The notes under the pieces: model-generated
Database searches by the model: none
Told to the model about the DNA's origin: nothing
Seen by the model: the letters and a program-made list of their open reading frames with translations, nothing else
Part shown: one piece after another, positions 1-37,440 of the stretch
Layout: every line of letters begins with the position of its first letter
Position numbering within the stretch: the first letter of the stretch is position 1
DNA from: a virus
Virus record (IMG/VR): IMGVR_UViG_3300043411_000939
Location: 1 to 37,440 of that record
DNA length: 37,440 nucleotides
Reading direction: 5' to 3' (one strand)
Position numbers and translations under genes: made by a program

Positions 1-127
1 ACGCCTGTTTGATGTCTGCAAGCGTCAACGTCGGCACCGACTGGTGATCCGCTTTCTTTTCAGCCTTCAACACTTCTTTGTTTTCTTTTTTGATTTCTTT
101 GGCATTGTGTTTTTCCTCGTGTTTATC
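1..127. repeat. 127-bp exact direct repeat of the window end (1..127 = 37314..37440); circular-assembly overlap or terminal redundancy
   Basis: Base-by-base identity of acgcctgtttgatgtctgcaagcg...cctcgtgtttatc at both window ends. The repeat lies inside a coding region, not in a non-coding end. Confidence 0.95.
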
Positions 128-169
128 CTCGACTTCAACATCTATTTTCTTAGGTCTTCCCATTTTCAT
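1..169 (-). CDS. 5' part of a junction-spanning hypothetical protein (same gene as 37135..37440; about 115 aa in the circular genome)
   Basis: The ATG at 169..167 overlaps the portal TGA stop (168..166) as ATGA. The open frame MKMGRPKKIDVEVEDKHEEKHNAKEIKKENKEV... runs off position 1 and, through the 127-bp identity, is in frame with ORF 37135..37386. Confidence 0.6.
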   Translation of the reverse strand, partial: MKMGRPKKIDVEVEDKHEEKHNAKEIKKENKEVLKAEKKADHQSVPTLTLADIKQA

Positions 170-2199
170 TTCCTTCCGGCTGTGACGGGCATTGCTGCCT
201 GCGCCGCTTGTGCTTTTCTTATCGCGTTTAAAGCTTTGGTTTTCGTGGACTGTGGCAACATGCTCTCTTCAATCAAGAGGTCCGGCGGCAATAGCCCTGG
301 ATATGTGGCGGCAAAGTCTTTCAAGTCTGCGCTGTTGGCCATCTTCATTGTTTCGCTGGATACCGACTCGCCAACCGCCACGTCATAGGTTCCAAGTTCG
401 CCAGATAACACGGCGGCAATGGCCTGATCGGCGGCTTCCAGGTCTAATTCCATAACTGGGTTCCCGTCCGGGCCACGTTCGGGAACGGTGACAGGTTGCC
501 CCGTGGCCGGGTCGAGGGCCTGAGTTAAACGTGGTTGTCCAAAATGTTCCATGAGGAACGATTCCCCGAGAATCTTTTTCGCTGTCTCCGTGTCATAAAT
601 TTTGCCCAATTGGCTGAGCAGCATTTTCCCGGCAATGGTTCGTGTGCGGGAAAGGTTGTCGAATAGCTCTTGGACCATGATAAGGCCTTGGCGTTGACGC
701 AAAGCGATAGCGCGGCCGGATTGAGAGTTCCCTTGATCGACGGCCAAGAGGTCGGCGTTAATACCGAGCTGGGCTTTGATGGCCTCCGCTGATTCGTTGG
801 CAATTTGAGCGTGTGCTTGTGAAAGAGGCTGTGGAAATATGCGGGTTGGGACGGGCTTCCCTTTCTTAAATTCAAGGTTGGCTCCGGGTGTTGCTCCGAA
901 ATCTCTAACTTTGTTCGCATCAACCCACGTATCCTCCTCGGTCAACCATCCCGAATTCGTGGACGTGTTTAAGTGGAGCAGTTCAAGCGTCTTTGACTTG
1001 TTATGGATTTCCTGGGCGTTCTTAACGGTGCAAACAACGCCCTGAACCAATAGATGCGCGTCGTCGCCTGTGATTGGCGCGGTCGAGAAACGCGCATAAA
1101 ACGGGACAAACGGATATTTTTTCCAAAGCGGGTAGAACCACGCCACCTCGTCAACGAGCGGCTTATCGATGCCGGGGACGTGGGCATAAAGCCAAATCTC
1201 TGGCACGTACCGGGTGTAATGAACAAACCGTTCCGGGTCATGCTGGGGCGGCTGGATGGGCTCAATCGGGATCGGGATAAGCGGATCAATCTGCGCCATT
1301 TGCATTTGTTGCTTAAAGGCTTCAACGTCGCCTTGGTAGGCTTGAGCGTTGGCCATTATTTCGTCTTGATAGCCTTGAATGAAGGCGTTGGCCTTCTCTT
1401 CATTTTCAGATTCAACGATGGTTCCGTTGGCGCGGTCGGCAATATAGTGTTTTGAAACAAATTTCTTATAGAAGCGTTCGAGGAGGTCGCAACAGCCCTC
1501 GCCGTTATTCCCGCCGTCTTCACCACTTCCACCACCCCGGATGGAATAGTCTTTCTTTTGGAGGTGAACGCCGCTGGCATCGGTTCCGTAGTTAAGCTTT
1601 CCGGGGTTGCCGTTTTCAATCAAACTCTTCTTATCGGGGAATAGGCTGATCAGGTCATCGATGCTTAAATCTTTGGTAACTTTGTAAACGTAGCGAGCAT
1701 CCGAGTAATCATATTCCCGAAATCCCGGCTCCGGGAAAATACAGTCGCCGTCGGCTTTGCGCCATACGGGTTTGCCGTTGATCAGGTCATAAGTATTATC
1801 AAGATAGAGTTCGAGGTGTGACTCTCCGCAGGTGGTCCCGTCTTTAAATTGTTCCGATGTCTTATAGAGAAATTCGGATGTCTTGATGGCGTTTTTAAAG
1901 AGATAGGACGCGATTTCGGCTTTAAGGGAATCTTCCTGGCCCTCGGGGTACGCCTTAAACTCGGAGCGGTTCTGTCTCTCAAGGCCCGTCAAAAGGAATA
2001 TGTTTGGCTGAATACGGTTGTCCGTGACGGGTTTAATCTTCCGTTGCTCATAGTTGGCGATATCGTCATCGCTCCATTGTTTGCCCAAAGCAAATAGGAA
2101 ATCGTCTTTCTCGCGTTCGATCAGCTTACGTTTGGCGTTATAGGCCTTTTTAAAGTCTGATTCCGACGATTGGATGGTGAGATCTTTTTTCTTATACAA
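166..2199 (-). CDS. Portal protein (P22-like portal family)
   Basis: 677 aa, downstream of the terS/terL block. The N-terminus KDDFLFALGKQWSDDD...KPVTDNRIQPNIFLLTGLERQN resembles P22 gp1 (KNDLFFSRVSQWDD...VVRPVVRKLVSEMRQN). The ORF track start is a TTG, so the exact start is uncertain. Confidence 0.85.
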   Translation of the reverse strand: MYKKKDLTIQSSESDFKKAYNAKRKLIEREKDDFLFALGKQWSDDDIANYEQRKIKPVTDNRIQPNIFLLTGLERQNRSEFKAYPEGQEDSLKAEIASYLFKNAIKTSEFLYKTSEQFKDGTTCGESHLELYLDNTYDLINGKPVWRKADGDCIFPEPGFREYDYSDARYVYKVTKDLSIDDLISLFPDKKSLIENGNPGKLNYGTDASGVHLQKKDYSIRGGGSGEDGGNNGEGCCDLLERFYKKFVSKHYIADRANGTIVESENEEKANAFIQGYQDEIMANAQAYQGDVEAFKQQMQMAQIDPLIPIPIEPIQPPQHDPERFVHYTRYVPEIWLYAHVPGIDKPLVDEVAWFYPLWKKYPFVPFYARFSTAPITGDDAHLLVQGVVCTVKNAQEIHNKSKTLELLHLNTSTNSGWLTEEDTWVDANKVRDFGATPGANLEFKKGKPVPTRIFPQPLSQAHAQIANESAEAIKAQLGINADLLAVDQGNSQSGRAIALRQRQGLIMVQELFDNLSRTRTIAGKMLLSQLGKIYDTETAKKILGESFLMEHFGQPRLTQALDPATGQPVTVPERGPDGNPVMELDLEAADQAIAAVLSGELGTYDVAVGESVSSETMKMANSADLKDFAATYPGLLPPDLLIEESMLPQSTKTKALNAIRKAQAAQAAMPVTAGRK

Positions 2200-2494
2200 G
2201 TGCGGCCCCGTTTGGCTTGATTAAGGTTAAATGTGGTTTCTTTCGTTCTTCTTTGACTTCTTCAACAACCCGACGCATATCCTCGTCATGTTGTTTCATC
2301 AATTCAAGCTGGATGTTATCGACACGCTTCAACACGTTCTGGGGCGTAAACATGCCCTTCACTCCAAAGAACGGCTCTTTCATCACCCGTTCAAAGGCCT
2401 GGAGGCGGGTATCAATAAACACCATTTGTTTGTAGATAGCGGTCACTCGTTTGTTGGTGTGGGCCATCATTCCGTAGATGTCGCCGTCTTTCAT
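2192..2494 (-). CDS. Hypothetical protein (100 aa)
   Basis: ORF tightly packed between 2491..2763 and the portal, with overlapping stop/start. No motif recognised. Confidence 0.6.
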   Translation of the reverse strand: MKDGDIYGMMAHTNKRVTAIYKQMVFIDTRLQAFERVMKEPFFGVKGMFTPQNVLKRVDNIQLELMKQHDEDMRRVVEEVKEERKKPHLTLIKPNGAALV

Positions 2495-2763
2495 CCGCGT
2501 ACCGCTCCGATGATGACCGGCTTGGAAGACCTGTTTTGTCGAATAGGCTGGGCTTTTGATTTTGCGCTTTCGCTCATCTCTTGAAGGATCCCGCCGTTAT
2601 GGATTGGCTCTACAATAGGGGCGGAAATGATCTTTGCTTGAGGGATACTCGGTTGGATATTGAGCCCTGATTGCTGTCTGGTATCGGTATTAATTAAGCT
2701 TCCACCTTCACCTGGCGTAAACGTGTAGTTTTTACCATCGCTTTTTATGTTCTGTGGCCTCAT
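2491..2763 (-). CDS. Hypothetical protein (90 aa)
   Basis: The ATG at 2763 overlaps the stop of the upstream mini-ORF (ATGA). Same strand and operon as the terminase and portal. Confidence 0.55.
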   Translation of the reverse strand: MRPQNIKSDGKNYTFTPGEGGSLINTDTRQQSGLNIQPSIPQAKIISAPIVEPIHNGGILQEMSESAKSKAQPIRQNRSSKPVIIGAVRG

Positions 2764-2867
2764 ATGTCCCCCCTGTCTTTACAATCGCCGCAAACAATGT
2801 CATCACCCAAAACGCCCATGAAGTGAGTTCCACAACCGGCGCATTCAATCTCTTGAAATTCAGGCAT
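2760..2867 (-). CDS. 35-aa zinc-ribbon miniprotein (below the ORF-track length cutoff)
   Basis: Hand translation gives MPEFQEIECAGCGTHFMGVLGDDIVCGDCKDRGDI (CxxC...CxxC). The ATG overlaps the terL TAA (TAATG) and the stop overlaps the next ATG (ATGA). Confidence 0.5.
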   Translation of the reverse strand: MPEFQEIECAGCGTHFMGVLGDDIVCGDCKDRGDI

Positions 2868-4276
2868 TAGATCGTCATCCCTGATCCCGCCGTTTCAAAT
2901 CGGCGGTTAAATCTCTTTTCATATTTGTCTTCTCGTTTGACGGGCTTCACTTGAGGCAAGGCCCAAAGCCCGTTAAGGAAAGCGTCGGCATCGTCCGGGG
3001 AACGGCCAAACCGGGATTTGATGTCGTCTTTTGGTTCAACTTGGAGGATCCCGTTTGATTTGATGGTTTTGTATTTGGCCCAGGAAAGCTGCTCGATGAG
3101 TTCTTTGTCGGTTTTTAGGATGCTGACCCGTCCGGCTTCAAAGAGTTCGGCGCCGTTAAGGTAGATTTCTGATCGTCGGTTGTAACAGTCTTGGCGGACG
3201 CCTTGACGCTCGGCGGCATTTACAAAGATCACGTCTTTGTCGAGTTCGGCCAATCGGTCGGCGACGCCACCACCAACCCCGATTTCATCGATAGCGAATG
3301 ATTCGATGCCGTGTTTCTTGGCAAAGGCCAAAGCCAACCCCACGGTTTCCATTGTTGACCTTTTTTCATGGGTTTCCTTGGCAATCTCAGCGTTGTTTTC
3401 AATAGCGATAAAGACGGTTTTGTCGTCGCCGTACCTGGAGACGTCAATCGATACAACCTTACGGATGGGCGGGATTGTGCTTAGTTCACGGCCAATGGCT
3501 TTCTCGATATGCTCCGGCTTGATAATGGTGTTGACGGAATCGGCCTCTTCCCATGAGTTCAAAACAAAGCGGCGGTAAAGGTGTGGTTTCTGTAAACGGA
3601 TAATCTCAAGGCTGGCCATGAATTCTGGGCTTAAGTTGTGTTTGTTGTCAGCCGTGGTGGCCTCAAATAATGCAACCAATTCTTTGGCATCGGTAAGCCC
3701 TGGGAATAGGTCCGGCTGAGTTCGCATCAACTCTGCGACGGTTTGAACCAGGTCGCCACGTTTCCAAAGGTTGTATATCCAGTTGTGGCCGTTCGTGTTC
3801 GCGATAATGAAACCGCTGTTGGGCGATCCTTTGCGGCGTAACCGACCAAATAACTTGATAAATTGGTCGTCGGAATCAAGTTCCTCCGCTTGCTCAATCA
3901 TGAACCAACCCAGGTTCATATTCTGGATGTTGTTCATTTCTTCCAAGTGGCGAAACATGATGATGGATCCGTTGGGAAGCTTCACGTTGCGGCCGGAGTC
4001 AACTTTCAGGGCGGTATAGAGTTCGAAATCTCGGATGGTCGAGTCTTTAAGGTCGGTAAATTCTTTACGGAAGATGACGCCAAGGTTGTCTTTGTAGCTC
4101 TCTGACAGGCGCATGGCCCTTGCAATGCCACACATGGTTTTGCCCGTCCCCCAACCGGCGACAAAGGCGGGATACCTGGCATCGGTGAAAATAAAATCGT
4201 CTTGTTGCGGGTAGAGGTTAATAACCCGGTCCTTTTCTTGTTGCACTTCGCCAAGTGCCGGGAGGGCGTTAATCAC
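2867..4276 (-). CDS. terL: Terminase large subunit
   Basis: 469 aa with Walker A AGWGTGKT and a C-terminal RNase H-like nuclease motif VSIDVSRYGDDKTVF. It overlaps the terS stop. Confidence 0.92.
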   Translation of the reverse strand: MINALPALGEVQQEKDRVINLYPQQDDFIFTDARYPAFVAGWGTGKTMCGIARAMRLSESYKDNLGVIFRKEFTDLKDSTIRDFELYTALKVDSGRNVKLPNGSIIMFRHLEEMNNIQNMNLGWFMIEQAEELDSDDQFIKLFGRLRRKGSPNSGFIIANTNGHNWIYNLWKRGDLVQTVAELMRTQPDLFPGLTDAKELVALFEATTADNKHNLSPEFMASLEIIRLQKPHLYRRFVLNSWEEADSVNTIIKPEHIEKAIGRELSTIPPIRKVVSIDVSRYGDDKTVFIAIENNAEIAKETHEKRSTMETVGLALAFAKKHGIESFAIDEIGVGGGVADRLAELDKDVIFVNAAERQGVRQDCYNRRSEIYLNGAELFEAGRVSILKTDKELIEQLSWAKYKTIKSNGILQVEPKDDIKSRFGRSPDDADAFLNGLWALPQVKPVKREDKYEKRFNRRFETAGSGMTI

Positions 4277-4659
4277 TTCTTCTCCGCCCTGACAAAGATC
4301 ATTCGGCCACTGACGGCCACCTCATGTTTATCAACAAACATCCCGAGCGTTTTCCCGATACATTCCAAAGCTTTGTTGGCCCCGGCGGCGTCAAAATCGT
4401 CTTCCGTCATCCCTTTTTGCATACAGCGCTCGGCAATCTCTTTAAAGTTGTTGATCACCCAAGTAGCTGATATCTCGCTCTTTTCCTGCAAAACTTTCTG
4501 ATTTCTCTCTATTTGTTCTCTCACCTTAAGATCTCTTAAGAGCTGGGAAGCTTGCACCTCGGCGGTCTTCTTTGAATACCCAGCACGAATAGCAGCCTGT
4601 TTCCCGTTATTGTCCTTGAGATATTCCCGAACGAATGCTTTGCGTCTGTTCAGGTTCAT
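4273..4659 (-). CDS. terS: Terminase small subunit (Terminase_2-type)
   Basis: 128 aa. RKAFVREYLKDNNGKQAAIRAGYSKKTAEVQASQLL matches the conserved N-terminal HTH of Terminase_2 small subunits. Lies immediately upstream of terL. Confidence 0.85.
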   Translation of the reverse strand: MNLNRRKAFVREYLKDNNGKQAAIRAGYSKKTAEVQASQLLRDLKVREQIERNQKVLQEKSEISATWVINNFKEIAERCMQKGMTEDDFDAAGANKALECIGKTLGMFVDKHEVAVSGRMIFVRAEKK

Positions 4660-4666
4660 CAGGGCA

Positions 4667-4703
4667 ATAAAAAACCCGAAAAGCCTTTTTGGCTGTCCGG
4701 GTT
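4667..4703 (-). terminator. Rho-independent terminator on the minus strand, 10 nt upstream of the terS start codon
   Basis: The minus strand reads AACCCG-GAC-AGCC-AAAAA-GGCT-TTT-CGGGTT followed by TTTTATT. This is a two-tier hairpin (4673-4678/4698-4703 and 4683-4685/4691-4693) plus a U-run. Confidence 0.7.
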
Positions 4704-5216
4704 ACATGAGAGATTTTTAAAACAAAGCTGGCGCAAATTGACTCCATTCAAATCAAGAATGCTCTGCGCCTACAGAGTTTTAGTGCAATGAATGGTTCTT
4801 AAAGCTATTTTCCTTTTTGGTCAAGAGATATTTTATCGCATGATGCAAAGGCGACAGGGGCAAGGGTTTTTCTTTGGCGGGGGATCTTTAAAGAGGGATG
4901 AGAACCAGAGGCGGAAGCGAAAGATCATTACAAAGGGAATCCGTTAAAAGCGAAAGAATCAGTGGGTATAGATTGGGTAGTTAAAAACATAAATTTTAAT
5001 AAGCAATCCTTAGACTTTGATTCCCGTCGAAACGTGAAATAATAAACCCCGTTATTTCGAGCTATTGGCCATGAATTGATTGTTTTGGGTTATTGTCCTA
5101 CCACATAACGACCCAAGGCATAATTTCATTAACTTTCGCCCATCTCCCCGGGTCCAACGGTCATAGAAAACATTTGGCGCAAATAAAGGCAGATTTGGGC
5201 ATTGATTCGTCTCCTT
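4704..5216 (-). other. About 510-bp untranslated region between an early gene and terS (late-operon leader, pac/cos region, or ncRNA)
   Basis: No credible ORF on either strand. Purine-rich on the plus strand at 4850-4980, with AGCGAAAGA at 4916 and 4949. Ends in the terminator above. Confidence 0.4.
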
Positions 5217-5561
5217 CTACCCTGCTTTTGTGGGATTCGGGGCCGTTCCCCCACAATCACAACGAGGATGATGGAAAGTAAGCGTATGAACGCTTGCCAC
5301 TTCATCCCTGGCCTGGTCTATAGACAATTCTTCTTTGCCCTTAGCTTTGCGAATCGCGTTCTTCAGGTCGAATAGAGTTTCAGATATATTCGCCAAATCA
5401 GCCACGGCATTGAAAACCGTCGTTTCGTCCATCCCGTCCAGCGATTCGTTCCTCACGTTTTCCAAGGCCAAGTGTATGGCCCAGAAAATTTCATCACCGT
5501 TAAAATCGGGCAAGTCTCCACCAACATTTTTGACCATGATCGTTTCAAACCCTGTTTTCAT
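5217..5561 (-). CDS. Hypothetical protein (114 aa)
   Basis: The ORF overlaps the methyltransferase stop and is acidic. No motif recognised. Confidence 0.6.
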   Translation of the reverse strand: MKTGFETIMVKNVGGDLPDFNGDEIFWAIHLALENVRNESLDGMDETTVFNAVADLANISETLFDLKNAIRKAKGKEELSIDQARDEVASVHTLTFHHPRCDCGGTAPNPTKAG

Positions 5562-6402
5562 TAAATACCCCCATTAATCTTTTGAACGCTTCTTTCGCTT
5601 GTTCTGGAACCACTGCATTGCCAAGACATTTAAGTTTGTCCACCCGGTTTGGTACCCCATGAGCCACTCGACCCATGTCGGGTTCAACTGACCACCAACC
5701 GACGTCGGCAGATCGCTCTGCCGACCGCCCCTGGCTATCGTTCCCTTCCCTGGCTTCGTGTAGTTGTGGTTTTGTGGCGTTGGCCATACCTTCACTTGGT
5801 GAGGAAGATTCCCGTGTCCCGACTTCTCCCCGTCCGTCCCCAAGTGAGTTCGCCACAGCATACGCTTTAACTTTGCTTTCCCATTCTTCCCGCCATTGTT
5901 GGCCCCGCATGGTGTAGGCCAGAAGCCACCATCTTTCCCGCTTGTGGTTGGCCCCGACTTCGGAAGCCGATAAAGTGATCCACCGAGCGTCATACCGCAA
6001 GCGGGCCAATTCTCCGATAACTTTGTCGGCGCCTCTTGTCCGAATAGCAGGGACGTTTTCCAGGAAGATGAACTTCGGTCGTATTTCATCAACGAGTCTG
6101 ACGATCTCATAAAATAGGCCGCTCCGCTCTCCGCCCAAGCCTTTTCCAGTTCCCGCAACACTAATATCCTGACATGGGAATCCTCCATATACGATGTCCA
6201 CAAGTCCATTGAATCTTGCACCTTTGAGTGTTCGCACATCATCCCAGATGGGAGCAACAGGCAATTTACCTTCTTGCATACGTGACAGTAATACACCAAT
6301 CGCGTATTCTTCACTCTCACAATAGGCGACGGGGATGACCCACTCTTTGAGGGCGATTGTGATTCCACCGATACCTGTAAAAAGATCCAAGCCATTCAGC
6401 AT
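5545..6402 (-). CDS. DNA (cytosine-5)-methyltransferase, orphan
   Basis: Motif I LDLFTGIGG, motif IV GGFPCQDIS, motif VI FLENV, motif VIII-like HKRERWW and motif X LGNAVVPE. No restriction endonuclease gene is adjacent. Confidence 0.9.
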   Translation of the reverse strand: MLNGLDLFTGIGGITIALKEWVIPVAYCESEEYAIGVLLSRMQEGKLPVAPIWDDVRTLKGARFNGLVDIVYGGFPCQDISVAGTGKGLGGERSGLFYEIVRLVDEIRPKFIFLENVPAIRTRGADKVIGELARLRYDARWITLSASEVGANHKRERWWLLAYTMRGQQWREEWESKVKAYAVANSLGDGRGEVGTRESSSPSEGMANATKPQLHEAREGNDSQGRSAERSADVGWWSVEPDMGRVAHGVPNRVDKLKCLGNAVVPEQAKEAFKRLMGVFNENRV

Positions 6403-6674
6403 TTCCCTTTATTCCTGTTTTCTACGACCGTCAAACATCCCTCCCGCTCTCTTCTTTTTCTTCTATGGTCAAGGAAAAACACAAACTGTAGGCGCTCATT
6501 GTCTTTTTCATCCTCGCAACGCATCCTCGACTCTTTTTTACAACGAGCGCATTTCGCCAATAAGAAGTTGTATCTGTGGGCTGTCATGGCTTGATTTATT
6601 TCCTCTTGAAGATCGGTATCTTTTAGCGGTTCCCATATATGACCTTTTAAATAACAAAAGAATTTTTTAAGCAA
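6396..6674 (-). CDS. Hypothetical Cys/His protein (92 aa)
   Basis: The N-terminus FCYLKGHIWEP...CARCKK is zinc-ribbon-like and the C-terminal half is low complexity. Overlaps both neighbouring genes. Confidence 0.5.
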   Translation of the reverse strand: MLKKFFCYLKGHIWEPLKDTDLQEEINQAMTAHRYNFLLAKCARCKKESRMRCEDEKDNERLQFVFFLDHRRKRREREGCLTVVENRNKGKC

Positions 6675-7311
6675 ATTGAAATTCCAGTGCAGCTTCTTCC
6701 AGTTCCTTTTCTGTTTCTCTCACATACGGCATCACAGAGTTAAGGCTCGCCCACCCGCCAAGCTTTTGAAGTGTCCACGGATCATGATTATGTTTCCTTA
6801 ACGTCGGGAAGCTCGCTCGAAAACTATGTGGCGTGATTCTCTTTTGAATTCCCGCTTGGTTAACATACTTTTGAATAAGAATATCAACCGCTTTCGGAGT
6901 GATCCTTCCGGCTTCATAAGGCCCATGTTTACCAAGCGTTCTAAACAGCGGAGAACTTGGTGTTCGTTGATGATCAAGATCGCAGTACCTTTTAATTCCT
7001 TCGTACACCTTATCTGAAATAGGCACTCGGACCCAGAAAGTCCTTTCTGTTTTTTTCTTGAGAGCTTTGTAAATGATGAATTTCTTTTCGCCTTCACTGA
7101 TTAAATTCTCCGTGTCCAAACTGCAAATCTCGCCTTTACGCATAGCGGTATTTCCAAATGCCAATAAAACGGCATAATCTCTTGATCCGTGTTTACTTCT
7201 CCGGTCCGGCAACGTCATAATCATTTGTAATTCCTGTTCTGTTAAAACGTCCGACTGTCCGACCGGCCTTCCTCTCTTCCCCTGTGCGCCTATCACCTGG
7301 GCTTGCTCCAT
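6667..7311 (-). CDS. Tyrosine recombinase, short (214 aa, catalytic domain only), Cre-like active site
   Basis: Box I NTAMRKGEICSL (Arg). Box II TPHSFRASF (His-x-x-Arg). LGGWASLNSVMPYV has Trp in place of the second His, as at Cre W315, plus the nucleophile Tyr. Confidence 0.8.
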   Translation of the reverse strand: MEQAQVIGAQGKRGRPVGQSDVLTEQELQMIMTLPDRRSKHGSRDYAVLLAFGNTAMRKGEICSLDTENLISEGEKKFIIYKALKKKTERTFWVRVPISDKVYEGIKRYCDLDHQRTPSSPLFRTLGKHGPYEAGRITPKAVDILIQKYVNQAGIQKRITPHSFRASFPTLRKHNHDPWTLQKLGGWASLNSVMPYVRETEKELEEAALEFQFA

Positions 7312-7323
7312 GTTGTTAACTCC

Positions 7324-7569
7324 TTACTGATATTTTCTTTTCAACGAAAATCTGCAATCCTTCCGCCATCCGCTATCTCGAAACTGAAAAGCGATCTTGA
7401 GCGGGAGAGCGTCTTTAACTTTTGGTAAATCGCTGAATCGCCTACCCGGCGCGCCTGTCCTAAACAGCCGGACATGAAAATCTCTTTTACAATTCCGGCA
7501 AACCCCATCCTTTATTGACATGGTTGAACACGTTGGACAATAATCCGCTTTGTGATCCATTTTGACCAA
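7324..7569 (-). CDS. Hypothetical zinc-ribbon protein (81 aa; TTG start in the ORF track, start uncertain)
   Basis: CPTC...CRNC motif. Overlaps the 3' end of 7487..7822 by 83 nt in the +1 frame. Confidence 0.45.
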   Translation of the reverse strand: MVKMDHKADYCPTCSTMSIKDGVCRNCKRDFHVRLFRTGAPGRRFSDLPKVKDALPLKIAFQFRDSGWRKDCRFSLKRKYQ

Positions 7570-7822
7570 CCCCCTTTTTTCTGCTCGACTTCAAAACGGT
7601 TAGGTTTTTCTTTTTAAGGATATTATCGGGGTCGGTCTTTTTAATGATGCGAACGATAAGAGAGTCCATAACGGCATCTTTATCTGTTTTAAATAAACTA
7701 TAAATGGCGGGAGAAACATAAACGACTTCATCGTTATCGTTAAACTGGATTCCGTAATTCATTCCGACCATTTCAATTCTTGGTAGGACGTTAAACTTTG
7801 GTTTAGACGACAACATTGTCAC
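7487..7822 (-). CDS. Hypothetical protein (111 aa)
   Basis: ATG preceded by GGAGGGGTGACA. The 3' end overlaps the next ORF. Confidence 0.6.
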   Translation of the reverse strand: MTMLSSKPKFNVLPRIEMVGMNYGIQFNDNDEVVYVSPAIYSLFKTDKDAVMDSLIVRIIKKTDPDNILKKKNLTVLKSSRKKGVGQNGSQSGLLSNVFNHVNKGWGLPEL

Positions 7823-7850
7823 CCCTCCGACTCGCTTGCATGGTTAAGTT

Positions 7851-7900
7851 AAAATAAATAAGGCGGAGCATCAGGCCCTCTCCTCCGTCAACCCCGCCTA
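7851..7900 (-). terminator. Rho-independent terminator (minus strand) after gene 7912..8226
   Basis: On the minus strand AGGCGGGGU...GCUCCGCCU forms a 9-bp stem including G.U pairs (7861..7900), followed by TATTTATTTT (7851..7860). Confidence 0.6.
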
Positions 7901-7911
7901 AAGGGTTTTCC

Positions 7912-8226
7912 TTACTTCTTTGTTTCGCTGTTCAACAACTCCAACTGCTTGGAAAATTCACGCGGCAAGGGAAAGTTCATCACCTGCGATATTGTGGCCG
8001 CAGCATCAAGGATCCGATACATATCAGCGGCGTTTAATCCTTTAATCTTTCCCCAAAGGATCTTACCGCTTACCGTTTCTTTGAATTCTTGTTTCGCTAA
8101 AATTATTTCTCTTTCGTAGCCGTCAATAACCCAGCGGCCAATTCTCAATTCATAGCCTTCATCTGTTTTCCCTTTGTAGGAGTAGAGAGTTTTTAGGTTC
8201 TTCCAAAATATTTCTTTATCGGCCAT
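7912..8226 (-). CDS. Hypothetical protein (104 aa)
   Basis: ORF in the early operon. Its start overlaps the upstream stop. Confidence 0.6.
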   Translation of the reverse strand: MADKEIFWKNLKTLYSYKGKTDEGYELRIGRWVIDGYEREIILAKQEFKETVSGKILWGKIKGLNAADMYRILDAAATISQVMNFPLPREFSKQLELLNSETKK

Positions 8227-8461
8227 TGGGATTAGCCTTGGTTGGTTTGACTGAGAAATCGTTGGTCCATGTTTTAACCGCCTCTGTTAATTCCATGATG
8301 GGTGTCCCACTTTGACAAGAGCTACATTGAATGATGTAGCCCTTCTCTTTTACTGAGTCATTAATGCAATGTGTTACGATGTTTTTTCGGTCGCATCCGT
8401 TCCTGCAATCCTGGAGCGTTATGATAATTACTCCGTCTTTAGAATCTGGATCAACAATCAC
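8216..8461 (-). CDS. Hypothetical Cys-rich protein, possibly Lar-like (restriction alleviation)
   Basis: IIQCSSCQSGTPIMELTEAVKTWTND resembles the C..C.a.gp...eAi..WN signature of Lar-family zinc ribbons. This is a weak match judged by eye. Confidence 0.5.
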   Translation of the reverse strand: MIVDPDSKDGVIIITLQDCRNGCDRKNIVTHCINDSVKEKGYIIQCSSCQSGTPIMELTEAVKTWTNDFSVKPTKANPNGR

Positions 8462-8811
8462 GCCGCTTTCTTAACGTGCCAAAGCCGAATCCTTTTTTTC
8501 CTGCGCGTGATGATTTCTTTATCAGACACGCCAAGTTTTACCTGTTTGGCTTTGTATTCCTCGTTTCTCTCTTTCCAGTTTCTACCAAAGGCCAGATCGT
8601 CCAACACGTCATTAATTGACTGTTGATGGAAATAGGAAATGCGCGACAAGTACATATATTTTTCCACTGACTTAAACCGGGCCGGGAAATTCACTTCGTT
8701 TTTTTCTTTCTTCTTTTTCATTATTCCTTTGTTTCCTTCGTTTGCGTCGCGGCCTCCGACGATTTCAAAATTAAAGTTGTTCATTGCCCGACCGCCTTCC
8801 GACTTGACCAA
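8458..8811 (-). CDS. Hypothetical protein (117 aa)
   Basis: ORF in the operon, Lys-rich. No motif recognised. Confidence 0.55.
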   Translation of the reverse strand: MVKSEGGRAMNNFNFEIVGGRDANEGNKGIMKKKKEKNEVNFPARFKSVEKYMYLSRISYFHQQSINDVLDDLAFGRNWKERNEEYKAKQVKLGVSDKEIITRRKKRIRLWHVKKAA

Positions 8812-9071
8812 AACAGTTTCTCTTCATAAAGGCATTCGAGACATTTCTTATTATCCATGTAGGCGTCGCCGTGATCCAGACACCAATCTTTCTCGCGAAT
8901 CATTTTTTCTTTTTCTTGAATGCAACATTGGAAGTCTGGATTCTCTGCGTTCTCGTAAAAGTCCGCGCTTTTCATGTGGCCCTCGTGGCAACATGCCCCG
9001 TTACATTCCGGGCTATGGCCTTCCGGGGGGTTGTACCAGTTTGGCTTTGGTCCGTTGATCTCTGTCAGCAT
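8781..9071 (-). CDS. Hypothetical Cys/His-rich protein (96 aa)
   Basis: CNGACCHEGH...QCCIQ...WCLDHGD...CLEC suggests a metal-binding miniprotein. First gene after the 9072..9227 intergenic region; GGAGGTG lies upstream of the ATG. Confidence 0.6.
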   Translation of the reverse strand: MLTEINGPKPNWYNPPEGHSPECNGACCHEGHMKSADFYENAENPDFQCCIQEKEKMIREKDWCLDHGDAYMDNKKCLECLYEEKLFWSSRKAVGQ

Positions 9072-9132
9072 TTTTACACCTCCGACGAATCGATAGTAGG
9101 TTTAACATCGCGCCTAATCGAATGTCATTTCT

Positions 9133-9140
9133 TGATATCA
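9133..9140. promoter_or_regulatory. TGATATCA palindrome, copy 1 of 3 (candidate operator)
   Basis: The 8-bp palindrome occurs only at 9133, 11751 and 14474, and all three copies are intergenic. This copy shares TGATATCAGGG with the 11751 site read on the other strand. Confidence 0.35.
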
Positions 9141-9193
9141 GGGTTATTCACCCTTTTTTTGAGTTGGTCAAGCTAATTCTCTTCTAAATTAAT

Positions 9194-9223
9194 GCGGGTC
9201 GCCAAGGCCGTTGGACAACCCGC
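9194..9223 (-). terminator. Hairpin / weak terminator after gene 9228..9530
   Basis: GCGGGT-TGT-CCAA-CGGCC-TTGG-CG-ACCCGC on the minus strand, followed by ATTAATTT (a modest U-run). Confidence 0.35.
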
Positions 9224-9227
9224 AAAA

Positions 9228-9530
9228 TCATTGATCTCTATTAATCTCTTCGGCAATCCTAGAAATCTCTCTCTCGTAAAGTCTCTTCGCCTCGTTGTCT
9301 ACCATGACCTTACGATTCGCGCCATTTAGACTCGAAACATCTTTGTTAAGAGCTTCGCAATATTGGATCGCAATCCAACGATATACATCCCGCTCAACGG
9401 CCATGTCGTGTAGTTCAACGCTCAAAATCACGTGTTGAAATTCGCGCCTGTCTTTCATGCCCTTATCAACGTTCTTGATCTCAGAAAATATTTTCTCAAC
9501 GTCAGATGGAAAATGTTCGCGTATTGTCAT
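9228..9530 (-). CDS. Hypothetical protein (100 aa)
   Basis: ORF abutting the upstream stop. Confidence 0.6.
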   Translation of the reverse strand: MTIREHFPSDVEKIFSEIKNVDKGMKDRREFQHVILSVELHDMAVERDVYRWIAIQYCEALNKDVSSLNGANRKVMVDNEAKRLYEREISRIAEEINRDQ

Positions 9531-9731
9531 TTAAGAGATTTTTACGATGGAACAAAACTCCGCCAGTTTTAAAAGAGCAGGGGCATATAATTCAGCCACC
9601 AGTTTCTTATGGAGTTCCGGCTGTTTTTCCTCTGTCGATTTCCAGCAAGCTTGTAAGGCTTTTATTTTTTCCACAGTGTCGGAAGAAATAGTATCCCACT
9701 GAACATCTTCATATTTATATTTAAAGTTCAT
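9531..9731 (-). CDS. Hypothetical protein (66 aa from MNFKYKYED...; the ORF track extends it to 9791)
   Basis: The internal ATG at 9731 gives an 11-nt overlap with the radC-like stop, instead of a 70-nt overlap. Confidence 0.5.
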   Translation of the reverse strand: MNFKYKYEDVQWDTISSDTVEKIKALQACWKSTEEKQPELHKKLVAELYAPALLKLAEFCSIVKIS

Positions 9732-10278
9732 AGTTCTCATTCCGATGGCTGTAATATTTGTCCGTCCCATCTCCCACCACAATAAAATCACGCATGGGGG
9801 TGTTCAGGCGTTGCCCCAATTCCCGGAACTCTTCCAAAATCAGTTTGTCTTCATCGCTCAAGAAAATCTTCCCGGATGGATGATTGTGACCAAGAATAAA
9901 TCCATGCGCGAGAAACAGCGGCGACAGAACAATCGAAAAAACTTGTTTCGGGTCAACCATGACATGATTCGTTGAACCGATGCCGACCGTCTTTGTAAGG
10001 ATTGGATAGTTATCAACATTTAGAAGAATCAAAACCATCACTTCGATGCCATCCCCATGGTGGTTGTGCTGAATGCTTATCTCATTGCGAATCAAGTCAA
10101 CCGCAATTTGCGGCGCCGATATGGATTCCTTTGGGATAGACATCACGCCATCTCTGACCATTTTCATCCTAGGGATATCAACAAACTCTTGGCGTTTGGG
10201 CGCTGGTTGGATGGCGCGTCTTTTCGCGTCTTCAAATAATTCTCTAAAGAGTTTTTGGTTTTGCTTTCGTTGTTCCAT
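9721..10278 (-). CDS. RadC-like JAB/MPN domain protein
   Basis: GFILGHNHPSGKIFLSDEDKLILEEF matches the RadC JAMM motif (H-x-H-P-S-G...S-x-x-D). Confidence 0.8.
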   Translation of the reverse strand: MEQRKQNQKLFRELFEDAKRRAIQPAPKRQEFVDIPRMKMVRDGVMSIPKESISAPQIAVDLIRNEISIQHNHHGDGIEVMVLILLNVDNYPILTKTVGIGSTNHVMVDPKQVFSIVLSPLFLAHGFILGHNHPSGKIFLSDEDKLILEEFRELGQRLNTPMRDFIVVGDGTDKYYSHRNENYEL

Positions 10279-10503
10279 TTATTTTTCATCCAAATGTTTT
10301 TTATAGGCTTCTGCAATTCTTCCAAGCCCAGAATTGATAACCCCATAAGACTGAAGCTTAAAAAGATCACCGTGCCTTTCATTCCAAAGAAGATGGCTTC
10401 CCGCTATCGGGATGCCTTCATAGTTTTCACCAAAAGCCCATTTCATTCCTTCAACGGGATCAAGTCCAAGCTTTATGAAATAGGGGTGATAGTCTGGGGC
10501 CAT
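10279..10503 (-). CDS. Hypothetical protein (74 aa)
   Basis: ORF abutting both neighbours with zero spacing. Confidence 0.55.
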   Translation of the reverse strand: MAPDYHPYFIKLGLDPVEGMKWAFGENYEGIPIAGSHLLWNERHGDLFKLQSYGVINSGLGRIAEAYKKHLDEK

Positions 10504-10698
10504 TTATTTTTCACATGCCTTTAATTCATGCTTCCCATAAAATCTTGCTTTCCCTGTTGTTTGCGGCAAGTGTCGAGGCGTTAATCCGCTTGCCCCTGTG
10601 GTAACAATCTTTTTACAAACAGGGCATGAATATTGATCAGGAAAAATTACGGACCGAACAGATTTCATTATCGACCCTTTGCACTCATCAACTTTCAT
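10504..10698 (-). CDS. Hypothetical zinc-ribbon-like protein (64 aa)
   Basis: CPVCKK plus additional Cys residues. ATGA-type overlap with the upstream gene. Confidence 0.5.
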   Translation of the reverse strand: MKVDECKGSIMKSVRSVIFPDQYSCPVCKKIVTTGASGLTPRHLPQTTGKARFYGKHELKACEK

Positions 10699-10937
10699 TG
10701 CGGCAAATTAGAAAGATATTTCGTCATCCATTTGTCTGACTCATATGTCGCTTTTTTTAGGTAGTTGTCCAGCATAATTTGCTCTTTTGTTCTTTGCTCT
10801 TTTGTTTTTTCTGGGTAGGTCATCTCAACAACTTGAACGCATTGTTGCGGTGGTTGTTGATAAAGGCTGCTTTGTTCAACTGTTTTAAATAGATTGAGCG
10901 CAAAATTTCCGATCATGATAATTTCAGTAATTCCCAT
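10695..10937 (-). CDS. Hypothetical small membrane protein (81 aa from MGITEIIMIGNFALNLF; the ORF track extends it to 10991)
   Basis: The internal ATG at 10937 lies 4 nt after the upstream stop (10942). The N-terminus is hydrophobic. Confidence 0.5.
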   Translation of the reverse strand: MGITEIIMIGNFALNLFKTVEQSSLYQQPPQQCVQVVEMTYPEKTKEQRTKEQIMLDNYLKKATYESDKWMTKYLSNLPQ

Positions 10938-10941
10938 AAAA

Positions 10942-11367
10942 TTATAATCCTCCTCTGAAAATGGGGCTTCCGTTTTTAATCCATTCTTCATACGTCGGAT
11001 GTTTCGGGACTTTTATCCCCACTTCTTTTAACTCCTCGGCTCCCACATTCCCTTTTTCCGGCAATGACGGATGGTTGCTTTCGATGATGAAAAAAGAGGC
11101 ATAAGGTTTTATTTCTTCAAATCCCGGATTGTAATAAGCGAACTTTGCGACCACTTTTGTTTTGCTCATGACTTCCTTAAAGGTTGTCTGGCCTTCCATT
11201 TCGAGTGCGTTTTGTCTTTGACGTGAAAACCCGGCATACCACGCGCTTTTTCTAGCGGCCTCAAGAATAGTTTGCTCATCTTTGCTGAGTGACCGCCCGT
11301 CCCGTTTCGCACGCTCAGCAACAACACCGGCACGAATTAGCATAGATTCAACGTTTGTTCCGTTCAT
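10942..11367 (-). CDS. Hypothetical protein (141 aa)
   Basis: ORF in the operon, with ATGA overlap to the upstream gene. Confidence 0.6.
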   Translation of the reverse strand: MNGTNVESMLIRAGVVAERAKRDGRSLSKDEQTILEAARKSAWYAGFSRQRQNALEMEGQTTFKEVMSKTKVVAKFAYYNPGFEEIKPYASFFIIESNHPSLPEKGNVGAEELKEVGIKVPKHPTYEEWIKNGSPIFRGGL

Positions 11368-11555
11368 ACTTTTGCCACCTTTTCCGGGTAAAACACGCTG
11401 ATCAACAAATCAATCACTTTTAATTCTTCATTCAATTCCCGGATTCTTTCACGTCGCTTTTTTTCGTTGCTTGCTTTTTCTTTTTTCTCTTTCAAATATG
11501 AAAGTGTGTTTAAAATATCTTTTCTTTCGAGTAGTAAATGTGGGTAGTCGTTCAT
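11364..11555 (-). CDS. Hypothetical coiled-coil protein (63 aa from MNDYPHLLLER; the ORF track extends it to 11639)
   Basis: The ATG at 11555 directly follows the TAA of the upstream 48-aa ORF (TAATATG). Lys/Glu-rich. Confidence 0.5.
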   Translation of the reverse strand: MNDYPHLLLERKDILNTLSYLKEKKEKASNEKKRRERIRELNEELKVIDLLISVFYPEKVAKV

Positions 11556-11556
11556 A

Positions 11557-11703
11557 TTAATACCCCAAGAAATAACGAACGTCTTGAACGTGGTAGGTTT
11601 CAACGTCACCGAATTGTTTAAAAAAGCAGTCCAAATCAAACGCGCTCATCGCATGGTCTTTCAGCATCTTTACGGCTTCGTCTTTCGTGATCATGTTTTT
11701 CAT
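11557..11703 (-). CDS. 48-aa hypothetical protein, first gene of the early operon (below the ORF-track cutoff)
   Basis: Hand translation gives MKNMITKDEAVKMLKDHAMSAFDLDCFFKQFGDVETYHVQDVRYFLGY. GGAGG lies 6 nt upstream of the ATG, and the gene sits downstream of the promoter at 11740..11768. Confidence 0.5.
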   Translation of the reverse strand: MKNMITKDEAVKMLKDHAMSAFDLDCFFKQFGDVETYHVQDVRYFLGY

Positions 11704-11739
11704 ATGCGGCCTCCATATGTTTCGATTTGCTTATAACTA

Positions 11740-11768
11740 ATTATGTCCCCTGATATCATAATTGTCAA
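11740..11768 (-). promoter_or_regulatory. Sigma70-type promoter (minus strand) with a TGATATCA palindrome in the spacer
   Basis: The minus strand reads TTGACA (11768..11763), a 17-nt spacer, then CATAAT (11745..11740). The spacer contains TGATATCA (11751..11758). Confidence 0.55.
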
Positions 11769-11833
11769 CAAGTATTATGCGGATATAATATTGGTTGGTG
11801 TTTTCGATGCGAAATAACGTGGCGAAATAGTGG

Positions 11834-13249
11834 CTAAATATCTCCTTCTTTTTGCTTATTTTCAACATGGGGGTCGGCGTTGTACTCTGCGACCTTTTCC
11901 CGCGCAATTAAAAGGTTTGGGCGAACCTTAATTTCAAGGATATCCTTGCCATCGGTGGCGTCAATAATTTTGCCGCGGGTAACCTTCAACATATAGTCGA
12001 TCTTATCCGCCGTTTCAATTAAAGATGCAAAAAACGAGTCGCCATCCCAAGTCGTTGTTTCGTGCAATTGTTTAAGTGCTTTTTTGAATTCGCGAAATCT
12101 GGTGCTTTTGTAATTGTGCCAGTCCGCCTTTGGAAGAAAAAGCTTCTTAATTAAATTGGCTAAGGTTATTTTGAAACCCTCCCCGCCATCATTTTTATTT
12201 GATACACGAGACTCAATATATTGCTGTATCTTGATAGCCAATTCGTTTTTGTTGTTTATCTGTTTCAAATTGTCTTTGGACCTGAGAACGGTTTTCCTCA
12301 TTAGTAAACTATGACTATAGAATTCCGAAAAAGTCACCTTAAAAACAAGGTCTGTCTTTTTATCCGACTCAGAATGGATAACGATGGGTTTGTCGATAAA
12401 ATAAACGGTGACTGTTTTTCGTTTCTCTTTTTCAAACCCAGGCAATCCCGCAAAATCCCAATAATAAGAAATCCCTCCGATTCGGCTAACACGCCGCGCC
12501 AAATCTTTTAAATTTTTACCACCGAATTTCTGATATCCAAGTTTATCCGCCAATCGTCTAATTGAAAATTGACACCAACATTTAACATGGTCGCCGCTGG
12601 TTTTTTTATGTCCGTCTTCTTGCCAAATTAAAACTATCTTTTTAATAATCTCCGTATCTTCAACGGTCAACATCCCCCAATCATTATCGTTTGGGAACCC
12701 CTTTCCACGAGCCATAGGGATTTCGTATTCGTTCCCGTCAACAAAGCGAATGGTAGTTTTAACCATATCGCTTTTGTTCTTATTTTTATCGGTTGAAAGA
12801 GTTGAATATTCAGGGCCAAAGAAAGTAGGGACAGGGATTCCCATGTTACTGTAGGGCTTATCCATAAACGAATCAAAACGAATGGTCGCCTCTGTTTTAT
12901 TTTCAAGTTTCTCTTTAAAGTTTTCATCTTTCTCGGTCGCCGTCATGATGTCACCAACCGAATCAAAGAAACAACTACGGGATCTCCTTTCAACGAATTT
13001 GCCAGCCCCCAAATCGGAAATAAGACGAGTCAGCATTGTGGTGAAAAATTTAGCGGGATCCATAATGGTTTTATCCCCGTCCCTTGTTTTAAGCAAATAA
13101 CACAGTTCCCCAAACTCTTCCCTAAACATGCCCTCCCCGCATTTTTCAAGAGCCTGTAAATAGAAAGGGCGGCTTTGTGGTGATTTGGTTATCGCCACAA
13201 CCTCGTTTAAAAGTTGGTCTATTCTGTCTTTGTCGTTGAAGTTATCCAC
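11834..13249 (-). CDS. Replication initiator, Rep_3/RepB-like (iteron-binding, inferred)
   Basis: 471 aa, immediately downstream of the iteron array. Winged-helix-like segments include FSIRRLADKLGY..GGKNLKDLARRVSRI, ELAIKIQQYIESR and FKITLANLIKKLFLP...Y.STRFREFKKALKQLHE, judged by eye. Confidence 0.6.
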   Translation of the reverse strand: MDNFNDKDRIDQLLNEVVAITKSPQSRPFYLQALEKCGEGMFREEFGELCYLLKTRDGDKTIMDPAKFFTTMLTRLISDLGAGKFVERRSRSCFFDSVGDIMTATEKDENFKEKLENKTEATIRFDSFMDKPYSNMGIPVPTFFGPEYSTLSTDKNKNKSDMVKTTIRFVDGNEYEIPMARGKGFPNDNDWGMLTVEDTEIIKKIVLIWQEDGHKKTSGDHVKCWCQFSIRRLADKLGYQKFGGKNLKDLARRVSRIGGISYYWDFAGLPGFEKEKRKTVTVYFIDKPIVIHSESDKKTDLVFKVTFSEFYSHSLLMRKTVLRSKDNLKQINNKNELAIKIQQYIESRVSNKNDGGEGFKITLANLIKKLFLPKADWHNYKSTRFREFKKALKQLHETTTWDGDSFFASLIETADKIDYMLKVTRGKIIDATDGKDILEIKVRPNLLIAREKVAEYNADPHVENKQKEGDI

Positions 13250-13284
13250 AATTTTGAAAATTCATTCCCCTCTTAATGATTTAT

Positions 13285-13312
13285 CTTAAAGCATTAAAAC
13301 TTAAAGCATTAA
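13285..13312. repeat. Two 13-bp direct repeats CTTAAAGCATTAA in an AT-rich stretch between rep and the iterons
   Basis: Copies lie at 13285..13297 and 13300..13312. The second merges into the 10-bp palindrome GCATTAATGC (13306..13315). Candidate DNA-unwinding element or rep operator. Confidence 0.6.
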
Positions 13313-13342
13313 TGCTAGAAGCCCGGTTTTCATAGACGAGCA

Positions 13343-13510
13343 TTTGTACGTCGGACCATGCCCCCCCCCTCTTTTTTGTACGTCGGACCATGCCCCCCCC
13401 CTCTTTTTTGTACGTCGGACCATGGCATTTGTACGTCGGACCATGGGTCGGAAGGGGTTATCCACAGCTTTTGTACGTCAGGCCATGGCCGATTTGTACG
13501 TCAACCCATG
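13343..13510. repeat. Iteron array (origin of replication): six 18-bp direct repeats TTTGTACGTCGGACCATG
   Basis: Four perfect copies start at 13343, 13375, 13407 and 13428. Two variants are TTTGTACGTCAGGCCATG (13470) and TTTGTACGTCAACCCATG (13493). Spacings are 32, 32, 21, 42 and 23 bp, close to whole helical turns. Confidence 0.85.
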
Positions 13511-13522
13511 GACTAAAAACAC

Positions 13523-13870
13523 TTAATTTTCCATTGCCCTTTGTGAAAGAGCTTTATCCCAAAAATGTTCATATAGAAATCGCTCAAAAAGGCTACTGTT
13601 CCCGTATTTCGTATAAAAATACCGCATCAATTTACAGATTGTTCCGTTAAGTTTAATCTTTTCAATATCCCCGTTTTCTCCGTATGCGACATTTTCAATA
13701 AACGGCCCTATTTGACCATCTGGATGCTCGTCGATCATTATTTTAAAACAAGCCTCTTCATCCTGTTTCTGTTCCGGCCACGGCAAAGAAAGCAACTTTG
13801 CTAAATTTTTCGAATGCGTTAATTCGTCAACATTCAAAGCAGCCTCTAATCTTTCATCAATCCATCCCAT
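13523..13870 (-). CDS. Hypothetical protein (115 aa from MGWIDERLE; the ORF track extends it to 13978)
   Basis: The ATG at 13870 is preceded by AAGGAGGG at 5-6 nt. The longer version would overlap the upstream gene. Confidence 0.55.
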   Translation of the reverse strand: MGWIDERLEAALNVDELTHSKNLAKLLSLPWPEQKQDEEACFKIMIDEHPDGQIGPFIENVAYGENGDIEKIKLNGTICKLMRYFYTKYGNSSLFERFLYEHFWDKALSQRAMEN

Positions 13871-13955
13871 TCCAGCCCTCCTTACGCGATTTTCATGTTT
13901 TGCATGACATAGCCCGTTTCCACAACAAAATGCAACCTTGGACGTTCTAGGCCCG

Positions 13956-14462
13956 TTAAACCCGAACCCCCGTTTCAAAGAGCGACAAAACCCGACATTC
14001 CCGGTTTTCAGCCTTTGGAATCCAAAGGAAATTCGCGTTCGTATAGGGGGCTAATAAATAGCGACATTCTTGCCACAATTGGCGGATGGTGTCGTTTTCG
14101 GGGGCGGGGCGGTTGGTGGTAAAGGATTCGATGACCATTCGACTATCGTTTCGGAACGCACAATAATGGTCGGTCCAGTTCCGGTCAACCATCCATTTAA
14201 GGGCTTCCCTTAACGCGATAAACCGGGAAATAAGATCGTTTCCGCTGAATTCGGGAAGGTTTGGAATCGGGCCGGAATCTTTAAATATTTGTTGGCCGTT
14301 TAAGTGGGCGATGAAAGACCAAGCGGATTCATGCGGCGGGAATTCGTGATAGATGCCATCGAAATAAATCGTGATGTTGTCGGCGCGGTTGGGTTTCTTT
14401 GGTGGTGGCATACGCTCAATGGTTCTCCGTTGTTTTGATTGAAAGCGCGGAAGTTCTAGCAC
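13956..14462 (-). CDS. RNase H-like domain protein
   Basis: ITIYFDG (Asp), ISRFIALREAL (Glu), AFRNDSRMVI (Asp) and IPKAENRECRVL follow the order of RNase HI/RVT_3 catalytic motifs. The ORF-track start is a GTG; an alternative ATG lies at 14411. Confidence 0.5.
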   Translation of the reverse strand: MLELPRFQSKQRRTIERMPPPKKPNRADNITIYFDGIYHEFPPHESAWSFIAHLNGQQIFKDSGPIPNLPEFSGNDLISRFIALREALKWMVDRNWTDHYCAFRNDSRMVIESFTTNRPAPENDTIRQLWQECRYLLAPYTNANFLWIPKAENRECRVLSLFETGVRV

Positions 14463-14542
14463 ATTTTAAAACGTGATATCACCATTATTTAAAAATAATC
14501 CTTCCCTAAGAAAATAAAAAGCTTTAAGTCGAACTTTGTGCA
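14463..14542. promoter_or_regulatory. Divergent AT-rich control region between the minus-strand early arm and the plus-strand recombination block
   Basis: An 80-bp AT-rich gap between divergent genes. It contains the 10-bp palindrome GTGATATCAC (14473..14482), which includes the third TGATATCA copy, and ATTATTT-AA-AAATAAT (14484..14499). Confidence 0.45.
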
Positions 14543-14962
14543 ATGGAAACAGAAATTACGGTTCAAAAACTTCGTGATGGTTGGCTTTTTTTCATGCCGT
14601 TATGTCCTTCAACCAACGCGAGGATGCAGCCGGTACGCATGGGTCGGCACTGTCAATCCATTCTGACAACAGAGGCAAGAAACTACATCGCCTCGACGGC
14701 CATTCAGTTGAAGGCGCACATGAAAGTAAACAAGATTAAACCGATCGAAACTTTCACTTATATGGATTTGTGGTTTATTTTGCCGAGAACGAATTGTGAC
14801 GCTCACAACTACGGGAAAGTGTTGTTTGACGCCATGGAAGAAGGCGGGTTTGTCACCAACGACAAGTTCATTTTGCCGCGAATTATGGGTGTGTCTTTTG
14901 ATGCGAAAAATAGCGCCGTTGTCGCCAAGATCCCGTTTTGTCGTACCGCTCCTAAGCCTTGA
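14543..14962 (+). CDS. rusA: RusA-family Holliday junction resolvase
   Basis: 139 aa. PSTNARMQP (the PPS.N-like insertion motif) and CDAHNYGKVLFDAMEEGGFVTNDKFI match the D.DN..K...D......DD core of RusA. Confidence 0.65.
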   Translation: METEITVQKLRDGWLFFMPLCPSTNARMQPVRMGRHCQSILTTEARNYIASTAIQLKAHMKVNKIKPIETFTYMDLWFILPRTNCDAHNYGKVLFDAMEEGGFVTNDKFILPRIMGVSFDAKNSAVVAKIPFCRTAPKP

Positions 14963-15113
14963 TCAAGGTATAAATTGGGTCGCTTGTTTGGTGTGTCGCC
15001 TAACACATCCCAACGGCGGCCCTTTTTTATTCATGATATTAAAATAGGCGTTGACTTCTAACGTAATCTCTAATATCATGGATGACAACAACGAACGCCA
15101 TGGAGGTCTTCTT

Positions 15114-16100
15114 ATGTTGCCGCAAAAGTCAGAACAAAACACACCAACCGAACCTGTTAAATCACCCGCCCTTCATGTCGTAAACCCACAAAGAATGGAC
15201 CGCACAAAATACATTGGCGGAACTGATGCCGCCGCGATTTGCGGGCTCTCGCAATGGAAAACACCAATACAAGTTTGGGCTTTGAAGACCGGGAAAATTC
15301 AAGAGGAAGATATTAGCGACAAGCTTCCCGTGAAACTCGGAATCAAACTTGAACAAACTGTTTGCGAATTGTTCATGGAAGAAACCGGAAAGAAATTACA
15401 CCGGGTTAATGAAACGCTTTTTCATCCGAAACATAAATTCATTGGCGCAAATATTGATCGCCGGGTTGTTGGTGAGAACGCTATCTTTGAAGCGAAAACA
15501 TGCTCCGCCTACAAAGATAAAGAATGGGCGAACGGAGAAATCCCTGCTGACTATATTCTGCAATGCCATCATTATTTGATGGTCACGGGCGCAGAACGTT
15601 GTTATCTCGCCGTCTTAATCGGGAATCAGGATTTTCAAATCAGAATTATTGAACGTGACGAAAAGGTGATGGCTTCATTGCTGGAAAGAGAAGTTTTATT
15701 CTGGAAGGATTATGTCGAAGCCGACATCATGCCGTGGGTTGTGACGCACCGAGACGGCGACACTATTTCCCAATTGTATCCCGTGGCCGATGAGGCAAAA
15801 GAAATAACGCTGGGTGATGACGCCAATAAACTAATCGAAAACCTGAAAGCCTTTGAAGCCGATCAAAAGAATCTCGACAATCTCATCAAACAGCACAAAA
15901 ACGAACTTAAACTTTTACTTGGTGACGCCATCCAAGGCTCAACCGGCATCAACCGCGTTCGCTGGATTAATTCCAAGCAATCTAATCTTGACGGAAAAGG
16001 TTTGCTTGAAAAATATCCGGACATCCACAAAGAATTTTATAGCAGTACCCCCGTTAGGCGATTCAGTTGTGGGGCAATTAAGAAGGAAAAGGAAGGATAA
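15114..16100 (+). CDS. YqaJ-like (lambda Exo-type, PD-(D/E)XK) recombination exonuclease
   Basis: YIGGTDAAAICGLSQWKTPIQVWALKTGK ... IDRRV ... IFEAKT ... QCHHYLMVTG. The ATG at 15114 has GGAGG 7 nt upstream; the ORF track starts it at a TTG at 15051. Confidence 0.85.
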   Translation: MLPQKSEQNTPTEPVKSPALHVVNPQRMDRTKYIGGTDAAAICGLSQWKTPIQVWALKTGKIQEEDISDKLPVKLGIKLEQTVCELFMEETGKKLHRVNETLFHPKHKFIGANIDRRVVGENAIFEAKTCSAYKDKEWANGEIPADYILQCHHYLMVTGAERCYLAVLIGNQDFQIRIIERDEKVMASLLEREVLFWKDYVEADIMPWVVTHRDGDTISQLYPVADEAKEITLGDDANKLIENLKAFEADQKNLDNLIKQHKNELKLLLGDAIQGSTGINRVRWINSKQSNLDGKGLLEKYPDIHKEFYSSTPVRRFSCGAIKKEKEG

Positions 16101-16103
16101 GCA

Positions 16104-16899
16104 CATGGCAAAATTAGGCGACATTCAGAATTCAATTCAAGGGAATAATTTAACAGCGGCCCCGGCGCGGTTGGCTCAATTGTTGGGGCGTGTTGACATT
16201 AAAGAAAAGTTTCAAGAAATGCTTGGGAAGAAATCAGCGGGTTTTCTTTCATCAATATTGTCGCTTTATAATTCAACGCCACAACTGCAAGCGTGTGATC
16301 CCATGTCGATCATTGCCTCCGCTGCCATTGCCGCAACTCTTGACCTTCCAATTAACCAAAACTTTGGATACGCGTATCTTATTCCATATGGGAATCAGTG
16401 CCAGTTTCAATTGGGATATAAAGGAATTATCCAATTAGCCATGCGGACCAGTATGTATAAAACAATCTCCGCTGCCGAGGTTTATGAGGGCGAGTTGGTT
16501 AAATATAACCGCATCACCGGAGAAACGGAAATCGACGAAAGCAAGCGCACCTCTGACAAAATAATTGGATATGTTGCCTACTTCAAATTGCTGAGCGGAT
16601 TTGAAAAATATCTTTTTATGAAAGTCGAACAGATCGAAGCGCATGGAAAGAAATTCTCAAAATCTTACGGACGAACATCGGGGCCATGGTCAACAAACAA
16701 AGAAGCCATGATGCAAAAAACGCCGCTCAAGTTATTACTTTCAAAATACGGCGTGCTTTCAATTGAAATGCAAACAGGAATGACGTTCGATCAAGCGGCT
16801 GTTAAGAAACTCGAAAACCCGGTTCCTGAATATATCGACGGAATGGAAATCAACGACGCGATCGAACCCGCCGACATTCCATCGCCAGACGTGAAATAA
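16104..16899 (+). CDS. recT: RecT-family single-strand annealing protein
   Basis: 265 aa from MAKLGDIQ. SIIASAAIAATLDLPINQNFGYAYLIPYGNQCQFQLGYKGIIQLAMRT is the RecT core. Lies directly after the exonuclease gene; the 5' extension in the ORF track is an overlap artefact. Confidence 0.88.
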
Positions 16900-16919
16900 T
16901 TATTAAGTTAACCGATTCA

Positions 16920-17560
16920 GCATATCGCTTGAAAGACATAGAAACCGCAAGTTCTATATTGATTGGGTGATATGTCAGTTGAAAGCCCTCACCATGAAGA
17001 CTTCATGTCGGGATTGGTGGGGGTTCCCTGGGCGGGGAGGGTTGACGTTATGCGTCAGTCCGATGATCCGCCTGGGGAATAAATTTAATGAACCGTGGGG
17101 CGGGAGCAATCCCGTCATCATTGCCAGCGGAGTTCACGGGTACGATCTGGCCCCCAAGTGCGAAGGGCGTAAATTGCGATATGAGAAAGCCTGGAATCCA
17201 AGTTGACCTGACGTTCTGAGATAGTAACTATGAGGCGCGTTCCTTTTGTGGGTGAACGTTGCGTGTGTACGTGGGGAGGGTATCTTAATGAAGATGGTCG
17301 GCGCATAGAACGGCTTGACAGATTGGAGAGACAATCATTCCTTCTGGGGATTTAAATTTGTCCGTGCTAGGCAACGACCTACAGTCTGGGGGTATCAAAA
17401 CCGTCAGGCCACGGACATTAAATTTGCAGGTGCGACCCTACGTCGAGGGAGCGAAAGCGGTTCAAGCGGGCTACCGGACGTTAATAGCGTAACGGAACAA
17501 CGTCACACGGTCGGAGTAATAACCGGCCACCTGCAATAAATTTAAACGTTCGTTTATATT
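16920..17560 (+). ncRNA. Candidate large structured non-coding RNA (about 600 nt; family unknown; boundaries approximate)
   Basis: The largest ORF-free gap in the genome, and G-rich on the plus strand. Helices: 17026-35/17068-77 (10 bp, 2 G.U), 17039-47/17053-61 (9 bp, 2 G.U), 17099-105/17110-16 with a GCAA tetraloop, 17354-66/17410-25, and 17424-32/17528-36 (9 bp). The G.U pairs work only on the plus strand. Confidence 0.55.
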
Positions 17561-17615
17561 CGTAAGAAAAGCACAAAATAAGACACCGATATTAACGATC
17601 ATTTATGGAGGATGT

Positions 17616-17684
17616 ATGAGTACATGCCCACACTGCGGGCAGGCTGTAGGCGATCAAATGCAACATAAATGTAAGGGGAACTGA
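17616..17684 (+). CDS. 22-aa Cys-rich miniprotein (below the ORF-track cutoff)
   Basis: MSTCPHCGQAVGDQMQHKCKGN. GGAGGA lies 5 nt upstream, and the stop is 1 nt before the next ATG (TGAAATG). Confidence 0.4.
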   Translation: MSTCPHCGQAVGDQMQHKCKGN

Positions 17685-17685
17685 A

Positions 17686-18132
17686 ATGAGCAAGAATAAA
17701 GAAGAACTTAAGCCGTGTCCGTTTTGTGGATTTAATAAATGCGAATTAATTAATCCATTGAATGGAACATCTCCATATGTTTCTTGCGATAAATGCCACG
17801 CGGATTTTTATGCCGTAAGTTGGAACAACGCCTATTGCTGGAAAGAAATCGACTCTCTCAAATCCCAGCTTGCCGAGAAGTGTAACCATAAATATATTTT
17901 CAGCCCAATTGACACTGAATTACACGTCCGTGAACTAGAAAATAAACTTGCCGAGTCTGAGAAAGCATTAGCGGAACGCGACCGTCTGCTCCTTGAAAAG
18001 GAACGTCTTTTACAGAAAGTGGTGGAAGGGCTTGATACCTTATCGAAACCATGCGGTAGTTTTGCAAACGTTATGGAAATCGCAGAAAAGTATCTTAAAG
18101 AAATCCGCAGCTCGGTCGGTGGTTCTAAATGA
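17686..18132 (+). CDS. Lar-like zinc-ribbon protein with a coiled-coil C-terminus
   Basis: LKPCPFCGFNKCEL...VSCDKCHADFYAVSWNNAYCW resembles the Lar restriction-alleviation family N-terminus (KPCPFCG...C..C...WN). The remainder is predicted coiled coil. Confidence 0.5.
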   Translation: MSKNKEELKPCPFCGFNKCELINPLNGTSPYVSCDKCHADFYAVSWNNAYCWKEIDSLKSQLAEKCNHKYIFSPIDTELHVRELENKLAESEKALAERDRLLLEKERLLQKVVEGLDTLSKPCGSFANVMEIAEKYLKEIRSSVGGSK

Positions 18133-18293
18133 ACAGGGTATATTGGTCTAAAAACCATGATCCATACGAATGGCCAGAGGGATTAAAGACCTTTTATTTC
18201 CCCTTTGCAGAGAAAGTGATGCGGTACTCTTTGGGGAGAAAACTAGTCCTTTTGTATTTGCGTATCCGTTTAGTATTTGGGGGTGGGGAATGA
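18129..18293 (+). CDS. 54-aa hypothetical protein (below the ORF-track cutoff)
   Basis: MNRVYWSKNHDPYEWPEGLKTFYFPFAEKVMRYSLGRKLVLLYLRIRLVFGGGE. ATGA overlaps at both ends (18129-32 and 18290-93). Confidence 0.45.
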   Translation: MNRVYWSKNHDPYEWPEGLKTFYFPFAEKVMRYSLGRKLVLLYLRIRLVFGGGE

Positions 18294-18742
18294 AATACAG
18301 ATGCCTTATGCTTGATGGCCCACGGCACGGGAACTTATTTGAAACCAATGATGTGAGGCCGACGTATCGGTTCATGATCCAGGAACGACTCAAACCACTA
18401 GCTGTAGGTATCCAAGAAATCCATGTCCCAGTCAGACACGTCGAATATAAGATCGCTTTCAAAAGTATTGATCAAGATGAGCCTATGTTTCTTTACTCTT
18501 TGAATGGACGTGTTGATTCATTTTTATTGGGAGATTGGGTGGTTGATCCGCGAAGGAAGCCATCCCCCGTTACATACCTACAGGGAATTGAAGTCAGAGA
18601 CAAAAAAGAAATCGTTATGTGGATCGAGCGTTTGCGTAATTTGGCGAAGAATCCGAAAGAATCATTCGTAAAAGAAGTGAACTTCATTATCAATGAGATC
18701 GCGGTGTTGCTGAATGCGGGCCAAGGAGATATGAATAAATGA
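18290..18742 (+). CDS. Hypothetical protein (150 aa from MKYRCLMLDG; the ORF track starts it at 18170)
   Basis: The ATG at 18290 is preceded by GGGTGGGG and is coupled by ATGA to the 54-aa ORF. Confidence 0.6.
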   Translation: MKYRCLMLDGPRHGNLFETNDVRPTYRFMIQERLKPLAVGIQEIHVPVRHVEYKIAFKSIDQDEPMFLYSLNGRVDSFLLGDWVVDPRRKPSPVTYLQGIEVRDKKEIVMWIERLRNLAKNPKESFVKEVNFIINEIAVLLNAGQGDMNK

Positions 18743-19023
18743 ACGTTAAAGAAGCGTCAGAAATTTTCATCAAAGGTAATAATGTTTTACTAGAAAAAGA
18801 TTCCACAACATCAATCTCCGATCTTGTAGAGCAATCCATAAATAAGGCAATTGGGTATGGAGCGTCTAAGGGTTTCCTCGAATGCCACAAGCTGTACAAG
18901 CCTTTGGTGGAAGCTTTGGAATCAATAAGTAAAAACTCTTGTTGTGATCAGTGCCAAGAGGCGAAGCTTGTTTCGCTAAAGCCTCTCGAACACTACCGCA
19001 AAAACATCCTGGGTGAGAAATGA
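18739..19023 (+). CDS. Hypothetical protein (94 aa)
   Basis: ATGA overlap with the upstream gene. Contains CCDQC. Confidence 0.6.
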   Translation: MNVKEASEIFIKGNNVLLEKDSTTSISDLVEQSINKAIGYGASKGFLECHKLYKPLVEALESISKNSCCDQCQEAKLVSLKPLEHYRKNILGEK

Positions 19024-19187
19024 AAACCATCCTCGCCACAATCCTGGCCATTCCTTTGCTTATCTTGTTTTGGTCGATTCCGTTACTTCTTATTTGCATT
19101 CTATCGTTTCTCAGATACTTTATAGACTTGAAAAGGAAGCACGTCATGTTTTTGAAAAATCGGTTATTCGTCCTATTCCCTAAATGA
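19020..19187 (+). CDS. 55-aa single-pass membrane peptide (paralogue A)
   Basis: MKTILATILAIPLLILFWSIPLLLICILSFLRYF... ATGA overlaps at both ends. Confidence 0.5.
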   Translation: MKTILATILAIPLLILFWSIPLLLICILSFLRYFIDLKRKHVMFLKNRLFVLFPK

Positions 19188-19267
19188 AAAACATCCTCTG
19201 TACTATATTCGCCATCGCCCTGTTTGTTCTATTTTGGGCAGTGCCGTTCTATTTCGGAAGACAATGA
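19184..19267 (+). CDS. 27-aa membrane peptide (paralogue B)
   Basis: MKNILCTIFAIALFVLFWAVPFYFGRQ. The N-terminal 22 residues align with paralogue A (MK.IL.TI.AI.L..LFW..P). ATGA overlaps at both ends. Confidence 0.45.
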   Translation: MKNILCTIFAIALFVLFWAVPFYFGRQ

Positions 19268-19530
19268 GAAAATCGCTATTTTTAATCGCCTGGATCATCA
19301 CATGGCGCGCCGAATGGGACGTGTTAAGATTTTGCCCTGGATACTATGACGAGATTCGCGGAGAAAACAGGCCGGAGTCAGAGCGCCTTTACTGCAAAGA
19401 ATCTGTTTTTAATTGGCGACACAAAGAGTTTCAACAGTTTGACGAGTTGTTGGAATTTAGAAAGAATGAATTAATGTCTTCAACAGGAACGGTGATAACC
19501 AACATTAGCGTTAGGAAGGTTAAGGATTGA
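19264..19530 (+). CDS. Hypothetical protein (88 aa from MRKSLFLIAWIITW; the ORF track starts it at 19234)
   Basis: The ATG at 19264 overlaps the upstream TGA. Hydrophobic N-terminus. Confidence 0.55.
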   Translation: MRKSLFLIAWIITWRAEWDVLRFCPGYYDEIRGENRPESERLYCKESVFNWRHKEFQQFDELLEFRKNELMSSTGTVITNISVRKVKD

Positions 19531-19619
19531 TCCTTTCTATAATGATTCTCGGTCTATGCGCTTTTTTCTATGTTTTGGGCTGGAATATTGGATTTGAAAA
19601 AGGAAGATATAGAGATTAA
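19527..19619 (+). CDS. Possible 30-aa membrane peptide (TTG start; an alternative ATG lies at 19542)
   Basis: (M)ILSIMILGLCAFFYVLGWNIGFEKGRYRD. TTGA overlap with the upstream stop. Ends convergently against the minus-strand gene at 19616. Confidence 0.3.
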   Translation: MILSIMILGLCAFFYVLGWNIGFEKGRYRD

Positions 19620-20110
19620 AACCGCAGCGTTCCCATCACCCACGGAGAGAATCCGTCACGCTTCATTCCCCCCACCTGAATATCAATCCTGTTATTAATC
19701 CCATACCCAACAAACAAAGCCTTCCCGTCAAAGTCCGGCGTCAAACGATTAACCCCTAGGGTTAAGAGATATCTATCCGAACGGACCGGCGTCATCGCTA
19801 CCGCCAAGGGAACGGGCGCGGAGGTCGAACTGGTTTCCGCCTCATATTCAATCGGGGCGCGGGTTTCAACGATAATCGTTTCCGTTTTACCCGGAACCTC
19901 TTTTATCTTGGTAATGATTCTAACCGGACCTTGCCGGTAAACGATTTTTTCAACAACCTTAATTTCTGGATTGGAATAAACAAGCTGCGCTTTTTTCAGG
20001 CTGACTGACGTTTCATGCCACATGGTTATTGTGTAAAGAAGCGCAATAATCAAAACCAACAGGATGCAATTTTTTGGCTTGATGTATTTGATCAGGTAAG
20101 AATAAATCAT
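19616..20110 (-). CDS. Membrane-anchored beta-rich protein, last gene of the lysis cassette (spanin-like role is speculative)
   Basis: N-terminal TM CILLVLIIALLYTITMW. The C-terminus ends ...FSPWVMGTLRF, with alternating hydrophobic residues and a terminal Phe like an outer-membrane beta-signal. ATGA overlap with the upstream gene. Confidence 0.6.
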   Translation of the reverse strand: MIYSYLIKYIKPKNCILLVLIIALLYTITMWHETSVSLKKAQLVYSNPEIKVVEKIVYRQGPVRIITKIKEVPGKTETIIVETRAPIEYEAETSSTSAPVPLAVAMTPVRSDRYLLTLGVNRLTPDFDGKALFVGYGINNRIDIQVGGMKRDGFSPWVMGTLRF

Positions 20111-20445
20111 TGTGGCGTCGGCGTTATCGTTTCAACGGTCTTTGTGGTTTCGGTAACGGAGTTTATTTTTGTGGCAATAGAGCCTATCACCCGGTCGCCA
20201 AGCTTGCTGATCAATTCATCAACAATCGTTCCCAGCCCAATCAAGGCCCCGGATAGCAATACGCAATTCCACCATAGATCCCACGGCATGTCGGCGCGTG
20301 ATTTGAATGTGTTGGCCACGGCAAACAACCAAATCCCAAATGCCACTTTCCGCGATTGTTTCCCGATCAACACTTCAAACACAAAGCGCACAACTCCGGG
20401 CTCTTTTTGGCGACGGTCTATTTCTGGAACGATATTATCAGGCAT
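20107..20445 (-). CDS. Two-TM small membrane protein (112 aa), class II holin-like
   Basis: Starts MPDNIVPE, with AGGGGA 8 nt upstream and 4 nt after the cyclase stop. TM1 is VAFGIWLFAVANTF and TM2 is LWWNCVLLSGALIGLGTIV. The ORF track extends it to 20577 with a 128-nt overlap, which is unlikely. Confidence 0.6.
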   Translation of the reverse strand: MPDNIVPEIDRRQKEPGVVRFVFEVLIGKQSRKVAFGIWLFAVANTFKSRADMPWDLWWNCVLLSGALIGLGTIVDELISKLGDRVIGSIATKINSVTETTKTVETITPTPQ

Positions 20446-20449
20446 ATTA

Positions 20450-21088
20450 TTATCCCCTTTTTCTGTTTGGTCGGATTGCCTTGATCCGTTTCTCTGACAT
20501 CTTAAAAACCCATAATGAATGCGCGTCGTGCATCGATATCCCGTCATAACCATAACGGGACGGAATAAATTTCGCAAAGGAAAAACCGTGTTTCTTTATT
20601 TGGGCATCGCTTAAACATTGCTTGAGTGAATCATGGCAAAGAATTGGGGTACTCTTTGATACCTCCAGCATATGGTGGGCCATGTTGATATGGCGGCCCC
20701 TTATGACAATCTTCCCACTTTTCTTGACTTTCCTGTGAACATACCCGGACGCAATGCGAATTCTAAAACCGGCTGGTTTTGGGGGCTCTTTGTCACGGAT
20801 CAGCTTTTGGATTCTTTTATAAATGCCCCATAGATTAACGAGCGCATCCGCAACAATTGAGCAATTATGGCCCTTCACCAAATCCACCGAACACAAAAAC
20901 CCGTCGCCGGTATCGGTGAACGTGTACCCCGTTTTTCTTTCTACCTCGTCAATAATCCCGTCGAATTTGTCAAAGAACGGACTAAACTCCATCAAGTCAT
21001 TTGTTACGGATTCCTCAAATGCGGTAAAGCCGGTGATGTCTCCAAAGGCAACAATAATGCGGGTTTTCTCTGATCGTTCATAAGCCAT
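20450..21088 (-). CDS. Class III nucleotidyl cyclase-like protein (minimal single domain, 212 aa)
   Basis: RIIVAFGDITGFTAF (compare F.DI.GFT, metal Asp 1). ERKTGYTFTDTGDGFLCSV (compare ..GDa.m.vF, metal Asp 2). FRIRIASGYVHRKV (compare lRIGIHtG.v). IRGRHINMAHHMLEVSK (compare GdtVN.AsRLes). Motif order is canonical. Confidence 0.6.
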   Translation of the reverse strand: MAYERSEKTRIIVAFGDITGFTAFEESVTNDLMEFSPFFDKFDGIIDEVERKTGYTFTDTGDGFLCSVDLVKGHNCSIVADALVNLWGIYKRIQKLIRDKEPPKPAGFRIRIASGYVHRKVKKSGKIVIRGRHINMAHHMLEVSKSTPILCHDSLKQCLSDAQIKKHGFSFAKFIPSRYGYDGISMHDAHSLWVFKMSEKRIKAIRPNRKRG

Positions 21089-21100
21089 TCATGTGTCCTT

Positions 21101-21547
21101 TTATTTAGAAACCGTCGCATCGGATTTGAAAATTTTTTCATACGCAACATTGATCCCCTTTTGCCCTATGAACACGAATAACGCCCCAACCAACCCATAA
21201 ATAAAAGTCTTTTTCATGAATCCAATTTCTTTTTCTATGGGCGCCAACTTATGATCGTCGAAATTCTTAATCATGAGCCTGGTGTGGTCGGCTGATTCCC
21301 TGACAACCGCTTTCATGTCTATGGTTGATAGTTCGAGTTTGTGGGAGAGGTCGGCAATTGAAAGTTTTATCTCGCTGTTCTCTTTCCGAACCTCGTTCAA
21401 CGACGGAGAAACCCCGTTGTTGATTCGGTTCATGAGTTCTTTAATCTCGTGGGCAAGTTCCGTATAGTCGCGTTGACCGTTTGAAATCTTCGTGTCATGC
21501 TCTGACACGCGCCGGTCAAGGGATGCGAGATAATCGACTTCGTTCAC
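21101..21547 (-). CDS. Coiled-coil protein with a C-terminal TM anchor (148 aa)
   Basis: GTGA overlap with the M23 peptidase stop. TM is TFIYGLVGALFVFIGQ near the C-terminus. Confidence 0.6.
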   Translation of the reverse strand: MNEVDYLASLDRRVSEHDTKISNGQRDYTELAHEIKELMNRINNGVSPSLNEVRKENSEIKLSIADLSHKLELSTIDMKAVVRESADHTRLMIKNFDDHKLAPIEKEIGFMKKTFIYGLVGALFVFIGQKGINVAYEKIFKSDATVSK

Positions 21548-21975
21548 GTTCGCGCCCCTTCAAATTCGAACGGAACGCCTTTTTCGCGAATGGGCCTTAC
21601 TTCAAGATGAAGATGTGGCCCGGACGATTTGCCCGTGTTTCCAGAAAGGCCAATCCGTTTTCCCGCTTCAATATATTCCCCTTCTTTAACATCAATATGG
21701 GACATGTGGCCGTAATACACCTGGTAAGGGGTGTTATTAATCCTCACGTACTGGCAAACGTAAAACCCAAATCCTTCTTTTTCGTCATGGCTGTTTTGCC
21801 ACCCGGCCTTGATAACTTCTCCGCCAATCGCCGCAACAATGGGGGTTCCGACCGGGACCGCGAAATCAACACCGTAGTGCATCGATGACTCAACGCCCGT
21901 CACGGGATCTTTCCTTTTCCCGTAGGGGCTGGAAATTGGGAACGTCCAGGCTACGGGGCGAAAGACTTTAATCAT
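21544..21975 (-). CDS. M23 (LytM-type) peptidoglycan endopeptidase; probable endolysin
   Basis: HYGVDFAVPVGTPIVA (HxxxD) and GNTGKSSGPHLHLEVR (HxH) are the canonical M23 zinc ligand motifs. Confidence 0.9.
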   Translation of the reverse strand: MIKVFRPVAWTFPISSPYGKRKDPVTGVESSMHYGVDFAVPVGTPIVAAIGGEVIKAGWQNSHDEKEGFGFYVCQYVRINNTPYQVYYGHMSHIDVKEGEYIEAGKRIGLSGNTGKSSGPHLHLEVRPIREKGVPFEFEGART

Positions 21976-22065
21976 GATAAAAAGTTGTGCGCTTCATATG
22001 AATGTTGATAAGCGCAAACCCGGCTTCGTCGCGAGCGTCCCCGCGCCGGTCGGTGAAATTATTTT

Positions 22066-22197
22066 TCACAAAAGTTTTGATAACTCGCATATAGCACCAA
22101 AGACGGCGACCGTGAGAATTACAGTCATGGATTGATGAAAGTTTCCTGCGTTTGATGCCAGAACGGACATCGCAAATAGAAAAGATAGTTTTGTCAT
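22066..22197 (-). CDS. 43-aa hydrophobic peptide upstream of the endolysin (holin/antiholin-like; below the ORF-track cutoff)
   Basis: MTKLSFLFAMSVLASNAGNFHQSMTVILTVAVFGAICELSKLL. The ATG overlaps the TGA of the 626-aa gene (ATGA). Confidence 0.45.
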   Translation of the reverse strand: MTKLSFLFAMSVLASNAGNFHQSMTVILTVAVFGAICELSKLL

Positions 22198-24074
22198 TGT
22201 TGTATCCCCTTTAGGTACGGGGCCAATACCGGCTGGCCCTGAAGGAGCTTCCTTACAACATCTTGAAGCGGGGATCCTTGAGTTTTTGCGTTGACAGCGG
22301 AAAGGACGTTTCCGGTTTTTGTGTTTTCAAAAATGTTCCCCATCTTTGACGCGCCTTTGATCCCCGCTCCAATTAAACGAGGAGAGGTCATCGCCATTGT
22401 TGTGGCCCCTGCCAAAATCGGCAAAGGGTTTAGCGTTGCTGTCCCGGCTCCAACAGCTCCGAGTGAAACGTTTTTCATGAGGTTTGCAAAAAACCCTTTC
22501 CCTAGGTTTTGACTATATACTTGGCGTGTCAATTCCTCCATCGCTGGTTCCAAAATATTCTGGCCAGTCAGTTTTTCCACCTTCTTGATGTAATCAACTT
22601 TTGTTTTTGTTTTCCCTGACGTCAGCCAACTGGAATCACCTCTCATGATCCGCATCATCAAATCTTTCGATTTTCCTGGATCGGATAAATCCTTTTGGAC
22701 GGTATCGTAAATCCCGTTTAATTCACTCCATGCCTTATCGGCTACTTCCAATTTCTTGCCACCTGGAATATCGCCTCTCAGTTTGTCGAGGTCAGAGGAA
22801 ATTCTTTTAAAGGCGGCGTCTTTGGCTGTGTCGATTGGTTGGAGTGTAACGGGGGCTTTATTGTATTCCGCTTGCCGTTGCGTTTCGCGTTTTAGGCGGG
22901 TTAATATTTCAAGCTTTTCTTTGTTTCCTATTTTTAGGATGTTGGTATTTGATTTTGGCGTTCCAACATACTGTTTATAAAGTTTGCTTAGTGCCTGTTG
23001 GTCATTCTTAACAAAAGCTTCAACAGCGAGACTTTTATTCACCAACAAATCATCATAAGAATGCGCGCCCTTTTGAACGGCTGTTAATTCTCCGGGGGAA
23101 AAACCCGTCACTTCCTTTTTTGTAATCATTTCACCCGGCAAAAATTTCTTTGCCACTTTCTGCCCCATTAAGGCGTTTGTTGGTGGCGTCTCTGTGGCGA
23201 TTAATTTTTGGGCAATGGGGACATCCGACATGACCGGATTAATTCTTTGTGCAATCGGGGTATCAATAATTTCCTGCATGGGGCCGTCGATCCCGGCGTA
23301 TTTTTTATAAATCTTTCCGATAGAGTTCCCGACAGCCGACTTTGTGTTTTTTAAAGCTGTAATGATTGGCTTCCCGACAACTTCATTTAAAGCGGATTCT
23401 TCAACGGGTTTCTGCGAAAGGATCGATGGTTTCTTTAATGCCATTTGTGTGGCCAATTCAGGGATGCCAGCGGTTGAGCGAACAACACCGGGCAACAGAG
23501 CCTTTGCCACCTTTGATGTTCCCCTCGCAACTTCTCTCCCGATAACCCCAGGCGCGGCAACAACCGCATCAATCGGAGCGGCCGCCACCGACGGAGAAAT
23601 CTTTCCAAGAAGTAATCCCATGGCCGTATCCTCGACGACGCCCGTTGTTCCACGTGGAGCGTGATACGCGGCCCGTGCGGATTCAAGAGGGTTTCCGGTG
23701 GCGATACCGCCAACAGCACCGGCCCCAGCTCGCAAAACTTTGTTGACCACGGAAAACGGATTCTCTGGATTCTTTCCACCGAAAAGCGTCGGGGCTTTCA
23801 TGGTTCGGCCTTCAATCGCGCCCGCCGCCGCTTCTCCGACGGCTTCAAAAGGCGCGTTTAAAACATTCAGGCCGAACTTCCCAACATTAGCAGCGGCCAC
23901 GTCGGCTTTTTGAAGAACGCCTTTTGGTTTCTTTGTGTACGTCTTAAACATTCCCTGAATTCCGCCGGGGCCAGCGGAATCGTCGGCAACATCTTCCCAA
24001 TCGTCGATGACGGCTTCCGCTTTCTTAACCGGGACATCTTCCCAATCGTTGATTGCCGCGTTATTGTTGGCCAT
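22194..24074 (-). CDS. Large virion-associated protein (626 aa), Gly/Ala-rich; putative internal/ejection protein
   Basis: Several G/A-rich hydrophobic segments (AAGAIEG, GAGAVGGIATG, LGAVGAGTATLNPLPILAGATT). Located in the late operon between tail genes and the lysis genes. Confidence 0.6.
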   Translation of the reverse strand: MANNNAAINDWEDVPVKKAEAVIDDWEDVADDSAGPGGIQGMFKTYTKKPKGVLQKADVAAANVGKFGLNVLNAPFEAVGEAAAGAIEGRTMKAPTLFGGKNPENPFSVVNKVLRAGAGAVGGIATGNPLESARAAYHAPRGTTGVVEDTAMGLLLGKISPSVAAAPIDAVVAAPGVIGREVARGTSKVAKALLPGVVRSTAGIPELATQMALKKPSILSQKPVEESALNEVVGKPIITALKNTKSAVGNSIGKIYKKYAGIDGPMQEIIDTPIAQRINPVMSDVPIAQKLIATETPPTNALMGQKVAKKFLPGEMITKKEVTGFSPGELTAVQKGAHSYDDLLVNKSLAVEAFVKNDQQALSKLYKQYVGTPKSNTNILKIGNKEKLEILTRLKRETQRQAEYNKAPVTLQPIDTAKDAAFKRISSDLDKLRGDIPGGKKLEVADKAWSELNGIYDTVQKDLSDPGKSKDLMMRIMRGDSSWLTSGKTKTKVDYIKKVEKLTGQNILEPAMEELTRQVYSQNLGKGFFANLMKNVSLGAVGAGTATLNPLPILAGATTMAMTSPRLIGAGIKGASKMGNIFENTKTGNVLSAVNAKTQGSPLQDVVRKLLQGQPVLAPYLKGIQQ

Positions 24075-25191
24075 CGATAATTTCCTCTGTTCCGTCGGAA
24101 TAGACTATTTTGGTTTTGTTGGCTGATTTGGAATATTGTTTCTTTGTTACGGTCTTTCCCTTGGATGCTCCCGGCGGTGGTGTTTGGCCTGAATTGTCTG
24201 GAGTCCTCATCGGTCCAGCAATTTGGTTAAGGCCATCAATTACTGTTTGGCGGTTGATTCTTTTTTGTTCCAATACATCGGGGCCGTCGCCAGCTTGAGG
24301 GAAATATTGCAAGTTCCCATTTTCCATTTCTTCATCGCGGACCGTTGCGCCGGATTCCCTTCTCAGCGTTGCATTAATGAAGTTTCTTTTTAACTGCTGA
24401 TAGGATTGGACATCTTCAGGCTGTAGAATATTTGGCAAAAACTTCTTTGCGCCTGTACCAACAGAGGCGGGATCAAATCCCTTTGAAATAAGCGAATCCA
24501 ATTGCGTGTTTGCCTGGTTTGCGCGGGTTCCATAAAGCCCTGCGTTAGACTGATCAAGCGACGGCGTTTTTGGATAAAGAATTCCACCACCAGGGACATC
24601 CCCGGTTCGGGCATCCGCCGGATTCTTTGAGTTGTAAAATACTGGTTTCCCGGTAGCGTCAACCCCTCCCATCATAAAAGAACCGCCGGAGTTTTCCTTT
24701 TTCCATTTAGTCAAATCATCCAACGTGATATTGCCGTCCCTGTACTGTTGCACCATTATTTCTTCGACATTATTCGGAATCTCCGGCTGTTTCGGTTCCG
24801 GCGTCTTAACCATCTTGTATGACTTCCTTCCCTGCTCGTCGACGCTCCATTGCCTTTCAAACTTTCCCGCCGGTGTTGGTGGCGTGGAAACTGGCGCGGT
24901 TGCGGCTTGGCCTTCCCTTACCGCCATTTCCGACTGTTGCGCCATGTCCTGTTCAAACAGTTTTGCTTGCTCTCTCATGGCATCCGTTTGTTCTTTTTTT
25001 TGTTGTATCTCGACCAGTTGCTGCGCTATTTGAGCCCGACGAGCATCGTTTTGGGTATTGGAATCTCGAATTTTCAAACCCTCCGAATACCCTTCCGATG
25101 CCCCGTTGATAATGTCAGCCAATTGAGAAAACGGGCTCTTTTTTGTTTTTGCTTGAGCGGCCAAAATTAATTCTTGAACTGATGCGACCAT
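24061..25191 (-). CDS. Virion-associated protein (376 aa from MVASVQEL), Gln-rich coiled-coil N-terminus
   Basis: The ATG at 25191 is preceded by GGGGGA and lies 4 nt after the upstream stop. The ORF track extends it to 25236. Confidence 0.6.
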   Translation of the reverse strand: MVASVQELILAAQAKTKKSPFSQLADIINGASEGYSEGLKIRDSNTQNDARRAQIAQQLVEIQQKKEQTDAMREQAKLFEQDMAQQSEMAVREGQAATAPVSTPPTPAGKFERQWSVDEQGRKSYKMVKTPEPKQPEIPNNVEEIMVQQYRDGNITLDDLTKWKKENSGGSFMMGGVDATGKPVFYNSKNPADARTGDVPGGGILYPKTPSLDQSNAGLYGTRANQANTQLDSLISKGFDPASVGTGAKKFLPNILQPEDVQSYQQLKRNFINATLRRESGATVRDEEMENGNLQYFPQAGDGPDVLEQKRINRQTVIDGLNQIAGPMRTPDNSGQTPPPGASKGKTVTKKQYSKSANKTKIVYSDGTEEIIDGQQ

Positions 25192-25195
25192 GTGA

Positions 25196-26071
25196 TTATC
25201 CCCCAGCCTTTGCGGCCATGATCTTACTCCCACCACTAATAACAGACTGTAAAAGATCCATGTATGGATTTGGATTTTGAACGGTTACTTCCGGGACCCC
25301 GAATTGGGCGTTTGTGCTGGCCAAACTCTGCGCTGTATTGAGTGGTATCAATAACTCATTTCTCTTTCTCAATTTCTCTGCGTCAGCCGATTTAATCCGC
25401 GCATCGTTTAAGGTTCTCTCAAGCCCTCCGTAGTTAAACGCGGATGAGATACGCCCTTGATTAATATTTTCCTGCGCTGTCCCTGATTGGTAAGCCAATG
25501 GGATTGCTTGAAGTCTGCGATTGAGAGCGTCATTGGTGAGGCTGGCAAGCTGCGCGGTTAATGTTTCGTTCCCTCGCGCCTGGATATCGCCAAGTCCTTT
25601 CACGGTGTTGGTCGAATAGAGGTTCCCGGCAAATCCGGCGTTTCTTTTTAATGCGGTGTTGCTATCTTTGATTTGTCGATCAACTTGGGCCTTGAACGGA
25701 TCGAATTGGGATTGGATGAAATTGGGATCTGGGTTAAGCAAGTCTTTTAAGGCGGCGTCCCCTATTTGATATTGTTCAGGGATTCCAGAGGAAAGTAATT
25801 TTTGGAGTTCAGAGGTTCCCTGGTCTTCAATTCCCGTTGTGTTGAAATCGCCATAACCAAGCCCGATGTCTTCTCCGGCTTTAAAGCTCCCAAACTGGCC
25901 CGTGTTCATGAATTGGGCAAGCTTTTGTCTCGCGGCCCTTTGTTCAGGCGTTTCCATCACCTCTTGACTTTGAGATGTGGAATTGTTCTTTAGGGCCTTG
26001 TCTAATATCCCATACCCCGTCATTGGCGCCACTTTATCAACAACCCCTGAAACCTTAGAAAGCAATCCCAT
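25196..26071 (-). CDS. Virion-associated protein (291 aa)
   Basis: ORF in the late operon. No motif recognised. Confidence 0.6.
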   Translation of the reverse strand: MGLLSKVSGVVDKVAPMTGYGILDKALKNNSTSQSQEVMETPEQRAARQKLAQFMNTGQFGSFKAGEDIGLGYGDFNTTGIEDQGTSELQKLLSSGIPEQYQIGDAALKDLLNPDPNFIQSQFDPFKAQVDRQIKDSNTALKRNAGFAGNLYSTNTVKGLGDIQARGNETLTAQLASLTNDALNRRLQAIPLAYQSGTAQENINQGRISSAFNYGGLERTLNDARIKSADAEKLRKRNELLIPLNTAQSLASTNAQFGVPEVTVQNPNPYMDLLQSVISGGSKIMAAKAGG

Positions 26072-26142
26072 AGTTAAATCCTTTTAAAAATTATTTGTTG
26101 TTCTTTTCGGCGTATCGCCGTGTGTTAATTTGAGTCCCTTTA

Positions 26143-26949
26143 TTAATTCGCTTTAATACAAATCGCCATATACGGAGTTCCCGATTCATTCACGGTAATA
26201 AAAGCCCCGAGCGCGATATTGGTCGAATCCACGGATGTGATGCCGGTTGATCGACTGATTCCGTCAAAGTCTCTCCCATTTGTAATTCCATTCACCCAAA
26301 TATGCGGGATGAGGTTTAGCGCCCCCGTGTAAATGATGATAACGATGTCTGGTACTGCGCCCACTCCATGGGCGACGTTTTGCGTTCCGCCGTTTCCTGT
26401 ATAGCTAACACGCTTTATAAGCGATGTCGTTGTCCCGGTCCCGCCATTGGCCGTTCCAAGTGTTCCCGTTATTTTGCTGGCCGCAACATCGTTAACTTTG
26501 GCATCGGTGACCGCCAATGCCGCGATCTTCCCGGTTGTTACGCCAAGATCGTTAATTTTCCCTGTTGTAACAGCCAAGTCGTTTATCTTCCCTGTCGTTA
26601 CGGCGAGGTCATTAATTTTTCCCGTTGTAACAGCGAGGTCGTTGATTTTGCTTGTAATGATTCCAAGCAAAGGAACCAAATCGTAAGCGGTCCAGGCCGA
26701 TCCCGTGTAATATTCCAACTGGAAAAGTTGTGTGTTGAAATAAAGTTGTCCTGTCTCCGGTGAACTGGGCCGTCCGGCTGTTGCGCCGCGCTGACCTGTC
26801 CAGTGATAGGTCGGGTTTACGGGATCGGTCCCGGGAAAAACGCCATCATCAGAAAGAGCGTCTGCGATATCGCTTTTAAATTCTCTGATGACATTATCGC
26901 CAAGACTTATGTTGTCGGATCCCGCCGGTGAAGTTATATCCCATGTCAT
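26143..26949 (-). CDS. Tail fibre protein with a decapeptide repeat shaft
   Basis: The N-terminus GQLYFNTQLFQLEYYTGSAW is a motif common in phage fibre N-termini. The shaft is (S/G)KINDLAVTT x4 plus two degenerate copies. Confidence 0.75.
   Translation of the reverse strand: MTWDITSPAGSDNISLGDNVIREFKSDIADALSDDGVFPGTDPVNPTYHWTGQRGATAGRPSSPETGQLYFNTQLFQLEYYTGSAWTAYDLVPLLGIITSKINDLAVTTGKINDLAVTTGKINDLAVTTGKINDLGVTTGKIAALAVTDAKVNDVAASKITGTLGTANGGTGTTTSLIKRVSYTGNGGTQNVAHGVGAVPDIVIIIYTGALNLIPHIWVNGITNGRDFDGISRSTGITSVDSTNIALGAFITVNESGTPYMAICIKAN
26470..26649 (-). repeat. Six tandem 30-bp repeats encoding GKINDLAVTT-type decapeptides
   Basis: Protein residues 101-160 read KINDLAVTTG x3, then KINDLGVTTG, KIAALAVTDA and KVNDVAASKI. 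The DNA copies have diverged at synonymous positions. Confidence 0.9.
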
Positions 26950-26962
26950 GTTTTAATCCCCT

Positions 26963-27325
26963 TTAAAAGACAATAAGCGTAACGGTGGTCGATGCCACGT
27001 TGCACTTTAAAAATAAATTCGTTTTCGTGCTGGCCGCACTTCGATAAATCACCCCGGCTTTGTCGATGTCGGCGATAATAAAGCCGGTTGGAACCTTGCC
27101 AAGCGTGTGCGTCACGCTATCCTGCGTGTCCGGCGTTGCGTTTGATGTGTAGGTCACATAAACACAATCAACGTTATCGCCGAAGCTAATCCCCGAGTCC
27201 AAAATACTTTGCAGATTGTCGGCTTGATCATCCAGGACTGTGACAATGTTTTTATCGAAGGGCCGAAACAGCTTTATGTCGCCGGTGAATAGCGTCGGGA
27301 AAGAGGGGCGCTTGTAGGTCGTCAT
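26963..27325 (-). CDS. Virion structural protein (120 aa)
   Basis: ATGA overlap with the 512-aa gene. Late operon. Confidence 0.6.
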   Translation of the reverse strand: MTTYKRPSFPTLFTGDIKLFRPFDKNIVTVLDDQADNLQSILDSGISFGDNVDCVYVTYTSNATPDTQDSVTHTLGKVPTGFIIADIDKAGVIYRSAASTKTNLFLKCNVASTTVTLIVF

Positions 27326-28860
27326 TTTCTCGACTCTCTTTGTGAAAATTGAACCTGATATTTTTTTAAATGAAATAATTCTTCGTCTTGGTTGTTGTAG
27401 AAACGGAACCGGATTTGTGAACTAACCACGTCGAAGTAAACATTCAAAGGCGCATCATCCGACGGATAATCAGAGGCAAGCGTTAGCGTTGTTGCCAATA
27501 CCCAAGAAGATCCGCCATTAATCGAATAGTAAACCTTCATCGATTGGCCCTTCGCCCAAACACTTAAGCCTTTCCAGCGAAACATCGTGCTGATATCGGG
27601 GACGCCCAAATCCGCAGCGGTAAAATCTTTTGTATCCCAAATAGATTCAACGGCCACGCCATTGTCATCATTGGATGTTGGCGTTCTCTCTGTTGATATT
27701 CCGCTGGAATCACCGAAAATAACAATCGGGTTGAGCGATTGATTGATATTTGAATTCCAAATAAGGGAAGAGGAATCCCAACTGGTTGTCATGTCTTCCC
27801 ATGTCAAATCAGTGGTATTTAAGAAAAGACCAAGGGCGGTCAAGTTCGTTCGATAGTCCTTATAGATTTGTCCGGTTCGCCAGTTGTATTTGTAGACGGT
27901 GTTGGGCTCGGTGTCGGATCCAATCGGGACACAAACCCAGTATTCGTCGACTTCTTTGATAAAAATTCCCTGCGCTTTATAAAGATAGGCCGAATTCATT
28001 TCCTCGCGTAGTTCATCTTGCATTGGAGAGTCGATCAGGGGGGCGGTAACGCCGTTAAAGAGGTGAATGCCATCGCTGGCCAGAAATATTTGTTCGCCGG
28101 AGGGGATATTGGCGATGGTGTTTCCTGTGATTGCGCCCACGCCGGTGGCCTTTCTGTCAAACCGGAAAACGTCGGAGGTTGTTACCAACTGGCCAACGTA
28201 AATTGAGTTTGTTTTGTGGATTGTCGGAGAAGATCCAAACAGCCCGACGCCCGTAATATCTTCTGGATCGTCAATCAAATCCTGAGATCCAGCATTCCCG
28301 CCCGTCCATGTTTCACAATCGCCGGTGTCGCACCATTGGACACGGTTGTAATAGATATTGGCCCCGTCGGTGATATGGGCCAAAAGCAAATAGGGACCAA
28401 CCGCCAAAACATATTTGGCTTTGGGAGGCGATCCGCCCAAATTGGCATCGCTTCCCGTGATTGAACATTTCCTGATATTGTCGCGCCCGTTTGTGTAAAC
28501 GGCGATTTTGGCCCCTGATAACAACGGGAAGGTGAAACTAACGGGATCCGATGCAAGCCCGGTCAGGGCGGTTGCCGTGATCGATGACCACACCCCCGTC
28601 GATTTGTTTAAGATTTGGACCTGTGTCAGTCCGATTCTAAAAAGACGTGTGGAATCGCCCACCTGTAATTCAAAATATCGTTGAATTCTTTCCGAAAGAG
28701 TTAGCCCCACCTGAATCGTTCCCGGCCTTTTCTTAATGACAGAGCGGTTAATATCCATGTTTTTAATGTTGACGGCGGCGCGGGTATCAACGTATTCAGC
28801 GGGCCTGTCAACAACAAGGCCAAGCGAAGGAAGCGGGATACTGAGTTTTAAATCAGCCAT
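27322..28860 (-). CDS. Virion structural protein (512 aa), putative tail hub/nozzle
   Basis: Large beta-rich ORF between the adaptor-like and fibre genes. Assignment is by position only. Confidence 0.6.
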   Translation of the reverse strand: MADLKLSIPLPSLGLVVDRPAEYVDTRAAVNIKNMDINRSVIKKRPGTIQVGLTLSERIQRYFELQVGDSTRLFRIGLTQVQILNKSTGVWSSITATALTGLASDPVSFTFPLLSGAKIAVYTNGRDNIRKCSITGSDANLGGSPPKAKYVLAVGPYLLLAHITDGANIYYNRVQWCDTGDCETWTGGNAGSQDLIDDPEDITGVGLFGSSPTIHKTNSIYVGQLVTTSDVFRFDRKATGVGAITGNTIANIPSGEQIFLASDGIHLFNGVTAPLIDSPMQDELREEMNSAYLYKAQGIFIKEVDEYWVCVPIGSDTEPNTVYKYNWRTGQIYKDYRTNLTALGLFLNTTDLTWEDMTTSWDSSSLIWNSNINQSLNPIVIFGDSSGISTERTPTSNDDNGVAVESIWDTKDFTAADLGVPDISTMFRWKGLSVWAKGQSMKVYYSINGGSSWVLATTLTLASDYPSDDAPLNVYFDVVSSQIRFRFYNNQDEELFHLKKYQVQFSQRESRK

Positions 28861-28864
28861 TTAT

Positions 28865-29827
28865 CTACATTCCAAATGGTTTGACATTAAAGTAACCATC
28901 CCCTGAATTTTTGCGCTCTCGTGAAACAGCCTGATCGAATCCAAACTCAAACGATTGCCTCAATTGCCCGGATTTATCGTATTCATCCATCAATTTATAA
29001 AGGCGTGAAAGAACGTTATCGCGCAACACGTCACGGTAGAGGGCGGTGAAAGGGACGCTGGTTGTTGAACTTGTAATCGTTCCGGCGCGGGAGGAATAGG
29101 TGATCCGGTACGAGTAAGACACCTGATCGGGGATGGGGCCAATCTGGATTTGGCCTTTATAGATGGTGAAATGGAGCGGGTAGCCTCGGTCGGAGGTCAC
29201 GTTGATATCTGGATAAATATTGTCGAATTCGGATTTCGTTTTTTTAATTAACGGTGTCGCGTTCTGGCCGTCTTCAATCGTCACGCCCAACAACAACCCG
29301 AAATCGCTTTCGACATTTATTTTGAAATCGCCCAACACGGAAATGGTGTCGGTGGTGGTGGTTTCAATTTCGGCTTCGTCAAACATGAACCGGCGGCGCA
29401 TCTCTTGGATGGCGTCGGTGGTTTCTTCATAAATTTCAGTGTCTTTGTCAGTTCGTTTGAATCCGCCACGCAGAACATAGTCACGCCAATCGCTCCCCGA
29501 CTGAGAACCCGCCGACGCGGTGGCGGTGCTGGATCCTGTCCAGTCGATTTTTCCAGAATTAACAATCGGGTCATCTTCCCCGTAGGTTCCGGGATTCGAT
29601 TGAAGCTTAACCACATATTCGTAGGTCCCACTGGCCGTGATTAAAACCGGGAACGTGCCAAAGTAAATTCCCGAGGTTCCCTGTTCGGTCATGGCAATAT
29701 CGTAATTGCCGTAATTCAGGGAGCTGTAGGCCTCGAACGTGGTCCCGTTAAAAAATTGGCCCCGGCGAATAACAATCGCATAGGCTGTGTTTCCTGTGGC
29801 GGCAACGCCGCTAATTTCATTGGCCAT
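28865..29827 (-). CDS. Virion structural protein (320 aa), putative head-tail adaptor or tail protein
   Basis: Assigned by position in the late operon. No motif recognised. Confidence 0.6.
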   Translation of the reverse strand: MANEISGVAATGNTAYAIVIRRGQFFNGTTFEAYSSLNYGNYDIAMTEQGTSGIYFGTFPVLITASGTYEYVVKLQSNPGTYGEDDPIVNSGKIDWTGSSTATASAGSQSGSDWRDYVLRGGFKRTDKDTEIYEETTDAIQEMRRRFMFDEAEIETTTTDTISVLGDFKINVESDFGLLLGVTIEDGQNATPLIKKTKSEFDNIYPDINVTSDRGYPLHFTIYKGQIQIGPIPDQVSYSYRITYSSRAGTITSSTTSVPFTALYRDVLRDNVLSRLYKLMDEYDKSGQLRQSFEFGFDQAVSRERKNSGDGYFNVKPFGM

Positions 29828-29840
29828 ATATATTTATCCT

Positions 29841-30938
29841 TTAATAAACCCGAGTGGCGCGAAGGGTTGCGCTGTTAATGGGATTTCCAACCGTATAGGT
29901 TCCGATATACCCCTTTAAATAATAGGTGGTGGTCGAATTGATGCGAACGCGAAACGGTTGGATAGTCTGCGATTTCCCGGTTGTGAAATTGGTCGCGATT
30001 TGATCGTCGATCAAATAATTATCGCCTAACGTCCCGCCTGTTGCATTATTCCCGGCCACTGTTCCAATGAGCGCCTCAAACAAAATATTGGTCCCTGAGA
30101 ATGTGGCGCCATTGGGCCTAAATTGAATTGTCCCCGTGATATCCCATGCGCCGGATGAAAGATTAACGGCAACCAAATCATAAAAGGTGTCTGAGGTCCC
30201 AACTCGTGTGTTGCTGGTAGCCGATGAAATATATTCACCAACAAAACCCGCGCTTTGTGCGACATTGGTATTAACGCCACGAATGGCCACTCCCCCGGCC
30301 GTATTCGATATCGTTGTAACACCGGCATTCGCAATCACCGTTGTGTTTAGCGTGGTAAAAGTAGAAACCGCCAAGGTAATGGCGGCGGTGGCATCCGTTC
30401 GTACCAACTGACTGTTCCCGTTAAACGTGTTCCCCATCTTTGTGATTGAAGAGACATCGATCAAGACGTTCGGGATTGTCGTTGTATTGTTCAAATAGGT
30501 CAGCGTCCCGCTTGAGCGGGTCAAATAAGTTGCGGTCGCGGAGGAAAGCCGTAAATATGTCGCCGTTGCGCTTGAGGTCGTTAGAAGGGTTGTCGATGAC
30601 ACAATTGGAAAATATGTGGCAATCGCTGACGAGAGTTGAAGATAGGTTGCGGTCGCGCTTGAGGTCGTTAGTAGAGAAGATGACGAACTAATCAGAAAAT
30701 ATGTGGTCGCCGCAACGGTTTGTTTCAAATAGGAGGCATCGGCGGATGAAACAGATACGCCACCCGCATCGTCGGAGCAATAGCTAGCACCACCGGCGAC
30801 TGTTAGCTTTCCGCCATTGGTGAAGGTTGAACAATCGACTGTTTCGCTTGAGGTGTAAAGGATCCACCGACTTGATGCAAAAGAAACAGAGAGCGGCGCC
30901 ACGAAAAACATTAAGAACAAAAATATCTTCTTCGTCAT
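29841..30938 (-). CDS. Fibre-like protein (365 aa) with an N-terminal signal peptide and Ser/Thr-rich repeats
   Basis: The ATG at 30938 overlaps the tailspike TGA (ATGA). The N-terminus is MTKKIFLFLMFFVAPLSVSFASS. SSATATYL-type repeats are present. The C-terminal roughly 100 aa resemble the tailspike C-terminus. Confidence 0.7.
   Translation of the reverse strand: MTKKIFLFLMFFVAPLSVSFASSRWILYTSSETVDCSTFTNGGKLTVAGGASYCSDDAGGVSVSSADASYLKQTVAATTYFLISSSSSLLTTSSATATYLQLSSAIATYFPIVSSTTLLTTSSATATYLRLSSATATYLTRSSGTLTYLNNTTTIPNVLIDVSSITKMGNTFNGNSQLVRTDATAAITLAVSTFTTLNTTVIANAGVTTISNTAGGVAIRGVNTNVAQSAGFVGEYISSATSNTRVGTSDTFYDLVAVNLSSGAWDITGTIQFRPNGATFSGTNILFEALIGTVAGNNATGGTLGDNYLIDDQIATNFTTGKSQTIQPFRVRINSTTTYYLKGYIGTYTVGNPINSATLRATRVY
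30492..30734 (-). repeat. Degenerate tandem repeats encoding (L)SSATATYL-type units
   Basis: Protein: YLKQTVAATTYFLISSSSSLLTTSSATATYLQLSSAIATYFPIVSSTTLLTTSSATATYLRLSSATATYLTRSSGTLTYL. On the DNA, gcgcttgaggtcgttag occurs twice (about 30569 and 30656). Confidence 0.8.
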
Positions 30939-33103
30939 GGTTTCCGCTCCGCTGAAATATTCCCGTAATTTTTTGGCTGGCCCGAGGTAAAGGTTTGGAT
31001 GTTGGCTTTCAAATAAAAGGTGGCCGGTACCGTTAACTGAAGCTGGAAGGGCGCGATTGTTGTAGATAGGTCGGTAAATGTCCCCGTGGCCACGTTCACA
31101 TTGTAAAGTCCGTTTACGCCAATCACACGCCCTGTTGTTGATGTCCCGGAATGGCTGGAAATCCACAATCGATAATCAACATCGGTAAAGGTGGCGGAGT
31201 TTCTATCAAGCATATTATGGCCCCATATATTCCATTTGCCTGGATAGAGAAGGATTTGAACAATGTCGGCGTTAGTGCCAGAGGCGGCGGTATCACTATT
31301 GCTCGTCGCAGAGGTCACAACAACACCGACCACGGCATTTTGCGGATCGGTGACGGTTCCGCTGACATTTGTGAGATAAACGGGCCCGGTTGTGTTTGTT
31401 AAATCAATATCCCCGTTAATGTTCTCAAACCGAAACCCGCCTTTGTGAAAATCGGTGACGTCGGCGTTAGCACTACTTATTGCATGCTGTAGGTTTGAGT
31501 TTTTAACGGTGATATAGGCACTCGCCCCGGTTCCGCCTGGTTCGATTTGGTTACTCCATGTGGCCGTTCCGACAACGCCCTGCGTATAGTTAACACTGTC
31601 AGCGGTTGTGTAGGATCCTCCGGTGCTGGATGGGTCATATAGACGCCATGAATTTTGGGATTCGATAGTCCAATCTTTCATCCTCATGTTTTTCGTTCCA
31701 AGATCGCGAATTACGAACCACCCGGCTACGGAGTCCGCGTCAACGATATGGATGTTCTCGGTAAACAATTGATAACTATTGACGTCGAAAATCGGAATTG
31801 TGCTGACATCAACTCTTTTTAGGAAAGAGGCGTTTTTGATGGTGATTTGGGCGGTTTCGCCTCCGGCCCCTGGAAAGTAAGAAGTCCACCACGGCTCTGG
31901 CATGGAATTGATGCGAACGCGGAGCCCATCAAAGGTAAGGTCCCGAATCCCCGACACGTATCCAATATAAATTCCCTTTCCGCCCTGGATATAGGTATCT
32001 CGAAACATAATATCGGTGATCCCATGCATGATGCTGGTACTCGTCATGGTGATGTTGTACCCGTAAGTGTTATCGAACATCTTGGTCCGATAAAACGACG
32101 AATAATAAAGCGTCTGGATCCAAATATTCCCGTAGTTGTTATAAAACTCCAAATCCTCGCATGTGATCCATTCGTTGTCACCCGTCCAAAAGATTAGCGC
32201 GTAACTGGTCCCGGCCACATTCGTAAGTCTGATATCCCGATAGGTGGCACGTTGGCTTCCGCTTGAGATAAGTACAGTTCCAGGAAGTGAATTCCCGTCG
32301 AGTGTCATTCCTGAAATATTGGCGGAACTTGTAATGGTGAAAATGTTACTGGCCCCGGAAGCCCGTTTTATAATGGTTTTTTCTTTACCCATCCCCATGA
32401 CCACCTGGGAAATCAGGGTGTTGGTTGATGTCACCATGTAGGTTCCGGCTGGAAATAACAGGGCTCGTTTGGTGGTTGACGATTGAATTAAGCAAGTGGC
32501 AATGGCCGACGTGTCATCGGTTGAACCGTCGCCTTTGGCGCCGCACTCTTTAACGTTTAAATAGCCGGGGCCACTCTTTTGGGTGATGCCGTCCGACCAA
32601 GTGACTTGATTGGAAATGGTGACGCTGGAAATGGTGGTGCTGGATAATTGGGTGACACCACTTGAAACAAGGCTATTTCTGACGGTCGCTGTCGAGAAGA
32701 TGGCGCGGTCGATTGTGCCGGAGGTGACATAGATCGTGCTGAACGTGTCAAACCCGGTATAGGTGTGATCGATTCCATAAAAGTTTTGATTGGTTGTTTC
32801 TGTGCCGGTTACTGAATTATAAAGCGATCCGTTAATAATGATCCCGGATGGCAATGACGGCGTATTGGTGAAGGTCGCCAAGTTGACGGAGAGAGAGGTC
32901 AATGTGCTGATCGACGCGCTTGGCGCGGTCATAAGCTGGGTGGACGTGCTGTAATTAAACAGCGGATCCCCGCCAAACACGCCGCGTTTGTTGTATTGGA
33001 TTGTGCTGTTCGTGCTACCGGGCTGCGTTGTCACACCTGTGATTTCGCATAACCCGGTAGCCGTCCAGCTCAAAAATGCTGTGAAAAGAAAAAGCTTTTT
33101 CAC
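30935..33103 (-). CDS. Tailspike / depolymerase with a right-handed beta-helix (pectate-lyase-3-like) domain and an N-terminal signal-like peptide
   Basis: YLNVKECGAKGDGSTDDTSAIATCL is the hallmark N-cap of pectate_lyase_3/tailspike beta-helices. The GTG start at 33103 has TAAGGA 5 nt upstream and gives MKKLFLFTAFLSWTATGLC. The ORF track extends it to 33217. Confidence 0.8.
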   Translation of the reverse strand: MKKLFLFTAFLSWTATGLCEITGVTTQPGSTNSTIQYNKRGVFGGDPLFNYSTSTQLMTAPSASISTLTSLSVNLATFTNTPSLPSGIIINGSLYNSVTGTETTNQNFYGIDHTYTGFDTFSTIYVTSGTIDRAIFSTATVRNSLVSSGVTQLSSTTISSVTISNQVTWSDGITQKSGPGYLNVKECGAKGDGSTDDTSAIATCLIQSSTTKRALLFPAGTYMVTSTNTLISQVVMGMGKEKTIIKRASGASNIFTITSSANISGMTLDGNSLPGTVLISSGSQRATYRDIRLTNVAGTSYALIFWTGDNEWITCEDLEFYNNYGNIWIQTLYYSSFYRTKMFDNTYGYNITMTSTSIMHGITDIMFRDTYIQGGKGIYIGYVSGIRDLTFDGLRVRINSMPEPWWTSYFPGAGGETAQITIKNASFLKRVDVSTIPIFDVNSYQLFTENIHIVDADSVAGWFVIRDLGTKNMRMKDWTIESQNSWRLYDPSSTGGSYTTADSVNYTQGVVGTATWSNQIEPGGTGASAYITVKNSNLQHAISSANADVTDFHKGGFRFENINGDIDLTNTTGPVYLTNVSGTVTDPQNAVVGVVVTSATSNSDTAASGTNADIVQILLYPGKWNIWGHNMLDRNSATFTDVDYRLWISSHSGTSTTGRVIGVNGLYNVNVATGTFTDLSTTIAPFQLQLTVPATFYLKANIQTFTSGQPKNYGNISAERKP

Positions 33104-33111
33104 GTTAATCC

Positions 33112-34422
33112 TTATTGCTCTTTCCCGTATATCCGAATGCCCAACGAAATCCCGCCGGATGTCGGACCGACAAAGTTCACGCGCAAATACCGATATGGGA
33201 AAGATCCGAAACTCCATAAGGTATTGCCCGCGCCTGAATAGGTCACTGACGAATACGTGACCGTGGGGAGGGCTGTGAAGTTTGAATTGTCATTGCTTGC
33301 TGACCAATAGAATCCGTTACCGGCGGCAAGTGCCAAGGCCAAGGGGCGAACGTCCATAGTGGCACCGTTGGCGATGCCGGTGATATCGATCTTAGTTCCC
33401 GCTTCCGCTGCGGATGCGTTTGCGGCCAGGGCGTATCTGTTTTCATTTAATTTGATGGCGAAATAAGTTGTCCCGCCAATGAGCCCAGATGGGATTGGTC
33501 CGGCTCCGCTGGGGGTTGATACCAGAACCTTTAACCCCGTTGTAAGGCCGTGACTGGTTTTGGTGAAGACATCGTTTTGGATGTCAACGTCGGAGGCCGA
33601 ACCACCGGGAAACCCGATGCTCGTCAAAAAGCCGGTCGTTGAACTTCCAAGCGAATAATTGCTGTATCCGGTGGACAAGGCCCGGAGAGTGACAAGGGCC
33701 ACGGAGGACGACGCCACCACTTGAGTGTTCAGCGTTGAATTGGCATTAATGGCGACCGTGATATTGTTGGCGGTTGTTTGACTGGATGAGTTCGCCCGGA
33801 AATCAACGCCTTCGGTTAAGGTCGTTCCGTTGATGGTGATGGTATGCTGATTAATCCCGCCTGTGAACGTGGACGCGCTGGTGGTTAAATAAACGTTATC
33901 TGTCGTCGTTGCTGGTAGCCCGTTCCCGATGGTTCCGACAACCGAATAACGAACTGTCACCGTTGAACCGGCTGAGGTGGCCTCGAAATCCGGGTGTGCG
34001 TTAATAATGTTTTTAAGGTTTGCGGCTGAAACGGTTGTGGAGGTAACAGCGCTCCATTGCACCCCTTCTCTAAAAACAATTCCACCCAAAATGACGGAAT
34101 CGCCGGAAACACCGGTCATGGAGGCAACGTTGATGGTAACGGATGCCTGCGTCGAGATCAGCGCATCGGAATTGCTGACAACGGTAATGGTAGAAATCGC
34201 CCGGCCACCACTATATATAGTATGCGATGACGGCGTTCCATCCCCATATACCGCTTGTGCTGAAAAAGATTCCCAATTTGAGACATCGATTGTTTGAGTA
34301 AAGTCAATTCCCTGCGCCGTTCGGCTTACTTCAAGACCTTCTTTTGCCTCTGCGTAAACGTTATCTATAAAAATCGGCACAAGGGCCGTCATAATCACTA
34401 CCAGACTTAGAACCTTTTTCAT
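33112..34422 (-). CDS. Surface/fibre-like beta-rich protein (436 aa) with an N-terminal signal peptide
   Basis: N-terminus MKKVLSLVVIMTALVPIFIDNVYAEA. Ser/Thr/Gly-rich body. The C-terminus ...YRYLRVNFVGPTSGGISLGIRIYGK resembles discoidin/CBM-type domain ends (weak). Confidence 0.65.
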   Translation of the reverse strand: MKKVLSLVVIMTALVPIFIDNVYAEAKEGLEVSRTAQGIDFTQTIDVSNWESFSAQAVYGDGTPSSHTIYSGGRAISTITVVSNSDALISTQASVTINVASMTGVSGDSVILGGIVFREGVQWSAVTSTTVSAANLKNIINAHPDFEATSAGSTVTVRYSVVGTIGNGLPATTTDNVYLTTSASTFTGGINQHTITINGTTLTEGVDFRANSSSQTTANNITVAINANSTLNTQVVASSSVALVTLRALSTGYSNYSLGSSTTGFLTSIGFPGGSASDVDIQNDVFTKTSHGLTTGLKVLVSTPSGAGPIPSGLIGGTTYFAIKLNENRYALAANASAAEAGTKIDITGIANGATMDVRPLALALAAGNGFYWSASNDNSNFTALPTVTYSSVTYSGAGNTLWSFGSFPYRYLRVNFVGPTSGGISLGIRIYGKEQ

Positions 34423-34446
34423 TTTTTATTCTCCCTGTACCTATTT

Positions 34447-34484
34447 CAAAAAATTGGTGGAGGTTTTTTTTGAAAAGAACCCCC
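34447..34484 (-). terminator. Possible terminator/attenuator after the capsid gene pair
   Basis: The minus strand reads GGGGGTT-cttttcaaaaa-AACCTCC (7 bp including 1 G.U; 34459..34484), followed by ACCAATTTTTT. Confidence 0.35.
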
Positions 34485-34507
34485 GAAAACTTTTTATCGA
34501 ATCGTCG

Positions 34508-34816
34508 TTAGACGTTCCGACCAATAATCGTCAACTTTGCTGTTGCATTCGTCCAGTCTGTCGCAGCGGTTCCAGCGGCGGCGGTTGTCACAACGGTGAT
34601 GACCAGCCCCGAGAAGGTCGCGAAGATTCCGGCCAATGCGGCGTCATAACCAGCGGTTAAGCGGGGAATGACATCCAGAATTTCACTAATGCCGTGAGAA
34701 GCAAGCGTGAGCGTCACGGTGTCAGAAGCCGACGCCGGAACGATGTCCAACGTAATGACTTTGTAATCACCGGAAAACTCAGTGGCTTTGTTAAACGTTC
34801 CTGTAATAGCACCCAT
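34508..34816 (-). CDS. Hypothetical head protein (102 aa), possible decoration protein
   Basis: Immediately downstream of the major capsid gene. Ala/Thr-rich with a beta-rich composition. Confidence 0.55.
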   Translation of the reverse strand: MGAITGTFNKATEFSGDYKVITLDIVPASASDTVTLTLASHGISEILDVIPRLTAGYDAALAGIFATFSGLVITVVTTAAAGTAATDWTNATAKLTIIGRNV

Positions 34817-34830
34817 AATTTTGTTCTCCT

Positions 34831-35964
34831 TTAGATCGTCGCGTAAGTGTCAACGGCGATGACACCAAACTCGGCGGCGGTAGACTTAGCGGCACCACTG
34901 GCGGAAAACACGGCTTTTTGAACGCCGCCAATGAAACTTCCCGCCACACCGTCTTTGTTTTTGTAGTCGAATTGTTCAACAACCAAGGCTTCCGGGTTGG
35001 AAGCTTCGGCCATCAAGACCGCTTGGCGACCGCACAAAAGAGCGCGAGCCACGTCAACGGCGCAATCGGTTCCGGTAGCTGCACCACGGAAGCTGTTTCC
35101 AGCAACCGACACATCCAACCAGGGAACAAACTCGTTTTCGAGCAACAGCACGTTGGACCAATAGCCCAAGGCACCACGGAACACGGGATTTTTATCGCTG
35201 CGAACCTTGGCGTTCTCTTGAGCTGTTTTCCAATCAGACGATTTGCGAATTTGGGCGGCTTGGAGTGGGTGGAGGTACATGACATAGAAGTCTTCACCGT
35301 CGCCAGCAATGCGTTGAATCTTCGGCGCGGCCAACGTCGCTTTTGTCGCGGCATCGGTCACGAGATCCAAGGTCATCGTGTGGGAAGAGGTCAAAGACGC
35401 TGTGGAAACGCCACCGGCATTCAAGTAACGCAAACGGGCGCCTGTGTAGGCTTCGTCTGCATCGGGAATGAAGTCGGGGGTGTTTGACCAAGTGGCGCGA
35501 GTACCAACAACGATTCCGTTCACATCGGTCAACGACGTGTTTGTCACGCCACCGAGTTTCAAGAAGATTTGCTGGGCCAAGAATTCTTTCATCCAGGTAC
35601 GGAGAACTTCGCGGGATGATTTGATCTGGTCATAAACAACTTTCTGCGCGTCTAATTTGCCTTTCAAGCGAACGGCATTGCGGATTTGGTCGATAGACAC
35701 CTGTTCGGAAAACGACAACATTGATTCTTCGTTTCCTTCAAGTTCATCGTCACCCGTCACACCGAACCCTGATAAGCGAGCAATCAAACCGAAGGTTTCG
35801 GTATCGCCTTTTTGTTTCATCAAATCCCGGTTGATTTGGACGACATTATTCTGATCTTCACCGGCAAATCTCATGATGCTTTCAACATCTCGCATCACGT
35901 CATCAAGTAGATCCTTCGCCCATAACTCTTGGCGAAGTGCGTCAATCGTTACTGTATTGGCCAT
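34831..35964 (-). CDS. Major capsid protein (HK97 fold, N4-gp56-like family)
   Basis: 377 aa. LWAKDLL...INRDLMKQKGDTETFGLIARLSGFGVTGDDELEGNEESM...IDQIRNAVRLKG matches the conserved N-terminal pattern of N4-gp56-type coat proteins. Follows the scaffold gene. Confidence 0.85.
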   Translation of the reverse strand: MANTVTIDALRQELWAKDLLDDVMRDVESIMRFAGEDQNNVVQINRDLMKQKGDTETFGLIARLSGFGVTGDDELEGNEESMLSFSEQVSIDQIRNAVRLKGKLDAQKVVYDQIKSSREVLRTWMKEFLAQQIFLKLGGVTNTSLTDVNGIVVGTRATWSNTPDFIPDADEAYTGARLRYLNAGGVSTASLTSSHTMTLDLVTDAATKATLAAPKIQRIAGDGEDFYVMYLHPLQAAQIRKSSDWKTAQENAKVRSDKNPVFRGALGYWSNVLLLENEFVPWLDVSVAGNSFRGAATGTDCAVDVARALLCGRQAVLMAEASNPEALVVEQFDYKNKDGVAGSFIGGVQKAVFSASGAAKSTAAEFGVIAVDTYATI

Positions 35965-35982
35965 TTGAGTGGCCTCCTAAAA

Positions 35983-37095
35983 TTAACCCCGCATGAGTCT
36001 GGCCATCTTTTCAGGATGATCTTTCTTGAATTTGTACCGATCCTCTGGATTCATTTTCAAAATATCTTTGATCGTTATGTCTTCAACTGAGACGACACGG
36101 CGACCACTGGATGATCCTGGCAAAGACGCGCTAGAAGCCCTGCGTTGGGTGTTCTCTTCTATTCGCTTCATCTGTTCCGGGGTTAAATGGCTCCCGTTGG
36201 CCTTCGGATCAACTTTAGGGGTGACTCCGTCATGGTCGGCGTGTTTGCCGTAGTTGGGATGCAATCGGCCCAATTCGTAACTGATCATGGGTCCGTTGTA
36301 AGCATCAAGATCGTACTTGTCGGCTGTGGCGGCTGCCGTTTGCAAATCTTTAATGAGGCGGATAACTTTCTCGCGTTTCCATTTCTCTGGGATTTGGTCA
36401 ACGTTTTGAACCAAATCAGCGGCGAGTCTTACCGTGTCGTCAAAATCTGGAATCGATGCCTGAGCGTATTCCTCTTGAATCTTTAACGCTTCAGAAACCT
36501 TGCTACTCCGTGAATTTAACTCCTCTTGCTGTTTATTCAAGGATTCCTGTTCGGCTTTTTGCATGGCCCGAAGTTGTTTCATGGTCAGCGGCCTATCTTC
36601 TGGATCGATCACGTTGCCGTCTGCGTCTTGCTCTAGCGGCGGTTGCTCGTTTGGGGTCATCCGCTGATCTTTCAGCAATTGAACCTCAAGGGCCAATCGG
36701 TCGCGTTCTTCCTGCGCGGCTTGGCGTTTGCGCCGTTCTTCTTTCATGCCGATATACATGGCCCGTTGTGGGGTCCCGTGTCCAAAGGCATCCAGAAACG
36801 CTTTCTCCTGCTCGGGTGTCTTAAACTTAAAATCTGGTACGGACGTTTCGAACTTCTTTTCAGGCGCAGATTGTGGCTTCTCTGTCTTCGGTTCAACCGA
36901 AGTCTCCGGTTTCTTTGCTTCCGGCTTTGCTTCATCCGTTGGTTTCGAGATCATCCCTCTTTTTTCCGCTGAATCAAGTTCGGCGTTTGACCATCCCTTG
37001 TCTTTTAATTCTCTCCGTGACGGAGTTTCAACCGCAGCTTTTGGCTCGGCTGTTGGTTCGGCTGCGACTTCTACCGTTGCGATTTCTTCATCCAT
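35983..37095 (-). CDS. Scaffolding protein (370 aa)
   Basis: Highly charged Glu/Lys/Pro-rich and coiled-coil sequence, located between the portal and the major capsid genes. Confidence 0.65.
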   Translation of the reverse strand: MDEEIATVEVAAEPTAEPKAAVETPSRRELKDKGWSNAELDSAEKRGMISKPTDEAKPEAKKPETSVEPKTEKPQSAPEKKFETSVPDFKFKTPEQEKAFLDAFGHGTPQRAMYIGMKEERRKRQAAQEERDRLALEVQLLKDQRMTPNEQPPLEQDADGNVIDPEDRPLTMKQLRAMQKAEQESLNKQQEELNSRSSKVSEALKIQEEYAQASIPDFDDTVRLAADLVQNVDQIPEKWKREKVIRLIKDLQTAAATADKYDLDAYNGPMISYELGRLHPNYGKHADHDGVTPKVDPKANGSHLTPEQMKRIEENTQRRASSASLPGSSSGRRVVSVEDITIKDILKMNPEDRYKFKKDHPEKMARLMRG

Positions 37096-37134
37096 GTTTT
37101 TCCATCCTCTTTCGGGTGTTCCCCGTGTTTATTT

Positions 37135-37440
37135 TCATCGTTTCGGATTAATCCATCCGCCTTTTCCGTTGTTCATGCCGCGATACCAGATTTGCTGTTT
37201 ATCGGCTTCGCCAATGATCAACGTTCCGTCGGGTGCTTCAAAATAACGCTGTGTCGGTGGTAGCTCTGCGAGCGTCTTTGGCTTCTCAACGGCCGCTGGA
37301 TCATTCTTATGTGACGCCTGTTTGATGTCTGCAAGCGTCAACGTCGGCACCGACTGGTGATCCGCTTTCTTTTCAGCCTTCAACACTTCTTTGTTTTCTT
37401 TTTTGATTTCTTTGGCATTGTGTTTTTCCTCGTGTTTATC
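37135..37440 (-). CDS. Hypothetical protein, 5' end truncated by the window edge (continues at 1..169 in the circular genome)
   Basis: The frame stays open beyond the GTG at 37386 used by the ORF track. The true ATG maps to 169..167 by the 127-bp identity. C-terminus: ...QQIWYRGMNNGKGGWINPKR. Confidence 0.6.
   Translation of the reverse strand, partial: DKHEEKHNAKEIKKENKEVLKAEKKADHQSVPTLTLADIKQASHKNDPAAVEKPKTLAELPPTQRYFEAPDGTLIIGEADKQQIWYRGMNNGKGGWINPKR
37314..37440. repeat. Second copy of the 127-bp terminal direct repeat
   Basis: Identical to 1..127. Confidence 0.95.

Follow-up and report, generated by a model that had tools for sequence, protein, structure and literature searches.

How is the DNA of a tailed phage copied when no polymerase, primase or helicase gene can be recognized in its genome? 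We analyzed positions 1 to 37,440 of the virus record IMGVR_UViG_3300043411_000939 of IMG/VR (the window, that is, the whole stretch of DNA of 37,440 nucleotides). It corresponds to a tailed phage of 37.3 kb with a genome-wide GC content of 46%, assembled as a circle (ends overlapping by 127 bp) without host flank. PHROG and Pfam scans identified a structural, packaging and lysis set (portal, TerL, TerS, major capsid protein and an M23 endolysin), together with RecE, RecT, RusA and a weak RNase H-like match. A previous reading of the letters of this DNA (the sequence-only reading) had found no polymerase, primase or helicase genes, and we reached the same result: six-frame profile searches of the phage with DnaB_C, DNA_pol_A, Toprim_4, Prim-Pol and DEAD gave no match, and no other replication gene appeared in the PHROG/Pfam scans of its ORFs, many of the small ones being unannotated, among which a very divergent primase or helicase loader may be hidden. 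That reading had proposed instead a plasmid-type iteron theta origin with its cognate initiator. Our analysis indicates, with a probability that we put at about 0.8, that 11834-13522 constitutes a complete theta replicon of the iteron type, derived from a plasmid, and the only recognizable replication function of the phage; the predicted fold of the initiator, similar to RctB and RepE, and its homologues behind phased iterons next to ParA point in this direction. Structural, packaging and lysis genes and a Rep-iteron replication module are found here on one genome. The features involved are the following.

6667 to 7311, minus strand: tyrosine recombinase of 214 aa, catalytic domain alone (Pfam Phage_integrase, E 1.5e-23, residues 22-201)
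11834 to 13249, minus strand: rep, GTG start, coding for a predicted 471-aa initiator (AlphaFold fold, Foldseek)
13242 to 13250, plus strand: perfect DnaA box TTATCCACA (read in the direction of rep, TTGTGGATAAC), sharing nucleotides with the GTG at which rep starts
13251 to 13322: AT-rich segment of 72 bp, 26% GC versus 46% for the genome, candidate DNA-unwinding element and/or rep promoter-operator
13285 to 13297 and 13300 to 13312: two copies of the 13-mer CTTAAAGCATTAA, in the AT-rich segment
13306 to 13315: palindrome GCATTAATGC, in the AT-rich segment, between the iterons and rep
13316 to 13337: conserved element of ~22 bp, GTCTATGAAAACCGGGCTTCTAG in gene orientation (also referred to as the CTATGAAAACCGGG element), between the iterons and the AT-rich segment
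13343 to 13510: array of six 18-bp iterons, unit TTTGTACGTCGGACCATG on the plus strand and CATGGTCCGACGTACAAA in gene orientation
13458 to 13466, plus strand: perfect DnaA box TTATCCACA, occupying the odd 42-bp interval that separates iteron 4 from iteron 5

The six iteron copies start at 13343, 13375, 13407, 13428, 13470 and 13493, all on the plus strand, and the steps from start to start (32, 32, 21, 42 and 23 bp) are irregular and helically phased. Four copies are perfect, one has two mismatches and another three, so that the array described by the sequence-only reading (four perfect and two variant units at these spacings) was found again in full. No further copy exists elsewhere in the 37.4-kb window, and none of 100 dinucleotide shuffles contained six matches (mean 0.05). 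Units 1 and 2 are exact 32-bp duplicates, C9 run included, and direct reading of the 18-mers shows that they lack GATC. Since rep starts with a GTG and runs along the minus strand (11834-13249), the iterons are located 94-261 nt upstream of it, within a 273-nt gap bounded by the stop codon (13523) of the preceding gene. Six-frame searches for AAA_31 (ParA) and ParB_N gave no match at E<=0.1, the PHROG/Pfam scans likewise contained no partition gene (a novel partition system is possible), no HTH_3 match was obtained and the small ORFs contained nothing relevant to a repressor, as had been noted before for both partition and repressor genes. We rejected the interpretation of the repeats as a partition site (centromere) because neither ParA nor ParB is present in the phage.

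The AT-rich segment with its doubled 13-mer and palindrome had also been described from the letters, and all three elements were located. Its 60-nt window falls within the lowest 0.08% of the GC windows of the genome, and the repeated 13-mer is kept in the relative locus L003, whose Rep is 47% identical. The adjacent ~22-bp element is conserved too. A near-identical motif (CTATGAAAAnCnGGGCTCTAGAAT) appears at the equivalent place in L003, L011, L016, L020 and L044, where the Reps are 30-47% identical to that of the phage and the iterons are different, the element being nonetheless kept. The autoregulatory operators of pPS10 and pSC101 share sequence with their iterons. Here, the palindrome had no sequence in common with the iteron, an iteron-related inverted repeat was not evident at the promoter, and no sigma-70-like promoter was detected in the gap between iterons and rep. 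An RNA-primed (ColE1-like) or antisense-RNA origin is unsupported, because a Rfam scan of 11000-14800 found no RNA family and the folding of the AT-rich strand was not significant (z -1.5). GC skew was also considered as an origin marker and discarded, as it reflects the direction of transcription and gives the origin no signal of its own.

Two perfect DnaA boxes, both in the origin, are the only ones on either strand of the 37.4-kb genome, for which ~0.3 would be expected. They had been overlooked by the sequence-only reading. The box over the start codon of rep is found likewise in L016 and L026, and in the upstream regions of the relatives DnaA-box-like sites reach 2.9 per kb versus 0.22 per kb elsewhere in the loci, a 13-fold difference. 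Such sites are present in 62 of 81 family regions and gather at two fixed positions, about -250 to -200 (flanking the iterons) and -50 to -25. Phased repeats, an AT-rich region, DnaA boxes and a cis-adjacent initiator with a predicted tandem winged-helix fold, which characterize iteron-type (class A) origins, are all found at this locus.

The ORF of 471 aa beside the iterons is real, as had been proposed, but its description as Rep_3-like does not hold by sequence. Scans against Pfam, PHROG and NCBIfam gave nothing usable: neither Rep_3 (PF01051/Rep3_N) nor RPA (PF10134) matched the protein at E<=1, and the sole Pfam match at that threshold was DUF7738 at noise level (E 0.061). Among 51 relatives only four touched these families, and weakly, with RPA in three (best E 6.4e-5) and Rep3_N in one (E 0.0082); DnaA_N (DnaA domain I) is carried by 4 of the 51. 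When the PDB sequences were searched with a profile of the 51-sequence family, only noise came back. On the other hand, the winged-helix-like segments seen earlier do appear in the AlphaFold model, built from a 35-sequence alignment (pLDDT 76.8, pTM 0.69), which replaces a 2-sequence run (pLDDT 41). From the N-terminus on, the model consists of a four-helix domain (4-81), a linker helix (98-117), a beta-rich domain (125-181) and two tandem winged helices (~196-300 and ~325-426), followed by a disordered tail. Foldseek against PDB at E<=1e-3 retrieved solely iteron initiators. These were domains 2-3 of RctB (5tbf, E 3.4e-8, and 5ubf; target TM 0.60-0.62 over ~300 columns at 13-15% identity), which are known to be plasmid-initiator-like (PMC5397143), and RepE, in the RepE54-DNA complex 7sgc (E 1.6e-4, target TM 0.56). 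The query-normalised TM values of these matches are moderate (0.30-0.40) and refer to a predicted model. No match at E<=1e-3 was found among the viral folds of BFVD. The predicted fold thus supports the assignment of Rep to the class of plasmid-type iteron initiators.

Winged-helix proteins frequently act as transcription factors, the array lies in a promoter-proximal intergenic region and the protein lacks a curated Rep family match. The repeats could accordingly be read as an operator array and the 471-aa protein as a transcription regulator, either a repressor or an early-late switch, and the two roles overlap to some extent as iteron initiators autorepress too. We regard this interpretation as very improbable. 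The significant fold matches are solely to replication initiators, the array is coupled with DnaA boxes and an AT-rich segment, some homologues include DnaA domain I, and others are found on very small plasmids. Actually, on the 5-kb Endomicrobium plasmids, with 3-4 genes, the rep homologue is the first and apparently sole plausible replication gene.

The extent of this family became apparent with a full HMMER scan, as a word-indexed protein search yielded just 1-2 relatives of Rep. The scan gave 113 representative proteins with E<=1e-3, and for 45 the E-value was 1e-30 or lower. In nearly all of 85 non-redundant upstream regions there were 3-7 repeats at steps of 21, 22 or 32 bp, located 90-220 nt before the start codon. 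ParA (AAA_31, E 3e-25) was found ~580 nt upstream of rep in 78 of the 106 loci, and a short tyrosine recombinase (~202 aa) beside rep in 50 of them. Three complete plasmids of Ca. Endomicrobium trichonymphae (5-5.7 kb) encode the family, one of which, pTGRD2, has 4.8 x 22-bp repeats preceding the rep homologue, and so does a circular contig of about 13.6-13.7 kb (L074). This is an unnamed family, mostly plasmid-borne with ParA, in which the architecture of iterons, DnaA boxes and rep is conserved. Most of the named hosts of the relatives are Elusimicrobiota, a phylum whose plasmids appear to have this family as their main iteron replicon. The host of the phage is probably also a member of the Elusimicrobiota, as judged solely from the binning of relatives in metagenome-assembled genomes.

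The phage collection provided no DNA or protein match to our phage, two pattern sets retrieved no Rep relatives from IMG/VR, and an IMG/VR pattern search with orf151 found no relatives. Phage relatives detected through RecE or TerL have just recombination or structural modules in common with it, never Rep. The closest structural relative, contig G129, lacks the Rep family, and the Pfam tally of its non-structural half comprises just methylases, an HNH endonuclease and a DUF. The lack of Rep in the structural relatives, and of Rep matches in IMG/VR with the two pattern sets, would be expected if the segment were inert cargo, recently captured from a plasmid and unused, with the phage replicating by an unrecognized system. 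Yet rep is intact, four iterons are perfect and two variant, both DnaA boxes are perfect, the module is in line within the early operon, and no alternative replication gene was found in the 37-kb genome. We find an idle insert hard to reconcile with these features and consider it very unlikely.

What a functional plasmid-derived replicon would do for the phage is a different matter. It may mainly keep the prophage as an extrachromosomal circle, as in P1, N15 and SSU5, a phage-plasmid lifestyle to which the sequence-only reading had pointed. The 214-aa recombinase would then resolve dimers and not integrate the genome. The Rep family is overwhelmingly plasmid-borne, and the order rep, short tyrosine recombinase and C5 methyltransferase in the phage is the same as in the plasmid backbones L016, L026 and L035, in which the recombinase comes directly after rep, although the recombinase and the methyltransferase show just 29% similarity to their plasmid counterparts. 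The recombinase, with Phage_integrase spanning residues 22-201 of its 214, is devoid of the DNA-binding domains that integrases usually have at the N-terminus and may be the dimer-resolution partner of the replicon, a link suggested by gene neighborhood in the relatives and domain content. Besides, a genome bin of Elusimicrobiota contains a related phage as a contig consisting of nothing but a head-to-tail concatemer, not embedded in a chromosome. The circular assembly of our record with its 127-bp overlap and no host flank fits as well, but circularly permuted or terminally redundant virion DNA would equally give a circle. Neither ParA nor ParB_N is found in the phage, versus ParA next to rep in 78 of the 106 plasmid relatives, and no repressor-like gene was recognized. 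Furthermore, rep lies within a long early-to-late string of minus-strand genes, downstream of a divergent early control region (14462-14543), where lambdoid phages put their lytic initiator. Integrative phages such as lambda also use an origin made of initiator plus iterons, for lytic growth. On balance, a phage-plasmid lifestyle is plausible but unproven, and extrachromosomal maintenance as the main role of the replicon is a tentative reading that we hold as possible rather than probable. It is compatible with the same origin serving lytic growth.

In the plasmid-derived replicon that we favor, Rep monomers would bind the six helically phased 18-bp iterons through their tandem winged helices. 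Host DnaA would occupy the two consensus boxes, one beyond the AT-rich segment and the other between iterons 4 and 5, and both proteins would jointly open the 72-bp segment of 26% GC that separates the iterons from rep. No P-like helicase loader was found in the two scanned ORFs near rep (11364-11639 and 13523-13978). Loading of the host helicase could go via DnaA and the host loader, possibly aided by the N-terminal domain of Rep. In Elusimicrobia the helicase loader is DciA (PMC5109545). The circle would then be copied by host primase and Pol III, and RecE, RecT and RusA probably make or process the concatemers needed by the terminase. Binding, melting, helicase recruitment and the life-cycle stage at which the origin fires are in all this inferred. 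A more ambitious, and to us rather doubtful, scenario is that this is the first phage-plasmid, or phage driven by a plasmid replicon, of the Elusimicrobiota. Its ancestral replication module would have been swapped for the ori-rep(-recombinase-methylase) backbone of the ParA plasmids of the phylum, and it would now be a partition-less episome using the same origin in the lytic cycle. The N-terminal domain of Rep would be a swappable module for helicase recruitment, because DnaA domain I takes its place in the branch of the Endomicrobia, in whose host dnaA is a pseudogene. No Elusimicrobiota phage-plasmid was described in the literature that we searched.

These data define an unnamed Rep family by its sequence, predicted fold and conserved origin architecture, to which no Pfam, PHROG or NCBIfam model matches. 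There is an annotation gap, as the members were labeled hypothetical wherever a name was shown ('hypothetical protein' on the three Ca. Endomicrobium plasmids and in one NCBI Endomicrobiia record). Very few Elusimicrobiota have been cultured, and our searches turned up no genetic tools for them. The compact ori-rep cassette of ~1.7 kb, whose DnaA boxes match the consensus of E. coli, offers a concrete basis for a candidate shuttle vector.

The iteron theta plasmids (mini-F RepE/ori2, R6K pi, pPS10 RepA, pSC101, RK2 TrfA/oriV and P1 RepA/oriR) resemble this locus in their phased direct repeats of 18-22 bp, AT-rich segment, DnaA boxes and rep adjacent in cis. The tandem winged helices predicted for the phage Rep find a match in the RepE-DNA complex 7sgc, and ParA lies beside the replicon in the relatives of the phage Rep. 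They differ in that the phage Rep does not belong by sequence to Rep_3 or RPA and, according to the model, is about twice as large as RepE, with additional parts comprising a four-helix domain at the N-terminus, a linker helix and a beta-rich domain. The phage array is also irregular (32, 32, 21, 42 and 23 bp) with an internal DnaA box, the rep promoter has no evident inverted repeat related to the iterons, and the carrier of the replicon is a tailed phage in which no partition system was found.

RctB of Vibrio cholerae chromosome 2 (5tbf, 5ubf; PMC5397143) is the best structural match. Both proteins are multi-domain, with two plasmid-Rep-like winged-helix domains and flanking domains, and the RctB origin also uses DnaA. 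However, identity is only 13-15% and neither the regulatory domain 4 nor a crtS logic is evident in the phage. The targets of RctB are Dam-methylated 11/12-mers and regulatory 39-mers (PMC8565311), in contrast with the GATC-free 18-mers found here.

The O protein and ori-lambda (with the P22 and phi80 analogues) are similar in being a phage initiator encoded by an early-operon gene, dependent on the host replisome, with Red-type recombination genes nearby and, in lambda, about four iterons of 18-19 bp by an AT-rich region. In lambda the iterons are inside the O gene and the helicase loader P follows. In our phage, the iterons precede the gene in an intergenic gap and are accompanied by DnaA boxes, a P-like gene was not detected, and no replication-initiator family of Pfam or PHROG matches the phage Rep.

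Compared with the phage-plasmids P1, N15 and SSU5, partition genes and an immunity repressor were not found in this phage. They have in common a tailed-phage genome with an initiator and origin of plasmid type, and extrachromosomal prophages of mycobacteriophages carry RepA as well (PMC7157519). The locus described here is evidence that a replication module was exchanged between plasmids and a tailed phage, outside the well-studied Proteobacteria and Firmicutes.

We conclude that the origin of this phage is a DnaA-assisted iteron theta origin. The initiator gene rep, a 471-aa ORF already proposed by the sequence-only reading, was confirmed at 11834-13249 on the minus strand with a GTG start. 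In the orientation of the gene, the stop of the preceding gene is followed by the iterons, an AT-rich segment and then rep. The six iterons TTTGTACGTCGGACCATG are located where that reading had placed them, four of them perfect and two with 2 and 3 mismatches, and their spacings of 32, 32, 21, 42 and 23 bp were correct. There are no copies elsewhere in the window, and six matches were reached in 0 of 100 shuffles. The AT-rich element was real as well: the 72 bp from the array to rep have 26% GC (46% for the genome), within the lowest 0.08% of the 60-nt windows of the genome, and they carry CTTAAAGCATTAA in two copies as well as the palindrome GCATTAATGC. What had been overlooked were the DnaA boxes. 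The consensus TTATCCACA appears exactly twice in the genome (both strands) and both copies are within the origin, one at 13458-13466, where it fills the 42-bp gap from iteron 4 to iteron 5, otherwise an odd spacing, and the other at 13242-13250, overlapping the GTG start of rep. Since only ~0.3 perfect boxes are expected by chance in the whole genome, two in 225 bp are not a chance occurrence. Between the iterons and the AT-rich segment (13316-13337) there is a conserved element of ~20 bp, CTATGAAAAnCnGGGCTCTAGAAT, found at the same position in the related loci L003, L011, L016, L020 and L044, and kept although the iterons have diverged and the Reps are down to ~30% identity. Its sequence, which resembles a degenerate iteron (CTATG...CGGG), does not co-vary with that of the iterons, and a promoter element or the site of a host factor is therefore possible.

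The 471-aa Rep had no match in Pfam, PHROGs or NCBIfam scans nor in the phage collection, and the family profile had none among PDB sequences. By tblastn against plasmids, it matched three complete Ca. Endomicrobium trichonymphae plasmids of 5.0-5.7 kb, in each case in the first gene (residues 156-354, 27% identity, pairwise E 2e-16). A HMMER scan of 1.84 billion representative proteins gave 113 relatives at E<=1e-3, 45 of them at E<=1e-30, mostly 400-470 aa long. When 51 relatives were scanned singly with Pfam, three matched RPA (best E 6.4e-5), one Rep3_N (E 0.008) and four had DnaA_N, the domain I of DnaA, at the N-terminus (best E 1.8e-12). We modeled Rep with AlphaFold from a 35-sequence alignment of the fetched loci (mean pLDDT 76.8, pTM 0.69). 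The predicted structure starts with a four-helix domain, a linker helix and a beta-rich domain, and has two helix-helix-helix-wing units (~196-300 and ~325-426). Foldseek against the PDB gave four matches at E<=1e-3, all of them iteron initiators: domains 2-3 of RctB, the initiator of Vibrio cholerae chromosome 2 (5tbf_A, E 3.4e-8; 5tbf_B, 6.1e-8; 5ubf_A, 1.2e-6; target TM 0.54-0.62), and DNA-bound RepE54 of mini-F (7sgc_C, E 1.6e-4, target TM 0.56). The central domains of RctB resemble plasmid initiators (PMC5397143). Because of these matches we have filed the modeled Rep under the tandem winged-helix initiator fold class. The failed family test keeps the protein out of the Rep_3 and RPA sequence families, and by sequence the proposed label Rep_3-like is not supported.

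Pattern scans yielded 80 metagenome loci and 30 loci of species-representative genomes. The named hosts are mostly Elusimicrobiota, together with three Acidobacteriota on large contigs, and the family is present in 24 of 401 sampled Elusimicrobiota genomes, often multicopy on short contigs. The organization of the origin is reproduced in the relatives. Of the 85 non-redundant upstream regions, almost all contain 3-7 repeats located 90-220 nt before the start, spaced by 21, 22 or 31-33 bp; in plasmid pTGRD2, 4.8 perfect 22-bp tandem repeats precede the family gene. All of these repeats start with (C/T)ATGG and the remainder varies with the Rep clade, the pattern expected of a cognate binding site. 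Nonamers that differ from the DnaA box by no more than one mismatch (mostly TTATCAACA) were found in 62 of 81 upstream regions, with a density of 2.9 per kb vs. 0.22 per kb elsewhere in the loci. They cluster at -250 to -200 and -50 to -25, and the overlap of a box with the start codon seen in the window recurs exactly in L016 and L026. The Endomicrobia branch of Reps (pTGRD2, 1-1254 and 5440-5545; L004, 4608-6198) also has 22-bp tandem iterons upstream. All three Ca. Endomicrobium trichonymphae plasmids encode a Rep bearing DnaA_N. The chromosomal dnaA of this bacterium is a pseudogene (PMC5174739), and some link of these plasmid initiators to chromosome replication is conceivable.

We clustered ~1,000 ORFs around the family loci. 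A ParA-type ATPase (AAA_31, E 3e-25) is found on the same strand ~580 nt upstream in 78 of 106 loci, with small proteins between it and the iterons, and a ~202-aa tyrosine recombinase (Phage_integrase, E 2e-30) in 50 of 106. AbiEi-type antitoxins and methyltransferases are recurrent neighbors. The backbone of L016, L026 and L035 reads parA, small gene, iterons, rep, recombinase and C5 methylase, and L074, a contig of 13.7 kb whose ends overlap by 127 bp, is a complete small circle, below the size of a tailed phage. We therefore regard the family as mainly a plasmid replicon. Downstream, the Elusimicrobiota plasmids with this Rep (L006-L115, ORF clusters 3, 4 and 6) repeatedly encode three proteins of ~138 aa, ~205 aa (with signal peptide) and ~367 aa; they had no Pfam match and are conserved plasmid cargo or backbone. 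The 6.7-kb Endomicrobiia contig L004 carries a large terminase (Terminase_6N, 781-2217) and a Rep-family gene (4945-6198) with DnaA_N and seven 22-bp iterons, and may represent a second phage associated with this replicon.

The window is an entire IMG/VR virus record of 37,440 bases, assigned there to the class with direct terminal repeats. These consist of an exact overlap of 127 bp, the largest k-mer size of common assemblers, and we therefore read the window as a circularly closed assembly of ~37.3 kb, the overlap being no evidence of physical ends.

Genes of the phage identified by PHROG and Pfam scans
166-2199, minus, portal
2867-4276, minus, large terminase
4273-4659, minus, small terminase
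5545-6402, minus, DNA methyltransferase (orphan C5 cytosine methyltransferase)
6667-7311, minus, 214-aa tyrosine recombinase
9721-10278, minus, RadC-like JAB protein
13956-14462, minus, weak RNase H-like match (phrog_531, E 8e-6; Pfam RVT_3, E 0.004)
14543-14962, plus, RusA
15051-16100, plus, RecE-like exonuclease
15853-16899, plus, RecT
17686-18132, plus, Lar-like protein
21544-21975, minus, M23 endolysin
26143-26949 and 27322-28860, minus, tail fibre and virion proteins
34831-35964, minus, major capsid protein

Transcription diverges at 14462/14543, and rep is part of a long minus-strand string of genes running from there via early genes into packaging and structure. Upstream of the origin, the same operon contains the RNase H-like gene and a 151-aa orphan (13523-13978) with no relatives in IMG/VR, both candidates for accessory replication roles (primer removal, helicase loading). 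Directly 3' of the rep stop (11740-11790) two strong sigma-70-like promoters are arranged divergently, with 11/12 matches each, TTGACA-17-CATAAT (minus strand) and TTGTCA-16-TATAAT (plus strand), which suggests that the string of small genes after rep has a transcription start of its own.

The absences claimed by the sequence-only reading held: searches of the phage for polymerase, primase or helicase (DnaB_C, DNA_pol_A, Toprim_4, Prim-Pol, DEAD), partition genes (ParA, ParB_N) and an obvious repressor (HTH_3) found none, and in 28 small ORFs Pfam showed no function in replication, partition or repression. With no other replication gene detectable in the 37-kb genome, the origin must serve vegetative replication, whatever its other roles. 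With Rep bound to the six iterons and DnaA to the two boxes, the 72-bp AT-rich segment would open, and host helicase, primase and Pol III would carry out the remaining replication. Elusimicrobia carry DciA, not DnaC or DnaI (PMC5109545), so helicase loading would run via DnaA and DciA. In the Endomicrobia branch the N-terminal helical domain has been swapped for DnaA domain I, which suggests that this end of Rep deals with helicase recruitment. RecE, RecT and RusA would provide the concatemers for packaging.

The phage rep, short recombinase and C5 methylase follow the order and orientation of the plasmid backbone. However, ~4.5 kb of small genes separate rep from the recombinase, and recombinase and methylase have only 29% similarity to their plasmid counterparts, so this synteny is suggestive only. 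Phages with a closely related structural module (L166-L170; major capsid protein 67-85% identical) had no Rep of this family as far as their contigs reach. The closest relative within genome bins is the 83.8-kb contig G129:C2 (1-83848; L182-L186) of an Elusimicrobiota bin, a head-to-tail 2.15-mer of a ~38.9-kb phage with a major capsid protein ~70% identical to that of the window; its genome G129 had no member of the Rep family anywhere. Indels separate the copies, whose identity is 92-99% and, along most of the unit, 98-99%. Either long reads captured a replicative concatemer, or the contig is an artefact of assembly. The contig speaks for Elusimicrobiota as the host phylum. Structural relatives without this Rep indicate that the replication module has been exchanged, and plasmids of the same phylum are the likely donor pool.

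A phage-plasmid, its prophage kept as an episome as the sequence-only reading proposed, is compatible with these data, and we consider it possible if rather doubtful. The plasmid ancestry of the replicon, a recombinase reduced to the catalytic domain, the circular assembly and the purely concatemeric contig of the relative speak for it. Yet no partition system was found in the phage, whereas ParA is kept in most plasmid-type loci, no repressor was recognized in it, and rep sits in an early lytic operon. Besides, an origin made of initiator plus iterons is normal in integrative phages such as lambda.

Three short palindromes, GTAC, ACGT and CCATGG, are present in every iteron. The binding of RctB is modulated by Dam methylation, and it is conceivable that methylation of the iterons, perhaps by the orphan C5 methyltransferase of the phage, modulates Rep binding in a parallel manner. 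The literature searched did not yield any account of how Elusimicrobiota plasmids replicate. The ori-rep module has practical value as a vector backbone. Iteron replicons, iteron-binding phage initiators and phage-plasmids were already known (e.g. PMC7157519, PMC5397143); new here is a Rep sequence family that has neither name nor annotation and whose origin grammar is well conserved, along with the findings that it is associated with Elusimicrobiota plasmids and occurs in a tailed phage.

Follow-up and report, generated by a model that had tools for sequence, protein, structure and literature searches.

The 717-base ORF-poor gap that follows recT in the viral sequence analyzed here (37,440 nt, hereafter the window) is probably a series of small RNA-like modules, each folding on its own, rather than one giant RNA. 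The array is structured, modular and biased toward the plus strand, several of its modules have tRNA-like ends, and it is seen only in a tiny phage clade. As a whole, we tentatively read it, at somewhat under an even chance, as a co-transcribed array of small tRNA-like RNAs that are cut at the linkers between them.

The gap (positions 16900-17616) lies between the recT stop codon (16899) and the start of a 22-codon ORF (17617) that has a GGAGG ribosome-binding site. The upstream gene, recT, belongs to the plus-strand early operon RusA-YqaJ-RecT. The capsid protein of this phage is at most 35% identical to that of any GenBank phage, and the clade is without cultured relatives. The mapped features are as follows.

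16105-16899, plus strand: recT (PF03837 on an identical Logan contig; ORF list)
16913-16981, plus strand: H1, part 1 of module A, a long AU-rich hairpin with several G.U pairs (MFE folds, z -3.3)
16985-17024, plus strand: H2, a hairpin with the 30-nt core CACCATGAAGACTTCATGTCGGGATTGGTG (MFE folds)
17025-17078, plus strand: H3, a bipartite 10+9-bp hairpin with a UUAUG loop (MFE folds)
17080-17086, plus strand: linker 1, TAAATTT
17087-17352, plus strand: stretch B, G-rich, folding no better than chance, with no coding signal
17353-17359, plus strand: linker 2, TAAATTT
17360-17417, plus strand: module C, 57 nt plus a 3' A (MFE folds and sliding windows, z -3.7)
17419-17425, plus strand: linker 3, TAAATTT
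17426-17535, plus strand: module D, 109 nt plus a 3' A (MFE folds, z -2.6)
17537-17543, plus strand: linker 4, TAAATTT
17544-17616, plus strand: AU-rich unstructured spacer, whose 3' end is the GGAGG Shine-Dalgarno sequence of the next gene
17617-18132, plus strand: the 22-codon ORF with a CxxC motif, then a Lar-like (restriction alleviation) gene at 17686-18132 (ORF list)

The only ORFs inside the gap are 31-79 aa long. Pfam and PHROG searches with these ORFs gave no match, a protein homology search with the longest one (79 aa) gave no homologue, and their log-odds codon scores fall in the off-frame range. Protein-coding genes were rejected on these four grounds, which support the non-coding, ORF-free gap described in the initial annotation. 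The G-richness described there was also borne out, with a GC content of 47-56.5% versus approximately 38-45% in the flanks and a GC skew of +0.22 to +0.29. No plus-strand terminator-like site was predicted in 16000-18500 and the linkers are mixed in A and U (UUAAAUUU), so a cluster of intrinsic terminators was rejected.

The plus strand of the whole region folds better than shuffled sequences (MFE z -4.73, versus -1.71 for the minus strand). Together with the G.U pairs, this asymmetry supports RNA structure that favors the plus strand, the sense already proposed from the G.U pairs. The signal is localized: sliding-window z-scores go down to -6.25 at 16920-17119 and to -4.5 at 17320-17439, with strong structure nowhere else, and range from +1 to +1.9 for 17080-17320. 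The structured parts are module A (hairpins H1-H2-H3, 16913-17078), module C and module D, with plus-strand z-scores of -2.6 to -5.2 per module, and the unstructured part is the 266-nt stretch B. Every helix of the initial annotation is present where it was placed and was recovered in the MFE folds, and both of its repeats (CTGGGGA followed by AAATTT, and GGGGAGGGT, each found twice) were confirmed. Contrary to the initial annotation, the region is not helix-dense throughout, and the GNRA-capped helix at 17099-17116 lies inside the unstructured stretch that is missing from relatives.

Within module A, H2 and H3 jointly have a z-score of -5.15. Module C is a three-way junction, in which the closing stem of 7-8 bp (GUCCGUG/CACGGAC) is joined by one hairpin of 4 bp and by another that abuts the 3' strand. 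Module D has the closing stem GCAGGUG/CACCUGC, a D-arm-like hairpin and a central domain of about 60 nt; its T-arm-like hairpin (GUCGG-AGUAAUAA-CCGGC) lies directly against the 3' strand. Stretch B is flanked by a direct repeat (TCCGCCTGGGGAATAAATTT / TCCTTCTGGGGATTTAAATT), and its last 80 nt resemble H3, consisting of GGGGAGGGT, a hairpin and CTGGGGA. The four AAATTT hexamers noticed earlier correspond to TAAATTT, which occurs at four plus-strand sites within 17080-17543 versus seven in the remaining 37 kb. The linkers are able to pair mutually (repeats I2 and I3); long-range AAAUUU closing helices appear because the linker is self-complementary. The presence of TAAATTT on both sides of a module can be read as a target duplication and, equally, as a shared linker.

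Three distinct arrangements of the array exist, in phages whose flanks are approximately 93-95% identical. The window has H1-H2-H3, B, C, D; one relative (L082) has H1-H2-H3, C', D'; and another (L108) has two tiny ORFs, C'', H2-H3, E, D'. Entire modules are thus present, absent, relocated or swapped for unalignable sequence, with the flanking genes unchanged. Stretch B and the spacer 17544-17616 are missing from both relatives, where the array directly adjoins the Shine-Dalgarno sequence. H1 is found by nhmmer in L082 and not in L108, and the position of module D is occupied in both relatives by D', which is identical between them even as the first downstream gene differs. The arrangements agree in their 7-bp closing stems and TAAATTT linkers, and the junction GGCCACGGACATTAAATTTGCAGGTGCG is identical at 28 of 28 positions between the window and L082. 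The interiors of C, C' and C'' are mutually unalignable, as are those of D and D'. Since modules are deleted, moved and replaced while their ends are kept, they behave as independent units and not as domains of one fold, which argues against one large RNA.

All three arrangements have the same H2 core, CACCATGAAGACTTCATGTCGGGATTGGTG, which includes a 15-bp palindrome; an operator was rejected because this palindrome is unique in the window. In L108, H3 is retained at another array position, and its changes preserve the structure: a G-C pair becomes G.U, a U.G pair becomes U-A, and a 1-nt deletion is matched on both strands of the inner stem. A G-quadruplex motif at 17019-17041 is not kept in L108 and was rejected. 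Covariation, based on 3-6 sequences, gave a split result. For H3 it is not significant, as 329 of 500 shuffles reach the observed score. For the closing stem, which is paired at 95% across six modules, none of 500 shuffles does so, and the three pairs that differ on both sides between C-type and D-type modules are essentially a single C-versus-D event. One-sided changes, for example GUCUGUG in C' and CACGGGC in C'', give G.U pairs and no mismatches.

These six modules, which we call type II, are C and D of the window and C', C'', D' and the mini-module E of the relatives. In C, D, C', C'' and D', a 7-8-bp closing stem is followed by an A, like an acceptor stem with its discriminator base. A hairpin abuts the 3' acceptor strand in all six (combined p ~0.002-0.003 for a criterion chosen post hoc). 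The closest likeness is D', with a cloverleaf fold (z -3.6 to -4.6) composed of a 7-bp acceptor, a D-arm whose loop carries GG, and a canonical T-arm (GCCGG-UUCAAUU-CCGGC), in which a 5-bp stem closed by G53-C61 bears a 7-nt loop of the UUCRANY type and abuts the acceptor 3' strand. Only D' has a canonical T-loop; the abutting hairpins of C and D in the window have non-canonical loops of 14 and 8 nt. C' and C'' fold weakly better than shuffles (z -1.4 and -1.6).

D' alone among the modules matches tRNA-Sec in Rfam, with 27.2 bits (E 0.003) where the gathering score is 47. The anticodon position is taken by a 14-bp rod in D' and by the 60-nt domain in D. ARAGORN predicted no tRNA genes in the window or in L082, L083, L084, L086 and L001 (the D' of L108 is that of L082). 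Decodable tRNAs were rejected for lack of an anticodon arm, on the ARAGORN result and on the sub-threshold tRNA-Sec score; tmRNA was also rejected, as ARAGORN found none and the only match was a 14-bit chance match to permuted tmRNA over the D' T-arm. A 21-mer covering the D' T-arm and acceptor has no match in GTDB genomes, so over this length D' does not exactly reproduce the 3' end of a tRNA from any representative genome.

From these features we infer how the array may be transcribed, processed and, if at all, act in trans. Transcription would proceed on the plus strand within the RusA-YqaJ-RecT early operon. Beside the type II modules, H2-H3 would form a type I, with a putative decayed copy at the end of stretch B. 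The type II ends consist of a 7-bp acceptor-like stem, whose initial G directly follows AAAUUU, and a 4-6-bp T-arm-like hairpin stacked on the 3' strand; the 3' side carries an unpaired A and an AU-rich linker without CCA, and the interior between the ends is variable. Host enzymes that process tRNA or mRNA could cut the transcript at the linkers, with RNase P acting on the 5' G and either RNase Z or RNase E inside the AU-rich linker; this would release stable RNAs of 57-125 nt and also define the 5' end of the downstream mRNA. Phages would exchange modules by recombination within the conserved ends and linkers. Because an anti-restriction gene adjoins the array and the cassettes turn over rapidly, it can be speculated that the released RNAs represent tRNA mimicry aimed at a host tRNA-binding or tRNA-cleaving factor.

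A more far-reaching version of this proposal, which we consider quite unlikely, is an undescribed class of trans-acting phage ncRNAs, in which a constant scaffold resembling the top half of tRNA carries a hypervariable payload, in exchangeable cassettes excised by host tRNA-processing enzymes. The scaffold in this speculative version would be a 12-bp acceptor/T minihelix with a 3' A and no CCA, and the array would sit in an early recombination/anti-restriction operon. Such RNAs could, for example, draw off defence nucleases directed at tRNA, or other host factors that bind it, by acting as decoys; an arms race would then drive the cassette turnover.

Tandem small RNAs of this kind have counterparts in phages. 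The tRNA region of phage T4 encodes the tRNA-like stable RNAs species 1 and 2 (RNA C and D), and phage tRNA clusters are co-transcribed and excised by host tRNA-processing enzymes, the function of their non-tRNA members being unknown. The array shares with them tandem small structured RNAs, paired 5' and 3' ends and short AT-rich spacers. Unlike them, its modules are not decodable tRNAs, have neither an anticodon arm nor an encoded CCA, are hypervariable in their interiors between near-identical phages, and have no sequence similarity to GenBank phages. Phage tRNAs are reported to evade tRNA-targeting defences by replacing cleaved host tRNAs (PMC11555353, PMC10264068, PMC10802454). The modules resemble those tRNAs in being tRNA-shaped and in lying in an accessory/anti-defence region, here beside the Lar-like anti-restriction gene; those tRNAs are functional, whereas the modules are without anticodon arms, so that only a decoy role could be envisaged. 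Another tRNA mimic is YrlA, a bacterial Y RNA-like ncRNA with a tRNA-mimicking domain (T-arm, D-arm and acceptor-like stem) that is sometimes tandem and sometimes phage-encoded (PMC4201824). The ends of YrlA form a Ro-binding stem that replaces the anticodon stem, whereas those of the modules form an acceptor-like stem; no Rfam match was obtained, and no Ro/Rsr gene was noticed among the Pfam-screened genes of the window.

If the modules are true processed RNAs, phages would have, at the RNA level, an equivalent of the accessory protein-gene cassettes that they shuffle in anti-defence hot spots. Their tRNA-mimic scaffold with swappable interiors would extend the short list of phage tRNA-like RNAs of unknown role. 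They would also offer a compact testable system, in which the RNAs measure 57-125 nt, the predicted cleavage sites are well defined and the three arrangements serve as natural alleles.

The modules may instead act only in cis, as processing or stability punctuation between the recT mRNA and the small-gene mRNA, the excised pieces being functionless. We regard this as unlikely, even though the array lies within an operon without a predicted terminator, its last linker adjoins the next gene's Shine-Dalgarno sequence in L082 and L108, and the module ends are tRNA-like. There is also a precedent in plant mitochondrial t-elements, tRNA-like structures in longer transcripts that serve as RNase P/RNase Z processing signals and define mRNA ends (PMC1920247). 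These elements belong to another domain of life, and here diverse module arrays with fast turnover are found. For punctuation one element would do, yet each tandem comprises two to four different modules, their interiors are large, diverse and partly strongly structured, and their order and content vary while the flanking genes are constant.

Non-functional or selfish DNA is an unlikely explanation to the same degree. The array would then consist of tRNA-derived relics and recombination scars in a mosaic hot spot, and its ends and linkers would be RecT-type microhomologies or footprints of small mobile elements (7-bp inverted ends with AT-rich target duplications). Recombination joints, rather than functional RNA ends, could indeed be what is seen where 100% identity at the ends encloses interiors that do not align. 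The same explanation would fit the direct repeat around stretch B and the absence of B from relatives, the two copies of the 3' end in L108 (GGCCACGGGC and GGCCACGGAC, on either side of H2-H3), the similar conserved boundary TGGAGGATGTATGAG upstream of different downstream genes, and the folding of several modules only weakly better than chance. Neither DNA palindromes nor neutral sequence, however, would yield a plus-strand-specific folding signal, D' carries a canonical T-arm and D-loop, and the one-sided changes consistently yield G.U pairs. Typical MITEs have terminal inverted repeats of at least ~15 bp, a target-site duplication and multiple copies, and 7-bp inverted ends are too short for them. 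A MITE or small insertion element was rejected, as the inverted ends here measure only 7-8 bp and each module is single-copy in the window and across 110 loci. Pattern scans of the viral, metagenome and genome collections also gave no true matches, so the modules do not behave as a multicopy mobile element. Even as recombination debris, the array would be a clean case of mosaic joints only ~28 nt long beside recT.

Antisense regulation appears improbable. The small RNAs C4 of P1/P7 and CI of P4 have a tRNA-like closing stem, are excised by RNase P from an operon transcript and carry their specificity in a variable interior. By analogy, RNase P would excise the modules, and their variable loops would pair with downstream operon sequences and so control the genes there. 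The architecture is similar (tRNA-like closing stem, variable interiors, early/immunity operon), and module C has 11 nt of complementarity to 17640-17650 in the first downstream ORF. Against this, several different modules stand in tandem, and the Rfam C4 model has no match in the window or its relatives. Within the 250 nt downstream, the nearby targets considered, the longest complementary stretches have p-values of 0.07 to 0.98 versus shuffles, RNAduplex energies to downstream sequence are not significant, and D' is the same in L082 and L108 despite a different first downstream gene.

The initial suggestion of a single structured RNA of about 700 nt, of the ROOL/GOLLD kind, can hardly be maintained: the phage context, the long ORF-free gap and the high predicted structure are shared with ROOL and GOLLD, and the whole-region z-score of -4.73 and the possible mutual pairing of linkers speak for it, but it has no Rfam match, some 270 central nt are unstructured, and the three arrangements largely refute it, since a long-range tertiary architecture could not be conserved through the loss of B or H1, the relocation of H2-H3 and the replacement of C and D interiors.

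The region matches no Rfam family and, if it is RNA, would thus be a new one. A cmscan of the whole window at gathering thresholds gave no matches, and at E<=10 only a weak minus-strand glutamine-riboswitch match was found in 16700-17800. With both gathering and permissive thresholds, L082, L108 and further relatives gave no family either, the sole relevant match being the sub-threshold one to tRNA-Sec on D'. ROOL, GOLLD, HEARO, OLE and raiA were rejected for lack of a model match, and a multi-domain architecture is not conserved across the arrangements. ToxI-like arrays typically consist of tandem near-identical repeats of ~34-45 nt beside a ToxN/AbiQ-type endoribonuclease gene; a type III antitoxin was rejected, since TRF found no tandem repeat, the modules are dissimilar and no such gene is adjacent, the neighbors being recT upstream and the Lar-like gene downstream.

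Queries by blastn with the gap region and with its counterpart in L108 found nothing among GenBank phages, plasmids or E. coli genomes. A search by nhmmer against 80 IMG/VR RecT loci and RecT relatives at 55-61% identity found none beyond the three close relatives. The collections were scanned with exact patterns. No match was obtained for the C/D junction or the H3 core in viral contigs, or for a generic pattern of type II modules in either the genome or the viral collection. The D acceptor with T-stem has one chance match within a high-GC coding gene among viral contigs, and the 11 metagenome matches to the D acceptor with linker were judged on reading to be chance. An exact-protein look-up (P0123) found a contig that terminates within recT. 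The post-recT gaps of distant relatives hold other features, among them terminators and, next to an integrase gene, a palindrome.

The window comes from an uncultivated, podovirus-like phage of ~37 kb that encodes a P22-type portal, a terminase and an SU10-type adaptor, and whose capsid protein shows at most 35% identity to any GenBank phage. Its early operon contains a gap at positions 16900-17616, located among the following genes:

14543-14962, plus strand, RusA, first in the order RusA, YqaJ exonuclease, RecT
16105-16899, plus strand, RecT, after the YqaJ exonuclease and directly before the gap
17617-17685, plus strand, 22-codon CxxC ORF, the first gene past the gap, with GGAGG ahead of its start
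17686-18132, plus strand, Lar-like restriction-alleviation gene, followed by further small genes

No plus-strand terminator was predicted between recT and the post-gap genes. The initial annotation described the gap as G-rich and free of ORFs; it proved to be G-rich and to hold no credible ORF. Only ORFs of 31-79 aa are present; at E<=1 they match nothing in Pfam or PHROGs except one PHROG (E=0.38), and a search of 5.8 billion proteins gave no homologue of the longest. Their per-codon log-odds (-0.25 to +0.04) lie near off-frame values (mean -0.30 in 43-codon windows, versus a mean of 0.29 and a 5th percentile of 0.06 for real genes in frame). The evidence establishes that the gap is non-coding. 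It is G-skewed, with GC content up to 56.5% versus ~38-45% in the flanks, and the TAAATTT linker is clustered, with four plus-strand sites inside 464 nt versus seven elsewhere in the window. The linkers separate module A (H1, H2 and H3), stretch B, and modules C and D; all helices and short motifs previously listed for the region were found in the window.

The plus strand of the 716-nt region folds with -239.7 kcal/mol and z -4.73 (negative z meaning better folding than shuffled sequence), none of 20 shuffles being as good, versus z -1.71 for the minus strand, in line with the plus-sense RNA proposed initially. Among 120-nt windows slid along both strands, just two plus-strand stretches stand out: 16920-17119 (z -3.9 to -6.25, compared with -2.0 to -3.4 on the minus strand) and 17320-17439 (z -4.5, compared with -0.35 on the minus strand). 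The description of the gap as helix-dense holds for these two stretches and fails over 17080-17320, where z is +1.0 to +1.9. Folded singly, the modules gave z -3.3 (H1), -5.15 (H2+H3), -3.7 (C) and -2.6 (D), compared with -1.4 to +1.5 for pieces of B and +0.9 for the 3' spacer. Folding is therefore plus-strand-specific and occurs in discrete patches, and the original observation is real but patchy.

The array matches no described family. Using cmscan with Rfam 15, we found no match in the window at gathering scores and nothing relevant at E<=10 in 16700-17800, the families named initially, such as ROOL and GOLLD, included. ARAGORN reported no tRNA or tmRNA, and blastn found no match in GenBank phages, PLSDB plasmids or E. 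coli genomes. Exact-pattern scans revealed no further module in IMG/VR and GTDB genomes, nor in JGI/ENA metagenomes, the latter being weak evidence, as that collection missed the window's own contig too. Two unrelated metagenome contigs that these scans matched by chance carry related ~110-nt hairpins, GCAGGTGAGGAAGGG...CCCTTCCTCACCTGC (L097 789-913 and L101 7123-7235), which may belong to a repeat-element family.

Contigs whose RecT shares about 88% identity or more with that of the window fall into four kinds: L081, identical to the window; L082, L083 and L107, from three Logan runs; L108 (NCBI CXWK01033155.1) and L109 (ERR977410); and the truncated L110. Identity of the flanking DNA to the window is 92.7% in L082 and 94.8% in L108. 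The gap region is absent next to RecT homologues of 50-61% identity. One contig with a 58% identical RecT (L104) carries a long near-perfect palindrome at 4976-5135, just upstream of an integrase gene; it folds with a z of about -5 to -6 on either strand and could represent attP or a regulatory site. Three arrangements of the array were distinguished:

Window: H1, H2, H3; B; C; D; spacer
L082: H1, H2, H3; C'; D'; no B, and the array abuts the Shine-Dalgarno of the next gene
L108: two tiny ORFs; C''; H2-H3; E; D'

The constant parts are module ends and linkers. The interiors of C' and D' in L082 cannot be aligned to C and D; the sequence common to D and D' is limited to AAATTTGCAGGTGCG (5' end) and CCGGCCACCTGCAATWAATTT (3' end), while D' is identical in L082 and L108. 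The 28-nt C/D junction GGCCACGGACATTAAATTTGCAGGTGCG is the same in the window and L082 and matches at 27/28 positions in L108, where E is a new stretch with a mini-module at its end. B is flanked by a 20-nt direct repeat, and the L082 junction looks like the recombination product of its two copies. These comparisons establish that the modules behave independently of one another.

In L108, the segment between recT and the array (5795-5982) lacks H1 and encodes two peptides: a hydrophobic one of 32 aa, whose ORF overlaps the stop codon of recT, and a lysine-rich CxxC..CxxC one of 27 aa. At the other end, the gene-start boundary TGGAGGATGTATGAG (window 17607-17621, L082 3581-3595; TGGGGGATGTATGAG in L108, 6434-6448) precedes three different first post-array genes and could reflect a mosaic joint located at a ribosome-binding site.

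The type II modules (C and D in the window; C', C'', D' and E in relatives) have tRNA-like ends. Each has a G as its first nucleotide after the linker and forms a closing stem of 7-8 bp (5 bp in E) with its 3' end, followed by an unpaired A and the A/U linker. Across the six modules this stem is 95% paired, falling to 24-50% when the 3' partner is slid by 1-3 columns. Pairs 2, 3 and 4 are U-A, C-G and C-G in the C type versus C-G, A-U and G-C in the D type, and one-sided changes in C' and C'' give U.G. The covariation score was reached by 0/500 column shuffles but, representing roughly one evolutionary event, is only suggestive. A hairpin lies immediately 5' of the closing 3' strand in all six:

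C: GUCUGG/UCAGGC
C': GCCAG/CUGGC
C'': CCUAUG/UAUAGG (6 bp, separated from the acceptor strand by one unpaired nucleotide)
D: GUCGG/CCGGC
D': GCCGG/CCGGC
E: GCCG/CGGC

Taken singly, such hairpins turn up in shuffled sequence at rates of 3-17%; together they give a combined p of about 0.002-0.003, for a criterion picked post hoc. The 7 + 5 = 12 bp of stem and hairpin in C', D and D' resemble the tRNA acceptor/T stack, and the loop-closing G-C pair of five modules (all except C) resembles G53-C61. Both MFE and centroid structures of D' (z -3.6 to -4.6) are cloverleaves with an acceptor stem, a 6-bp D-arm with GG in the loop, an 11-nt variable region and a T-arm with the loop UUCAAUU; unlike tRNA, a 14-bp rod occupies the anticodon-arm position. 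The Rfam tRNA-Sec model scores D' at 27.2 bits (E 0.003-0.004), below its gathering score of 47. The T-arm/acceptor 21-mer is absent from all GTDB representative genomes, so D' is no exact copy, over this length, of a tRNA 3' end in any of them. As modeled, D' is the most tRNA-like member. The tRNA outline is also present in window C, a compact three-way junction of acceptor-like stem, 4-bp hairpin and abutting hairpin, and in D, with a D-arm-like hairpin, a ~60-nt central domain and an abutting hairpin with an 8-nt loop, but both lack the canonical tRNA loops.

The type I module (H2-H3) of L108 is 87% identical to that of the window over 92 nt. The 30-nt H2 core is identical in all three arrangements, although L108 has lost the outer stem of H2. 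Changes in L108 H3 include C-to-U in the outer stem (G-C to G.U), G-to-A in the inner stem (U.G to U-A), A-to-U in the internal loop, and single-nucleotide deletions in both inner-stem strands that remove one G-C pair. Pairing extends to 98% of cells, a result that in a three-sequence comparison is indistinguishable from chance (329/500 shuffles as good). The H3 pattern recurs with other sequence in the final 80 nt of B (GGGGAGGGU, short hairpin, CUGGGGA, linker), so part of B resembles a type I copy that has decayed. The H2 core contains a perfect 15-bp palindrome, CATGAAGACTTCATG (16993-17007), unique in the window, and a canonical G-quadruplex motif, GGGGG-N6-GGG-C-GGGG-A-GGG, spans the H2/H3 junction (17019-17041) and is not conserved in L108.

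The data best support a description in which small structured RNA modules, tRNA-like at their ends, form a cassette-like array in a rare phage clade; that the modules exist as RNA is plausible, indeed rather probable. Most economically, small RNAs inside the early operon would be cut out at the linkers, with RNase P and RNase Z or RNase E presumably acting at module borders; such cleavage would need the +1 G after an A/U leader, the 12-bp stack, the unpaired A and a U-rich, CCA-less trailer. Excision of this sort yields the tRNAs and tRNA-like stable RNAs encoded by the T4 tRNA cluster and, through RNase P, the C4 and CI RNAs found in P1, P7 and P4. Plant mitochondrial t-elements (PMC1920247) are a further precedent for cutting at tRNA-like structures. 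We regard this specific processing model more tentatively, as a serious possibility.

Fast cassette turnover is typical of anti-defence loci. Given the adjoining anti-restriction gene, such turnover here, and recent evidence that phage tRNAs counter tRNA-cleaving defences (PMC11555353, PMC10264068, PMC10802454), our guess is that the RNAs of the array might act in trans. Antisense action on nearby downstream sequence found no support; an 11-nt complementarity (10 Watson-Crick pairs and one G.U) between module C (17378-17388) and the 22-codon ORF (17640-17650) is not significant (20/300 shuffles).

Alternatively, the modules could serve solely as processing elements in cis. Another possibility is a recombination hot spot with conserved ends that are only joints, which would fit the identical ends around non-alignable interiors, the direct repeat flanking B and, in L108, the duplication of the 3' end, the comparison covering three arrangements; strand-specific folding, the canonical D' T-arm and the consistent outcome of one-sided changes as G.U argue against pure debris. 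The single ~700-nt ROOL/GOLLD-like RNA proposed initially is not supported, since a conserved tertiary fold fits poorly with relatives in which modules are missing, moved or replaced.

Outside the array, the window encodes a nucleotide-cyclase-like protein (20450-21088, minus strand; PF00211, E 2e-6), possibly a signalling or anti-defence gene, that is kept in L082 (7383-8021) and L108 (10722-10795, cut by the locus end); L104 shows a weak PF00211 match (1323-1937). A RadC-like JAB-domain protein (9721-10278, minus strand; PF04002, E 4e-20), a short tyrosine recombinase of 214 aa (6667-7311, minus strand) and a C5 DNA methylase (5545-6402, minus strand) are also encoded. The methylase gene may have moved between relatives, because the L108 copy (8413-9282, plus strand; 78% identical to the window gene over a 124-nt stretch) sits in the plus-strand early operon instead.

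Follow-up and report, generated by a model that had tools for sequence, protein, structure and literature searches.

A class III nucleotidyl cyclase encoded in the late lysis operons of uncultivated phages

In class III nucleotidyl cyclases, the transition-state pair consists of an Asn and, four residues on, an Arg (N-x-x-x-R), while a base-specifying pair is Lys/Asp for ATP and of the Glu/Cys type for GTP. The catalytic domain of CyaB from P. aeruginosa (3R5G) and Ma1120 from Mycobacterium avium (4WP8/4WP9) have the same fold and size as the phage cyclases described here and share with them the F-x-D and G-D metal-binding Asp residues, the phosphate-binding Arg and the ribose-binding Asn, and with most of them also the Lys/Asp pair that specifies adenine and the Arg four positions after the Asn. 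However, the phage cyclases are only 15-20% identical to these proteins, carry no regulatory domain and are located in lysis cassettes on phage-size contigs. Further, the subclade to which the 212-aa cyclase described below belongs has T/x, V/I and H/N in place of the Lys, Asp and Arg. In Rv1625c-type cyclases, a membrane anchor and a dimeric coiled coil precede the catalytic domain, an arrangement that in the phages is distributed over two adjacent genes. The transmembrane (TM) segment of the phage coiled-coil partner is mostly C-terminal, so the pair is not a simple split of a TM-coil-cyclase protein. In addition, partner and cyclase recombine independently, and no fused TM-cyclase version was found among 140 family representatives.

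Stand-alone class III cyclases of about 200 residues are also found in Pycsar, where the pyrimidine cyclase PycC is paired with a PycTM or PycTIR effector whose defining feature is a cyclic-nucleotide-binding domain (CNBD) fused to TM or TIR. The phage cyclases are likewise encoded beside small proteins of the membrane that could damage it, resembling PycC with PycTM, and the subclade mentioned above has a non-purine-type pocket.

The timing of lysis, the main life-history trait of lytic phages, has so far been explained by holin/antiholin protein dynamics and membrane energisation. Known regulators acting on holins include T4 RI/RIII (lysis inhibition), the lambda S107 antiholin and P1 LydB. 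By analogy, the cyclase would be comparable to these accessory, non-lytic proteins encoded in or near the lysis cassette, which are co-expressed with the holin and adjust lysis timing, RIII being cytoplasmic. However, these regulators are not enzymes and involve no second messenger, and they have no sequence or fold relationship to the cyclase; the likeness would be functional only. To our knowledge, no enzyme making a signalling molecule is known from lysis cassettes, and no published precedent for a cyclase in such a cassette was found in the literature.

Layout of the lysis cassette

The window, that is the whole 37,440-nucleotide stretch of viral DNA analysed here (IMG/VR record IMGVR_UViG_3300043411_000939), belongs to a podophage with a P22-type portal, which also encodes an integrase. 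Its lysis cassette is summarized in Table 1.

Table 1 Genes of the lysis cassette in the window
Feature	Coordinates	Strand	Basis or remark
Hydrophobic 43-aa ORF	22066-22197	-	Cassette membership uncertain
M23 metallopeptidase, 143 aa, cassette endolysin	21544-21975	-	PF01551
fam1, 148-aa single-pass membrane coiled-coil protein	21101-21547	-	TM prediction and AF2 model
Stand-alone class III nucleotidyl cyclase, 212 aa	20450-21088	-	PF00211, fold, family conservation
fam2, 112-aa holin-like membrane protein	20107-20445	-	Role deduced solely from size, topology and place in the cassette
fam3, 164-aa protein, N-terminal TM, C-terminus ...GTLRF	19616-20110	-	Last late-operon gene

Read from the sequence, the M23 and fam1 genes overlap at GTGA and the fam2 and fam3 genes at ATGA. 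A 12-nt gap with an AAGGA ribosome-binding site separates fam1 from the cyclase gene, and a 4-nt gap separates the latter from fam2, whose AGGGGA ribosome-binding site falls within the 3' end of the cyclase gene. Junctions that overlap or span at most 12 nt leave no room for a separate promoter within the cassette, and neither a promoter nor a terminator belonging to the cyclase gene was found at these junctions. Because the junctions are so tight, co-expression of the cyclase with the lysis proteins is likely. The GC content of the cyclase gene equals that of the adjoining genes. An earlier note on this DNA had described six translationally coupled genes. All six open reading frames are present, but only five are tightly coupled, since the 43-aa ORF lies 90 nt from the M23 start. 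This ORF overlaps an upstream 626-aa virion gene, differs from its counterpart in a close relative (L014) by 4 synonymous and 1 non-synonymous substitutions and is not conserved in more distant loci.

The M23 peptidase (PF01551, E 4e-26) provides the endolysin expected of a phage lysis cassette. It matches PHROG endolysin/peptidase families and MepM/ShyA-like NCBIfam models, and carries no signal or SAR sequence. The holin-like fam2 protein has a strong TM segment at residues 57-80 and a weaker hydrophobic segment at about 34-50; of the two TM segments proposed earlier, the second thus passes the threshold while the first is weak on hydropathy. Homologues are found in loci L001, L003, L006 and L010, and neither Pfam nor PHROGs, holin families included, returned a match. 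A related holin-like gene is also present on another viral contig (L033) that has neither the partner nor the cyclase, indicating that the cyclase module is dispensable for that holin type. The N-terminal TM segment and the ...GTLRF terminus reported for fam3 were both observed. Its C-terminus is beta-rich and conserved, with R163 and F164 invariant, and the protein occurs only in cassettes that also carry fam2. Matches were absent from Pfam, PHROGs and NCBIfam. Judging from these sequence features, fam3 is a possible outer-membrane-directed, spanin-like component; the ORF list of the window contains no lipoprotein ORF, embedded or separate.

Cyclase fold, family and nucleotide pocket

The 212-aa protein matches PF00211 over residues 7-165 with 27.8 bits (gathering threshold 21.9, E 2.3e-6) and contains the motifs AFGDITGFT (14-22), TGDGFLCSV (60-68), FRIRIASGYV (108-117) and INMAHHM (134-140) from which a minimal class III cyclase had originally been proposed. 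Its AF2 model (pLDDT 86, pTM 0.83) is best matched in Foldseek by CyaB (3r5g, E 7e-9, TM 0.67-0.73), followed by matches to Rv1625c, sGC and RhGC (E 1e-8 to 1e-7). The best 50 of 154 PDB fold matches at E<=1e-3 are all catalytic domains of adenylate or guanylate cyclases (TM 0.54-0.73), and a profile built from 10 relatives matches CyaB (E 1.6e-7) and Ma1120 in the PDB. A library search yielded 711 matches, with 137 clusters at E<=1e-10, nearly all about 200 aa in length. The family consists of stand-alone cyclases and is almost entirely confined to contigs of phage size. Scanning 185,579 species genomes twice returned only one cellular cousin, which is N-terminally extended and located in a non-defence context. 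Taken together, profile, predicted fold and family identify the protein as a genuine class III nucleotidyl cyclase, in agreement with the earlier note. Three findings that would have spoken against that note's reading were looked for, namely a non-cyclase fold, loss of the metal-binding Asp residues among homologues and missing linkage to lysis genes, and none of them was encountered.

N-terminally truncated gene calls aside, the metal-binding pair D17 and D62 is invariant across 129 family representatives. R109, R111 and N135 are conserved at about 80-94% in the same set, with K58 present in 100, D/E128 in 106 and R/K139 in 87 of the 129. The base-specifying combination of Lys and Asp/Glu occurs in 98 members, and in 75 of these position 139 is Arg or Lys. 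Based on their adenylate-type pocket (Lys, Asp/Glu, Asn and Arg/Lys), most family members would make cAMP. The cyclase of the window keeps D17, D62, R109 and N135. As noticed previously, its transition-state Arg is replaced: H139 aligns to the Arg of CyaB NLASRL, and the position is N, H or K across its subclade, so that N-x-x-x-R is missing. The purine-specifying Lys and Asp, which the earlier note did not mention, are likewise replaced (T58 and V128), leaving the protein without a canonical base-specifying pair. With three canonical catalytic or specificity residues missing, the activity of this copy is uncertain.

The non-canonical subclade comprises 21 members, all of which retain D17, D62, G115 and N135, while R109 is found in 19. 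It has conserved residues of its own, specifically D59 (16 members), T60 (17), R130 (19), R/K132 (18) and H138 (19). Comparison of the window cyclase with the 97%-identical one of L014 revealed 37 synonymous and 6 non-synonymous differences (dN/dS 0.04), and by this measure the gene is under strong purifying selection. The subclade-specific residues and the low dN/dS argue for a remodelled pocket rather than decay. The window copy is probably not dead and probably has an altered substrate preference or altered kinetics. Alternatively, the subclade could be a pseudo-enzyme that keeps the fold as well as metal and nucleotide binding but does not cyclise. It would then act on the membrane proteins of the lysis cassette as a nucleotide-sensing or purely structural regulator, such as a sensor of ATP levels or a cytoplasmic factor resembling an antiholin. 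That the Lys and Asp specifying purines were lost jointly with the transition-state Arg is consistent with this, as is the hypervariability of position 58 within the subclade, where T and Q alternate even between the window and L014 copies. However, the metal Asp residues, the phosphate-binding R109 and the ribose-binding N135 are conserved as much as or more than in the canonical clade (N135 in 21 of 21 compared with 73 of 98 members), the newly conserved residues surround the pocket as expected from remodelling, and canonical enzymes fill the identical slot. PycC enzymes also use clade-specific pocket residues as a route to new substrates (PMC11224242). We regard a pseudo-enzyme as quite unlikely.

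Conservation of the cyclase slot and its membrane partner

Gene order was compared across 25 distinct loci, of which 21 were identified via the cyclase and three via the partner protein, the remaining one being the window itself. Upstream sequence was available for 24 loci, and in 23 of them the cyclase gene directly follows a gene for a single-pass TM coiled-coil protein, and all three loci chosen through fam1 have the cyclase directly downstream. The general order is endolysin, membrane coiled-coil protein, cyclase, an optional soluble protein of about 90 aa and one or more holin-like TM proteins. A peptidoglycan hydrolase or DUF5675 protein occupies the adjacent slot in 18 loci, and five Pfam families are represented in this endolysin slot (M23, GH108, M15_3, NlpC/P60 and DUF5675). 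All 25 loci are phage late operons on contigs of at most 45 kb, and in none is the cyclase found elsewhere. The linkage to lysis genes seen in the window is therefore conserved, and in these uncultivated phages the late lysis operon has a fixed slot for the cyclase gene.

The fam1 partner is predicted to be all-helical, with two long helices in the AF2 model (3-43 and 48-140) joined by a conserved R-I-N-x-G-V-S-P-S loop, the second helix running into a single C-terminal TM segment (about residues 108-132). Homologues form 61 clusters, and searches of Pfam, PHROGs and the PDB returned only coiled-coil noise. In most loci, the TM segment is C-terminal as well. Short N-TM variants, which look N-in/C-out, also occur, and the charge distribution does not place the helical domain on either side of the membrane. 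Partner and cyclase can diverge separately: the partner of L022 is 77% identical to that of the window while its cyclase is only 32% identical, and the corresponding values for L006 are 29% and 67%. Further, the slot beside near-identical partners can be filled by a canonical or by a non-canonical cyclase. Such independent recombination argues against a tightly co-adapted complex.

The earlier note had likened the locus to Pycsar. As membership, this was rejected: no PADLOC family, those for PycC included, matched the cyclase at E<=1, neither PF00027 nor GAF nor any other cNMP-binding domain is present in cassette proteins of the window or its relatives, and the genes lie together with an endolysin gene in the late lysis operon of a phage, not in a bacterial defence island. 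The PycC structures (6YII and 7R65, PMC11224242) are absent from the PDB sequence matches (E<=10), the profile matches (E<=1) and the best 50 of the 154 fold matches. In addition, most of the phage family has adenylate-type Lys/Asp residues and no pyrimidine-type pocket, and the specificity-Lys position of the window subclade is hypervariable rather than clade-conserved. A looser relationship is conceivable, in which a phage-borne abortive-infection or superinfection-exclusion module senses a rival phage and its cyclic nucleotide activates a small membrane protein that kills or seals the cell. The general resemblance to PycC and PycTM, a weak match of the 164-aa protein to the PADLOC '2TM effector' model (E 0.022) and a literature still adding new Pycsar/Pucsar clades could be cited in its favor. 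However, no neighbor carries a CNBD, no family member was found in a defence island in the two genome scans, and genes embedded in a late lysis operon without their own promoter would not be expressed from a prophage. Overall, we consider such a module very improbable.

A late-operon position speaks to co-expression and not to function, and accessory cargo of phages is likewise located at the ends of late operons. The cyclase might be late-expressed cargo outside lysis control, with cAMP or another cNMP flooding the dying cell to manipulate the host or to act as a signal; the lysis operon would then supply late timing only. Such a product could rewire host CRP-type regulation or, once released at lysis, bias later infections, for example the lysis-lysogeny choice. 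The adenylate-type residues of most family members, the integrase of the phage, the lack of an evident phage-encoded cNMP receptor among the cassette proteins and the independent recombination of the cyclase and its neighbors all fit this proposal, and cAMP reportedly influences phage lysis-lysogeny decisions in other systems, as described in a study of T1 (PMC6737242). On the other hand, the gene is wedged amid lysis membrane proteins and not placed at the operon end, is never located elsewhere, is preceded by the same class of membrane protein and lacks a promoter or terminator of its own. Also, were the enzyme produced alongside the holin, the host would be affected only briefly. Cargo is an unlikely explanation.

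Possible role in lysis

Position and co-expression are what suggest a lysis-linked role. Our preferred explanation, offered tentatively and at slightly less than an even chance, is that the cyclase generates a cyclic nucleotide late and close to the membrane and thereby tunes lysis. As infection nears its end, the enzyme would build up in the cytoplasm, probably beside its coiled-coil partner at the inner membrane, and form a head-to-tail homodimer as class III cyclases typically do. From an NTP it would then make a cyclic nucleotide that adjusts the moment of holin firing, or decides whether firing occurs at all, representing a second-messenger input to the lysis clock. No cyclic-nucleotide receptor is identifiable among the cassette proteins, the partner being a plain two-helix coiled coil; candidates are the helical domain of the partner, the optional soluble protein or a host protein. 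A more specific version, in which lysis is gated by the phage-made cyclic nucleotide, the cyclase and partner form a module that sets or vetoes the holin, and the window subclade uses a non-purine or otherwise unusual nucleotide, appears doubtful to us.

If this version holds true, a lysis clock would for the first time be known to receive a small-molecule input made by an enzyme. It would also parallel bacterial defences such as Pycsar, in which cNMPs trigger membrane disruption, and could share an evolutionary link with them. The slot persists in phages that have diverged deeply, whereas the endolysins and types of holin around it are exchanged, which suggests a so far unrecognised regulatory layer. 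These loci offer a concrete system for asking whether second messengers control phage-induced lysis, and the two natural pocket variants in one slot should be useful for studying substrate change in class III cyclases. They may also inform the relationship between the lysis machinery of phages and the membrane killing that cyclic nucleotides trigger in bacterial immunity.

Family assignment and pocket residues of the cyclase

The 212-aa protein of the lysis cassette, proposed in the earlier note to be a class III nucleotidyl cyclase, was assigned to that fold by profile and structure searches. Its residues 7-165 match the Pfam family PF00211 at 27.8 bits (gathering cut-off 21.9), and an AlphaFold2 model generated from ten relatives was confident (pLDDT 86, pTM 0.83). 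Foldseek analysis of this model against the PDB yielded 154 matches at E<=1e-3. Every one of the best 50 is the catalytic domain of an adenylyl or guanylyl cyclase; P. aeruginosa CyaB (3R5G, E 7e-9, TM 0.67-0.73) ranks first, with Rv1625c, soluble guanylate cyclase and rhodopsin-GC next. CyaB (E 1.6e-7) and Ma1120 were also matched in a PDB profile search using relatives of the cyclase, and the IMG pipeline labels the identical protein 'class 3 adenylate cyclase'. GGDEF and mCpol identities were rejected, as PF00211 is the sole Pfam family found at E<=1 and the best 50 fold matches are adenylyl or guanylyl cyclases.

A word-indexed search returned nine cyclase clusters only (identity 97-33%). 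When 1.84 billion representatives were searched exhaustively with a profile, 711 proteins matched at E<=1e-3, of which 137 reached E<=1e-10. Almost all of them are about 200 aa long and align end to end, and thus form a separate family of minimal cyclases that stand alone. The alignment of 129 members shows the metal-binding Asp residues D17 and D62 (numbering of the window copy) to be invariant; phosphate-binding R109 is conserved in about 94%, R111 in 88% and the ribose-binding N135 in 79%. The adenine-specifying Lys is found at position 58 in 100/129 members, its Asp/Glu partner, which precedes the Asn by seven residues, at position 128 in 106/129, and Arg/Lys at position 139 (N+4) in 87/129. 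The family overall thus looks like one of active adenylate-type cyclases.

Based on the alignment with CyaB, from which residue correspondence to canonical cyclases was taken, the window cyclase carries T58, V128 and H139 at the Lys, Asp/Glu and Arg positions. The transition-state Arg, which the earlier note had suspected to be replaced, is indeed a His, and the purine-recognition pair, absent from that note, is lost as well. This altered pocket is a subclade trait found in 21 of the 129 representatives and 11 of 23 aligned loci. All 21 subclade members retain D17, D62, G115 and N135, and 19 retain R109. The subclade also has conserved residues of its own, namely D59 (16 of 21), T60 (17), R130 (19), R/K132 (18) and H138 (19). 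Of the three replaced positions, 58 is hypervariable, 128 holds V or I and 139 holds N, H or K. The window cyclase and its 97%-identical counterpart in locus L014 differ by 37 synonymous and 6 non-synonymous substitutions (dN/dS 0.04), with position 58 being the site of one of the six replacements. The pattern is that of a pocket remodelled under selection and not of one in decay. In PycC enzymes, the substrate has been switched through clade-specific pocket residues (PMC11224242).

The window protein agrees with class III cyclases in profile and fold and has their metal Asp residues, phosphate Arg and Asn, but lacks the base-specifying pair and transition-state Arg found in most family members. 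It is therefore a class III cyclase by membership, and may still be catalytically active. The replaced residues would fit a non-catalytic regulator that senses nucleotide, whereas the retained ligands and the conserved residues of its own speak against this reading of the window's subclade, which we consider quite unlikely.

Gene order of the lysis cassette

All six minus-strand ORFs described in the earlier note were found at their positions (Table). The proposed translational coupling of six genes holds for five of them. Reading the strand directly, the M23 peptidase and 148-aa genes share a GTGA stop/start overlap, the 148-aa and 212-aa genes are separated by 12 nt with a ribosome-binding site AAGGA, the 212-aa and 112-aa genes by 4 nt with AGGGGA, and the 112-aa and 164-aa genes overlap at ATGA. 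The 43-aa ORF has an overlap with the 626-aa gene upstream, but 90 nt separate it from the start of the M23 gene, and so it falls outside the tightly coupled set. This ORF, which shows 4 synonymous and 1 non-synonymous differences to its 96%-identical L014 copy and no conservation in more distant loci, could be a genuine gene for a small membrane protein. By hydropathy, the tail anchor of the 148-aa protein and the N-terminal TM of the 164-aa protein were recovered as described, as was the ...GTLRF end of the latter, while only one of the two TM segments assigned to the 112-aa protein is strong.

Coordinates of cassette genes, their homologues and further features
Feature	Contig	Position	Strand	Remarks
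43-aa hydrophobic ORF	window	22066-22197	-	
M23 peptidase, 143 aa	window	21544-21975	-	
Coiled-coil partner, 148 aa	window	21101-21547	-	single C-terminal TM, about residues 108-132
Cyclase, 212 aa	window	20450-21088	-	
Holin-like protein, 112 aa	window	20107-20445	-	one strong, one weak hydrophobic segment
164-aa protein	window	19616-20110	-	last gene of cassette
Partner and cyclase	window	20450-21547		
Partner and cyclase	L022	3501-4616		
Partner and cyclase	L006	4962-6057		
Soluble protein directly after cyclase	L009	5609-5893		
Soluble protein directly after cyclase	L002	6608-6898		
Soluble protein directly after cyclase	L003	6572-6877		
Soluble protein directly after cyclase	L005	6601-6831		
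Soluble protein directly after cyclase	L006	6073-6390		
Soluble protein directly after cyclase	L013	4608-4841		
Soluble protein directly after cyclase	L030	4172-4450		
164-aa protein homologue	L001	6964-7473		
164-aa protein homologue	L003	7120-7632		
164-aa protein homologue	L006	6760-7269		
164-aa protein homologue	L010	4933-5433		
Holin-like homologue, about 150-aa family	L033	3501-3956		
About 100-aa upstream protein	L024	2684-2998		
About 100-aa upstream protein	L029	2493-2780		
337-aa cyclase cousin	L027	3644-4657		
C5 cytosine methyltransferase	window	5545-6402	-	
Integrase-family protein, 214 aa	window	6667-7311	-	
YqaJ-like exonuclease	window	15051-16100	+	
RecT	window	15853-16899	+	

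These tight junctions make co-expression of the cyclase with the endolysin and holin-like genes likely. Consensus scans of the cassette region found no excess of promoter- or terminator-like sites over shuffled sequence, GC content is uniform over the region with that of the cyclase matching the genome, and the genes neighbouring the cyclase are as constrained as the cyclase itself (window vs L014). A classical moron was rejected based on the lack of an own promoter or terminator, the genome-like GC content and the constant internal position of the gene.

We compared 25 distinct loci, comprising the window, 21 loci found via the cyclase (exact-protein look-ups, IMG/VR and metagenomes) and three found via the 148-aa partner, with slots defined by clustering neighbour genes. 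A family cyclase lies directly downstream in all three partner-found loci (hmmsearch 4e-55 to 6e-68), and none of the cyclase contigs exceeds 45 kb. IMG/VR scans using alignments of the partner, of the 164-aa family and of the roughly 150-aa holin-like family yielded for the most part contigs that were in the set before. The linkage to lysis genes is kept in these relatives, with one recurring order: tail/virion genes, endolysin, membrane coiled-coil protein, cyclase, optional soluble protein and holin-like protein. An annotated (Pfam) or homologous endolysin-slot occupant lies at most two genes from the cyclase in 18 loci, these being the peptidoglycan hydrolases M23, GH108 + PG_binding_3, M15_3 and NlpC/P60 as well as DUF5675, a family whose function is not known; three further loci have an unannotated 164-170-aa protein there. 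In 23/24 loci with upstream sequence, the gene immediately before the cyclase encodes a single-pass membrane coiled-coil protein, either tail-anchored as in the window (123-175 aa, 18 loci) or of an N-TM type (70-75 aa, one called at 189 aa; five loci). The soluble protein (76-105 aa) occurs in seven loci but not in the window, and the holin-like proteins are of three unrelated kinds, one of which is accompanied by the 164-aa protein. In L024 and L029, a protein of about 100 aa with the common motif W-x3-A-A-G-K-x-S-N-C is encoded upstream of the lysis cassette, with a signal-peptide-like N-terminus in the L024 copy.

The slots are mosaic, with partner and cyclase shuffled independently. Compared with the window, L022 combines a 77% identical partner with a canonical K/E/R cyclase of only 32% identity, whereas L006 combines a 29% identical partner with a 67% identical cyclase. 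What these loci keep is a position rather than a co-adapted gene pair, with the two pocket types interchangeable there. Together with the raised dS of the cyclase (0.34 between window and L014; neighbours 0.07-0.25), independent shuffling hints at recombination breakpoints on both sides of the gene. A 90-kb IMG/VR viral contig (L033) encodes a homologue of the roughly 150-aa holin-like protein that follows the cyclase in many loci, with neither cyclase nor coiled-coil partner within 3.5 kb on either side. This indicates that the pair is a lysis accessory and not a requirement for this type of holin.

Neighbouring proteins and distribution

The partner model consists of two long helices (residues 3-43 and 48-140) connected by a conserved loop, R-I-N-x-G-V-S-P-S. 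Foldseek gave no match for this model and a profile search of the PDB only generic coiled coils, so the partner has no recognisable sensor or cyclic-nucleotide-binding domain. Searches of the cyclase partners against PHROGs, PADLOC, NCBIfam and Pfam yielded only coiled-coil noise, and the public names of homologues, 'seryl-tRNA synthetase' and 'chromosome segregation ATPase', were rejected as coiled-coil artefacts, with Pfam and NCBIfam coiled-coil matches being sub-threshold. TM-cyclase fusions are absent from 140 family representatives, so there is no support for a membrane-bound cyclase that was simply split in two; moreover, the partner TM is C-terminal in most loci.

In the C-terminal half of the soluble protein, W, Y, W, Y-F and A residues are invariant. 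The protein has no relatives in Pfam or the PDB and might serve the cyclase as an accessory or a receptor. The 164-aa family shares a conserved C-terminus of about 55 aa with four amphipathic beta-like segments and an invariant R-F end in the alignment, and matches no family of Pfam, PHROGs or NCBIfam. Considering these features and the lack of an o-spanin lipoprotein ORF within the window cassette, it could be an unrecognised outer-membrane-directed, spanin-like protein.

The window comprises one complete JGI contig of 37,440 bp. Its genome encodes a P22-type portal, SU10-type adaptor, terminase, capsid and pectate-lyase tailspike as well as an integrase, RecT/YqaJ and RusA, and is thus probably that of a temperate podophage. 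The integrase-family protein is nearly a catalytic domain only (PF00589, residues 22-201) and its gene adjoins that of a C5 cytosine methyltransferase. The listed YqaJ-like and RecT ORFs overlap by 248 nt; the RecT Pfam match starts at residue 130, so the true start codon probably lies considerably further downstream than the first TTG. Scans for Rfam elements and tRNA genes in the window found none.

Isolate phages gave no match in a DNA search with window positions 19000-24100 or in tblastn with the cyclase, and only partial matches of about 30% with the terminase; by these searches the window phage has no cultivated relative. In 185,579 species genomes, scanned twice, no prophage copy of the cyclase was detected; the second scan returned a single 337-aa cousin (L027), which an Elusimicrobiales MAG encodes in a region that is not of phage origin. 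This cousin carries an N-terminal Zn-ribbon-like extension of about 115 aa with two Cys-x2-Cys pairs, and its surroundings are ordinary for a cell, with an aminotransferase-like gene and genes for membrane proteins. The library matches include similar forms of 310-316 aa (P0084, P0085 and P0123).

Proposed role in lysis

The size of the cyclase had suggested kinship with Pycsar, but the protein departs from that system at every testable point. PADLOC PycC models gave no match at E<=1, PycC structures are absent from its PDB sequence matches and best 50 fold matches, and no cassette protein contains a cyclic-nucleotide-binding domain. A Pycsar-like exclusion or abortive-infection module, for which the stand-alone cyclase beside membrane proteins might speak, is consequently very unlikely.

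What the cassettes do offer is a cyclase-fold protein that keeps its metal, phosphate and ribose ligands, is under purifying selection and has a membrane coiled-coil protein adjacent to it in 23/24 loci with upstream sequence. We tentatively hypothesize that its product tunes holin triggering. Late in infection, the cyclase would produce a cyclic nucleotide in the cytoplasm and probably close to the membrane; this nucleotide would modulate the holin and thereby let a second messenger act on the lysis clock. Alternatively, late-made cAMP might be a signal directed at host regulation or later infections, which the adenylate-type residues of most family members would allow; considering the constant position of the gene among lysis genes, we regard this as unlikely. 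If the cyclase does tune holin triggering, its nearest functional analogues would be accessory lysis regulators such as T4 RI and RIII, none of which is known to be an enzyme. Full-text searches of the literature turned up no nucleotide cyclase reported from a phage lysis cassette. The enzyme class is known, whereas its setting is new and strongly conserved, and a signalling enzyme conserved in lysis cassettes would come as a surprise to specialists.
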